From positions 1-44,990 of IMG/VR virus record IMGVR_UViG_3300025571_000006: 44,990 bases of DNA, one strand, 5' to 3'. This stretch comes from a virus (taxonomy: Duplodnaviria > Caudoviricetes). Positions 1-44,990 of this stretch are shown here, one piece after another (position 1 is the stretch's first letter; the number at the start of each line of letters is the position of its first letter). A model generated the notes under the pieces. That model made no database searches, was not told where the DNA came from, and saw nothing but the letters and a program-made list of their open reading frames with translations. A program made the translations under genes and the position numbers.

Positions 1-34
1 TCAGCGCCACCACAGCGAACGACACGTTCGCCGC

Positions 35-127
<93 letters not shown>

Positions 128-160
128 CCAAAGACTTGGTAGACAGCCCCATCTGGGGCG

Positions 161-193
161 AGTCTGAACTCGGCCGGCGAGTTCAGACTTTTG
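161..193. repeat. 12-bp inverted repeat AGTCTGAACTCG/CGAGTTCAGACT; putative integrase arm-type sites and/or terminator between tRNA and int
   Basis: Perfect arms 161-172 and 178-189 followed by TTT; the same motif recurs near attR. Confidence 0.7.
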
Positions 194-197
194 TGCT

Positions 198-1403
198 TCA
201 GGCGTTCCCATCCCGCAGTTTTCGGCGCCCTTCGCGTCGCGCGTCGTGGACCTGTCGGATTACCGTGAGGTTGGGCGGGACGTAGGTTTCATAGAGCTGG
301 TTGGAGGCGGCCAGGGTGTTGCCCATGGCGAGAGCCAGCTGCTCCGCCTCGGCGCCGCCAGTGATGGCCTCGACGGCGCCCGAGCGGCGGATATCGAGCA
401 GTTGCCTTCTCTCGCCGTCCCCGAACACCGCTGCGCGGATCGCGCGGAAATCGGCAGCCATGGTGTCCTTGGTGTAGGGGACACTCGGACGCGGCCGCCC
501 GCCCTTTGCGGTGGGCTCGGACAGCCCGCGGGTGCGCAGGATCGGCGCGTCGTCGTGCAGCACAACGCCGAGGCTCGAGAGGTACGCCTGCAGCAACGCG
601 GCGGTGCGGCGCGACAGGATGCCGCCGACAGGCGCGTTCGTCTTGCCGCGTTGGGTGAAGAACGTTGCACCGGTAGCGGTCTTTGACAGCTGCCGAAGGG
701 TGAGGGCGCGGACATCGCCGGGGGAGAGCTGGCTGTCCCACATGATGGCGAGCCCCACTGCCAGGCCTCGGTAGCCCTGCCGCCATGCCTCCTTGGCCAG
801 GCGGGCGACTTCGCCCTCGCTCCACGTGCTCGAGCGCCCCTTTGCGGCCTTGTTGCGGACTGCGAGGGACGGGTCCGCGTCGCGATCGCAGTAGTGGAGG
901 GCGGCGGCCACCTTCCACAGGGCGCGCCAGATCTTCAGGGCGCGGTGCGCCTCGCGTAACGAGACCGATTCCTCGATCGCCTTGCGCCAGGCGCTCATGT
1001 CCTCGAGCGTGACCGTGCACGGATCCACGTCGCCAAAGACCGGTTTGATGCGCTTCCATCCGCGCCACCAGTCTTCCCGCGTGCGCGCTTTCTTGGCGGA
1101 GCGCCATTCGTCGGTCTGCCGATAGCGGCGAAACGCCTCTCCGAGAGAGCCAGGGGGATAGAACGTCATCTCTTCGGACATCTCGGGCGAGAGGTGGCCG
1201 TCGGCGCCGGCGACCGGCAGCGGCGCAAGACCTCGGCGCGCCGCCTGCCATCGTGCGTTCCATTCAGAGGCGATTTTCCATGCTGCAGGGCCGTCCGGGC
1301 CGCACCGCACCGTCTGGAAGCCAAGGGAGCGCATCTTGCGGGTCGGCTGCCAATAGCCGCGCCCCTTGACGACGACGTAGTAGGGTATCTTCACGTTACC
1401 CAC
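198..1403 (-). CDS. int: Tyrosine recombinase / phage integrase with atypical catalytic motifs
   Basis: Adjacent to att; QRGKT, LDIRRSG, MGN and C-terminal Tyr spaced like the integrase boxes; GTG 1403 overlaps the xis-like stop. Confidence 0.88.
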   Translation of the reverse strand: MGNVKIPYYVVVKGRGYWQPTRKMRSLGFQTVRCGPDGPAAWKIASEWNARWQAARRGLAPLPVAGADGHLSPEMSEEMTFYPPGSLGEAFRRYRQTDEWRSAKKARTREDWWRGWKRIKPVFGDVDPCTVTLEDMSAWRKAIEESVSLREAHRALKIWRALWKVAAALHYCDRDADPSLAVRNKAAKGRSSTWSEGEVARLAKEAWRQGYRGLAVGLAIMWDSQLSPGDVRALTLRQLSKTATGATFFTQRGKTNAPVGGILSRRTAALLQAYLSSLGVVLHDDAPILRTRGLSEPTAKGGRPRPSVPYTKDTMAADFRAIRAAVFGDGERRQLLDIRRSGAVEAITGGAEAEQLALAMGNTLAASNQLYETYVPPNLTVIRQVHDARREGRRKLRDGNA

Positions 1404-1686
1404 CGTTGCGCAGCCCCGCGATGCGTTGCCGGACGACCTGAGAAGCATCGCGGGCCACGGGCGGCGCAGTCAAGGTGGCCGCCTGGTCAGGGAAAAGGTG
1501 CGGGTGCCGGCGGTGGCGCCACCGGTCGATTGCCTCAAGATCGTAATTCCCCGTGTCTGGGTCCGCTGGCGGGAAGCCGCGGGAAAGCAGGCGGGGCAGG
1601 CGGTATTCGAACTCTGCCGGGGTGAGGCCGAGGCGCCGGGCGGCAACGCTGGGCGGTACATCCAAGGGCTCAACACGGAAGCGCAC
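1396..1686 (-). CDS. Putative excisionase (small HTH protein)
   Basis: Directly upstream of int; AARRLGL...RGFP..DP.TG.YDLEAIDRW; GGAGA RBS before GTG. Confidence 0.65.
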   Translation of the reverse strand: MRFRVEPLDVPPSVAARRLGLTPAEFEYRLPRLLSRGFPPADPDTGNYDLEAIDRWRHRRHPHLFPDQAATLTAPPVARDASQVVRQRIAGLRNGG

Positions 1687-2062
1687 TGCAGGTCTCCCAA
1701 AGCTGTGGCATCCACACGTCGGCCGGACCGTCATAGTCGATGAGCGTCACGATGGCCCGACGGACGTGGGGCAGAAAGCGGGCGTAGGTCTTGGCGCCGC
1801 CGGCAATCCAGATGGAGCGGCCGGGGTGATTGCAGGCAACGTCCTCGAGGAAGGCCGCAGGCTCCTGGCCGAGCCACGGCACGACCGTCCTGTCCGGCAG
1901 CGCGCCGACGATGCGCGCGGTGCGAAAGCCCATGACGATCACGCCGCCGAGCGTCTGCTGGCGGAACCACGCCAAATCTTCGGGCTCGTGCCACGGCAGG
2001 TGCCCCGCGAGGCCGAGCTGTCCGCGCCGCCCGACGGCGGCGATGAGGCGGACATCGATCAT
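1670..2062 (-). CDS. Dihydrofolate reductase (short, 130 aa)
   Basis: LIAAV..RGQLG..GHLPWHEPEDLAWF...T, VIVMG.RT, LPDR, WIAGGAKTY, D.W.P motifs. Confidence 0.88.
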   Translation of the reverse strand: MIDVRLIAAVGRRGQLGLAGHLPWHEPEDLAWFRQQTLGGVIVMGFRTARIVGALPDRTVVPWLGQEPAAFLEDVACNHPGRSIWIAGGAKTYARFLPHVRRAIVTLIDYDGPADVWMPQLWETCSALPC

Positions 2063-2535
2063 CCAGCGCCTCCACACCAGTCGATGCGCCTCGGGCACCG
2101 TCCGCCGTGGCAGTGGTAGGGCACGGCGTGCCCCGCTGCGATCATCAGCCGCGCCACGTCGTGCCCGTCCACGTAGACACGGGCCAGCGTGCGACCGTAG
2201 CGGTCACGGCCCTGGCGCCGGATGGCGATGTGGCCGGCGTCGAGCAGGTAGCGCAGGTGTTCGGTGGCGCGGTGTCCGCGCTGTCGCTCGCTCTCGCAGC
2301 GGGCCTGATAGGTCTCCGGCGCGTCGAGGCCCACGATGCGGATCGCCTCATCGCCGACGTAGATCGTGTCGCCATCGACCGCGACGATCCGGCTCTCGGA
2401 GGCTCTGGCGGCCGTCAGGGCGGCGTAGATGACGAGGCAGCACACGACAATGCCGCCGAGGGCCCACGCGGCGCGTCTGCGGAATTGCCGGGGGCCTGTG
2501 GGCGGTAGGTGATAGCCTGGAGTGCGCATCAGCAT
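2059..2535 (-). CDS. Thermonuclease (SNase) family protein with N-terminal TM anchor
   Basis: VDGDTI, IRIVGLDAPE, DRYGRTLARV, MIAAGHA motifs. Confidence 0.9.
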   Translation of the reverse strand: MLMRTPGYHLPPTGPRQFRRRAAWALGGIVVCCLVIYAALTAARASESRIVAVDGDTIYVGDEAIRIVGLDAPETYQARCESERQRGHRATEHLRYLLDAGHIAIRRQGRDRYGRTLARVYVDGHDVARLMIAAGHAVPYHCHGGRCPRRIDWCGGAG

Positions 2536-2548
2536 TGGCGGGATCCTC

Positions 2549-2881
2549 TCATGAGGGATTCGCGAGCATCAGCAGCACGTCCGCATGGCATGGCTGGTCC
2601 AGCCCACACCCGCAGGCCAGGTTCTTGCCGCGCAAATTGCCGATCTCCTCGCAGATGAGCCGCAGGCTTTCGCGGGCGGCTTCGTAGGTCTCCCGGCCGA
2701 AGGTGATGGGCACGTAGCCGCGGGCGAGTTGCGCAAACAGCGCGACGCACTCGGCCTGAGTGCCGTGCTTGCCGGCGACGAACGGGTTGCCCCAGCGGGT
2801 GGAGCGGTCAACCTTCACCGTGTCGGGCGGCAGACGCCAGCCCTTGCGACGGGAGAGCTGGACCCTGACGGGCGAAGGCAT
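2549..2881 (-). CDS. DUF4326 domain protein
   Basis: P.RVQLSRRKGWR, VDRSTRWGNPF, LRGKNLAC.C...PCHADVLL. Confidence 0.85.
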   Translation of the reverse strand: MPSPVRVQLSRRKGWRLPPDTVKVDRSTRWGNPFVAGKHGTQAECVALFAQLARGYVPITFGRETYEAARESLRLICEEIGNLRGKNLACGCGLDQPCHADVLLMLANPS

Positions 2882-3099
2882 CAGCTTTTCTCCTGCAGAA
2901 TATGTCGGATGTCGGTGGCGAGCCCTTCGAGTGCCTCGGCCACCTTGAGCTTGAGTGCCCCCTCGGCAGTGGTGACTGTCACCTCGCCACCCGACTTGCT
3001 CGGAACGGTTGTCGACATGCTCGCGGCGATCGCCCGACGGGTCTGCGCTGCCACCTCCAGCCTGTCGGCCACGAGATTCCAGGCGGCAAGGTCACACAT
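2881..3099 (-). CDS. Hypothetical phage protein
   Basis: Tiles the operon with overlapping start/stop codons. Confidence 0.6.
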   Translation of the reverse strand: MCDLAAWNLVADRLEVAAQTRRAIAASMSTTVPSKSGGEVTVTTAEGALKLKVAEALEGLATDIRHILQEKS

Positions 3100-3337
3100 G
3101 CGCGTCCTCCAAAAACAGGTCGGGCATAGGCTCGGACTCTCGGCGACGGGCCTGCTCGACGGCGCGCTTCAGCCGACGAAGCTCGCCCACCTCGGCGCGG
3201 AGGGCAGCGTGCGTAGCCGTGCGCAGCGCCTGAGCGGCCCGGCCGACGCCGCGATGGCAGCGCCGGGCCTTTTCGTAGGCGAGCCGGCAGCGCCGGCGCT
3301 CGGCCTCGAAGCGTTCGATCATGCTGAGATGGCGCAT
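3092..3337 (-). CDS. Hypothetical phage protein
   Basis: Tiles between dnaN and the next ORF. Confidence 0.6.
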   Translation of the reverse strand: MRHLSMIERFEAERRRCRLAYEKARRCHRGVGRAAQALRTATHAALRAEVGELRRLKRAVEQARRRESEPMPDLFLEDAHV

Positions 3338-3340
3338 TGG

Positions 3341-4447
3341 TCAAACCCTCATGGGCATGAGCACGATGAGCGCCTCGGCGCCATCGTGGCTCTTGATGAG
3401 GCAGGGAGAGCCGGCATCGGCGAGGGCGAGGCGCACCGTGTCGGAGGCGAGGACGCCGAGGATCTCGGAGAGGTAGCGGCCCTGGAAGCCGATGGTGAGG
3501 GGCTCGCCCTCGAAGTCGGCGACGACCTCTTCGCTCGCTTCGCCCGCGTCGGCATTGGTCACGGACAGGGTGAGGGTTCCTGGCGCGAAGTCGAGCCTCA
3601 CGCCCCGGCCGCGCTCACCGCAGAGCGTCGTCACGCGGTCGACGGCCGCCTTGAGAACTCCGCTGTCGAGGGTCGCAATCTTGTCGTTTCCCGTGGGGAT
3701 GACCCGCCGGTAGTCCGGGAAGGGGCCGTCGATGAGCTTGGAGGTGAGCGTGATGCCGGCGGCTGCGAAGCGCACCTTCGAGCCTGACACGGCAAAGTCC
3801 ATGTCGCCCTCTGCGTCGGCCGCAAGGCGGGCGAGCTCGCCAACCGTCTTGCGGGGCACAGTGACGGGTGGCATTCCGGCGGCGCCATCGGGCAGCGGCA
3901 CCGTGATGTGGGCGAGGCGGTGCCCGTCCGTCGCTGCCGCGTGAAGACAGCCTTCAGTGGCGTGCAGGTGCACGCCATTGAGGTAGTACCGCGTCTCCTC
4001 CGACGAGATCGCGAAGGTCGTGTGTGTGAGGATGCGCTGCACCGCCCTGGCCGGCAGGGCGAAACGGTGCGGCAGGTCTTCGTCGGGCAGGCCCGGCCAA
4101 TCCTCCTCGGGCAGGGACAGCAGGACGAAGCGCGAGCGGCCTGCCTTGACGAGAAGGCGGGCGCCACCCCCCTCGGCCGTCAGCTCGATCTGGCAGCCGT
4201 CAGGCAGCTTGCGGACGATGTCGTGGAAGGTGGCGGCGGGTACCGTGAGGGCGCCGGGCGCGTCAACGACGGCGGGGGCGCTGGCCTCGGCCCAGATGTC
4301 GAGGTCGGTGGCCTGGAGCCGCAGATGCCCGCCCCTGGCCTGCAGCAGCACGTTGCCGAGAATGGGGATGGTGGGGCGGCGCTCGACGATGCGGTTGAGG
4401 GCCGCGAGCGGCTTGAGCAGGGCGCCCCGATCGATGGTGATGTGCAT
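3341..4447 (-). CDS. dnaN: DNA polymerase III beta sliding clamp (368 aa)
   Basis: VERRPTIPILGNVLL, ATDLD, FAISSEETRYYLNG, ATDGHRLA, SKLIDGPFPDYRRVIP, C-terminal LMPMRV; GGAGG RBS before ATG 4447. Confidence 0.96.
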   Translation of the reverse strand: MHITIDRGALLKPLAALNRIVERRPTIPILGNVLLQARGGHLRLQATDLDIWAEASAPAVVDAPGALTVPAATFHDIVRKLPDGCQIELTAEGGGARLLVKAGRSRFVLLSLPEEDWPGLPDEDLPHRFALPARAVQRILTHTTFAISSEETRYYLNGVHLHATEGCLHAAATDGHRLAHITVPLPDGAAGMPPVTVPRKTVGELARLAADAEGDMDFAVSGSKVRFAAAGITLTSKLIDGPFPDYRRVIPTGNDKIATLDSGVLKAAVDRVTTLCGERGRGVRLDFAPGTLTLSVTNADAGEASEEVVADFEGEPLTIGFQGRYLSEILGVLASDTVRLALADAGSPCLIKSHDGAEALIVLMPMRV

Positions 4448-4461
4448 GACGGTGCCTCCGT

Positions 4462-4668
4462 TCATGCCCGGCCCAGGACCCGATCGACGAGGTCCGGCAG
4501 GTCGCGCAGCGCCGGAACGCCCCGAGCAATGTGGATGGCGGCCTCGCGCAGGTTGTTGTGCCTGATCTCGAACGCCGCACGGTCGATGTTGTCGTCGCAC
4601 GAGAGGTGGGCGACATCTTGCGGCGTGATGTCGACGTCGACCTCGACGGTTTTCGTGATGGTCGGCAT
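4462..4668 (-). CDS. Hypothetical protein (68 aa, MPTITKTVEVDVDI...)
   Basis: GGAGA RBS, operon position; 3' part of the 4462..5253 frame. Confidence 0.65.
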   Translation of the reverse strand: MPTITKTVEVDVDITPQDVAHLSCDDNIDRAAFEIRHNNLREAAIHIARGVPALRDLPDLVDRVLGRA

Positions 4669-4705
4669 GGCGACCGTTCTCCCGGAGCGGCAGTCCAGGC
4701 GCGGC

Positions 4706-5347
4706 TCACGTCGCGCGGTTGAGGGCTTGGGGACAGTAGCGGTCGAGGCGCATGAGCCACTCGTCGGCGGCCCTGGGCCACGGCCACACGGTGAGGCGGC
4801 TGCGCATGGGGACGGGCTTGGCCGCCTCCACCTCGGAGGCCCACCTGCGGCCGCACGGCACCGTGAGCTGGTCCCGCTCGGTGCGCAGCACGCGAAGGTC
4901 CATCGCCTTGACAGCTGCCGCCGTGTGGCGTGGCAGCGGCCACGGCAGGCCGGCGGCATGGTGGATGGCCTGGTCGAGGCGGGACTTGAGGCGGGAGAGC
5001 TGCATCCGCACCTCGGGCACGCGCACGGCGACCTCGCGGCCGTTGTCGACCGTGAGATGCACGCTGAGCGCCTCGACCACCGGCGTGGTGATGTCGCCGA
5101 TGAGGTACTCATGTGCGTCATGCAAAAGGAAGGCCGCGGCGAGGGTCGGGTCGCGCGTCTCGTGATAGAGTGCGTCGGCGCCGACGACGCAGTGCTGCGC
5201 GACGGAATAGGCGCCGCTGCCGACGGCGCCGCCGAAGCGCGCCACGCGGGCAAGCTGCGGCGCCACGTCGCCGCGAAAGTCGATCGCCGCCGGGTCGGGC
5301 CTGAGCAGGTCGACGATCCTGCCGGTGGTGGTCGAGAGCCAGGTCAT
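4706..5347 (-). CDS. HD-domain phosphohydrolase (YfbR/YfdR-like deoxynucleotidase)
   Basis: RFGG...YSVAQHC, LLHDAHEY.IGDITTP, DL.VL.TE motifs. Confidence 0.85.
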   Translation of the reverse strand: MTWLSTTTGRIVDLLRPDPAAIDFRGDVAPQLARVARFGGAVGSGAYSVAQHCVVGADALYHETRDPTLAAAFLLHDAHEYLIGDITTPVVEALSVHLTVDNGREVAVRVPEVRMQLSRLKSRLDQAIHHAAGLPWPLPRHTAAAVKAMDLRVLRTERDQLTVPCGRRWASEVEAAKPVPMRSRLTVWPWPRAADEWLMRLDRYCPQALNRAT

Positions 5348-5598
5348 GCGGTGTCCTTCATGCAGTCGTGGGCGGCAGCGTCCATCTGCTCGATCTCGGC
5401 GAGGATGAGGGCACCGGCGAGCACAAGGTCGCGCCGGCGATCCTCATGGCTGCGCACTGCCTCCGGCAGCGTCGAAAGGCTGGCGTAGAGGGCGGCTGCG
5501 CGGGCCATGTCGCCCCGGCAATGCGGGGCCTCGCACCGCAGCCGAGCTCGCTCAGCCATGACGTCCACCTCGGCCTGCGTCAGCGGGCGCGGGCTCAT
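5344..5598 (-). CDS. Phage hypothetical protein (RRRDLVLAGALILAEIE motif)
   Basis: Motif familiar from phage early proteins; ATGA couplings at both ends. Confidence 0.7.
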   Translation of the reverse strand: MSPRPLTQAEVDVMAERARLRCEAPHCRGDMARAAALYASLSTLPEAVRSHEDRRRDLVLAGALILAEIEQMDAAAHDCMKDTA

Positions 5599-5735
5599 GG
5601 CCGATCCTCGTCGATCTGGTCGCCGTAGAAGCCGCGGGCGGGGGCGCTGGTGCAGCGCACCCACGCGATGCCCGCAAAGAAAAGGCCGAGCCCGATAAGG
5701 ACAGTGGCGGCGATGATGGAGAGGACGTCTGCCAT
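5595..5735 (-). CDS. Small single-TM protein (46 aa), not in the ORF track
   Basis: MADVLSIIAATVLIGLGLFFAGIAWVRC...EDRP*; GGGAGG RBS; stop overlaps next ATG. Confidence 0.7.
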   Translation of the reverse strand: MADVLSIIAATVLIGLGLFFAGIAWVRCTSAPARGFYGDQIDEDRP

Positions 5736-5736
5736 C

Positions 5737-5871
5737 TCAGCCTCCCTTGCCGAGCGCACCGGCCCAAAGACCAACGGCCGAGACGAAGGCCGCGAGGCAC
5801 AGCACCTCGAAGGCGTCGCAGAGCGCGCGGCAGAGGAGGTGCCAGACCGCAGAGGCGCAGGCGGGCCACAT
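5737..5871 (-). CDS. Small hydrophobic protein (44 aa), not in the ORF track
   Basis: MWPACASAVWHLLCRALCDAFEVLCLAAFVSAVGLWAGALGKGG*; start overlaps upstream stop, fills the gap exactly. Confidence 0.6.
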   Translation of the reverse strand: MWPACASAVWHLLCRALCDAFEVLCLAAFVSAVGLWAGALGKGG

Positions 5872-6116
5872 CACGCCGCCTCGCGTCCGATCAGCCCGGC
5901 GAGGGCGCGGGCGTCGTCAGCCAGTTCAATGATCTCGGCGGAGGTAAAGCCGGCACAGGCGAGATCGTCCGCCGTGCAGCTGCCGTGCTGCAGAGCGGTC
6001 TCGTACATGACGCGCGCCATGGCAGCGACCCGCGCATTGGTGGCTGCGGCATGGAGCGCGCGGTCCTGCGCCTTGGCGTCGTGGATGGGTGTGAGGAGTG
6101 CTGTAGTTGCGAGCAT
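5871..6116 (-). CDS. Hypothetical protein, first gene of the leftward early operon
   Basis: GGAGGG RBS; directly downstream of PL/OL. Confidence 0.7.
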   Translation of the reverse strand: MLATTALLTPIHDAKAQDRALHAAATNARVAAMARVMYETALQHGSCTADDLACAGFTSAEIIELADDARALAGLIGREAA

Positions 6117-6144
6117 GAGGCCCTCCGTCAGTCGGACGGCCTAG

Positions 6145-6197
6145 ATGCTAGTAGGAAAAATCCGCACGTCAATAGGGAAAGTAGGAAATATCCCACT
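6145..6197 (-). promoter_or_regulatory. PL promoter with two operators (OL) at 6150-6167 and 6180-6197
   Basis: AGTAGGA-N4-TCCGCAC and AGTAGGA-N4-TCCCACT match the OR palindrome; minus-strand TTGACG (6172-6167)-16 nt-TAGCAT. Confidence 0.8.
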
Positions 6198-6245
6198 CAT
6201 GGGCATTGATCCTTGCGAATCGCGCATGAGGGTATGCGGCAACGC

Positions 6246-6260
6246 GTTCTTGTTGTGTTC
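6246..6260 (+). promoter_or_regulatory. Alphaproteobacterial LexA (SOS) box
   Basis: GTTC-TTGTTGT-GTTC = GTTC-N7-GTTC, 50 nt upstream of ATG 6310. Confidence 0.75.
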
Positions 6261-6309
6261 TCGTGCCGGCGTCAGATTTCGGGCTCCGTCAGGCTGTTGT
6301 GGGGATGAC

Positions 6310-6540
6310 ATGGAGAGCCTTACGCTTGGGACTAGGCGCGCCGCTACGGACGACCGGCAGTGGTGTGCTCAACTTCGGTGTAGGAGTTGTCTCGCAGAGC
6401 AATTGGTGCCGGTGCCGGCGTCCGTAGTCCGGGACGGGATCTGGCGTGGCTCGGCCTTCGTCTGCGCGGCATGCGACGGGCGGGCGGCAGTTGTCGTGGG
6501 CTTCATGATCGACCGCCGGACAGGGATGCTGGGCGCCTAG
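6310..6540 (+). CDS. Small zinc-ribbon protein (76 aa), convergent with cI
   Basis: CRSC...CAAC pairs; upstream LexA box; 3' end overlaps the cI stop by 4 nt. Confidence 0.65.
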   Translation: MESLTLGTRRAATDDRQWCAQLRCRSCLAEQLVPVPASVVRDGIWRGSAFVCAACDGRAAVVVGFMIDRRTGMLGA

Positions 6541-7274
6541 AAAAGAGGCACCTCATTCTCGATGCGGCGGACGATCGCGAGGATTCTGACCTGCCGATGG
6601 TCTTCTTCGCTCGGATCGCGTGCCAGCACGCGGGGGACGACGATCGGCTTATGTTGTTGGTTATGCGAGCGAGGATGGAATTCCGTGCGGTCCTCGTAAA
6701 GCTCGATCTGCTTGACCGACCACTCGCGGTGGTGGCCGCCATCGAGCGTCTGCTCCACGACGACGACCATGCCATCGCGCAGCGGCAAGCGCCCCCGCAG
6801 ATCCTCAAAGTCAAGGCAGACGATGCGGTCACCGGGCAGGATCGGGCGGGGCTTGAGGGCATTCATGCTGTCGCCGCCTACGTCGAACGCGACGAGCCGA
6901 ACATCTGGAAAGTCCCGGTCGCGGGTGGTGACGATGGAGGCTGGCCTGTCTTCGTCGCTGAACCAGGGGGCCTCGCGGAAGGCGCCGGCCTCCACGGTGC
7001 CCGCGACGTTGACCTCGACGAGGGGTGCGTTTGACAGGGTGAGGGGACGCTCGCTGCTCTCTCCTGTGTGCTCGGCGAGCAGGAACTCGACTGTCGTATC
7101 CAGGGCCTTCGCCAGCTTGGAGAGGTTCTGGCCTCGAACGGATTTCTTTTTCCCGGTGAGGATGTCCACGATGAAAGAGCGCTCGAGCCCGCCAAGGCGG
7201 GCGGCCTCGAACGGATTGCGCCCAAGCTCGGCCAGCCGGTCGGCAACGCGGTTGCGGAAAGTCGTTTCACCCAT
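6537..7274 (-). CDS. cI: CI-like repressor, HTH + S24 autopeptidase
   Basis: N-terminal HTH (LSKLAKALDTTVEFLL), VEAG cleavage site, GDSM serine, SVKQ lysine; divergent from cro-like gene. Confidence 0.93.
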   Translation of the reverse strand: MGETTFRNRVADRLAELGRNPFEAARLGGLERSFIVDILTGKKKSVRGQNLSKLAKALDTTVEFLLAEHTGESSERPLTLSNAPLVEVNVAGTVEAGAFREAPWFSDEDRPASIVTTRDRDFPDVRLVAFDVGGDSMNALKPRPILPGDRIVCLDFEDLRGRLPLRDGMVVVVEQTLDGGHHREWSVKQIELYEDRTEFHPRSHNQQHKPIVVPRVLARDPSEEDHRQVRILAIVRRIENEVPLF

Positions 7275-7354
7275 GACGGATTTATCCGACTTTCCAGCGG
7301 TTGACGCGAGTAGGAAGTGTCCGCTTGACGAAGTAGGAAATATCCTACTATGCT
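7274..7354. promoter_or_regulatory. OR region: three operators and probable PR
   Basis: Perfect AGTAGGA-AATA-TCCTACT (7332-7349); degenerate copies 7309-7326 and 7274-7291; TTGACG 7325-7330 and TATGCT 7349-7354. Confidence 0.85.
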
Positions 7355-7364
7355 CGGCGTCGCC

Positions 7365-7676
7365 ATGGAACATGAGCTTCGCCATCACCTGATCTCCTGC
7401 GCTCGGGCGCTTGCTGCGCACCGCGGTATCGAGCCGACGACCGTTGCGCGCCTGGCGGCCGGGGATTGGCGCTTTCTCGATCGCATCGCGTCAGGAAGTT
7501 CGTTCACGGCGCGAAAGTACGATCAAGTCATGCGGTGGTTTTCTGATCAGTGGCCCGACGACCTGCCCTGGCCCTCAGATGTGCCGCGTCCTTCGGTTCC
7601 TCCCGGCCGCCCCCCGGCCAACTTCGCCGGAGCGGAGCGCGTCTCCGCTCCGGCCTCTTCCGGGGAGGGGGCGTGA
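7365..7676 (+). CDS. Cro-like DNA-binding protein
   Basis: Divergent from cI; TTVARLAAGDWRFLDRI...WFSDQWPDDLPWPSDVPRP. Confidence 0.75.
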   Translation: MEHELRHHLISCARALAAHRGIEPTTVARLAAGDWRFLDRIASGSSFTARKYDQVMRWFSDQWPDDLPWPSDVPRPSVPPGRPPANFAGAERVSAPASSGEGA

Positions 7677-7810
7677 TGCTCGCGCATGACCGCAACGGCG
7701 GCCTTGGCAAGGGCGTAGCGCCGGAGAGCGCTGCGCAGGCGTTCTCGCGCTGCCTCGATGCGCTGCTCGCGGTCGTCGCCAGTTTGCTGCATCTGCGTGG
7801 CCCTCCGTGA
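7676..7810 (+). CDS. Small hypothetical protein (44 aa)
   Basis: ATG overlaps cro stop; GGAGG RBS. Confidence 0.4.
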   Translation: MLAHDRNGGLGKGVAPESAAQAFSRCLDALLAVVASLLHLRGPP

Positions 7811-7875
7811 TCTGACCGCCTGACTGTCCCACTGCTGAGCCTTTTTCCCAACGAAAAAGCTGAGGAGCTTTTTTC

Positions 7876-8361
7876 GTGAGCGCTGCTGCTTTGCCCGACG
7901 GGCTCTTCACCCTCATCAAGAGCGCGATCCGCGAGCTCGTCGCGGCCTGTGCCGTGCCCGGCTCGACGGGGCCGGAGCGCGTGGAGCAGCTCACCGGCTA
8001 TTCGCGCGGCACCATCAGCCGCTGGCAGGGGGACGCCTACAGGGACCTGCCGCCGCTCGACGTGGTCGTCCTGCTCGAGTTCACGACGCAGCGGCCTGTC
8101 GTCTCGCGTTGGCTTGCTTCGCTTTCCAGCCATCAGCTCGTGCCGATGGCCGACAATGGTGACACGGGCTGCCTTGTGCATGACCTCGTGAGGACCAGCG
8201 GCACGGCCGCCCGCGTGACGGGCGAACTGAGCGCAGCGCTTGCCGACGGTGTTGTGACGCCGCGGGAGGCCAAGGCTGTGAAAGCCGCCATTGGCGAGCA
8301 CATGGAGACGCTTACCAGTGTGCGCCGCAAGCTCGCCGGCGTTGCCGCCAGGGGCGAATGA
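7876..8361 (+). CDS. Phage regulatory CII-family protein
   Basis: Position after cro; HTH-like RGTISRWQ and ALADGVVTPREA motif. Confidence 0.7.
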   Translation: MSAAALPDGLFTLIKSAIRELVAACAVPGSTGPERVEQLTGYSRGTISRWQGDAYRDLPPLDVVVLLEFTTQRPVVSRWLASLSSHQLVPMADNGDTGCLVHDLVRTSGTAARVTGELSAALADGVVTPREAKAVKAAIGEHMETLTSVRRKLAGVAARGE

Positions 8362-8362
8362 C

Positions 8363-8560
8363 ATGTGCCGGCGCTTCACTGCCCACTTCCTGCGCCACCC
8401 GCGCCGGTGGCGCATCGCACGGCGCATGGCCGCCGCCGGATGGCCGAGGTACGCCATCTGCCGCGCGCTCGGCATCCGGGCCGAGCGCCTCGCCGCCGCG
8501 ATGGCCCGGGCGGACCTGCGGGGCCCGGCTGAGGTGGCGCTTTTCCGGAGGGCTGCGTGA
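8363..8560 (+). CDS. Small basic HTH-like protein
   Basis: GWPRYAICRALGI; stop overlaps primase start. Confidence 0.55.
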   Translation: MCRRFTAHFLRHPRRWRIARRMAAAGWPRYAICRALGIRAERLAAAMARADLRGPAEVALFRRAA

Positions 8561-9765
8561 TGGCGCGCCTGTCCGAAGCCCAGCTCGACGAGATCCGCGC
8601 CCGCCACCCGGTGGCGGAGGTAGCCGGCCGGTGGGTGACCCTGCGCCGCTCGGGCAGCAAGCTCATCGGCCCGTGCCCGATCTGCTCCGACAATCGCCAG
8701 AGCCGGACGGCCGGCCGCTTTGAGGTGGATGGCGACCGCTGGGTGTGCGCCGTGTGTGCCGATGGCGGTGACGTGATCCGCCTCGTGCAGCGGGTGCAGG
8801 GGCTCGACTTCCGCGCTGCCGTGGCCTGTCTGGGCGGGGCCGAGGTGCTTGACCCCGAGGAGGAGCGGCGCCGGCAGGTGGAGCGGGAGCGCCGGCGCGC
8901 CCGGCGCGAGCGCACGGCCGCCATCATGCGCGAGCGGGAGCGGGAGCGCCTCTTTCGTCTGTGGCAGGGGGCCGAGCCGATCCGCGGCACGGCGGCCGAG
9001 GAATACCTGCGCCTCCGCGGGCTGAGGCCTCCGCCCGACGGGCGCCTGCGCGCGGCGCGCGAGATGCCCTACTACCACGGCGAGGAGCCGGATCCGCGAC
9101 GGCCGGGCAAGACGCGGCAGCGCGTGATCTATACGGGTCCGGCCATGCTCGCCGGCATCGTGGGCCCCGACTGGCGCTTTGCCGGCCTGCACATCACCTG
9201 GGTGGACCCGTCGCAGCCCAAGGGCAAGGCGCTCATCGTCGACCCGCAGACGGGAGAGACGCTGCCGGCGAAGAAGGTGCGCGGTTCCAAGCGGGGCGGG
9301 CACATCCACCTCGCCGGCCCCTTCGGCCCGCAGGCGCGACCGAGGCGCGTGATCCGCGGCGAGGGCATCGAGACGGTGCTGTCCGTCCGCCAGGCGCTCC
9401 TGGCGCAGGGGGCGGACCTGAGCGCCACCGTTTTCCAGAGCTCCATCGACCTCGGCAATCTCGGCGGCCAGCACGCCGGCACGGTGCCGCACCCCACGCT
9501 GACGCGTGCGGACAGGGCAGGGCGCGAGCGCTCCGTGCTCGTGCCCGGTCCGGTGCCAGACATGAGCCAGCCGGGCATCCCCCTGCAGGACAGCGTGACG
9601 GAGCTGGTGCAGCTCGGCGACGGCGATTCCGAGCGTTTCCTCACCGAGTGTGCGCTGCTGCGCGGCGCGGCCCGTTACGCGCGGCCGGGCCTCACCATCC
9701 GCAACGCCTGGGCGCCGGAGGGGGCGGACTTCAATGACCTGCTGCTCGAGGAGGTGGCGGGATGA
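8557..9765 (+). CDS. CHC2-type zinc finger / Toprim DNA primase-like protein
   Basis: GPCPIC...WVCAVC..GGDVI.LV; YLRLRGL; GLHITW; GEGIETVLS; GDGD; DFNDLL. Confidence 0.88.
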   Translation: MMARLSEAQLDEIRARHPVAEVAGRWVTLRRSGSKLIGPCPICSDNRQSRTAGRFEVDGDRWVCAVCADGGDVIRLVQRVQGLDFRAAVACLGGAEVLDPEEERRRQVERERRRARRERTAAIMRERERERLFRLWQGAEPIRGTAAEEYLRLRGLRPPPDGRLRAAREMPYYHGEEPDPRRPGKTRQRVIYTGPAMLAGIVGPDWRFAGLHITWVDPSQPKGKALIVDPQTGETLPAKKVRGSKRGGHIHLAGPFGPQARPRRVIRGEGIETVLSVRQALLAQGADLSATVFQSSIDLGNLGGQHAGTVPHPTLTRADRAGRERSVLVPGPVPDMSQPGIPLQDSVTELVQLGDGDSERFLTECALLRGAARYARPGLTIRNAWAPEGADFNDLLLEEVAG

Positions 9766-10739
9766 TCCCTGCCGACAGCAAAATGCTCTCAACGAGAAAT
9801 ATCTTCAGCCATTATTGTTTCAATGTCGGCAAGGGAGCTCTCTATCTTGCTGCGCTCCGTGCCAATAAGGTGCGACAATTGGGTGGCAAGGTTAAAAACA
9901 TCCTTTCCCCACTCAATGCTTATGCTCAGCAATTCGCGGGCGAGCTTCTCGCGAAGCTCGTAAACTGTCTCTCTATCGTCGCTGTCGACCGTGATGTATT
10001 CTATGGTTGCAAAGTGGATTCTGTTATCTGTGTGTTTGAACATGTTTGCGATTCTGAAAACGTGCTTGTTAAGTTTCGGTCCCCCTGTGAATTCTGCCCA
10101 AAGTTCATCCGCTATCGTGTATATGTCTTTGTTGAGGTTTCTCCACATTTCGATGTAGCGACACATGTCTTCTTGATATTTATGGGTGGATCCTATTTCG
10201 ATCTGACGGAGAAAATCGAAGTCAAAATTAATCCGTATTCGCGAAAGAGTGGCTCCATAGAATCTGAGTTTGGCGTCGAGATCCTGAAATTTGGCGAGAT
10301 CTCTCCAGCGCTCAGTAAGTCGGATGTGAAGATCTATTGCACGTTGCCGCCGAGATTCGTCGATCTGCCGCAAGATGCTGCGATTCTGGCGAACCAGCAG
10401 CGCAGCAGCCCATCCGGCAGCGGCCAGGGACAGAACCCCGGCGATCAGTGTCTGGTAGCGCTCGACCCAGAACTCCCAGCACCATTGAGCATGGCCAGCT
10501 CTCATGGCCGTTGCGACCAATGTGGACCCGCAAGCGACTGGTTCCAACGCCTTGTAAGCAATGAGGGCGGCAAAGCCGACCACTATCGAGACCCCAAACA
10601 TGACATGAGGCGTCGCGTTTTGCGCGTGAGGCGCGTGTGGCAGATCTCTCGGTTCCATCCTTCCAGTGTCCCCCAAGCCACCTTCAGTGGCGTGAGGATG
10701 GAAGGCGGGCGCGGACGTGTCGAGAGGCGGGCCGCATGA
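9762..10739 (+). other. Bridge ORF 1 (325 codons) antisense to membrane moron
   Basis: ATGA overlaps with primase stop (9762-9765) and MTase start (10736-10739); GAGGAGG upstream. Translation unproven. Confidence 0.45.
9789..10658 (-). CDS. AT-rich moron: membrane protein with two N-terminal TM segments and helical C-terminal domain
   Basis: Lower GC; hydrophobic FGVSIVVGFAALIAY and LIAGVLSLAAAGWAAALLV; start uncertain (10658 or 10601). Confidence 0.75.
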   Translation of the reverse strand: MEPRDLPHAPHAQNATPHVMFGVSIVVGFAALIAYKALEPVACGSTLVATAMRAGHAQWCWEFWVERYQTLIAGVLSLAAAGWAAALLVRQNRSILRQIDESRRQRAIDLHIRLTERWRDLAKFQDLDAKLRFYGATLSRIRINFDFDFLRQIEIGSTHKYQEDMCRYIEMWRNLNKDIYTIADELWAEFTGGPKLNKHVFRIANMFKHTDNRIHFATIEYITVDSDDRETVYELREKLARELLSISIEWGKDVFNLATQLSHLIGTERSKIESSLADIETIMAEDISR

Positions 10740-11320
10740 GACAGGGCGCCGACAGGCACGCGCTGGCCGAGCGCAAGGATGACCTTTACGAGACGCCGCC
10801 GGAGGCGACCCGGGCGCTGCTGCGTGTTCAGCCCCTGCCGCCGCGGATCTGGGAGCCGTGCGCAGGCCGCGGCGCCATTGCGCGCGAGCTGGCAGCGGCC
10901 GGACACGAGGTGGTGGCATTCGACCTCGTGCCGCACCACGGCGCCGACCCGGGAATCGTGACGCCCGTCGACTTCCTGCTGGAGCGCCAGGCGCCGGAGG
11001 GTTGCGACTGCATCGTGACGAACCCTCCCTACAAGCTGGCGGACGCCTTCATCCGGCACGGGATGACGCTGGTTCCGACCGTGATCGTGCTGCTGCGCCT
11101 CATGGCGATCGAGGGAGCGGGGCGCTCCGACCTCATCGACCGGCATCTCGTGCGCGTATGGGCGGGCATCGAGCGCCTGCCGGCCATGCACCGTGAAGGC
11201 TGGATGGGCAACCGCCTGAAGGGCGCGGGCGTGCCCTTCGCCTGGTTCGTTTTTTCCGCCAAGCCCCGGCCGGCTGGAAGCCCCATCGAGCTCATGCGCA
11301 TGTCGTGGAGGGAGCCGTGA
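10736..11320 (+). CDS. Small phage DNA amino-methyltransferase (probably N6-adenine)
   Basis: DLYETP, IWEPCAGRGAI (motif I), DFL, IVTNPPY (motif IV). Confidence 0.85.
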   Translation: MRQGADRHALAERKDDLYETPPEATRALLRVQPLPPRIWEPCAGRGAIARELAAAGHEVVAFDLVPHHGADPGIVTPVDFLLERQAPEGCDCIVTNPPYKLADAFIRHGMTLVPTVIVLLRLMAIEGAGRSDLIDRHLVRVWAGIERLPAMHREGWMGNRLKGAGVPFAWFVFSAKPRPAGSPIELMRMSWREP

Positions 11321-12420
11321 TCGCGCTCTCCATCAACAGCGATTGCCCAACGAGCAGCAAGATGCGTTTGGGGACTGCCAATTTGAGATCCATCCAAGCG
11401 GGTGCCACGACTGAAGCGGAATTCTCGGGATCAGGTGTCGGAGGGCGGAGCCCCCTCGATGCTCGGCATCTTTTCGAGAAGCTTCTGATTGTATTCTGGA
11501 CCGTCCTTTCCCGCATGGACGCGGCGGTGGCAGGTCGGGCAAAGCGCGATTACAAAACGAGGGTGATCCGGACCACCGTCGCTGACGCGGCGGATATGGT
11601 GGGGCTCGAGGTACCGTGTACCGTCGGGCCGCTCGAATGGGCCAGGTCGGCCGCAACCCTCACAACGTCCGTTCGCTCGCGCGAGGACGTAGGCGCGCAC
11701 GTGCGCGCTCCGTTCATATACGTTTTGTCGGCGACAGCCGGCAGGTGCCGACGGTTTGGCCGCCTCATACGCTCGACGACGCAGCTCTGGCAAGGAAAGA
11801 GCCGCAGCAGACTGATCCTCCTGCCCCCCTTGTTCGGTGTGAGAGTTGATAGCGGCAAGGCTTCGCAGCTCGAATACTATTGCATTCCGCATATTACCAT
11901 TTCGGTCAGGTGCTTCTTTGAAGTGATGCCCTTCGCAAACCCACTCCCCTTCAAAACGAAGACTGGCATCGCGTTGAGTGCGGAACAGCAAAAGGCTTTT
12001 TCCCTCGGCGACGTGATTGCTGATAGCGCGATTGCCACGCACAAACGTCATGTCGCCAACCTGCCCCTCGCCGAAATACTCAAAGATCCCATCAGACCGC
12101 AGACGATCGGCGTAACCATGTTGCTGCCCTTCGGTGCCTGTGATGATGAAGATGACCGGATGGCGGCGGGGGGTGATGATGCCTCCCCGCAGTTGTCCGC
12201 CAAAACGAGCATGGATATCGCGGCGCCGATTGTACGCCCGCCCAAATTCAAACTGCCAGCCCATCGTTGCTCCCTTGGCTGTTTCCACGCGTCGCCAAGA
12301 TTCACCGCGTCCCGCCCGGTTGAAAACAGGGAGCTTCGTTCTGAGGCCGTGGAGTGGGGTTTGCGGCATGTGACCTGCAGTGCGAACGCTCTTCGCCTCG
12401 GCGGAGGGCCGCATGACTGA
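11317..12420 (+). other. Bridge ORF 2 (367 codons) antisense to SRA-HNH moron
   Basis: GTGA overlap with MTase stop (11317-11320); stop in ATGACTGA over helicase start 12413; GGAGG upstream. Translation unproven. Confidence 0.45.
11431..12264 (-). CDS. SRA-like + HNH endonuclease (type IV, McrA-like, modification-dependent)
   Basis: GGII...HGYAD...DG.FEYFGEGQ.GDM...GNRAI..H...GK.L.LF, then CEGC...YLEPHH...GGPD...IALCPTCHRRVH; GGGAG RBS. Confidence 0.85.
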   Translation of the reverse strand: MGWQFEFGRAYNRRRDIHARFGGQLRGGIITPRRHPVIFIITGTEGQQHGYADRLRSDGIFEYFGEGQVGDMTFVRGNRAISNHVAEGKSLLLFRTQRDASLRFEGEWVCEGHHFKEAPDRNGNMRNAIVFELRSLAAINSHTEQGGQEDQSAAALSLPELRRRAYEAAKPSAPAGCRRQNVYERSAHVRAYVLARANGRCEGCGRPGPFERPDGTRYLEPHHIRRVSDGGPDHPRFVIALCPTCHRRVHAGKDGPEYNQKLLEKMPSIEGAPPSDT

Positions 12421-14176
12421 CGAAGCGTTGCGCACCATTGCCGAGATCGTGGAGAACGCCGAGCCGGTGGACATTGCGCCCACCGGCGATGGCGGCGGCC
12501 CTCGCACACCCGGCGGCGGGGATCGAGGCGGGGGCGGCGGCGAGCCGCCGGAGCGTGTGCCTGATCCGGTGGACTGGGAGCTGGTGCGTCGCTGTGCCGC
12601 CGAGCCGGAGACGGACATTGGCAATGCCCGGCGCTTTCTGCACCGCTACCGAAACGACGTTATCTCCGTGATGCGCATCGGCTTCCACGTTTACGACGGG
12701 CGGCGGTGGGCCGAGGACGTGGAGGGAGCGAGCATCCGCCCCCTGGCGCACAGGACGGTGGAGGAGATCCGCCTTGAGGCGACGCTGGTCGAGCCGACCG
12801 AGGAGGAGCAGGCGGCCATCGCAGCGGCCGAGGAGGTGATGCCGCGGTATACCAGGCTGAAGAAACTCGGCCGCCAGCGCACACCCGAGGAGGAACTGGA
12901 GCTGCTGCGCCTCGGCGAGATCGTGGGGCTCGGCGCCGAGGCGGCCAAGGCGATCTCGGAGCGGCGCGCCAGGCGCGTGCGCTATGCCAAGACCTCGGCC
13001 TCGTCCGGAAAGATCGACAACATGCTCAAGGAGGCGGCCGTCTACGTCGCGAAATCCGTCTCCGAACTCGACGCCGACCCTCTCGCCATCAATTGCCACA
13101 ACGGCACGTTGCGCCTCGTCCGGCAGGGCGAGGGCAAGCAGGCCATCTGGACCGTGCGGCTCGACCCGCACCGGCGGGAGGACCTCATCTCCAAGCTGAT
13201 CCCGGTGGCCTATGACGACGCGGCGGAGTGCCCGAACTTCCTGCGCTTCATCGAGACGGTGCTGCCGGACGACGAGGTGCGCGCCTTCATGCAGCGCTAC
13301 CTGGGCTATGCACTGACTGCCCTGACGGGCGAGCAGGTCTTCGTCTTCCTCTACGGGCAGGGGCGCAACGGCAAGTCGACCCTCGTGGACCTCATCTGCC
13401 GGCTGCTCGGCGACTATGCTGCATCCGTGCCCTTCGAGACGCTGGCGGGCGAGGACCGCCGCAAGGGGTCCGAGGCGACGCCCGAGCTTGCCCGTTTGCC
13501 GGGCACGCGGCTTGTGCGCGCGAGCGAGCCGGAGCAATCGATGCAATTTCGCGAGGCGATGGTGAAATCGCTCACCTCGGGCGAGCCCATCCTGGTGCGC
13601 CATCTGCACCGAGACTTCGTGGAGGTGTACCCCACCTTCAAGCTGGTCGTGTCAGGCAATCACAAGCCGACCATCAAGGGCACGGACGACGGCATCTGGC
13701 GGCGCGTGCTGCTGGTGCCATTCCTCGTGCAGATTCCCAAGGAGGACATCGACCGCGCGCTGCCGGACAAGCTGTGGGCTGAGCGGGCCGGTATCCTCAA
13801 CTGGCTCATTGCGGGCGCGCTCTCTTACCTGCAGGAGGGGCTGGGCATCCCGGAGGCCGTGCGGGCGGCCACGGACGAATACCGCGAGGAATCGGACCCG
13901 GTGAGCGCCTGGGTGCGCGAGGCCTGCATCGTCACCGGTGAGGACACCGACGTGATGACGCCGGGCGAGGCGCACGCCTCGTTCAAGGTGTTCTGCGAGC
14001 GGGCCGGCTTCAATGCCTGGGGACCGACGACATTCAACCGCAACCTGCCGCTCAAGGCCGCGGCATTCGGATTCCGCAAGGCGAAGTCGATGGGCATGAG
14101 CCTCTACCGCGGCCTGCGCATCAAGGACGAATACCGGCCGCCCTCGCACACCCATGGCGGGGACAGCGAGGGCTGA
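12413..14176 (+). CDS. P4-family / D5-like SF3 helicase (phage/plasmid primase P4 family C-terminal)
   Basis: TDIGNARRF, NCHNGT, Walker A GQGRNGKST, SGNHKP, DDGIWRR. Confidence 0.93.
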   Translation: MTDEALRTIAEIVENAEPVDIAPTGDGGGPRTPGGGDRGGGGGEPPERVPDPVDWELVRRCAAEPETDIGNARRFLHRYRNDVISVMRIGFHVYDGRRWAEDVEGASIRPLAHRTVEEIRLEATLVEPTEEEQAAIAAAEEVMPRYTRLKKLGRQRTPEEELELLRLGEIVGLGAEAAKAISERRARRVRYAKTSASSGKIDNMLKEAAVYVAKSVSELDADPLAINCHNGTLRLVRQGEGKQAIWTVRLDPHRREDLISKLIPVAYDDAAECPNFLRFIETVLPDDEVRAFMQRYLGYALTALTGEQVFVFLYGQGRNGKSTLVDLICRLLGDYAASVPFETLAGEDRRKGSEATPELARLPGTRLVRASEPEQSMQFREAMVKSLTSGEPILVRHLHRDFVEVYPTFKLVVSGNHKPTIKGTDDGIWRRVLLVPFLVQIPKEDIDRALPDKLWAERAGILNWLIAGALSYLQEGLGIPEAVRAATDEYREESDPVSAWVREACIVTGEDTDVMTPGEAHASFKVFCERAGFNAWGPTTFNRNLPLKAAAFGFRKAKSMGMSLYRGLRIKDEYRPPSHTHGGDSEG

Positions 14177-14190
14177 GGCGCGCCTTGCCG

Positions 14191-14493
14191 AGGGAGGCTA
14201 GGGAGGCTGGCGGGCGCGCGGCTCGGCTGCCTCCCTCGGGGAGGGCGAGGGAGATCAACGGGTTAGGACGGTAGGGAGGCTAGGGAGGCAATCCGGGCGG
14301 ACGCGCGTGAGAGGCTGGCGCTCATCAGGGTTATGAGCGGGTTTCGTTCTTACGCATCACGACACTCTTGCCTCCCTACCTTCCCTGAAAGCGAGCCGAA
14401 AGGAAAAAAGAGGAAAGAGTGCAGGGGTTTAGGGAAGTAAGAACCTGCGCATGGTGCCTCCCTGCGATCCTCCCTAGCGCCCCTTGCCTCCCT
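14191..14493. repeat. AGGGAGGC octamer array; putative replication origin
   Basis: Exact copies + at 14191, 14200, 14273, 14282; - at 14229, 14370, 14456, 14486; further degenerate copies; non-coding gap after helicase. Confidence 0.75.
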
Positions 14494-14514
14494 GATGACA
14501 AAGGAGCGGCGGCA

Positions 14515-15393
14515 ATGACGGCAAAGCGGGTGATGGATATCGAGGCTGTGCTGCGGTGGGCCTACCGGGACGAGTTGCCGAAGGCCGCGCCGGCGCGGGC
14601 CGGGCTTGCGCGAGGGATGAGTGCCGCATGGAGCAGCGTCGAGTCCTTCGTCGAACTGCTCACGGTGATTGACGACAACAGCTTCGGCGTCGTGCCTGAT
14701 CTCCTCTCCTCCAACGGCCCGCACGCGGACGCCATCGCCATCTTCGAGCGGGTGCGAGCGCTCGATGACCTCGAAATCGAGTTGCCCGACGACTGGAACC
14801 CCATGGTGGACCTCGGCGACCTCGGCGACCTCGGCCGGGAGGCGATTGCCCGCGCGATCGACGCCGCGACCATCGTCGACGAGCAAAATCGCCGCCGTCT
14901 CCGGCGCACGCCGCGCCGGCTCGTGGAGAAGCACGCCATCCTCGGCGGGTGCCCGGACTGGGAAATGGAGGCGCCGGTCGCTGAGGTGGTGCGCCGCGGG
15001 AAGACCGGACAGCCCGCCTGGTTCGTGAAGGAGACGATCTGGGAGGAAGCCTTCGGCGGGCAGCGCGTTGCGCGCGTCGTCGAGGTGGACGGCTTCAGCT
15101 ACACGCGCCGCCGCCCTCGCCCGGGCGCGTACCAGAAAACCCACCTTGTTCCCGATCCGGTGCCAGGGCTCGTCGAGCGCGCAGAGTATGAGGTGTGGCG
15201 GGCGGCGCTCGACCTGCTGACTGAGGAGCTTTCTGGCCAGCTCGAATCGATCGATGTGCGTCCTTCGCCTCGCCCGCACCGCCCGTGGGAGGTGGGGCGC
15301 CCCGGCCAGCGTGTCCTTGATAGTCTTCTGAAACCATTGCCGGACAAGGAAGTGAGGGCCAAACGCCCGCGGCGAGCGAAGCAGGGGGCTTGA
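14515..15393 (+). CDS. Phage protein at the Q position (possible late regulator)
   Basis: AAGGAG RBS; MDIEAVLRWAYRDELPK; last gene before the late block. Function inferred from position only. Confidence 0.6.
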   Translation: MTAKRVMDIEAVLRWAYRDELPKAAPARAGLARGMSAAWSSVESFVELLTVIDDNSFGVVPDLLSSNGPHADAIAIFERVRALDDLEIELPDDWNPMVDLGDLGDLGREAIARAIDAATIVDEQNRRRLRRTPRRLVEKHAILGGCPDWEMEAPVAEVVRRGKTGQPAWFVKETIWEEAFGGQRVARVVEVDGFSYTRRRPRPGAYQKTHLVPDPVPGLVERAEYEVWRAALDLLTEELSGQLESIDVRPSPRPHRPWEVGRPGQRVLDSLLKPLPDKEVRAKRPRRAKQGA

Positions 15394-15449
15394 CGCGCGA
15401 CCTTTGTTTGGCGATAGGTCGGGACAGACGAAAAGGTCTCAAATCGACG

Positions 15450-15480
15450 AACCCCGCCGGGACACCCGCGCGGGGTTTTT
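15450..15480 (+). terminator. Intrinsic terminator ahead of late genes
   Basis: AACCCCGC...GCGGGGTT followed by TTT; TTGACG at 15390-15395 upstream. Confidence 0.65.
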
Positions 15481-15511
15481 GCGTTGGGGGCCGCCAGCTG
15501 AGGAGGCGAGC

Positions 15512-15688
15512 ATGTGCCGATGCGCCGAACGCCGCGCGGCCCTCGGCCGATCCGCCCATGCCCTTGTGCGCGGTGATGGCGGGCGCGCACTCGACGAGCT
15601 GCGTTTCGTCGCCCGCAGCGCAGCGCAGGACGCCTCGCAGGCGCTCGCGCAGAAGGTCGCGGCGGCGAGGGCGAGGCTGAGGCGATGA
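15512..15688 (+). CDS. Small hypothetical protein (MCRCAERR...)
   Basis: GAGGAGG RBS; ATGA coupling to next gene. Confidence 0.6.
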   Translation: MCRCAERRAALGRSAHALVRGDGGRALDELRFVARSAAQDASQALAQKVAAARARLRR

Positions 15689-16278
15689 GCGTCACGATCC
15701 GTGTGGCCGACACGTTCGACAACCTCGAGCGCGCGTTTCGCGATCTCGTCCCGGCGGAACGCCGCAATGCGGCCTACGCCCGGGCCATCAACAAGGCCAT
15801 CGCTCAAGCCCGAACGCAGTGGGCGCGCCACATCTCAAAGAGCGCGCAGCTGCCCTATGCCTACGTGCGCCGGGCGACGGTGGTCTTCCACGCGTCCGCC
15901 GCACGACCGGTGGCAACGCTGACTGTGTCGGGGCGCTACCTCACGCTGTTCCGCTATGCCGAGGCAGCTGGCGGCAAGCCGTTCCTGCTGCCGAGCGGCG
16001 TCGTGGCAGGGCGCTGGGGGCTGCACCGTGGGGCTTTCATCGCTCGGATGCCCAACGGGCACATCAGCATCTTCGCTCGCAGGTCCAAGAAGCGCCTGCC
16101 CATCAAGCAGCTCTATGGCCCTTCGGTGCCGCGGCCACTGCTCAACGCCCGGAAGACCGACTTCACGCCCGAGGCCACCAAGGCCATTTCCGACAAGATC
16201 AACGAAGTCATCCTGCCGCTGGCTCTGCATGAGATCGGCCGTGAGATCGACCGCGTGAAGGCGCGGCACGGGGTCTGA
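15685..16278 (+). CDS. Lambda gpZ-like tail completion protein
   Basis: ARAINKA...GAFIARMPNGH..IF.R..K.RLPIKQLYGPSVP. Confidence 0.75.
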   Translation: MSVTIRVADTFDNLERAFRDLVPAERRNAAYARAINKAIAQARTQWARHISKSAQLPYAYVRRATVVFHASAARPVATLTVSGRYLTLFRYAEAAGGKPFLLPSGVVAGRWGLHRGAFIARMPNGHISIFARRSKKRLPIKQLYGPSVPRPLLNARKTDFTPEATKAISDKINEVILPLALHEIGREIDRVKARHGV

Positions 16279-16305
16279 CGGGGAGCTTCGCGGCGTATGT
16301 TTCAC

Positions 16306-16358
16306 GGGTCCTTCCCGCCGGGGAGGGCCCCACGGGCGCGCTGCCCGCGAATTTTTGC
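16306..16358 (+). other. Lambda-like cos site (cosQ + cosN)
   Basis: GGGTCCT (16306-16312) equals lambda cosQ; dyad CGGGC-GCGCT-GCCCG (16333-16347) then CGAATTTTTGC; just upstream of small terminase. Confidence 0.7.
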
Positions 16359-16389
16359 CAGTAAGGCAGGTCGAAAATCAGGGTTGACG

Positions 16390-16998
16390 ATGTTGACGAC
16401 GCCGACAACCCCGGTTGACGCCCCGCGTGCCGTCATGTGGACGGTCCGCCAGGTGGCGGATCGGGATGGGGTGTCCAAGCAGGCGGTTTCCAAGAAGGTC
16501 AAGGAACTCGTCGAGAAGCATGGCCTCTCGGTGGAGCGTGATGCGCAGGGCCGCGTCGTCGCACTCAACGTCGCGGAGTACGACCACCTTCGGGGGCGCT
16601 ACGGCGACCCGTCCAAGGCACAGGCGCCGCGACAAGCGGACGTGCCGCAGACGGCGCCCAGCGAGAGCTACGACGAGGCCCTCCGCCAGAAGACCTGGCA
16701 CGAGGCTGAGCGCCGCCGCCTTGAAGTCGAGGAGCTGAAAGGCAAGCTCGTCCGCGTGGACGAGGTGGAGCATGCGGTCGCCGAGAGCGGCGCTGCCATT
16801 GCCCGCATCATTGACCGTCTGCCGGCGGCCGCCGACGACCTCGCCGCAGCTGTCGCGCGCGAGGGGACGCACGGGCTCCGCGTGGCTCTGAAGGGCCTCG
16901 CGAACGGCATGCGCGAGAGCATCGCGAACGAGCTCGACAAGCTGGTGGTGTCCCGGCGGCGCGAAGACGAGACTGAAGCCGAACCGGTCGAGCCATGA
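16390..16998 (+). CDS. Terminase small subunit (Nu1-like)
   Basis: N-terminal HTH (VRQVADRDGVSKQAVSK), coiled coil and GKLV; coupled to large subunit. Confidence 0.8.
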   Translation: MLTTPTTPVDAPRAVMWTVRQVADRDGVSKQAVSKKVKELVEKHGLSVERDAQGRVVALNVAEYDHLRGRYGDPSKAQAPRQADVPQTAPSESYDEALRQKTWHEAERRRLEVEELKGKLVRVDEVEHAVAESGAAIARIIDRLPAAADDLAAAVAREGTHGLRVALKGLANGMRESIANELDKLVVSRRREDETEAEPVEP

Positions 16999-19043
16999 CA
17001 GGACATCCCGATGCTGCGGTGATCGTCGCAGGTGGGTTTTCTCGCGCGATCCGGCCTCCGAAGCCGGTGCCTCTGTCGAAGTGGATGGCCGAGAACATCG
17101 TGCTGGTCGACGGTCCGCACGCCGGTGAGCTGTGGAGCCTGGCGAACGCGCCCTACCTTCAGGAGATCGCTGACTGTCTGTGTGACGATCATCCCTGCAA
17201 CCTGGTTACTGTCCGCAAGTCGCAGCAGACGGGTGCGTCGATCCTCGCCCTCGGCTGGTGTCTGTACATCGCCGACCGCGAGCCGGCCAACACTCTATAT
17301 GTCGCTCCGGGCATCGATATGCTGCGCGACCTCAACTCGGCAAAGCTGCAGCCGCTCATTCGCGCCTGGCACAAGCACATCAAGCGCACCGTGATCGCGG
17401 AGCAGACCTCGCGCTCCGGTGCGGGATCGACGACCTACGAGAAGGTATTCCCCGGCGGCCGCTTGTGGCTCGGCAATGCCAACTCCGTCATGGATCTGTC
17501 GTCCAAGACCGCGAAGAAGGGCATCAAGGACGAGCTGTCCAAATGGCAGGACATCCCCGGCTTCGGTGACCCGGAGACGCTGTTCGAGGGGCGGTTCACG
17601 GCGTTTCGGCGCCTCAAGAGCTACAAGATCCTCGAGATCTCGACTCCGGAAATCGACACCGGAGACGAGCTCGGCGAGGCTGCGGGGCACTGCCGCATCG
17701 ACCGCTCGTTCAAGCGGTCTGACCAGCGTTTCTACTTTTTGCCGTGCCCGGAGTGCGGAGCGTTCTTCACGCACAATCCGGACCGCTTCCAGGTGGATGA
17801 GGCGCGTCCGCATCGCTCGGTCTACCTGTGCGACCACTGCGGTCATGGGATCACCGAAACCGAGCGCGTGGCGGCGCTCAAGTCCGGCCTGTGCCATTGG
17901 CGGCCGACGGCCCCGGGGCCGGACCGGCACCCCGGCTTTCACATCGATGCCTTCATCTCGCTGATGATGAGCTACGAGGCGATTGCCGAGGACAAGATCA
18001 AGGCCGAGAAGCGCGGCGAGAAGGGGCGCAAAGACTTCACGAACCTGACCCTCGGCAGGCCGTTCCGCTTCCGGGGGGACGCGCCCGACTACGAGAAGCT
18101 CATGGCCCGCCGCGACCCAGAGGTGCGGCGCGGTCGCGTGCCTGCCGGTGGGCTGCTGCTCGTCGCGGCAGCCGACGTGCAGATGCGCGGCATCTGGCTA
18201 GAGATCATCGCCGTCGGCGCGGACCGGCAGACGTGGACCGTCGATGTCGACTATCTCGACGGCGACACGTCACACCCGATGGGCGAGGCGTTCCAGAGAC
18301 TGCGCGCGGCGACGATCGACCGGACCTTCCGGGATGCGTGGGATCGGCCGAGGCGCCTCGATGCGCTTGCTGTCGACGCCGGCTATCGCTCGCACGTGGT
18401 CTATGCCTGGGTGCGCAACAACCAGCGCCTGCATCCGGACACCGGCCGCGATCTCATCCTCGCGGTCGATGGCCGCGATGGCTGGGGGCACCCGGCCATC
18501 GGCACACCGAAGCTCGTGGACATCGACCTCGATGGGCACAGGGTCAAGCAGGGCGCCAAGCTATGGCCGGTGGGGACGTGGCCCCTAAAGGGCTCGTTCT
18601 ACGCTGACCTGCAGCTACAAGGCGTCATGTCGGGCCAGCCGGCCAACCCGCCGGGCTACTGCCACTTCGGAGCGTGGCTGGACGAGGCGTATTTCAAACA
18701 GCTGACGGACGAGCGACTGGAGGACGTGATCGTGCGCGGCCGGGTTGCCGGCCGGCGGTGGGTCGACACGGGCAACAACCACCTGCTCGACTGCCGCGTC
18801 TACAACATGGCGCTGGCCGAATATCTCGGCCTATCCACCATGACGCCGCAGGACTGGGCGGCCCTGGCACGGGCTCGCGGTCTTCCCGACGAACTCTCCA
18901 AATTCGACCTCTTCACACCGCGGTCGGCCTCGGCTGAGCCCGCGGAGGTGGTGCAGCCTCCTGAAACCGCCACGCCGGGTGTGCCCTCCGAGCCCGAGGG
19001 GGACGGCTGGATCAAGCCTAACAAGGACTGGATGAAACGCTGA
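16995..19043 (+). CDS. Terminase large subunit, lambda GpA family
   Basis: PY..EI.D, KSQQTGAS, DELSKW, ISTP, CPEC/CDHC, ADVQ, VDAGY, NHLLDC.VY. Confidence 0.95.
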   Translation: MTGHPDAAVIVAGGFSRAIRPPKPVPLSKWMAENIVLVDGPHAGELWSLANAPYLQEIADCLCDDHPCNLVTVRKSQQTGASILALGWCLYIADREPANTLYVAPGIDMLRDLNSAKLQPLIRAWHKHIKRTVIAEQTSRSGAGSTTYEKVFPGGRLWLGNANSVMDLSSKTAKKGIKDELSKWQDIPGFGDPETLFEGRFTAFRRLKSYKILEISTPEIDTGDELGEAAGHCRIDRSFKRSDQRFYFLPCPECGAFFTHNPDRFQVDEARPHRSVYLCDHCGHGITETERVAALKSGLCHWRPTAPGPDRHPGFHIDAFISLMMSYEAIAEDKIKAEKRGEKGRKDFTNLTLGRPFRFRGDAPDYEKLMARRDPEVRRGRVPAGGLLLVAAADVQMRGIWLEIIAVGADRQTWTVDVDYLDGDTSHPMGEAFQRLRAATIDRTFRDAWDRPRRLDALAVDAGYRSHVVYAWVRNNQRLHPDTGRDLILAVDGRDGWGHPAIGTPKLVDIDLDGHRVKQGAKLWPVGTWPLKGSFYADLQLQGVMSGQPANPPGYCHFGAWLDEAYFKQLTDERLEDVIVRGRVAGRRWVDTGNNHLLDCRVYNMALAEYLGLSTMTPQDWAALARARGLPDELSKFDLFTPRSASAEPAEVVQPPETATPGVPSEPEGDGWIKPNKDWMKR

Positions 19044-19240
19044 TGGCCTGGACTGAAGCGGATTGCAATGCCCTGCGCGAGGCCATTGTCCTCGGCGCGT
19101 CGAAAGTCCGGTACGCCGACGGCCGAGAGGTCACCTACCGGTCGCTCGAAGAGATGCGCTCGATCCTCCGGCAGATCGAGGACGAGCTTGCCGGACGCCG
19201 CGACGAGCGGACCTCCGTCGTCGCTCATCTGAGGTGGTAG
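19043..19240 (+). CDS. Head-tail adaptor, gpW-like
   Basis: L.EAI..GA.KV.Y.DGREVTYRSLEEM; between terminase and portal. Confidence 0.85.
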   Translation: MAWTEADCNALREAIVLGASKVRYADGREVTYRSLEEMRSILRQIEDELAGRRDERTSVVAHLRW

Positions 19241-19243
19241 GCT

Positions 19244-20767
19244 GTGAACATCATCGACCGGACCATCTCATTCTTCGCGCCTGAGGCAGGATTGCGCCGG
19301 GAGTTTGCGCGCAAGGTGCTCAGCGAGGTGCGCGTCTATGACGGCGCGCACATGGGCAGGCGCACCGAGAACTGGCGCGCTACGAACGCGTCGGCGAATG
19401 CGGCCATCAAGGGCAGCCTGCCGCGTCTGCGCGCGCGTTCGCGCGACGTGATGCGCAACACGTGGTGGGGACCGCGGATCCGCGAGGTGGTCGACAGCTA
19501 TGCCGTCGGCTACGGGATCGTGCCGCGGTTCAAGACGGGGAACGCGTCTCTTGACCAGCGGGCGGCCAGGCTCTGGCGGGAATGGGGCAAGAGCTGCGAT
19601 TTCGAGCAGCAGCTCGACATCAACGGCCTCATCTCCCTCGCGGTCGGGACCATCGTCGAGGCTGGCGAGGTTCTCATCCGCAAGGTGCCGGTGAGCCCTG
19701 CCGCAGGGCGCAAGGTGCCTCTCGAAATCCAGCTGCTCGAGCCAGATCACCTCGACGGCGCCCGCGATCAGCTGCGCGTGACGACTGATGGCATCATCGA
19801 TCAGGGCATCGAATACCAGCGGGACGGTAAGCGCGTGGCCTACTGGCTGCTGCCCGAGCATCCAGGTGCCGCCGGCGGTCTGCATCGGCCGTCCGTGCGG
19901 GTGCCAGCCAGGGATATCCTGCACGTCTACCGCAAACTGAGGATCGGGCAGGGGCGCGGCGTGCCGTGGGTGGCACCCGTGCTGCTCAAAGGGCGCGATG
20001 TCGCCGATCTCGAGGAGGCAATCACCGTCAAGGCGCGCGTCGAGGCTTGCCTGTCGGTCTTCGTCAAGACGACCGATCCCGTGCGATCCATTGGTTCCTC
20101 GGTCCGTCACGAACCGGGCGGTCGCGGCGGGTCGCGACGGATTGAAACGCTCTCGCCGGGAACGGTGAACTATCTCGACCAGGGCGAGGAGATCGGCGTC
20201 GTGTCTCCCTCGTCGTCGCTGGCCTTCGATTCCGTGCTCATCAACACCTGGATGACGCTTGCCGCCGGGGCGGGCCTCACCTACGACCAGATGACCGGCG
20301 ACCTCCGGCAGGCAAACTATTCGTCGCTCAAGGCGGGGGACCGGGGCTTCAAGCGGTTCATCGAGAAGTTCCAGCACCTGACACTGGTTCCCATGCTTCT
20401 CGATCCTCTCGCCGAGGCCTTTGCCGAGGCGGCCATGGACGCGGGGGCGCTGCCCCGTCGGGTCGGAGGTTATCCCGTCGAGTGGATCATGCCCGGCTGG
20501 GAGCCGATCGACCCGCTCAAGGACATGCAGGCGGACATTCTCGCTGTCCGCTCGGGGAGGATGACGTGGCCTCAGTTCGTGGCCGCGTGGGGGTTCGATC
20601 CGGACCAGCAGCTCGACGAGGTCGCTTCCTGGCAGCGGTCTCTGGACGAGAAAAAGGTCGTGCTCGACACCGACCCACGACGAGGCGCGCACGGCGTCAA
20701 GGGGGCCCCGTCCAGTGATGACCCATCTGCGAAGGATGAAGCCGATGCGGCAGAGCAATCTGGTTGA
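19244..20767 (+). CDS. Portal protein, lambda family
   Basis: LRARSRD..RN, QLLEPDHL, R.GQ.RGVPW, Y.QMTGD...NYSS, IDPLKD. Confidence 0.95.
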   Translation: MNIIDRTISFFAPEAGLRREFARKVLSEVRVYDGAHMGRRTENWRATNASANAAIKGSLPRLRARSRDVMRNTWWGPRIREVVDSYAVGYGIVPRFKTGNASLDQRAARLWREWGKSCDFEQQLDINGLISLAVGTIVEAGEVLIRKVPVSPAAGRKVPLEIQLLEPDHLDGARDQLRVTTDGIIDQGIEYQRDGKRVAYWLLPEHPGAAGGLHRPSVRVPARDILHVYRKLRIGQGRGVPWVAPVLLKGRDVADLEEAITVKARVEACLSVFVKTTDPVRSIGSSVRHEPGGRGGSRRIETLSPGTVNYLDQGEEIGVVSPSSSLAFDSVLINTWMTLAAGAGLTYDQMTGDLRQANYSSLKAGDRGFKRFIEKFQHLTLVPMLLDPLAEAFAEAAMDAGALPRRVGGYPVEWIMPGWEPIDPLKDMQADILAVRSGRMTWPQFVAAWGFDPDQQLDEVASWQRSLDEKKVVLDTDPRRGAHGVKGAPSSDDPSAKDEADAAEQSG

Positions 20768-22778
20768 GATGCCGGCCACCCTGCCGATGCAGGTCCGGGT
20801 CGCGCCGGTGTCCTCGGCAGACGCCGAGGCGCGCACCGTAGAAGTCGTGTTCACCACGGGCGCGGCCGTCCGGCGCAGGCGGTGGACAGGCTGGGATACC
20901 TCGGTGCCGTTCGATGAAATTCTTGTCGTCAGCCGCGATGCGGTGGACCTGTCCCGGCTGAACGCGGGCGGTCCTGCGCTCGACAGCCATTCGATGTGGA
21001 GCACCTTCGCGCAGGTCGGCGTGGTCGATCGCGCCTGGATTGAGGGTGGGCAAGGGCGCGCCACCATCCGCTTCCCGTCGAAGGGCGTCGATGAGCGCGC
21101 AGACCGGATGTTCGCGATGGTCTCCGAAGGGATCATCCGCAACGTGTCGGTCGGTTACTCGGTGGACAAGGTCCGCGTCGTCCCGCCCGAGCAGGTCGGC
21201 GATGTCGAGAAGCGCATCGTGGAGCGCTGGACGCCCCACGAAATCTCTTTCGTCACAGTGCCGGCGGACGCCGGGGCGCAGGTTCGGTCCCAGAGTACCG
21301 CCGCTTTTCCCGTCGAATTCATCACCCGGGCCGAGCCCGTCATTCAGGAGGAGCCTGCGATGCCTGAGCGCGTCGATTCCACGGCGGGCAGCGAGCCCGC
21401 TCCCATCGCTGAGCGTACCGCGCCGTCGCCGGTGGCGAAGGAGGATGCGGAGAAGCGTGCCGCTGCTGCGATCGAGGCTGAGCGCAAGCGCAGCGCGGAG
21501 ATCACGGCTCTTGCGCAGCGCCACGACATGCCGGCGGATTTTGCGAGCCGGCACATCGCCGAGGGCACGCCGCTCGACCGGGTTCGCGAGCTGGTGCTCG
21601 AGGAGGTCGCCCAGCGCGCCGAGAAGACGCGGATTTCGCCGCGCACGCAGGTCGTCACCGACGAGGGCGATACCCTGCGCCGCGCCATCGAGGCGGCCGT
21701 GGCGCTGCGTGCGAACCCCCAAGCGATCGTGACCAACGACGAAGCGTCGCGAACGCTGGTCGCGGCCGCGCGCGAATGGCGCGGTATGTCGCTGCTCGAG
21801 ATCGGGCGCGCTTTCGTTGAGGATACGCATGGTGTCCGCCTGCGCGGTCTCTCGAAGCGTGAGCTCGCTGGAGTCCTGCTTGGGCTGACGCGAGCCGCAG
21901 GCATGATGTCGACCTCCGACTTCCCGAACCTGCTCGCGAACGTCGCGTCAAAGCGGCTGCGCGACGCCTACCGTGCGGCGCCGCAAACGTGGCGGCCTCT
22001 CTGCAGGCAGTCCAATGCGCCCGACTTCAAGGAGCGGGCCATCGTCCAGCTCGCCGGCATGCCGGAGTTCCAGAGGGTCCGCGAGGGCGGCGAGTACACC
22101 TACGCCTCCCTGTCGGAGTCGGTGGAGCGGTACTCGATCGCGACCTATGGCCGGATCATCGCGATCACGCGCCAGACGCTCATCAATGACGATCTCGGTG
22201 CGTTCGACCGTCTGCCGAGCCTGTTCGGTCGCGCTGCCGCGGAGCTCGAGAATGACCTCGTGTGGGACATTCTCATGAGCAATCCGCAGATGAGCGACGG
22301 AAAGGCCCTCTTCCACACGGACCACAACAACCTCGCCTCCTCGGGCGGCGCGCCATCTGAGGCCACGGTGGAGGCTGCCGAGATCGCGATCGGCGAGCAG
22401 AGGGATGCTGCCGGCAAACCGATGAACCTGCGGCCCCGGTTCCTGATCGTGCCGCCGAAGTACAAGGTGGCGGCGCAGAAGCTGCTCGCGTCAGTGACGG
22501 CGACCAAGACTGGCGACGTCAACGTCTACCAGAATGCGATGGACCTCATCATCGAGCAGCGCCTGAAGCCCGCCAGCGGCACCGTGCCGTGGTTCATGGC
22601 GGTCGACCCTGCACAGTGGGATACGATCGAATACGCCTATCTCGAGGGCGAGGAGGGGCTCTACACCGAGGAGCGCATGGGCTTCGAGGTGGATGGCATC
22701 GAAATCAAGGGCCGCCTCGACTTCGGTGCGAAAGCCATCGACTACCGCGGCTTCTACAAGAACCCGGGCGTTTCCTGA
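20745..22778 (+). CDS. Prohead protease / major capsid fusion protein
   Basis: DLSRLN.G.P.LDSH, SVGY, W.PHEISFV.VPAD; then STSDFP.LL, YGR...TRQ.LINDDLG, LDFGAKAIDYRG. Confidence 0.93.
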   Translation: MRQSNLVEMPATLPMQVRVAPVSSADAEARTVEVVFTTGAAVRRRRWTGWDTSVPFDEILVVSRDAVDLSRLNAGGPALDSHSMWSTFAQVGVVDRAWIEGGQGRATIRFPSKGVDERADRMFAMVSEGIIRNVSVGYSVDKVRVVPPEQVGDVEKRIVERWTPHEISFVTVPADAGAQVRSQSTAAFPVEFITRAEPVIQEEPAMPERVDSTAGSEPAPIAERTAPSPVAKEDAEKRAAAAIEAERKRSAEITALAQRHDMPADFASRHIAEGTPLDRVRELVLEEVAQRAEKTRISPRTQVVTDEGDTLRRAIEAAVALRANPQAIVTNDEASRTLVAAAREWRGMSLLEIGRAFVEDTHGVRLRGLSKRELAGVLLGLTRAAGMMSTSDFPNLLANVASKRLRDAYRAAPQTWRPLCRQSNAPDFKERAIVQLAGMPEFQRVREGGEYTYASLSESVERYSIATYGRIIAITRQTLINDDLGAFDRLPSLFGRAAAELENDLVWDILMSNPQMSDGKALFHTDHNNLASSGGAPSEATVEAAEIAIGEQRDAAGKPMNLRPRFLIVPPKYKVAAQKLLASVTATKTGDVNVYQNAMDLIIEQRLKPASGTVPWFMAVDPAQWDTIEYAYLEGEEGLYTEERMGFEVDGIEIKGRLDFGAKAIDYRGFYKNPGVS

Positions 22779-22813
22779 TCGCGGATCTGGACACGCCCCG
22801 CTGCTGAGACATC

Positions 22814-22848
22814 CGACGAAAGGCCACCTCCGGGTGGCCTTCGTCGTT
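22814..22848 (+). terminator. Hairpin after capsid gene
   Basis: CGACGAAAGGCCACC-TCCG-GGTGGCCTTCGTCG; weak U tract. Confidence 0.6.
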
Positions 22849-22861
22849 ATGGAGAACGGCC

Positions 22862-23197
22862 ATGAAGAACTTCGTCCAAGTCGGCGATACGCTGACGTTC
22901 ACCGCGCCCGCCGGCGGCGTCGTGTCTGGCGGCGCCTATCTCATCGGTGCCCTGCTCGTCGTCGCCGTTGCGTCCGCCGACGCCGGCGAGCCCTTCGAGG
23001 GCAAGGTCTCCGGTGTGTTCACGCTGCCCAAGGCTACGGGATCCGCCTGGACCGAAGGTGCTAAGCTCTACTGGAACGACACCAGCGGGTACGTGACCGT
23101 CACGGCGACGGACAACACGTTCATCGGGTACGCAGCCGCGGCGGCAGCTAGCGCCGCGACCGTCGGCAACGTGCTGCTGCGCCAGGCGGGCGTCTAG
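22862..23197 (+). CDS. DUF2190 capsid cement/decoration protein
   Basis: MKNFVQ.G..LTFTAP.GGV.SG, GVFTLPKA, G.KLYW. Confidence 0.88.
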   Translation: MKNFVQVGDTLTFTAPAGGVVSGGAYLIGALLVVAVASADAGEPFEGKVSGVFTLPKATGSAWTEGAKLYWNDTSGYVTVTATDNTFIGYAAAAAASAATVGNVLLRQAGV

Positions 23198-23201
23198 CGC
23201 C

Positions 23202-23603
23202 ATGGCCTCGCTCTATGCGCGGCTCGACGCTGCAGCAGAGCGGGTGCAGCAGCGCGTTTTCGGCGAGCGGTGGCGCCTCATGCCGATGCGGCGCGCCGGC
23301 GTCAACAGCGCGCCCGGGCCTGACCCGGAGCGGCCGGAGCGAGAGGTGGTGGGCATCTTTCGCGATGCCCTGACCACGCTCTCTGTGCCCGATGCCTACG
23401 ACCAGCGCACCGACAAGCGGCCCGGCATTGTGACAGGCGACCCCATTGTCGAGATCGACCCGCGCAACCAGGCGGGGCCGGCACTCGACGTGCGCGAGGG
23501 CGATGTGCTCGTGCGCCTCTCCGATGGTGTCACGTGGCGCATCGCCAATGCGCCTCCTGATGCCATGGGGCGGATACACTGCCGCGTCCTGCGGACCACG
23601 TGA
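23202..23603 (+). CDS. Head-tail joining protein (gpFII-like)
   Basis: Position; FGE, REGD.L...GVTW.I...PD.MG pattern. Confidence 0.65.
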   Translation: MASLYARLDAAAERVQQRVFGERWRLMPMRRAGVNSAPGPDPERPEREVVGIFRDALTTLSVPDAYDQRTDKRPGIVTGDPIVEIDPRNQAGPALDVREGDVLVRLSDGVTWRIANAPPDAMGRIHCRVLRTT

Positions 23604-23621
23604 ACGCGGCGAGGGGGACCA

Positions 23622-24398
23622 ATGAGCCTTCATCGTCTCGCCCTGCGGCTCGCCGCCGTGGAGGCGCTTTGCCCCGCCGCCTACGAGGCGACCGGTCCCT
23701 ACCCGACGCTGGCGGGCTCCCTCGTCTACGACAGTCGGCAGGTGCCCATCGACCAGCTCGCGCCAGACAAGCCGCGCCCGGTGCTCCTCGTCTACACAGA
23801 GGAGGACAAGGGCACGCCGTGGGGGAGCGGTCGGCACAGGCCGGACGAGGTCCTGGTCACGCTTGTCGTCGAGGCACTGATCGCCGCTCGCGGTACGGTC
23901 CTCATCGACCTGCCGGACGGCAGTACAGACACGGTCGGGGTTGCTGACGTCGGCCCGACCGATCCGGAGCACGAGGCGCTGCTCGACGTGCTCGAGGCGC
24001 AGGTGCGATATATCCTGGACGCCCGACAGCCGGCCCCGTCGGCGGCACTTTATCGGCGCATCGCGATGGAAGTGCGGTCCGTCGAATCGGTGCCGCTGCG
24101 CGATGCGGAGAAGACGACGCGGCTCGCCTTCCGAACCATCTCGTTCTCGGTGCAGGTCAAAACCACGGAATGGCCGGCACCGGGGCAGCCTGCCGGATTG
24201 CCCGAGCCGCTGCGCACCGTTGCCGAGGCGCTGCCCGAGGGCAGCTATGGCCGCAGGATCTGCGACCGCGTCGCCGGACTGGTGCCGACGCCGCCCGGCC
24301 TCCTGCCGCTCGAGGCCGTCGACATCTTCGCGGGCATCGGCCGCATGCCGACCGCGGAGGATTATGACCTTCGCGCCCGTGTGCCTGGCGCAACGTGA
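23622..24398 (+). CDS. Putative tail terminator/neck protein
   Basis: Position before sheath; VYDSR...P.LLVYTEED motif. Confidence 0.55.
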   Translation: MSLHRLALRLAAVEALCPAAYEATGPYPTLAGSLVYDSRQVPIDQLAPDKPRPVLLVYTEEDKGTPWGSGRHRPDEVLVTLVVEALIAARGTVLIDLPDGSTDTVGVADVGPTDPEHEALLDVLEAQVRYILDARQPAPSAALYRRIAMEVRSVESVPLRDAEKTTRLAFRTISFSVQVKTTEWPAPGQPAGLPEPLRTVAEALPEGSYGRRICDRVAGLVPTPPGLLPLEAVDIFAGIGRMPTAEDYDLRARVPGAT

Positions 24399-24407
24399 GG
24401 ACGACCA

Positions 24408-24617
24408 ATGGCCCGCCGCATCTTTGCGCGTCTCGCCGACCCGGCGAGCAAGCTCCCCATGCCCGACCGCGACTTTCGCCTGTTCCCGGCGGAGGGGACG
24501 ACGGTCGATGCCGACGACCCCTTCTGGATGGCGTGCCTCGCCGACGGATCGATCGTCGAGGCGGGTCTGCCGGACGAGGGCGCCGAGAAGGCGCCAGCCT
24601 CCAAGACGAAACGCTGA
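24408..24617 (+). CDS. DUF2635 (Mu gp38-like) protein
   Basis: P.EG..V...PFW...LADG; just before sheath. Confidence 0.75.
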   Translation: MARRIFARLADPASKLPMPDRDFRLFPAEGTTVDADDPFWMACLADGSIVEAGLPDEGAEKAPASKTKR

Positions 24618-24634
24618 GGAGCTGAGGAACTGCC

Positions 24635-26143
24635 ATGAGCATCGGTTTCAACTTCATCCCCGGCTCGGGGCTGGTCGCGCCGCTCTTTGCCTTCGAGGTC
24701 AATAGCGCAGGCTGGTACGACAGCGTTTCGCGCCTCGTCCTCTTCGGCCACAAGACGAGCGGGGGCTCGCTCGCTGACAACACGCCGTCCGTCGTCACGT
24801 CGCTGTCGGAGGCGGACGCCCTGGCCGGGCCCGGCTCGATGCTTCGGGAGATGTACCGCATCGCCGCGGCCAACGCGCCGGCGCAGGAGATCTGGATCGT
24901 GCCCGTGCCCGAGACCGGTACAGCACCGACATGGACCCTGACCGTGGGCTCGCCGCCGGCCACCGGCGGCGTCGGCATCATCGACATCTGCGGTGAGAGG
25001 CTGTCGGTGACGATCGCGCCGGGCGATGCCGCGGCCGACGTGGCGGCCGCGCTCGCGGCAGCGATCAACGGCTACTACAATGACCTGACTGGCGCCATGC
25101 TGCCCGTGACGGCCTCGGCGGCCTCGGAGGTCGTGACCGTCACCTCGCGCCACAAGGGCGCGATCATGGCCGAGGTTGACATCTTCGTGCCGACGACGGT
25201 CTCGGGCAACTTTTTCGCCACGTCTGGCGCGCTCACAGTCGCGACGGGTACGGCCGCCGCTGGCACCCCGTCTCTTGCCGCGGCGCTGGCTGCCCTCGGA
25301 GACGAGCCCGCCGACATGATCGTCAGCCCGTGGTCGGATGCGACCTCTCTGGACGCCTACGGCACGGCACTGTCGGATGTGTCGGGCCGGTGGTCGTGGA
25401 TGCGACAGAGCTACGGCCACGTGATGTGCAGCAATACCGGCAACACCGCGTCGCAGTCGACGCTCGGCCTCGGGCGCAACGACCGGCACGTGACGATCAT
25501 CCCACGGCTTGCCGGCTCCCCGCAGCCGTCCTGGCTGTGGGCAGCCGGCTTTGCGGCGCGGGTGCTGCCCTGGCTGGCGGATATCGTCACCGGAAATGTC
25601 TCGCGCAACCAGACGGGTCTCGTCGTCGAGGGGCTTGCCCCTCCGCGCGACCGCAGCACCTGGTGGGGCTATTCGGCACGCAACACGCTCACCAAGTCCG
25701 GGATCTCGACTTGGAAGGTGACGGCGGATGGCAAGGTAGCGATCGACAAGCTGGTGACGACCTACCGCCTCGGCCCCAGTGGGCAGCCGGATTCCACCTT
25801 CCGTGACATCCAGGCGCTGTTCCAGGTGTCGGGCGGCCTGTCCTACATCCGGACGGTGCTCGCCAACGAGCAGGGACAGAAGGCGCTCGCCGACGATAAC
25901 CCCGGCAACCTCGCGGCGATCACGACGCCGAAGGACATCAAGGGGTCATTCGTGCACGCCTACGAGGCGCTGGTGCAGCGCGGTGTGTTCGAGAACGCGC
26001 CCGAGTTCGTCAGGCGGCTCGACGTGCGGCGCAATGCGGAGAATCCCAACAGGGTCGACGTGTTCGCGCCGCTCGATCGCGTGAACCCGCTCGATATCCT
26101 TGCTGCCAACGCGACCATCTATCAGCAGTACGTCCGCACCTGA
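24635..26143 (+). CDS. Tail sheath protein (Mu gpL-like)
   Basis: I.FN.IP..L.AP.F.FE.N, GPGSML, RWSW.RQ.YGH, RN.L...GIST, NRVDV..P. Confidence 0.93.
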   Translation: MSIGFNFIPGSGLVAPLFAFEVNSAGWYDSVSRLVLFGHKTSGGSLADNTPSVVTSLSEADALAGPGSMLREMYRIAAANAPAQEIWIVPVPETGTAPTWTLTVGSPPATGGVGIIDICGERLSVTIAPGDAAADVAAALAAAINGYYNDLTGAMLPVTASAASEVVTVTSRHKGAIMAEVDIFVPTTVSGNFFATSGALTVATGTAAAGTPSLAAALAALGDEPADMIVSPWSDATSLDAYGTALSDVSGRWSWMRQSYGHVMCSNTGNTASQSTLGLGRNDRHVTIIPRLAGSPQPSWLWAAGFAARVLPWLADIVTGNVSRNQTGLVVEGLAPPRDRSTWWGYSARNTLTKSGISTWKVTADGKVAIDKLVTTYRLGPSGQPDSTFRDIQALFQVSGGLSYIRTVLANEQGQKALADDNPGNLAAITTPKDIKGSFVHAYEALVQRGVFENAPEFVRRLDVRRNAENPNRVDVFAPLDRVNPLDILAANATIYQQYVRT

Positions 26144-26217
26144 CGGACGGTGCTGACCGGGCCGGGCCTTTGAGGCCGGCCAACTTTTTCCACCATCCGC
26201 AACGGGAGACCGGCGCC

Positions 26218-26586
26218 ATGGCCAGCTTCGGCGGCGAAATGCGTTTCACCTACAACGGCGCGCCCCTGGTGCTGCGCGCCGCCATCAAGACGACCCCATC
26301 CAACACGGAAGTTGAGGGCATAGTGAACCAGGACAACTCCGTGTCCGCCTCGCACAAGCCCTCCGGCTACGGCTTCGAGCCGACCTTCGAGGACGCGGCC
26401 GATGTCGACTGGGACGCCGTCATGCGCAACGGCCCCTACAACATCTCGTGCATCGAGGATCACACGGGCGTCGTGCACACCTGGACCGGAGCGATCTTCA
26501 CGGGCCGGCCGTCTGTCGACCGGGGCACCGGCGAGGTAACCGGCATTCAGGGCCTCGCTCGCGCCTATCGCAAGTCGCGAGGCTAA
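26218..26586 (+). CDS. Tail tube protein (Mu gpM-like)
   Basis: 122 aa directly after sheath; GGGAG RBS. Confidence 0.8.
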   Translation: MASFGGEMRFTYNGAPLVLRAAIKTTPSNTEVEGIVNQDNSVSASHKPSGYGFEPTFEDAADVDWDAVMRNGPYNISCIEDHTGVVHTWTGAIFTGRPSVDRGTGEVTGIQGLARAYRKSRG

Positions 26587-26589
26587 TCT

Positions 26590-26955
26590 ATGAGCAGGAC
26601 GACCACCATCGCGCTCGCCGAGCCAGTGCTCTGGCACGACCAGCATCTGCGGGAAATCGCCCTGCGACCGCCCACCTTCGCGGAATACATGGAACTCGGC
26701 GAACCCTACGCCGAGGGATATGCCAGGAGCGGCATCTACTTCCGCAACGTGGACTATCCGACCGTGCGCGAGTATGCGCAGCGGCTCATGGTCGACCAGG
26801 ACAAGGTGCACGCACTCAGCCTCCTCGGCCTCACCGATTCCCGGAAGGTGAGGGACGCGATCCTCGATTTTTTTCGCGAACCCGAGGCGTCGGAGCCGTC
26901 GCCGACGGCCTCGTCTTCGGGCTCGGCTGGGATGCCGGGACAGTCCAGCGTCTGA
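26590..26955 (+). CDS. Tail assembly chaperone; -1 frameshift product extends to 27023
   Basis: I.L..P......I.LRPPT; ..DFF encoded by GATTTTTTTC (26866-26875). Confidence 0.8.
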   Translation: MSRTTTIALAEPVLWHDQHLREIALRPPTFAEYMELGEPYAEGYARSGIYFRNVDYPTVREYAQRLMVDQDKVHALSLLGLTDSRKVRDAILDFFREPEASEPSPTASSSGSAGMPGQSSV

Positions 26956-27026
26956 CGCTCGACGAAATCTGCGCGTGGGGCGCGCGGGCAGCCGAGTGGC
27001 ACAGGCGCCGCAAGGGGAAATGATCT

Positions 27027-29003
27027 ATGACGAGGGCCCGCACGCTAGAGGCTGCCGCCATCATCTCGGCGTCGGACCGCACGGGTGCCGCCTTTGCGTC
27101 CGTCTCCCGCAAGCTCGCCGGGCTCGATCGCGCGGCGCGTGGTGTCGGCCGCACGATGTTGCTGCACGATAGGGCGGCGCGGGCGATGACGGCCGGCATG
27201 GTGGCTCTCGGTCGCGTCCTAGGGCCGGCGGCGCTCGCGTACGGCACGACCCGGGCGGTGCGTAATTTTGCCGAGCTCGAGCGCAGGATGACCCGCGTCG
27301 GCATCACGGCCGATGCCTCGCGCGAGGAGATGGAGCAGTTCACGGGCGAGGCGCGCCGCATGGCCGGCGACCTCGCCATGCCGCTCGACCAGATCGTGGC
27401 GGGGGCTGACGCCCTTGCCGCGCAGGGGCGCTCGCTGCAGGAAATACGGGCCCTCCTGCCGTCCGTCGCCAAGACGGCGCAGGCCGCCGGCGCAGAGGTG
27501 GATGACATTGCCCGTTCTGCGGACGCGGTGGGCACGCACCTCAAGATCGGTGCGGATGAGATGCAGAAGGCCTTCGACATCATGGCCGAGGGCGGCAAGG
27601 CCGGGCAATTCGAGCTGAAGGACATGGCCCGCTACCTGCCGTCGCTGGCGCCGGCGGCAAAGGCCATCGGAATGGAGGGCGCCAAGGGCCTCGCCGACCT
27701 CGTCGCGATGCTGCAGATCCTGCGCAAGGGCGCCGGATCGGCGGAGGAAGCGGCAACCTCCATGAACAACATCCTTCAGAAGATGTCGTCGGAGGAGACG
27801 CGCAAGCGTTTCGCCAAGATGGGCGTCGACCTCGAGGCTGCCCTCAAGAAGGGGCGCAAGGAGGGGCGAAACCTCATCGAGGTCTTCGAGGATGCAACCT
27901 GGAAGGCGATCCGGGGCGACCTGTCGCAGCTGCCAAAGCTCATCGGCGACATGGAGTTCGCCCGCGGCATGCGGGCGCTCCTGTCGATGCGTGGCGAGTG
28001 GCAGAGGCTCGCCGGCGCCATCGGCGAGGCGAGCGGCACTGTCGAGCGGGACCTCAACCGCGTGCTGGGCGACTCCCAGGCGAAGTTCGACCAGTTGTCG
28101 AACGCATGGGACCGGTTCGTCACGTCCGTGGGCGCTGGGGCCGTCAACATGGGCGTCGGCAGTCTGCTGCAGGGGCTCGCCGAGAGCATCGACCAGCTCA
28201 GTAACGGACTGCAGAAGGTCGAGGACATCCTTGAGAAGCGCCGTCGCATCGCGGCCATTGACGCGGAAGCTTCTGGCGAGGCGGAGGGAACGCGGGAGTG
28301 GATCGAGCAAGAAAAGCGAAAGGGCGAAGCCTTCGACGCCTGGGTTCTGGGCCTGACGGGCATCGACTTTCGTGGGGGCATCGCCGGTCTCGTCGATGCC
28401 TACGAGCAGTCACTCAGTGTCGATGCAGCGTTGCGGGAGGGGCGGCGCGACGCTGAGGCGCGAGCCGACAAGGCGCGGGAGGAGATGCTCGACGAGCTGA
28501 TCTATGGGCGCTCGTCGCTGGGCGACAAACGCCTCGACGCATTCGACAGGGCGACGCGAGAGGAGGAGAACCGGCGGATCTACGACTTCCAGCGCGAGCT
28601 GGAGCGATTGCAGTCGCAATGGATGGCGCAGCGCGCCATGAGCGTTGGCGTGTGGCAGCCCTTTGGCGCATCGGTGCAGGGCAGGGGTTGGAAGGGTGCG
28701 AAAGCGATTGGCGCCGCTCCTGGGATGGAAGGTGTGTCAGGAGCGAGCCCCCTGGATGGGCCCGGATTTGGCTCGTTCGGGGCCAAGATCGGCGCGCCTG
28801 TGTTCGGGGACGCGGGGCCTATCAAGGCCGAGCTCGAGGGGCACGCGCGTGTTGTCAACCAGATCGAACTCACCCTCAACACGGATCTCTTCCGCGCGCA
28901 GGTGCAGCAAGTGATCCGAGAAGAGGTGGGTAATATTCGTGTCTCGCCGGCTAGCCCGGTCGGGCCGGGCTCGACCGGGCTGTCGTCGCCGGATGTGGGA
29001 TGA
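27027..29003 (+). CDS. Tail tape measure protein
   Basis: ISASDRT N-terminus, GKAGQFELKDMARYLP, Ala-rich helical sequence, position. Confidence 0.92.
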   Translation: MTRARTLEAAAIISASDRTGAAFASVSRKLAGLDRAARGVGRTMLLHDRAARAMTAGMVALGRVLGPAALAYGTTRAVRNFAELERRMTRVGITADASREEMEQFTGEARRMAGDLAMPLDQIVAGADALAAQGRSLQEIRALLPSVAKTAQAAGAEVDDIARSADAVGTHLKIGADEMQKAFDIMAEGGKAGQFELKDMARYLPSLAPAAKAIGMEGAKGLADLVAMLQILRKGAGSAEEAATSMNNILQKMSSEETRKRFAKMGVDLEAALKKGRKEGRNLIEVFEDATWKAIRGDLSQLPKLIGDMEFARGMRALLSMRGEWQRLAGAIGEASGTVERDLNRVLGDSQAKFDQLSNAWDRFVTSVGAGAVNMGVGSLLQGLAESIDQLSNGLQKVEDILEKRRRIAAIDAEASGEAEGTREWIEQEKRKGEAFDAWVLGLTGIDFRGGIAGLVDAYEQSLSVDAALREGRRDAEARADKAREEMLDELIYGRSSLGDKRLDAFDRATREEENRRIYDFQRELERLQSQWMAQRAMSVGVWQPFGASVQGRGWKGAKAIGAAPGMEGVSGASPLDGPGFGSFGAKIGAPVFGDAGPIKAELEGHARVVNQIELTLNTDLFRAQVQQVIREEVGNIRVSPASPVGPGSTGLSSPDVG

Positions 29004-29528
29004 TTATGAGGAGGGGGTGAGGGGGAGACTGCAGGTCTTGGTGAATTCCGCGAAGGCCTTGGCCGCCCCCTTGGCGGGAAAGGTGAGAACTGTTCCTTCT
29101 ACCCCGACGCCGATGCGCTGTTTGGCCGCCGCAATCTGACTGAACAGTTTGAAGACGTTTTCCTCTTGTTCAGCGGTCGTCGCGAATATCAGGCGTCCTC
29201 CCAACTCGGTTATTGCGAGTGGAATGGTAATCTTCTCATTCTTATCTACGCGAAATACTACGTCGACTTGATCCTTGTACGAGGCAGAGTGGTCATAGCG
29301 CATGGGTGACGCCAGCATTAGGGTTGTACTGCCTGGCCTTCCTTCCCAACACTTGGCGCCCAATGCGAAAGGATTCAGCCCGCCCCCCTTCTGCAGCTGC
29401 GTAACCACCGCAGTCTTGGTGTCGTCGAGTGGATCCTCGTCCGTTTTAATGCCCCACACCTCGGCGTGCGCAGCGGAAGCTGAGATGACGACTGCGCCGA
29501 GGCACGCGATTGTAGAAATAATCTTCAT
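29004..29528 (-). CDS. Moron: exported protein with Sec signal peptide
   Basis: MKIISTIACLGAVVISASAAHA-EVW; lower GC; antisense inside the tail operon. Confidence 0.8.
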   Translation of the reverse strand: MKIISTIACLGAVVISASAAHAEVWGIKTDEDPLDDTKTAVVTQLQKGGGLNPFALGAKCWEGRPGSTTLMLASPMRYDHSASYKDQVDVVFRVDKNEKITIPLAITELGGRLIFATTAEQEENVFKLFSQIAAAKQRIGVGVEGTVLTFPAKGAAKAFAEFTKTCSLPLTPSS

Positions 29529-29603
29529 GGCCGCCCCCATTGAGCGGCAGCGAGATTAGAGCATGAAACCTCGAGCGCAAACGGCCTGCTGCGGAGACGG
29601 GCG

Positions 29604-30806
29604 ATGAGGGACTGGTCACGGGCGCTTTTCCCGGCCTCGTTTCGCGGCGTGCCCTTCTGGGTGGAGGCCGACGAGGAGCGAGGTGGCCGGCGCATCGTCA
29701 CGCACGAGTTTCCGATGCGCGACGAGCCGTTCAACGAGGATCTCGGCCAAAAGGCCGCGTTCTTCAGCGTGACGGCATACCTCGTCTCCGACATGGCCGA
29801 TGCGGAGGCTGCGGCGCTCGCCGCGGCCTGCCGCACCCGGGGGCCGGCCGTCCTCGTGTTGCCGATGCACGGGCCGCTGACGGCCCGCTGTGTCGACTTC
29901 CGCCGCGCGCGCGAGCGGGACCGTGCCGGCTATGTCGCCTATGACCTTGAATTCGTGCGGGAGGGGGCGACGGTCGCGATCGCGAGCGTTGCCTATCTGG
30001 CGCAGCAGGTCTTCAACGCTGTCGACGCGCTGGCCGGCATCATCGGTGGGACCTATGGCGGGTTGGTGGACGTACGCGGCCGCCCCGATTACGCCGTCGA
30101 CGCCGCCGTCGATGCCGCGCAAGAGGCGGCGGCGGCGCTGGAGGTGGTGCGCACCACCCAGCCGGTCGACCCGAGTGTGAGTGCGCCGGCGCGCGATGCC
30201 ATCGCGGCCCTGTACGACGAGGCGCCGGCCCTTATCACGCGGGAGGCGGGCGCTGCGCCTGCGGTGGCCGAGCGTATCTTCTCGATTGCGCGAGACCTCG
30301 GCGACGGTCTCGCCGCCGATGCCGCTGTCGGGGCCTTCCGCGAGATTGTCGATGCGCGTCCCGCGGCGGAGACGCCTCGCACAGACGGGGAGAGGGCGGC
30401 GGCCACGAACCGCCGCGTCACCGGGCTCGTGCTGCGGCTAGCTGCACTGGCAGCTATGGTCGAGGCGACCACGCGGCGGCAGTTCGACGGGCGTCGGAAC
30501 GCGATCACGGCGCGCGCCGAGCTCGCCGAGTTGATCGAGCGCGAGCAGGCGGACATGACGGGCGCGCCTTATGCCGCCCTGTATCTCGCCAGCGAGGATA
30601 TGCGTGGCCGCGCCATCGACCTGCTGTCGCGGCAGATCGCCGACCTCGCGCCCATCGTCACGGTCTCGGTGCCGCGTTCGCTGCCATCGCTGTGGCACGC
30701 CTGGCGCCTTTACGGCGATCCGAAGCGGGCCGGTGATCTCGTGCGGCGCAACCGTGTCGCGCATCCATCCTTCATGCCTGAGCGCTTTGAGGCACTCGGC
30801 AAATGA
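29604..30806 (+). CDS. Mu gpN-like DNA circularization/tail protein
   Basis: W...L.PASFRGVPF.V...GGRR...HEFP.RD....EDLG; LYGD..R..DLV.RN...HP.F.P. Confidence 0.92.
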   Translation: MRDWSRALFPASFRGVPFWVEADEERGGRRIVTHEFPMRDEPFNEDLGQKAAFFSVTAYLVSDMADAEAAALAAACRTRGPAVLVLPMHGPLTARCVDFRRARERDRAGYVAYDLEFVREGATVAIASVAYLAQQVFNAVDALAGIIGGTYGGLVDVRGRPDYAVDAAVDAAQEAAAALEVVRTTQPVDPSVSAPARDAIAALYDEAPALITREAGAAPAVAERIFSIARDLGDGLAADAAVGAFREIVDARPAAETPRTDGERAAATNRRVTGLVLRLAALAAMVEATTRRQFDGRRNAITARAELAELIEREQADMTGAPYAALYLASEDMRGRAIDLLSRQIADLAPIVTVSVPRSLPSLWHAWRLYGDPKRAGDLVRRNRVAHPSFMPERFEALGK

Positions 30807-30818
30807 GGTCGGGCGTCC

Positions 30819-31883
30819 ATGGGCGAGGAGATCGTCAGCGTCGTCGTCGGCGGGCAGCGCTTCACGGCTTTTCTTCGGGCGCAGGTGCGCGCCTCCATGA
30901 AGGAAGCGGCGCGGTCGTTTCGCCTCGAGCTGGCGGCAGAGCTGGGAGCGACTGCAACAGCATGGACGTTTCGCGCCGGCGCGCAGGTGTCGATCTATGC
31001 CAACGACGACCTGCTGCTCGTCGGCTATGTCGACCGCTATCGGCCCCGCATCGACGCGACGGATGCGCGGGTGGCCGTGGAGGGCCGCTCGAAGGCGGCT
31101 GACATCGTCGATTCCTCGGCCGAGCACGAGACGGGCAGCTTCGAGGCGAAGACACCGGTGGAGATCGCCAACGAGCTTGCCGCGCCGTTCGGGATCACCT
31201 TTGCTGCCGACGGTGACCTCGAGCCGGTCGACTACCAGATCACGCCGGGAGAATCTGTATTCCGCGCCGTCGAGAAGCTGGCGCGGCAGCAGGGCTATAC
31301 GCTCATGGGCGAGGCCGACGGCAACGTGCGCCTGCCCAAGGCGGGCAGCAAGCGCCATGCCGGCGGCATCATCGAGGGGCACAACCTCAAGAGCGGTGAG
31401 GCCGACCACAATTGGTCCAACCGGCACAGCAAGTATGTGGTCAGGGGCCAGCGCGCCACCGGCAGTGGGCCAGACAGCCTTGAAGTCGAGGCGATAGCCC
31501 GTGACGCGGGGGTCGGTCGATACCGCCCGGTCATCATCGTCGAGCAGGACGACACGACGCCGGCGCGGGCCCGCAAGACCGCACGCAACCGGCGCGACAA
31601 GGCCGCCGGCCGAGCCCTGACCGCGACTGTCACCGTGCAGGGTTTTCGCGACGAACGGGGGAGCATCTGGCAGCCGGGCTGGCTGGTGTGGGTGGAGAGC
31701 GACTTCCTGCAGATCCGCCAGGAAATGCTCATCGAGACCGTCGACTTCGTGCAGGACGGCGTCGGCGGCAGCGAGACGAAGCTCGGACTCGTCGACCCGC
31801 GCTCCTATGGCGGGAAGAAGAACAAGGGCAACAAATCCGGCGAGGCGTGGGAGCAGAGCGACGACGAGGCAACCGATGAGTGA
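30819..31883 (+). CDS. Baseplate hub (Mu gp44/gpP-like)
   Basis: GRSKAADIVDSS, PGESVF, R.SKY.V.GQ, RYRP.II, WQPG.LV.V. Confidence 0.88.
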   Translation: MGEEIVSVVVGGQRFTAFLRAQVRASMKEAARSFRLELAAELGATATAWTFRAGAQVSIYANDDLLLVGYVDRYRPRIDATDARVAVEGRSKAADIVDSSAEHETGSFEAKTPVEIANELAAPFGITFAADGDLEPVDYQITPGESVFRAVEKLARQQGYTLMGEADGNVRLPKAGSKRHAGGIIEGHNLKSGEADHNWSNRHSKYVVRGQRATGSGPDSLEVEAIARDAGVGRYRPVIIVEQDDTTPARARKTARNRRDKAAGRALTATVTVQGFRDERGSIWQPGWLVWVESDFLQIRQEMLIETVDFVQDGVGGSETKLGLVDPRSYGGKKNKGNKSGEAWEQSDDEATDE

Positions 31884-32412
31884 CGTGCATCACCTCGACG
31901 ACTCGGTGCGCGCCATGATTCGCCGGGCGAGGCTCGTCTCGCTCGACGATGGTGGCGGACAGCAGATGATGAGTCTTGCCGGGCTCAAGGGGGACAGGCC
32001 GGGGCGGGTGCCGCGGGTGCAGCCCTACGGATTCACATCCAATCCTCCGGCCGGCTCGGTCGGCGTGATCCTCTCGCTCGGCGGCCGCTCCGATCGGGCG
32101 ATGGTGATCGGCGTAGAGCACGAGGACTACAGGCCCCGCAACCTGCCGGCTGGCGCGACCGCCATCTATGACCAGCACGGCAACATGGTCTCGCTGGTCG
32201 AGCAGCGGCTCCGCGTTGTGCACGCGCAGGAAGTCGTCATCGAGGCGCCACAGATCGTGCTGCAGGCGGGCGGGTCGCAGATGACGATTTCTGCCTCGGG
32301 TGCCGACATCAATGCGCCGTCCCTGCGGCACAACGGCCGCAACGTCGGCGCGACGCACGTGCACACCAACGTGCAGCCGGGAACGGGGACCACAGGCGAG
32401 CCCGCCACCTGA
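31876..32412 (+). CDS. Baseplate spike (Mu gp45-like)
   Basis: QPYGFTSNP, GG.SD, YRP.NL..G..A.YD, C-terminal H.H..V..G...T..P. Confidence 0.9.
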   Translation: MSDVHHLDDSVRAMIRRARLVSLDDGGGQQMMSLAGLKGDRPGRVPRVQPYGFTSNPPAGSVGVILSLGGRSDRAMVIGVEHEDYRPRNLPAGATAIYDQHGNMVSLVEQRLRVVHAQEVVIEAPQIVLQAGGSQMTISASGADINAPSLRHNGRNVGATHVHTNVQPGTGTTGEPAT

Positions 32413-32425
32413 CAGAGGACAGGCC

Positions 32426-32965
32426 ATGGACATCCTCATCCGCACTGCCGAGGGGCAGGAGGCGCAGTCCTTCCTGCTGTGGGACAGCGTGTGGGACCCC
32501 GCGGCGCACCGGGCCGATTGGGCGCTCGCGGGCGGGGAAGCCCTCAATGTCGGCGGCCTCAGGGCGCGGTCGGCGCTGGAGACGGCGGTGGTGCTGGCGC
32601 TGTTTACCGACCGCCGCGTACCCGACGACCACCCCCTGCGCAAGTACGCCGATGCCGACCCGCGCGGCTGGTGGGGCGATGGCGTCGATGTGCGCGCCGA
32701 CCTCGGCGAGGAGCCGCTCGGCTCACTGCTGTGGCTGCTGGAGCGGGCAGCGCTCACCGAGGACGTGTCCCGCTGGGCCAAGGCCATGGCCGAGGAGGCA
32801 TTGGTGCCGCTGCTGCGCCAGGGGGCGGCGGCGCGCGTAGAGGTCGAGACGAGCGGGGATGCGCCGCGCGGCCGGCTCGACCTGATGGTGCGGCTCTACG
32901 GGGCGGACGGCCAGAAGATTTACGACCGTCGCTTTGAAATCGTGTGGCTGGAGGAGTTGAGATGA
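32426..32965 (+). CDS. Mu gp46-like baseplate protein
   Basis: LETAV.L.LFTD.R, RGWWGD, GSLLWLLER. Confidence 0.92.
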   Translation: MDILIRTAEGQEAQSFLLWDSVWDPAAHRADWALAGGEALNVGGLRARSALETAVVLALFTDRRVPDDHPLRKYADADPRGWWGDGVDVRADLGEEPLGSLLWLLERAALTEDVSRWAKAMAEEALVPLLRQGAAARVEVETSGDAPRGRLDLMVRLYGADGQKIYDRRFEIVWLEELR

Positions 32966-34089
32966 GCTTCGCCATTCCCTCGCTCCCCGAGCTCGTCGAG
33001 CGGGCCCGCCGCGCCTTCCGGACGCATCTGCCAGGCTCGGATGCCTGGCTGTGGCCCAACAACATCGGGCCTTCTGCCAAGGTGCTCGGCGGGCTCACAC
33101 ACGAGGTCTTCGGCTTTGCCGACTACATCGCCCGCCAGAAGTTCGCCCTGACGGCAGACGGCGAGCACCTCGACATGCACGGCGCCGAGCTCGGCCTTGC
33201 CCGGCGTCCGGCGACCCCATCGCAGGGGCAGGCGGTGTTCACCGCTCCGGGGCCGCTGACGGTCGACCCCGGCGCCATCCTGCGCCGGGCGGACGGTGTG
33301 CAGTTCCGCGTGGTGGTCGGGGGCACGCTCGCGGCCGCTGGCACGCTCACGCTCGACGTGGCATCCAGCGCGACCGGCAAGGCCACGGTGACGCTGCCCG
33401 GCACGGAACTGTCGCCCGTATCGGGCGTGCACGGTGCGGCGGCCATCGAGGTCGGCGCGACCGGTATCGTCGGCGGCGCCGACGTGGAGCCAGACGGGGA
33501 CCCGTACACGACGGACCTCTCGACGTTCCGCGGGCGCATCCTTTTCCGCAAGCGCAACGTGCCGCAGGGCGGGGCGCCCGCAGACTACGTGATGTGGGCG
33601 ACGGAAGTTGCGGGCGTCACGGGCGTTTTCGTCGAGCGGCGCTGGGCGGGGCCGGGGACGGTCCGCATTTTCCCGCTGATGCACGACCTCTTCGAGAGCG
33701 GCATCCCGGACCCAGCGAACGTCGCCCGGGTGGCCGAATACATCGACACGCGTGCGCCGGCAGGGGCCGTCATCACCGTGGTGGCCCCGCAGCCGCGCGT
33801 CATCGACGTGACCATCGACGGGCTCGTGCCGGCGACAGCGGCGGTGCAGGAGGCTGTTATTGCCGAACTCAAATCTGCCTTTCGTCGGCTGGGCAGGGTG
33901 GCCGGCATCGACACGCTCACGCCGTCCATGCCGTACCTCGCGGCTTCGGCCACGTTCTCACGATCGTGGATCTGGCAGGCCGCTGCGAACGCCAGCGGCG
34001 AGGAGCGGCACAGCATTGCCTCGCCGGCCGGCGACATCGGCCTCGCCGCCGGCGAGTATCCGGTCCTCGGCGCTGTGACATTTACCTGA
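32962..34089 (+). CDS. Baseplate J / Mu gp47-like protein
   Basis: PSL.EL, TADGEHLD.H, GGAD.E, PQGGA..DY..WA, G.GTV. Confidence 0.92.
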   Translation: MSFAIPSLPELVERARRAFRTHLPGSDAWLWPNNIGPSAKVLGGLTHEVFGFADYIARQKFALTADGEHLDMHGAELGLARRPATPSQGQAVFTAPGPLTVDPGAILRRADGVQFRVVVGGTLAAAGTLTLDVASSATGKATVTLPGTELSPVSGVHGAAAIEVGATGIVGGADVEPDGDPYTTDLSTFRGRILFRKRNVPQGGAPADYVMWATEVAGVTGVFVERRWAGPGTVRIFPLMHDLFESGIPDPANVARVAEYIDTRAPAGAVITVVAPQPRVIDVTIDGLVPATAAVQEAVIAELKSAFRRLGRVAGIDTLTPSMPYLAASATFSRSWIWQAAANASGEERHSIASPAGDIGLAAGEYPVLGAVTFT

Positions 34090-34099
34090 CGAGGCGCCG

Positions 34100-34798
34100 A
34101 TGTTCTGCCCGACGAAAGACGACCTGGTGCCCCAGGCACTGGCGCTGCTGCCACGCGGGCGCGCGTGGGGAACGCACGAAGGCGGGCCGGGCCCGGAGAC
34201 AGTGCTCTATCGCTACTGGGCGGCCGTCTGCGACGTGTTCGCCAGTCTCTGCGAGCGGTTGTGCGCCCTGCGGCAGGAGTTCTGGTGCGCGACGCACAGC
34301 GAGACGCGCGAGTTGTGGCTGGAGGAGTACGGCCTCCCGGACTTGTGCGACCCCTATCCCGACCTGTGCGCGAAAGTGCGGGCGCAGGGCGGGGCGCGGT
34401 GCGAAGATCTGGCGGCGCTCGTGGCGCCGCTCGGATGGGCCATCAGCTGCGCCGACGCGGAGGACGCCTGTGGAGCCATCGCCAGCTGCGCCCAGACCGG
34501 GTGCAGCCAGGCAGCCGGAGCGCCCCCGCGAAACACCATCATCATCTATGTCGACATCGACAACTCGCCGGCCTTCGTGGGCGACCTCGCGACGCCTCCG
34601 CTGGCGGGCCGGACGATGGGGGGCAGCTCGCTCGCCTGCGAGCCCGACATCAGCGCCCTGCGCTGCGTGATCGACCGCGTGGCGCACGCGCACCTCGAGG
34701 TCCAGTACGTGATCATTCCGCCGCCGGTCTACATCCTCGTCAACGACGACGGGGACTATCTGGAAACCGGCGCTGGCCTGCCCATTCTCGCGGAGTAG
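34100..34798 (+). CDS. Mu gp48 / YmfQ-like baseplate wedge protein
   Basis: ALLPRGRAW, W..EYGLPD.C, L.C.I.R...AH. Confidence 0.85.
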   Translation: MFCPTKDDLVPQALALLPRGRAWGTHEGGPGPETVLYRYWAAVCDVFASLCERLCALRQEFWCATHSETRELWLEEYGLPDLCDPYPDLCAKVRAQGGARCEDLAALVAPLGWAISCADAEDACGAIASCAQTGCSQAAGAPPRNTIIIYVDIDNSPAFVGDLATPPLAGRTMGGSSLACEPDISALRCVIDRVAHAHLEVQYVIIPPPVYILVNDDGDYLETGAGLPILAE

Positions 34799-34804
34799 AC
34801 TGCC

Positions 34805-35794
34805 ATGACCGATCTGCTGGGGCCGGCCTCGGCCCTCAATGCCGTGACGACGCGGCCCACCGACACGCGCATCTTCGGAGAGGACGACACCTGGTTCAAG
34901 GACTGCTCGTCCTCCACCGCGAACGATGGCACCCGTATCGAGGCCGATTTTCTCAACGGGATCCTTGCGCAGGTTCGCCGGGCGATCGTCGGCATGGGGG
35001 TGCCCATCGACAATGCCGATGACGACATGCTGCTCAAGGCCATCCAGGCGGCGACCGTCACCATCGATGCCATCACCAAGAGTCAGGCGCGGGCCAACAT
35101 GCCGCTGCATGCCGAGGTGCTGTCCGCGGACGGGCGAATCGGAATCACCGGCTCGACGGGACAGGCGCTCATCGGGACAACCGAGGCGTTCGTCTGGCGC
35201 GGGCTTTTCCGCATCGACCTGGCGAGCTTCGCTGTCGGCGACCGGACGTTCGCGCTGGCGCCCAACAAGACCTACCACCTGCGCTGGCACGCGCCGGGGA
35301 CCGGCGCAGCGACGCCGGTGGAATCGTTCCCAAACGGGCGGTTCGTGCTGCGGGACCTCGCCGATGGCGGCTACAACCCGACGGCGGCGGCGGAGACCAG
35401 CCAGATCTTCGATTCGACGCATGACGACGTGCTGTTCGCGCGGATCATCACCGACGCATCCAACGCGCCGACCATTACGCGACTCGCTAACCGGCTCCAG
35501 CTCTTTCACACCGAGCGAAAGACGGGACCGGGTAGTGCCATCGGCAACGGGTCTCTGGCCTTCTCCGGCAGCATCACCCTGGGCTGGGGGCGCACGCCGC
35601 GGATGTCGAGCGTGCACGGCGCCCTCGTGGGAGATACAGGCCCGCGGGGCATCATGGACTGGGGCGCCAACGCCATCATGGCTCCCCCGACGGTGACGCG
35701 CTATGGCGCCTCGGCGCAGATCGTGACCGACTGGGCGGAGCCTGTCTCCTGGTTCAGCTCCGCCGCATACATCGACTTCGCCCACGCCGCGTGA
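34805..35794 (+). CDS. Tail fiber / receptor-binding protein 1
   Basis: GT.I.ADFLN....Q....I...G...D..DD..L.KAI attachment motif; position. Confidence 0.75.
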   Translation: MTDLLGPASALNAVTTRPTDTRIFGEDDTWFKDCSSSTANDGTRIEADFLNGILAQVRRAIVGMGVPIDNADDDMLLKAIQAATVTIDAITKSQARANMPLHAEVLSADGRIGITGSTGQALIGTTEAFVWRGLFRIDLASFAVGDRTFALAPNKTYHLRWHAPGTGAATPVESFPNGRFVLRDLADGGYNPTAAAETSQIFDSTHDDVLFARIITDASNAPTITRLANRLQLFHTERKTGPGSAIGNGSLAFSGSITLGWGRTPRMSSVHGALVGDTGPRGIMDWGANAIMAPPTVTRYGASAQIVTDWAEPVSWFSSAAYIDFAHAA

Positions 35795-35801
35795 GGGTGA
35801 C

Positions 35802-36749
35802 ATGCCTCGTGGTATTGCTATCGCTGATCTCGACGTGCTCGAGGTGCTGGCGTGCGAATATTCAGTACCGATGCAGCGGTACGGCGACCCTGCCGGCCGC
35901 GCGACCATCGGGCAGATCCTGGCGCTTGCCGCGGCAGCCGTCGAGCTGCCTGGCGGCACTGACTTCGACAGTGTCGCAATGCCGGGCGTCTACATCCTGA
36001 CGAGCGACGTCCACGCGCCCTTCGCTGGTGCTCGCTGGTTCCTGACAGTAAGGGTCGATCCTTTCGATCCCGGCGCTAGGATCCAGCGCGCCGAGCCGAT
36101 CACCGGTGGTAGTGGGCCAACTGCCTTCGCTCGCAGGTCAGCCGGTGACATTTACAGCGAATGGGTCGGGGGAGACGGCGGCACTGTCATGGCTCGCGAC
36201 GTCGGGTGGGACAACCCGATCTGGTTCACCGACGAAACCGATCTCGAAGAGGTGATCGTCAGCATCGGACTGTGGCTCAACGACCCTTGGGCGATGCAGC
36301 CGCTTGGCAAGCCCATTGACCTGATGGAGCACATCGCCGGCGTTCAGCCCCCACCGACCGATCGCGGATATCGCTATGTCAAGCTCACAGCCGGTCTGAC
36401 AGGAGCAGGCGGCTACAACGAAGGCTGCCTAGCGAGTGAAAGCGTTTCGGGGTCAGCTCCTTATATAAACGCTACAGCCGTGATCAGCTTGGCGGGTTCC
36501 CCATTGGAAGGCCAGACCATCCGGCTGCTCAATACAGAGGGGCGCTTTCTGCGCCGCGGCAGCTCCGGTGTGCTGCAGGACGATCAGATCAAGAGCCACT
36601 CTCACGGCATTCAGGTCGGAGGCTCAGTGAACGGTTCCTTCGTTGCCGCCGGGAACCCCTACTCGGACGTGCGAAACACGCAGGCCTTTGGAGGGGATGA
36701 GACACGCCCCCGCAATATGGCCGTTTCCGCCTATATGAGGATCAAGTGA
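35802..36749 (+). CDS. Tail fiber-like protein 2
   Basis: FD....PGVY knob-like segment; GRFLR.G..G..Q.DQIKSH.H...ETRPRN collar-type C-terminus. Confidence 0.75.
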   Translation: MPRGIAIADLDVLEVLACEYSVPMQRYGDPAGRATIGQILALAAAAVELPGGTDFDSVAMPGVYILTSDVHAPFAGARWFLTVRVDPFDPGARIQRAEPITGGSGPTAFARRSAGDIYSEWVGGDGGTVMARDVGWDNPIWFTDETDLEEVIVSIGLWLNDPWAMQPLGKPIDLMEHIAGVQPPPTDRGYRYVKLTAGLTGAGGYNEGCLASESVSGSAPYINATAVISLAGSPLEGQTIRLLNTEGRFLRRGSSGVLQDDQIKSHSHGIQVGGSVNGSFVAAGNPYSDVRNTQAFGGDETRPRNMAVSAYMRIK

Positions 36750-37195
36750 TGCCCTGGGCCGCTCCCGGACAAGTCAGTACCGATCCGATCGCCGGCGGTA
36801 TCGAGATAAGCGACGCGGATTACACCGTCGCTCTGGCCGGCATGGGCAATGGCAAGGTTGTCAGTGTGGAGGGGGGGGCATTCGCTCTCGTCGATCCGCC
36901 GGAGCCGGAGCCGGACCCAGAGCCGTCGACGGTCGATCGCTTTCGCTGGGCGATCCAGTGGCACATTGACACCACAGCGCAGACGCGAAACTACGACAGC
37001 GGCGTGACCTGCGCCTCCTATGTCAATTCGACAAACGCTACGTGGGCGGCTGAAGCGATGGCATTCACCGCATGGCGCGATGCCGTCTGGGCCTACGCCT
37101 ACGCAGAGCTGGAGAAGGTCGTCAACGAAGAGCGGCCGCAGCCGACCGTCGAGGACTTCCTCGCAGAGCTGCCCCCATTCACGTGGCCGTCGTAG
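36746..37195 (+). CDS. Tail fiber assembly-like protein
   Basis: ID..AQ.R.YDS..TCASY..ST...WAAEA.AF.AWRD.VW...LP...WP. Confidence 0.75.
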   Translation: MMPWAAPGQVSTDPIAGGIEISDADYTVALAGMGNGKVVSVEGGAFALVDPPEPEPDPEPSTVDRFRWAIQWHIDTTAQTRNYDSGVTCASYVNSTNATWAAEAMAFTAWRDAVWAYAYAELEKVVNEERPQPTVEDFLAELPPFTWPS

Positions 37196-37979
37196 GTGCC
37201 GCTACCTTCCGCGCGAGGCAGCCGTATTCGAGCCCCTCGTCCGGTCCCCGCAACGTCTCGGCCGTGTGGATCGGCTCGAAGCCCAAGCCGCGGATCAGTG
37301 CGTCGATGACAGCCGGGCGCTTCGTGATGTTCTGATGCCCCTCGTCGGGCTTGGGATAATGCCAGATATCGGTCCAGAACAACAGGTAGCAGCCGGGGGC
37401 CGCATAGGTCGCCATGGTGTGCAGGACCGCCAGCGGATCCTCGGCGTGATCGATGGCGTTGCGGCAGATGATGGCGCCGTCCACCGCGCCAACGAGGTCC
37501 GGAATGATCGGCTCGGCCGGCGCGCTGTAAGTTGTGATTTCGGGCACGAACAGTGTTCGCCCGATCATCTCTATCTGGATGCGGCGATACTGATCAATCA
37601 ACGGGTCAATGATGACCCGGTCCTTGATCCAGTAGCACGGCGATAGGTAGCCGAAGGGGCCGGAGCCGATTTCTAGACACTTCCGGTTCCGGACGTGATC
37701 GACGAACTGCCGGAATGCTTCTTCGTCGCCGCGAAACCACTCGTCGTTGGCGCCCTGCCAAAGGCCGCCCTGCGCCACGACCTCATCATATGTCTTGATA
37801 ATCCGCGGAAAGGCCTCTTCGATCGTCTTCCTCGCGCTGTCGATCTCGTAGGCCTGGGCCACCGAGTGATCGAAGCCGGAGCCCTTCCGGTCGGCCAAGA
37901 TCGGTGGGGTTATTGCATGGATGGCGCGCCTCGTCCGGTAGGCAATCGACTTCTTCGCGCGGCGTAGGAGCGACGTCAT
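37179..37979 (-). CDS. Moron: class I SAM-dependent methyltransferase
   Basis: CLEIGSGPFG, IIDPL, D.IICRNAIDH..DP, PG.YL; GAGGA RBS. Confidence 0.85.
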   Translation of the reverse strand: MTSLLRRAKKSIAYRTRRAIHAITPPILADRKGSGFDHSVAQAYEIDSARKTIEEAFPRIIKTYDEVVAQGGLWQGANDEWFRGDEEAFRQFVDHVRNRKCLEIGSGPFGYLSPCYWIKDRVIIDPLIDQYRRIQIEMIGRTLFVPEITTYSAPAEPIIPDLVGAVDGAIICRNAIDHAEDPLAVLHTMATYAAPGCYLLFWTDIWHYPKPDEGHQNITKRPAVIDALIRGLGFEPIHTAETLRGPDEGLEYGCLARKVAAPTTAT

Positions 37980-38039
37980 GGCGGTTCCTCGTCTCCGGGA
38001 TTGCCGACCCTCTAACACATTTCCGCCGCACTTCACCAT

Positions 38040-38067
38040 CGCCCCGCTTCAACGGGGCGTTTCTCTT
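38040..38067 (+). terminator. Putative intrinsic terminator
   Basis: CGCCCCG-CTTCAA-CGGGGCG followed by TTTCTCTT. Confidence 0.55.
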
Positions 38068-38076
38068 GGGGGCTAC

Positions 38077-38595
38077 ATGTTCACGCTATGCCTTTGCCTC
38101 GCGGCCTGCGCCGCGCTCAATCGCGCGCGCGGCGACGACAGATGGATGCCCGGCTGGCTCCCCGGCCGGGCGCTTTACTACACGGCGCCGCTGATCGGCG
38201 CCATCGCCGCCATCTTGGGCGGCATCTCCTTCGGGGCGGCCTTCGGGGCCGCCTTTTTCGTCTGGGCGGTCGGGCCGTGGGGGCATCTCATCGGGCTCGG
38301 TCGATTTGCGCCGGATCGTCCGGCCTCCGGCCTGGAGACGGCCCTCATCGAGCTCGCTGCCGGGAATGCGCATCTGGCGCTCGGCCTGCGGCACCTGTTC
38401 GCGCTGCCCGGGCTGATGATCGCCGCGGCCGTATCCGGGGAGCTGCTGCTCGGCGTGCCGGGGGCGCTCGCCTTCGCCGCCTTCGCCACGGGCTCCTACG
38501 AGTTTTCTTGGCGGCTGCGGCCATCCAATCCGATCATCGTGGCGGAGCTGGCGACCGGTGCCCTGTGGGGGAGCCTCGTCGTGGCTCTGGCATGA
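38077..38595 (+). CDS. Multi-TM membrane protein ahead of the lysis cassette
   Basis: Several hydrophobic segments; NRARG and AEL.TG motifs. Confidence 0.7.
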   Translation: MFTLCLCLAACAALNRARGDDRWMPGWLPGRALYYTAPLIGAIAAILGGISFGAAFGAAFFVWAVGPWGHLIGLGRFAPDRPASGLETALIELAAGNAHLALGLRHLFALPGLMIAAAVSGELLLGVPGALAFAAFATGSYEFSWRLRPSNPIIVAELATGALWGSLVVALA

Positions 38596-38644
38596 TCCGG
38601 GCGCCTTGTTTGCTCTTTGGATGATGAGCCTCTGAGGATCTCCC

Positions 38645-39835
38645 ATGCGCACCATAACTGCCGCCGACCTGCGGTCCATCGCAGGCGGGACGGCCCCGCT
38701 CGCCTCGAAGCTGGTCGGGCCGATCAACACCCACGCCACAGCGCAGGGCATCACGACGCCGCTGCGCATGGCGCACTTCCTAGCGCACATGGCCGAGGAG
38801 ACCGGCGGCTTCCGCGCGCTCGTCGAGAACCTCAACTACACGTCTGCAGCGCGGATCCGGCAGGTTTGGCCCTCGCGCTTCAGGACGGATGCGGCCGCCA
38901 AGCCGTATGTGCGCAAGCCGGAGGCGCTTGCCGAGAAGGTGTATGGCGGCCGGCTCGGCAATACGGCGCCGGGCGACGGCTGGCGCTACCGTGGAGGTGG
39001 GGCTTACATGCTCACCGGCCGCGGAAACTATCGGCGCTTCGGGGCCGCCGCCGGCATCGACCTCGAGGCCAGGCCGGAGCTGGTGCGCGAGCCGGACACC
39101 GCCGTGGAGGTGGCCGCACGGTACTTCGTCGCGCGCATGGCTGCCGCGGCCGACCGTGACGACCTCGAGGGCACGACGCGGGCGCTCAACGGGGGCCTCA
39201 CAAACCTCGCCGCCAGGCGTGCCTACCTCGCCCGCGCAAAGGACGTGCTCGGCGTTTCCAACCCCGCCGGCCCGTCGCCAGCGAAGGAAGCGGTCCGGGC
39301 ATCCGAGGCGGACATCAGGCGGCTGCAGACGATGCTGCGGAACCTTGGCTACACCGAGGTCGGCATGTTGGACGGCAAGTGGGGCAGCCGCACGCGGGGC
39401 GCACTGCTGGCCTTCAAGGCTGACAACGGTCTGCCGGCCTCAACCGATCTCGACGAAGCGACCTGGGCTGCGCTGGCTCGCGCGGCACCACGTGAGGTGT
39501 CCCCGGAGCGCGCCGAGGCGAGGACGGCGCCGAGCGCAGCGGCCAAGGCGGCTCAGGCTGCGCAGCTGATCGGAGGGGCTGCGGCCGCTACCGGAGCTGC
39601 CGATGCCGCGCTGGAACCCGCCGGGGGACTGGTAGGCGCGCTCGGGTGGCTTGCCGGCGCCGGCGAGGCGGCGCGCACGGTCTCCGATGCGCTTATGCCG
39701 GTCCGCGACCTCATCCGGGCCGTCGCCGGCAACTGGCCGCTGGCGCTGGCGCTCGCGGGCGTCGGGCTCTTCCTCCTCGGCCGGCACATCTTCCGCGACG
39801 AGTTGGTGAGTTTCCGCCGGGGTGAGTGGACATGA
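38645..39835 (+). CDS. Endolysin: GH19 + peptidoglycan-binding domain + hydrophobic C-terminus
   Basis: AHFLA...ETGG....ENLNY, GDGWRYRG.G...LTGR.NY, T..LNGG; LQ..L..LGY....DG.WG..T. Confidence 0.92.
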   Translation: MRTITAADLRSIAGGTAPLASKLVGPINTHATAQGITTPLRMAHFLAHMAEETGGFRALVENLNYTSAARIRQVWPSRFRTDAAAKPYVRKPEALAEKVYGGRLGNTAPGDGWRYRGGGAYMLTGRGNYRRFGAAAGIDLEARPELVREPDTAVEVAARYFVARMAAAADRDDLEGTTRALNGGLTNLAARRAYLARAKDVLGVSNPAGPSPAKEAVRASEADIRRLQTMLRNLGYTEVGMLDGKWGSRTRGALLAFKADNGLPASTDLDEATWAALARAAPREVSPERAEARTAPSAAAKAAQAAQLIGGAAAATGAADAALEPAGGLVGALGWLAGAGEAARTVSDALMPVRDLIRAVAGNWPLALALAGVGLFLLGRHIFRDELVSFRRGEWT

Positions 39836-40158
39836 TCGCCGCCGCCTTCTCCGCGCTGACCTCGAGGGCGGGCCTCGCCGCCACCGGGCTCGTGGTCGGC
39901 TACCTCTACGGCCACTACGCCTCCCGCACCGGAGAGCAGGTGCGGGGCCTCCAGGCCGAGGTCGCCACGCTGCGAATTGACCTCGCCATCGCGCAGGGCG
40001 CAGCTGACATCGCCGCTGCAGAGACGGCCGCGCTGGGGCGGCTGCGGGCTGCGCTCAAGGAGAGGATCGATGCCTATGGTGCCGACCTGGCGAAGCGGTC
40101 GGATGATCGCTGCCGCCTCACTGGCGCTGACGTGCGCCGGCTGCACAGTGTCCGCTAA
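39832..40158 (+). CDS. Putative i-spanin (Rz-like)
   Basis: N-terminal TM, coiled coil, C-terminal Cys; follows endolysin. Confidence 0.65.
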   Translation: MIAAAFSALTSRAGLAATGLVVGYLYGHYASRTGEQVRGLQAEVATLRIDLAIAQGAADIAAAETAALGRLRAALKERIDAYGADLAKRSDDRCRLTGADVRRLHSVR

Positions 40159-40372
40159 TGGGCCGGCATCGCGGGCGATACCGTCGCCGGCAGCCGCCGG
40201 GCCATTGTTCCATCCGGTGCCGCATCCCGTCATCCGGGAAGGCGACGACGCCCGGCAGAAGCTGGCGGAAACGTCAGCGGCGCTGACGATCGCCAACCGG
40301 CGGATCCTCGGTGCCCGCGCATGGGTCGAGGACATCCGATCGCGCCTGCTGCGAGGAGAGGGGGGAAGGTGA
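40070..40372 (+). CDS. Putative o-spanin lipoprotein (Rz1-like)
   Basis: Overlaps Rz-like gene in another frame; lipobox-like LTCAG-C; Pro-rich; AAGGAG RBS. Confidence 0.65.
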   Translation: MPMVPTWRSGRMIAAASLALTCAGCTVSANGPASRAIPSPAAAGPLFHPVPHPVIREGDDARQKLAETSAALTIANRRILGARAWVEDIRSRLLRGEGGR

Positions 40373-40740
40373 TGCAGGATATTCCGCCGCCGTCGGGCAA
40401 CGTGGTGTTCCTCGGCGTCAACCTCGTCCACCTTGCATCGGGCGTTGCCGGCGGCATCGTGCGGGGGCTCATCAATCCATCCTACACGTGGACGGCGCGG
40501 ATATCCTCAGCCGTCGTCGGCGGACTCACGGCCGGCTACGGCACCCCGGCTGCGGCTCACATTGTGCGCCGCTGGCTCGAGCTGTGGGGCTATCCCTTCG
40601 GCAATGTCGAGGGGTCGGTGGGCTTCCTGTTGGGCCTCTGCGGCATGACGATCTGCGACGCCATCATCCGCTGGGCGCGCCGATGGCGGGACGGGCCGCC
40701 CTCGACGCCGCTGCCTCCGCCGCCGCAGAAGACGTGCTAG
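40372..40740 (+). CDS. Putative holin
   Basis: Three hydrophobic segments (G.AGG.V, VVGGLTA.Y, GFLLGL.GM), basic tail. Confidence 0.65.
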   Translation: MQDIPPPSGNVVFLGVNLVHLASGVAGGIVRGLINPSYTWTARISSAVVGGLTAGYGTPAAAHIVRRWLELWGYPFGNVEGSVGFLLGLCGMTICDAIIRWARRWRDGPPSTPLPPPPQKTC

Positions 40741-40797
40741 ATTCGCGCCGGGCGCTGCTGCGGCAGGTTCAACGAGATTCGGCTTCGACCATACTTC

Positions 40798-40836
40798 GCC
40801 CCGCTCGGTTGCTGCCGGGCGGGGCTCTTTGCGTTT
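40798..40836 (+). terminator. End-of-late-operon terminator
   Basis: GCCCCGCTCGG...CCGGGCGGGGC followed by TCTTTGCGTTT. Confidence 0.7.
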
Positions 40837-40965
40837 CAGGCCCCTTAACGGTCAGCTGCCCTTGAGGGTGGGCTGGCCAGAAGTGTGGACGCCGAGGAGC
40901 GGGGAGATATTCCGGTGGCCGCGGAGGGCGTGTTAGCCTCCCGCCATGCTGCTGCGAGGAGTGCC

Positions 40966-41265
40966 ATGAGCTTTGCTATAAGGGTATTCGCCAGTGCGAT
41001 AGCCATTGCCGCTGCCGGATGCTCAGCTTTTGCCATGGATGAGGCTTCTCCGAGGGAGATGCTGATGCAGGAATGGGGCCGCCTCAACCTCTTCGTGCGC
41101 GGCGAGCAGATCAGGTCCATCGCCGAGGAATTCGAGCTCGACAGCGACCAGAAGCACAGGCTGCATGCGTGCCTTATCGCTACGACGATGGACCCGGAAA
41201 TGCGCCTGTGGACATTCCGCAAAGCGTCGAGAGCCTGCATCACCTACGCACGCTCACAGCAATAG
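40966..41265 (+). CDS. Small exported protein (99 aa)
   Basis: GAGGAG RBS; signal MSFAIRVFASAIAIAAAGCSAFA; two C-terminal Cys. Confidence 0.65.
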   Translation: MSFAIRVFASAIAIAAAGCSAFAMDEASPREMLMQEWGRLNLFVRGEQIRSIAEEFELDSDQKHRLHACLIATTMDPEMRLWTFRKASRACITYARSQQ

Positions 41266-41558
41266 AGTGGGGAGTAGAGGACGGCACGGGGCACCGTTCC
41301 AGCGCCGCCTCTTCACAATTTAGACGGCTTATTCACCGCCTTCGCCAAGGATGGCCTTCGTGGCTCTGACAAACCAGCCCTGCTCCGGCGAGCGCGCGAT
41401 TCCCGCTGGCGCCATGGCGGAGCTGCGGGCGATGGGGTCCGTCGCTCGCCGCCGTCCTGCCGCGACCGTAAAGACATTCTGCATCATGCGGGCGACGAGC
41501 CGGCGCGGCAGATGTTCGAGCGGGTGATGGAACAGTTCAAGTAAGGCCCTTCCCGACA

Positions 41559-41819
41559 TCAATATCCCCGGATGCCAGTCTGTCCCGGGATGCAGACGCC
41601 GAGGCGCAGGCCGATGGCGCGGCCGCCGCAGCGCGAGCAGCGGAGCTTGGGCGCGAGGTGCTTGTGCAAGGCGGGATGGTCCGGCCCAAGGCGCGCGGCG
41701 AGTGCTCGCAAGTCGAGATCACCGCTGTGCCCGCACTTGGGGTTGTAGCAAATCGCCGTCAGCGTGTTGCCGTGCTCGATGAGCGCGGCGATCGTGCCGA
41801 GTGTGACAGCGCACGCCAT
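41559..41819 (-). CDS. Small zinc-binding protein
   Basis: CYNPKCGH...LRCSRCGGR; GGAGGGAG RBS; LexA box upstream. Confidence 0.8.
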   Translation of the reverse strand: MACAVTLGTIAALIEHGNTLTAICYNPKCGHSGDLDLRALAARLGPDHPALHKHLAPKLRCSRCGGRAIGLRLGVCIPGQTGIRGY

Positions 41820-41840
41820 GGCTCCCTCCATCAGAGGGAT

Positions 41841-41855
41841 GTTCTTGCATTGTTC
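41841..41855 (-). promoter_or_regulatory. Alphaproteobacterial LexA (SOS) box
   Basis: GTTC-TTGCATT-GTTC (GAAC-N7-GAAC on the minus strand), 21 nt upstream of ATG 41819. Confidence 0.8.
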
Positions 41856-42017
41856 CGGTGCCCAGAGTAAAGGAGCAGACACCGAGCGTCTGCTCCGGCC
41901 TAGCCGCATCACCTAGTGGCGACCATGTGTCGTGTCCGGTAGCTCCTAGAAACTGGTTGTCGTGTTTCCCATCCAGCTGACCTCTCGAAGAGACGCGATG
42001 CGAGTCTGCCGCCAAAT

Positions 42018-43967
42018 CTACGATTTGGCAAAATCAATTATATGATCGCAGAGAGTGTCTAGAGTTGGCAATTTAACTTTTTTATCGAATAGATACTCTA
42101 GTGCTGCGGCAATATAGAGCGCATTCTTGGTAAAACGTCCGGAGCCACGGAATCGGTTCGCAGCCGCATTCTTCGCGTTGCTCCAGTGCTCTGCGGCATC
42201 ATTCTGAATGCTGCTACCGATATCGTTGGGCCATGCCGTGTACCACTCGCCGCGGCAAACTTGGCTTGGGAAGGGCTCGTCGCTATTGCATCCGACCAAT
42301 TCAAACAAGGCTTTATTATCTCTCTCGTGTTCGCGCCGGATTCGAGCGGTGTCGTCTGCGTTCTTGCCCTCTTTATCTCCATCGCAATCGAAAATTACAA
42401 ACGTCGGAATTTCCATTTTCTTCGCGATAATTATGGGCTTAAGAAGCTCGCTTTTTCCATTCACAGGAACAATGTGCACTCCGCCCTTCCGCATGTCTAT
42501 CGAGCGCTCAGTCAATGTCATCCAGGCATGGATGTAGGCGGCGTCCTCTGGGCCCTCAACCAGTACCAGCTTGGGGCAGAAGAACATTTCGCTGAGGTGA
42601 GGTTGCATAACTTGGTGCAGTCGAGCCAGTATAGTACTCTCATTTGGTCTATCGTCTCCAGTAACACGTTTATATTCGTCTGACAGATGTGTAATTGAAC
42701 AGCTCCGGACGACAGAATGTCTTTCTGATTTATCCTTTCTTACAAGTCGAACTTGATTGAATCGCTGACCATTAACAAAGTACGGACTGTGCGTTGAAGC
42801 AATGACTTGAGAGTTCTGGTTGCTTAGCGTTTGTAGAACTTCCGCCAAATGCCTTGCCTGCGGAGGATGCTGGTAGAGCTCGGGCTCTTCAATTCCGAGA
42901 ATAAGTCTAGGGTTGGCTGTATCATCGGAAACAGCAAGTCCGTGAAGGAGGGCGATGATATAGGACCGTTGTAGCCCGTGTCCGAATCTGGCGATAGAGC
43001 CTTCAAACTCGCCGTCGCCAGCAATGAGACGAGCCATTGGCTCATCAATGCGGATCGAAGACTTTGGATCTTGGTACCAGCTCAGCTTAGCCTTGGCGTC
43101 GGGATGCGACCATTCCGCCAAACGCTTTTGCAAATCGGCTGAAATATCGTCTAGAGCAGCTTGTTCGGAATCTAGCATTTCTTGATATCTTGATTCAATT
43201 TCATTGCGCATTTCAAGAAGTTTATCGGTAAAATTTACTTTCGACATAATAGTTCTATCTAGCAATCGGCGAAGCGCTGTGTTCCTTTCCGCGGCCTGTT
43301 CTGCTGCGGCATCTTTTACGGCCGGAACATAAACCCACTGAACGTACTTGCGCAGCTTGTTTTGGCCTTGCGCGAAACCATAAAACTCATCTTCACTAGG
43401 TATTATAGTACATTTGTCTGGGTTGTCGTTTTCAAATGATCGCAACGCAGCAAAAGCGGCGGCTTTAGTGTTGGCTGGCGGAAGATCGTTATAATTTTCG
43501 CGAAGTTTTTTGTACTCAGTCAATGCCTCTTGTGCCTTCCCCTTTTCGTTATAAAGGGCGAAAAAGTTGGCAAACGCGGCCATTCCAGTCCGATTGCCAT
43601 ATTGAATAACTTTTGCTCGTCCTGTAGAGTTGTCGAATTCGCCCCTTGCGGTTATTATCAACTTATCATTTCGGAAATAATCGGCAAAATCAACTTTTGC
43701 TTCTTCGGATAATTCGGTAAATGTTACTGTAATTTCTATCGGATCTGATGTGTTACCGGCGTGAAAGTCTTCTTTTTCAAGGGTGATAAGATTTGTAGAG
43801 GAGTTTTCTGTTTCGCGGAAAAACACATTGAGGGCACAAAGAACGGTCGATTTCCCGGCGCCGTTTGCGCCTATTAAACATGTATAATTATCAAAGCTGA
43901 TTATTTCGTCTTTAAATGCACGAAAATTCTTTATGTGAACTGAATCGATCCGCATTTGTTGCTCCAA
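42018..43967 (-). CDS. OLD-family ATP-dependent endonuclease (ABC ATPase + Toprim)
   Basis: GANGAGKST, GHGLQR signature, IEEPELYQHP, STHSP, VLVEGPED, FDCD; AT-rich. Confidence 0.93.
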   Translation of the reverse strand: MEQQMRIDSVHIKNFRAFKDEIISFDNYTCLIGANGAGKSTVLCALNVFFRETENSSTNLITLEKEDFHAGNTSDPIEITVTFTELSEEAKVDFADYFRNDKLIITARGEFDNSTGRAKVIQYGNRTGMAAFANFFALYNEKGKAQEALTEYKKLRENYNDLPPANTKAAAFAALRSFENDNPDKCTIIPSEDEFYGFAQGQNKLRKYVQWVYVPAVKDAAAEQAAERNTALRRLLDRTIMSKVNFTDKLLEMRNEIESRYQEMLDSEQAALDDISADLQKRLAEWSHPDAKAKLSWYQDPKSSIRIDEPMARLIAGDGEFEGSIARFGHGLQRSYIIALLHGLAVSDDTANPRLILGIEEPELYQHPPQARHLAEVLQTLSNQNSQVIASTHSPYFVNGQRFNQVRLVRKDKSERHSVVRSCSITHLSDEYKRVTGDDRPNESTILARLHQVMQPHLSEMFFCPKLVLVEGPEDAAYIHAWMTLTERSIDMRKGGVHIVPVNGKSELLKPIIIAKKMEIPTFVIFDCDGDKEGKNADDTARIRREHERDNKALFELVGCNSDEPFPSQVCRGEWYTAWPNDIGSSIQNDAAEHWSNAKNAAANRFRGSGRFTKNALYIAAALEYLFDKKVKLPTLDTLCDHIIDFAKS

Positions 43968-44112
43968 CGCAGTTTTGTGATGCGATGCAATGCGACCGAC
44001 GGGTTGCGAATGCCGCCGTTGCGGTCGAAGATTAATTTATCAGCATAGGTTCGGGCCAGCTCAACGGCGATTCATCGGCAGGATGATTCAGGTGCTACCG
44101 GTGCTACCGGGC

Positions 44113-44766
44113 CTAGGGCGGGGGCTGCGAACAGGCGGCAATCGACAGAGCGTCGTCGGGCAGCGGGCGCTGCAGCTCCTTGGCGATCTGCCATGGCGCA
44201 GTCAGCCAGGCGTCGATCTCATCGGGCTCGGTGAGAATGACTGGCATTGCCTTGGGGTGGATCAGCGCGACGACGGCATTGGGCTGGCATGTAAGGAAGC
44301 CGAACAGCTCGAAGTCGCGCTCGCCGTCCCTTACCTTCTTTACGCCGCGCCACCGGGTCCATAGCCCCGCAAAGCACATGATCGGCCGACCATCACGATG
44401 GGCGAACCAGGTGTTCGGCGTGCGCTGCCCCTCGACTTTAGCGGCTGGGTTGGGCTCGGCGAACAATGAGAAAGGGACCACGCAGCGATTCTCGGGGCCC
44501 AGCCACCGGCGCCAGTGGGGCGAGGCTGTGTTGCGGATGTTGGTGACGCCGGGGTCATAGGTTTTGACGTAGGCGGGTGGCGAGGGCATCCCCCAGGTCG
44601 CCATGACCATCTCCCGCTGGCTGTCTGCGCCGACGCGGACGATGGGTGCGAGCATGCCGGGATAGACATCGCGAGAGGGCTCGTTCCATCCGGTGCGGTC
44701 GACCATGCCTCGGGTCAGGTCGATGATCGCCTCGCGGTTGCTCCGGACATTGTAGAGGTTGCACAT
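44113..44766 (-). CDS. SOS response-associated peptidase (SRAP/YedK/HMCES family)
   Basis: M-C-N-L-Y N-terminus, WGMP, TNIRN, RC.VP...F.E, FAGLW, IHPKAMPVIL. Confidence 0.95.
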   Translation of the reverse strand: MCNLYNVRSNREAIIDLTRGMVDRTGWNEPSRDVYPGMLAPIVRVGADSQREMVMATWGMPSPPAYVKTYDPGVTNIRNTASPHWRRWLGPENRCVVPFSLFAEPNPAAKVEGQRTPNTWFAHRDGRPIMCFAGLWTRWRGVKKVRDGERDFELFGFLTCQPNAVVALIHPKAMPVILTEPDEIDAWLTAPWQIAKELQRPLPDDALSIAACSQPPP

Positions 44767-44796
44767 AGGCGGCAACTCCGGTGAGGCCCGCGGGGC

Positions 44797-44852
44797 AGTT
44801 CAGACTTTTGCCCCGAATCAGTGCCATATCGACGGCATCAGAGTCTGAACTC
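44797..44852. repeat. Arm-type motif copies near attR
   Basis: AGTTCAGACTTTTG 44797-44810 = 180-193; GAGTCTGAACTC 44841-44852 = 160-171. Confidence 0.75.
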
Positions 44853-44877
44853 ACATTGCGACTCCTTATATATGATA

Positions 44878-44942
<65 letters not shown>

Positions 44943-44990
44943 TCCAAGCCTTGAGAAGTTGCCCCGTTCGGGGCCGGCCTGAACTCGGCA

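Follow-up and report, generated by a model that had tools for sequence, protein, structure and literature searches.

In a 44,990-nt stretch of temperate phage DNA, referred to here as the window, two accessory genes lie backwards within the rightward replication operon, and each is crossed on the operon strand by a stop-free reading frame, or bridge, which joins the genes on its two sides. A preliminary description of this DNA had proposed that selection is at work here, and the comparison of relatives showed that selection maintains such open frames across many phages, operon slots and cargo families. The open frame probably serves to carry ribosomes from the upstream to the downstream gene, by which the early transcript would likely be spared cut-off by Rho.

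Results

Two backward genes of the replication operon are bridged on the operon strand

The window contains genes of a dsDNA temperate phage, including integrase-like, cI, terminase, portal and sheath genes identified in a Pfam scan. The features considered in this work are listed below.

6537..7250, − strand: cI-type repressor (HTH and peptidase S24), divergent from the rightward early operon
7325..7354, + strand: candidate sigma-70-like promoter of the rightward early operon, TTGACG-18-TATGCT (9/12, consensus match only)
7876..8361, + strand: CII-like regulator (phrog_101, E 1.5e-16)
8557..9765, + strand: primase with CHC2 zinc finger, DUF7146 and Toprim (phrog_510, E 7e-62)
9762..10739, + strand: bridge 1, ATG start, 325 codons, ATGA-coupled at each end, in register with cargo 1
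9789..10601, − strand: cargo 1, 270 aa, predicted membrane protein with a hydrophobic, likely two-helix N-terminus
10736..11320, + strand: DNA methyltransferase (MTase) with NPPY motif (phrog_799, E 4e-45)
11317..12420, + strand: bridge 2, GTG start, 367 codons, in register with cargo 2
11431..12264, − strand: cargo 2, 277-aa HNH nuclease related to EcoKMcrA and ScoMcrA (PF01844; phrog_15103, E 2e-85)
12413..14176, + strand: D5-like helicase/primase, the replication gene 3′ of both bridges (PF08706, PF19263; phrog_1156, E 4e-133)
29004..29540, − strand: unbridged backward gene between the tape measure and DNA-circularisation genes of the late operon, 4 TTA/CTA/TCA codons
37179..38039, − strand: unbridged backward methyltransferase-like gene of the late region (weak PF13489), 4 such codons
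42018..43967, − strand: unbridged OLD/GajA-like ATPase-Toprim nuclease beyond the lysis genes (PADLOC Old, E 8e-58), 20 such codons

The order primase(+), cargo 1(−), MTase(+), cargo 2(−), helicase(+) intersperses opposite-strand genes within the operon, which is the gene order of a noncontiguous operon. The matches of the cI-type repressor to PF00717 and PF01381 were weak and were obtained with the longer ORF 6537-7421. The promoter and terminator scans of the window gave results near chance, with two sigma-70 sites versus 0.7 in shuffled sequences, and four terminator-like sites, those at 9977 and 11226 on the + strand among them, versus 4.3 by chance. In the sigma-70-type scan, which does not cover other promoter types, neither cargo start was preceded by a site.

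Both stop-free + strand frames reported in the preliminary description are present, and each overlaps the upstream stop and the downstream start. Bridge 1 begins within the ATGA of the primase stop (9762-9765) and ends within the ATGA that starts the MTase gene (10736-10739), while bridge 2 begins within the GTGA that ends the MTase gene and reaches 8 nt into the helicase start (ATGACTGA, 12413-12420). The claimed ribosome-binding sites were recovered as Shine-Dalgarno-like text before all four starts (GAGGAGG, GAGAGG, GGAGGGAG and GGAGG), and both bridges are indeed in codon register with the minus-strand genes (10601-9789 and 12264-11431). Consistent with the codon absence claimed earlier, there is no TTA, CTA or TCA among the 27 leucine and 15 serine codons of cargo 1, or among the 16 leucine and 13 serine codons of cargo 2, and the remaining two + frames over each cargo contain 13-16 stops per frame. 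The in-register stops described for the other three backward genes were also found (4, 4 and 20 codons), and at 29004..29540 all three + frames are interrupted. The gene at 42018, which follows the lysis genes, is not clearly part of an operon. The description of cargo 1 as AT-rich stands only in a relative sense, because its GC content is 50%, as compared to roughly 67-70% in the core genes around it.

The family of cargo 1 is unnamed and carries the motif C-x-EFWxNRYQ. A word-seeded search found no homolog among 2119 candidates, while an exhaustive search yielded 39 representatives at E≤1e-3, most of which match in the N-terminal part; the 26 that are nearly full-length were aligned. No common Pfam domain was found among its Atlas neighbors, and a defense role for cargo 1 is a guess. 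Cargo 2 shares with the McrA-type nucleases EcoKMcrA (6ghc, E 1.7e-18) and ScoMcrA (5zmm, E 3.6e-10) a C-terminal HNH domain, and it matches the PADLOC model mREase_IV (E 1.2e-18); hence, it is predicted to be a modification-dependent restriction enzyme. It differs from these nucleases in its N-terminal domain, which resembles the central region of ScoMcrA only weakly (residues 11-109 versus 264-353, domain E 0.86). This central region is presumably an SRA domain, a reader of modified bases.

Most phage relatives of both cargo genes avoid TTA, CTA and TCA

As the window is GC-rich, an open antisense frame by itself is weak evidence, and the decision has to come from relatives. At the codon rates of GC-rich core genes, the probability (P0) of finding no TTA, CTA or TCA is an unremarkable 0.32 for cargo 1 and 0.44 for cargo 2, and 8 of 25 core genes of the window also lack these codons, as expected if GC-rich codon usage left the codon-aligned antisense frame open by chance. 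The GC3 of the two cargo genes is, however, only 0.57-0.60, and P0 calculated from the third-position A frequency of each gene was 1e-5 for cargo 1 and 0.009 for cargo 2. At the rates of family members that have these codons P0 was 0.0036 and 0.0056, respectively, although here the expectation is inflated, because the control copies were chosen for having stops.

The preliminary description had suggested comparing expected codon counts with those of homologs. This comparison showed open frames in most phage relatives, while other copies do use these codons. In the cargo 1 family TTA, CTA and TCA were absent from all 22 viral loci, each with 19-38 leucine and 8-22 serine codons, and no pair of these loci exceeded 35% identity over 150 aa; 110 such codons were expected at family rates and 23 at the harshest GC-rich rate. 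In the cargo 2 family they were absent from 28 of 32 viral loci, one of which is the window's own sequence. Among 53 distinct full-length copies of cargo 2 from viral and genome contigs, 35 had none and 18 had 1-10, with 20 partial genome-contig matches kept outside the count. When the codons were pooled, TTA/CTA made up 0 of 596 leucine codons in the open group versus 55 of 319 in the stop-containing group, and TCA made up 0 of 421 versus 32 of 209 serine codons, while the third-position A frequency elsewhere was alike (0.157 in open and 0.180 in other copies). In the open cargo 2 group 167 such codons were expected and none was observed. The search patterns for both families included no leucine or serine. 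Two copies with internal stops (L051 and L074), whose full counts are 10 and 3, entered the pooled counts only up to the stop and were left out of the pair tests and coupling controls, and two on long branches (L070 and L072) were excluded from the pair tests.

Because the copies are related, the pooled probabilities overstate their independence. The cargo 2 tree requires eight changes between the open and the stop-containing state, at least six of them forced by supported branches, and open copies precede at least eight different labeled genes. GC3 in open relatives of cargo 2 is as low as 0.39, while same-family copies of like composition use TTA, CTA or TCA for 11-17% of leucine and serine codons. 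Hence, as judged from codon counts, chance openness is refuted at the family level.

Bridges are often coupled to the flanking genes

The overlap of stop and start codons in ATGA is a form of translational coupling. Among 57 open loci, downstream coupling was found in the bridge frame in 40; the two alternative frames gave 7 and 19, and none of 16 non-open copies was coupled. The frame giving 19 is that of the downstream gene itself, and this control is probably inflated by natural coupling. Upstream coupling within 60 nt was found in 33 of the 57 loci, versus 0 and 4 in the other frames, and again in none of the 16 non-open copies; about half of the 24 loci that failed this test have longer spacers or two-gene cargo, while the rest are unexplained.

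The shape of the junctions bears on whether the bridge could only deliver ribosomes to downstream genes that need termination-reinitiation, with Rho uninvolved. Such a hand-off would agree with the tight ATGA coupling of these operons, and with the exact 4-nt overlaps (ATGA, GTGA or TTGA) at 48 of 57 junctions and TRATG at 3. On the other hand, the downstream genes have their own Shine-Dalgarno-like text, an ATGA also closes the tape measure gene although the late cargo that follows has no bridge, and certain bridges end 3-45 nt from the next start, which fits RNA cover better than strict coupling. We consider this explanation unlikely. The exact 4-nt overlaps exceed what cover against Rho would need, and they fit pure coupling or the simple retention of an old junction.

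A survey of other cargo in related early operons, also proposed in the preliminary description, covered 28 helicase loci and found all 15 backward genes open, although this set includes many short, GC-rich genes and one that duplicates an HNH locus, and the gene caller was rough. Two-gene cargo (HicAB-like and ParE-like pairs) was found beneath a single bridge. In contrast, none of six cI repressor genes in the survey was open; each had 2-7 TTA/CTA/TCA codons despite a GC3 higher than that of the cargo. Together with the coupling of both bridge ends well above control frames, these observations leave hardly any credibility to openness by chance. The same bridged layout is present in an isolated phage of a non-pathogenic host, Rhizobium phage RHph_TM3_3_3.

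Unbridged backward genes

The contrast between bridged early and unbridged late cargo, as initially described, holds in the window phage and in one close relative slot, where a backward gene at the same late position is also unbridged (L185/L186). It is not a general rule, because cargo copies that precede head-tail adaptor genes are bridged, and the view that only early operons are bridged was rejected, since some late-type slots elsewhere have bridges. The late-operon survey comprised one independent relative slot and one locus without a called backward gene, and the single-protein searches gave six MTase, six helicase and four DNA-circularisation protein loci. Other unbridged backward genes were EVB37_075 of RHph_TM3_3_3, with one CTA, one in another phage operon (L115), and one with 11 TTA/CTA/TCA codons and a portal gene nearby (L164).

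All four unbridged phage-located HNH copies, which form one clade, carry, immediately in front of the next gene, an AT-rich palindrome that contains a TATAAT-like hexamer, while this feature is absent from all six palindromes of bridged copies at like slots. It is as if a candidate new promoter had removed the need for the bridge. No antiterminator was recognized in Pfam and PHROG scans of 34 and 14 window proteins, which does not imply its absence. A conserved gene at 14515-15393 (phrog_9306) was considered as a possible Q-like late regulator. Its fair structural model (pLDDT 77) had no Foldseek match at E≤0.001 in PDB or BFVD, its Atlas matches were only unnamed clusters, and this fold search identified no late antiterminator that would explain the unbridged late genes.

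The bridge proteins

Having good start sites and reaching 325 and 367 codons, the bridges could be true overlapping genes with functional proteins, like gene 10/olg1 of phage Fc02, for which the available text reports that exclusion can result from an early-operon gene as well as from its antisense partner (PMC9936078). Protein-level constraint was tested in the bridge 2 family. First positions of the bridge, which are third positions of the cargo, saturate and show no constraint; fourfold sites reached 0.95 of saturation in open pairs versus 0.93 in stop pairs. Double-synonym sites differed at 10 of 44 positions versus 151 of 636 single-synonym sites in seven close pairs, which is no excess. 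AlphaFold on 35 aligned bridges of this family gave no fold (pLDDT 42, pTM 0.18). Bridge 1 had no match in Pfam, PHROG and PADLOC scans, and the only match of bridge 2 among 5.8 billion proteins was its own cluster. Bridge 2 is already stored as a predicted protein in a protein database.

A functional bridge protein was rejected given the lack of constraint and of a double-synonym excess in the bridge 2 family and the lack of a family, homolog or fold, and the same layout recurs over unrelated cargo, which makes overlapping genes very improbable. The earlier suggestion that bridges could seed overlapping genes thus found no support. Since the bridge protein is unconstrained, selection acts on the open frame, and it is likely, from these sequence comparisons, that what is selected is translation itself.

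Discussion

In a close relative (L098) the primase end is identical (...gtggcgggATGA), yet it runs directly into a different gene. The cargo sits antisense at such a native stop-start junction, where the ATG that formerly opened the next gene now opens the bridge. Only the codon-aligned frame is open, for which the cargo gives up TTA, CTA and TCA but nothing in its protein, and the first stop of the bridge is placed on or beside the downstream start. On induction, ribosomes would re-initiate on the bridge, follow RNA polymerase through roughly 1 kb of slightly pyrimidine-rich foreign RNA, and then re-initiate on the MTase and helicase genes. Over the cargo the operon strand is more C- and pyrimidine-rich than in operon genes (skew +0.033 versus −0.017; Y 0.52 versus 0.48), a small shift that is not seen over bridge 1 itself (skew −0.01). 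The cargo would be expressed from its own strand in the lysogen, and read-through at induction could also damp it, as in noncontiguous operons. Polarity caused by Rho is treated for E. coli in the available part of PMC13323073.

Ribosome traffic could instead stabilize the RNA against RNase E, or against pairing with cargo mRNA and RNase III, or it could let the rightward polymerase win collisions, by which the cargo would be silenced at induction. The noncontiguous layout agrees with this, as in such an operon antisense transcription switches off a prophage defense gene (PMC11087260, available text), and a narnavirus needs its reverse ORF, for which ribosome cover was proposed (PMC8316113, available text). 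However, the phage noncontiguous operons of S. aureus are described, in the text at hand, without a bridge, and we regard this alternative as quite unlikely to be the main cause. Such effects may operate alongside the protection from Rho.

If a translated bridge replaces an antiterminator in these operons, a lytic operon could host defense cargo backwards, which would likely be expressed in the lysogen and overridden at induction, and a recoded cassette could move between slots with only its two ends needing re-phasing. The absence of TTA, CTA and TCA together with coupled ends marks cargo embedded in operons, the unnamed cargo 1 family among it. The arrangement also suggests a route for adding genes to phage operons without polarity, and it warns that gene callers can choose the bridge over the real gene.

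Comparison with known systems

Our literature searches found no published description of bridged backward cargo. It seems somewhat more probable than its contrary that an undescribed rule is at work, by which temperate phages of bacteria with coupled transcription and translation recode accessory genes from many families for readability on either strand, with a translated bridge of meaningless protein sequence in place of an antiterminator. Phage morons are accessory genes, and the cargo resembles them in having a lower GC content and lying between conserved phage genes; classical morons are not known to be recoded for opposite-strand readability.

Long antisense ORFs are also known from olg1/gene 10 of phage Fc02, where the early lytic operon contains one of the partners and the lysogen expresses the other (PMC9936078), and from olg1/olg2 of P. 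aeruginosa (PMC8850804). In the available parts of these papers the proteins are active or reported to be under purifying selection, while no constraint acts on the bridge protein, and the available Fc02 text does not use the word coupling.

The closest described systems are noncontiguous operons and ambigrammatic narnaviruses. The former, such as the S. aureus men operon and ith-1/tha-1 of prophage 80alpha, include a backward gene inside an operon of a temperate phage, as in the window layout, and their expression is likely mutually exclusive, as that of the window genes may be (PMC11034616, PMC11087260; available text). They differ in that their operon strand is described as untranslated where it passes the antisense gene, which the authors attribute to Gram-positive runaway transcription (PMC11034616), while the window cargo is recoded and carries a doubly coupled frame. 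The bridge would address a problem of noncontiguous operons, that of transcription crossing a long untranslated antisense gene under polymerase-ribosome coupling (PMC11034616, available text). The window itself holds dsDNA temperate phage genes, unlike the RdRp-encoding RNA segment of a narnavirus. In narnaviruses the reverse frame is codon-aligned and avoids the same TTA, CTA and TCA codons. Culex narnavirus 1 has a long selected reverse ORF without signs of a functional protein, and its translation itself was proposed to matter (PMC8316113, PMC8155312; available text). The bridges likewise are selected, stop-free reverse frames without protein constraint, as tested in the bridge 2 family. 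Narnaviruses are eukaryotic RNA viruses with the frame spanning whole segments and no operon, while here cargo of many families in dsDNA phages is bridged, with coupling to the flanks. With the bridges, selection that favors translation over protein, so far proposed for narnaviruses, would have a bacterial example.

Open frames across the backward genes of the early operon

Pfam and PHROG scans described the complete 45-kb record as a temperate myovirus-like phage with the order integrase-like gene, leftward early genes, cI, rightward early operon, and then late genes. The relatives of cargo 2, one of two backward genes in the rightward operon, lie in most cases in alphaproteobacterial genomes, which suggests that the host is likely an alphaproteobacterium. 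The preliminary description had placed a stop-free + strand frame, here called a bridge, over each of these backward (cargo) genes, and both frames were found where it had put them.

Features of the early operon and its surroundings
Rightward early operon: CII-like gene, primase, methyltransferase (MTase), D5-like helicase
9762-10739, + strand: bridge 1, starting in an ATGA with the primase stop and ending in the ATGA that starts the MTase
10601-9789, backward: cargo 1, putative membrane protein
11317-12420, + strand: bridge 2, starting in the GTGA that ends the MTase, with its stop 8 nt into the helicase start
12264-11431, backward: cargo 2, HNH nuclease akin to McrA enzymes (Pfam, structure-database and PADLOC matches)
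Late genes after the operon: terminase, portal, capsid, sheath, tape measure, lysin

Shine-Dalgarno-like text precedes all four starts (both bridges, MTase and helicase). Neither cargo gene contains TTA, CTA or TCA, the codons read as stops on the operon strand, while the remaining two + frames over them contain 13-16 stops. In-register stops had been reported for three backward genes elsewhere (29004, 37179 and 42018), which indeed carry 4, 4 and 20 such codons. The tape measure gene likewise terminates in ATGA (29000-29020, +), yet this opens just a 6-codon frame that does not share the register of the backward gene.

Other genes of the phage include a full-length DNA polymerase III beta clamp with three Pfam domains (3341-4447, −) in the leftward early region, an OLD/GajA-like ATPase-Toprim nuclease of 46% GC (42018-43967, −) beyond the lysis genes, and a phrog_9306 gene (14515-15393, +) between helicase and terminase, which is kept in most related phages and, judged by position alone, is possibly a late regulator. 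The N-terminus of the ORF at 1670-2062 (−) presumably resembles dihydrofolate reductase, and the ORF at 44113-44766 (−), which begins MCNLY, presumably resembles SOS-response-associated peptidases.

Avoidance of TTA, CTA and TCA in the two cargo families

Whether the two zeros of the window are chance depends on the null chosen. Eight of its 25 GC-rich core genes also lack such codons, and at core-gene rates the zeros in cargo 1 and cargo 2 have P values of 0.32 and 0.44. The two genes have a GC3 of 0.57 and 0.60; judged by how often they themselves use A at third positions, they should contain 9.5 and 4.2 such codons (P of 1e-5 and 0.009). The chance background of open frames is exemplified by a 754-codon shadow ORF (7528-9792, −), in register with the GC-rich primase and extending through upstream genes.

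The cargo 2 family was open, that is, free of such codons, at 28 of 32 viral loci, the window included. After 58 genome-contig loci were added, of which 20 were partial and left out of the counts, the 53 distinct full-length copies comprised 35 with zero and 18 with 1-10 such codons. The pooled open copies used them at 0/596 Leu and 0/421 Ser codons, compared with 55/319 and 32/209 in stop-bearing copies, while A-ending use at other codons was similar in the two groups; 167 such codons were expected in the open copies. The neighbors of open copies lie on the opposite strand, and the genes that they precede carry at least eight labels (DnaB, D5 helicase, primase-polymerase, head-tail adaptor, another HNH, replication initiator, MTase, and phrog_4212). 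The family tree needs eight changes between open and stop-bearing states, at least six of them forced by supported branches. Most of the 14 non-viral stop-bearing copies were without the operon layout, as judged from rough gene calls and PHROG labels. Of six plasmid-collection matches, three were examined: two copies carried 6 and 4 such codons, and the third was open with coupled ends. In the isolated phage RHph_TM3_3_3 (MN988468.1) the HNH gene EVB37_077 is open, and its bridge starts behind a GGAGG about 35 nt past the annotated upstream stop and ends in ATGA on the next gene.

A phage DNA methyltransferase is frequently encoded no more than one or two genes away from the HNH cargo (window, L014, L016, L018-L020, L026, and L065), a proximity that poses the question of self-targeting upon induction. 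A GTTAA motif recurs at six loci (L015, L016, L018, L027, L028, L038) in the spacer ahead of ATGA, some 20 nt from the downstream start. It may belong to the promoter of the cargo itself or represent a CtrA-type half site.

An exhaustive search gave 39 distant relatives of cargo 1, with a common hydrophobic N-terminus and C-x-EFWxNRYQ motif. All 22 viral loci, of which no two share more than 35% identity over 150 residues, lacked such codons, each with 19-38 Leu and 8-22 Ser codons and GC3 of 0.48-0.79; their called neighbors were mostly on the opposite strand, and several were primase, helicase or MTase genes. Among 22 distinct metagenome loci (31 minus 9 duplicates), 13 had 1-17 such codons and 9 had none, 4 of the latter being short or cut. 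At the rates of the 13 stop-bearing loci, 110 such codons were expected in the viral set, and 23 at the harshest GC-rich rate. Rates drawn from copies selected for having stops are inflated, and kinship among the copies reduces their independence; neither point can account for the gaps between expectation and zero. Hence, the proposed selection for open frames was borne out in both families. The contrary prospect, that homologs elsewhere equally lack these codons, failed for the stop-bearing cargo 2 and metagenome cargo 1 copies.

The membrane-like N-terminus of cargo 1 is conserved across the family (L132-L153, L156-L184, and window 9789-10601), while the C-termini are highly variable. Its Atlas neighbors with Pfam at 0.82-0.84 include the retron Ec48 effector and putAbiC clusters; these are leads only, and we regard cargo 1 as a candidate defence family. 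Two stretches with 96% DNA identity (L160 3291-4067 and L161 3833-4609) differ at a lone CTA, which breaks the bridge frame in one and is CGA in the other, possibly a recent loss or polymorphism.

Coupling at the bridge ends and other cargo

Past the cargo, the bridge frame at 57 open loci first met a stop in ATGA (33 loci), GTGA (11), TTGA (4), TRATG (3), or another sequence (6). That stop opened an ORF of at least 45 codons at 40 of these loci; the other frames scored 7 and 19, and non-open HNH copies 0/16. On the upstream side, stop and start overlapped no more than 60 nt from the end of the cargo at 33/57 loci, against 0 and 4 in the other frames and 0/16 in non-open copies. The 24 upstream misses include bridge 2 of the window (114 nt) and cases of two-gene cargo beneath one bridge (L021, L054); some had no candidate overlap whatever.

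In the close relative L098, with a 90% identical helicase, the end of the primase is likewise ...gtggcgggATGA and is followed directly by a different gene, so that the start of bridge 1 is the operon's native junction. This relative carries a backward ParE-like toxin-antitoxin pair before the helicase, under a bridge running from TGATG to ATGA. In 28 helicase loci, our rough gene calls gave 25 backward genes with forward neighbors on both sides. All 15 within the rightward early operon were open, as anticipated for different cargo in related operons; many of them are short and GC-rich. The cI repressors were open in 0/6 cases (2-7 such codons each, GC3 0.69-0.73). Four genes were set aside: a cI neighbor (2 codons), two leftward-operon genes (0), and L115 (1). 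The bridges are real, are under strong selection, and recur over different cargo families.

Constraint on the bridge amino acids

The third position of the cargo is the first position of the bridge. Constraint, homolog and fold tests covered the bridge 2 family, and bridge 1 was covered by family scans, which gave no match. Fourfold sites stood at 0.948 of saturation among 552 pairs of open copies and at 0.930 among 57 pairs of stop-bearing copies, and seven close pairs differed at 10/44 double-synonym versus 151/636 single-synonym sites. A protein homolog search with bridge 2 returned only its own cluster, and the fold predicted from 35 aligned bridges had a pLDDT of 42, compared with 77, a fair model, for phrog_9306 from 21 rows. 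These data speak against a functional bridge 2 protein: selection removes stops and disregards the amino acids.

Translation as the probable function of the bridges

Translation itself is the putative function suggested by a frame that is open, coupled at both ends, and indifferent to sequence. We think it probable, from these sequence patterns, that anti-polarity acts together with ribosome hand-off: ribosomes on the bridge would trail the polymerase over the cargo, block Rho, and pass on to the downstream gene. In E. coli, Rho is blocked by the trailing ribosome, and polarity results from premature stops (PMC13323073). In favor of anti-polarity, the operon strand above cargo is somewhat richer in C and pyrimidine, the downstream genes have Shine-Dalgarno-like text of their own, and some bridges end slightly off the next start; bridge 1 itself does not show the skew, which counts against it. 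The exact overlaps at junctions also count against it, being more than Rho cover requires. Pure coupling, in which the bridge would only hand ribosomes to the downstream gene, seems unlikely.

Anti-polarity is further favored by the unbridged phage-located HNH copies, all four of which have an AT-rich, promoter-like palindrome ahead of the next gene (4/4 vs 0/6 for palindromes in bridged copies; the four form a single clade). In these four copies (L031-L034), which also adjoin a second backward gene, the palindrome ATGTTAT-N-ATAACA and a TATAAT-like hexamer lie some 90-110 nt upstream of where the HNH gene starts, before a head-tail adaptor gene, and the palindrome may be a promoter or operator. 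Against anti-polarity are the unbridged backward genes in the window's late region, L185/L186, and EVB37_075 of RHph_TM3_3_3. Early versus late location is not the rule for bridging, because head-tail adaptor slots in other elements carry bridges. No antiterminator that would explain the unbridged genes was found by Foldseek of the phrog_9306 model, which had no match in PDB or BFVD.

Comparison with known systems

In 80alpha, a defence gene is turned off through antisense transcription (PMC11087260). RNA protection or cargo silencing as the purpose of the bridges appears quite improbable. In titles and abstract openings, mostly of non-subscription literature, we found no account of bridge frames coupled across backward cargo genes of phages, and we provisionally consider the arrangement not in print. 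Both proteins of the antisense pair olg1/gene 10 of Fc02 are active (PMC9936078), the noncontiguous-operon atlas notes that transcription has to cross untranslated antisense regions, explained by runaway transcription in Gram-positives (PMC11034616), and the reverse ORF of ambigrammatic narnaviruses is retained and required, apparently encoding no functional protein (PMC8316113, PMC8155312). In gene layout the early operon matches a noncontiguous operon, in which the flanking genes would be co-transcribed across the backward one. The bridge would behave like an ambigrammatic reverse ORF set within a noncontiguous operon.
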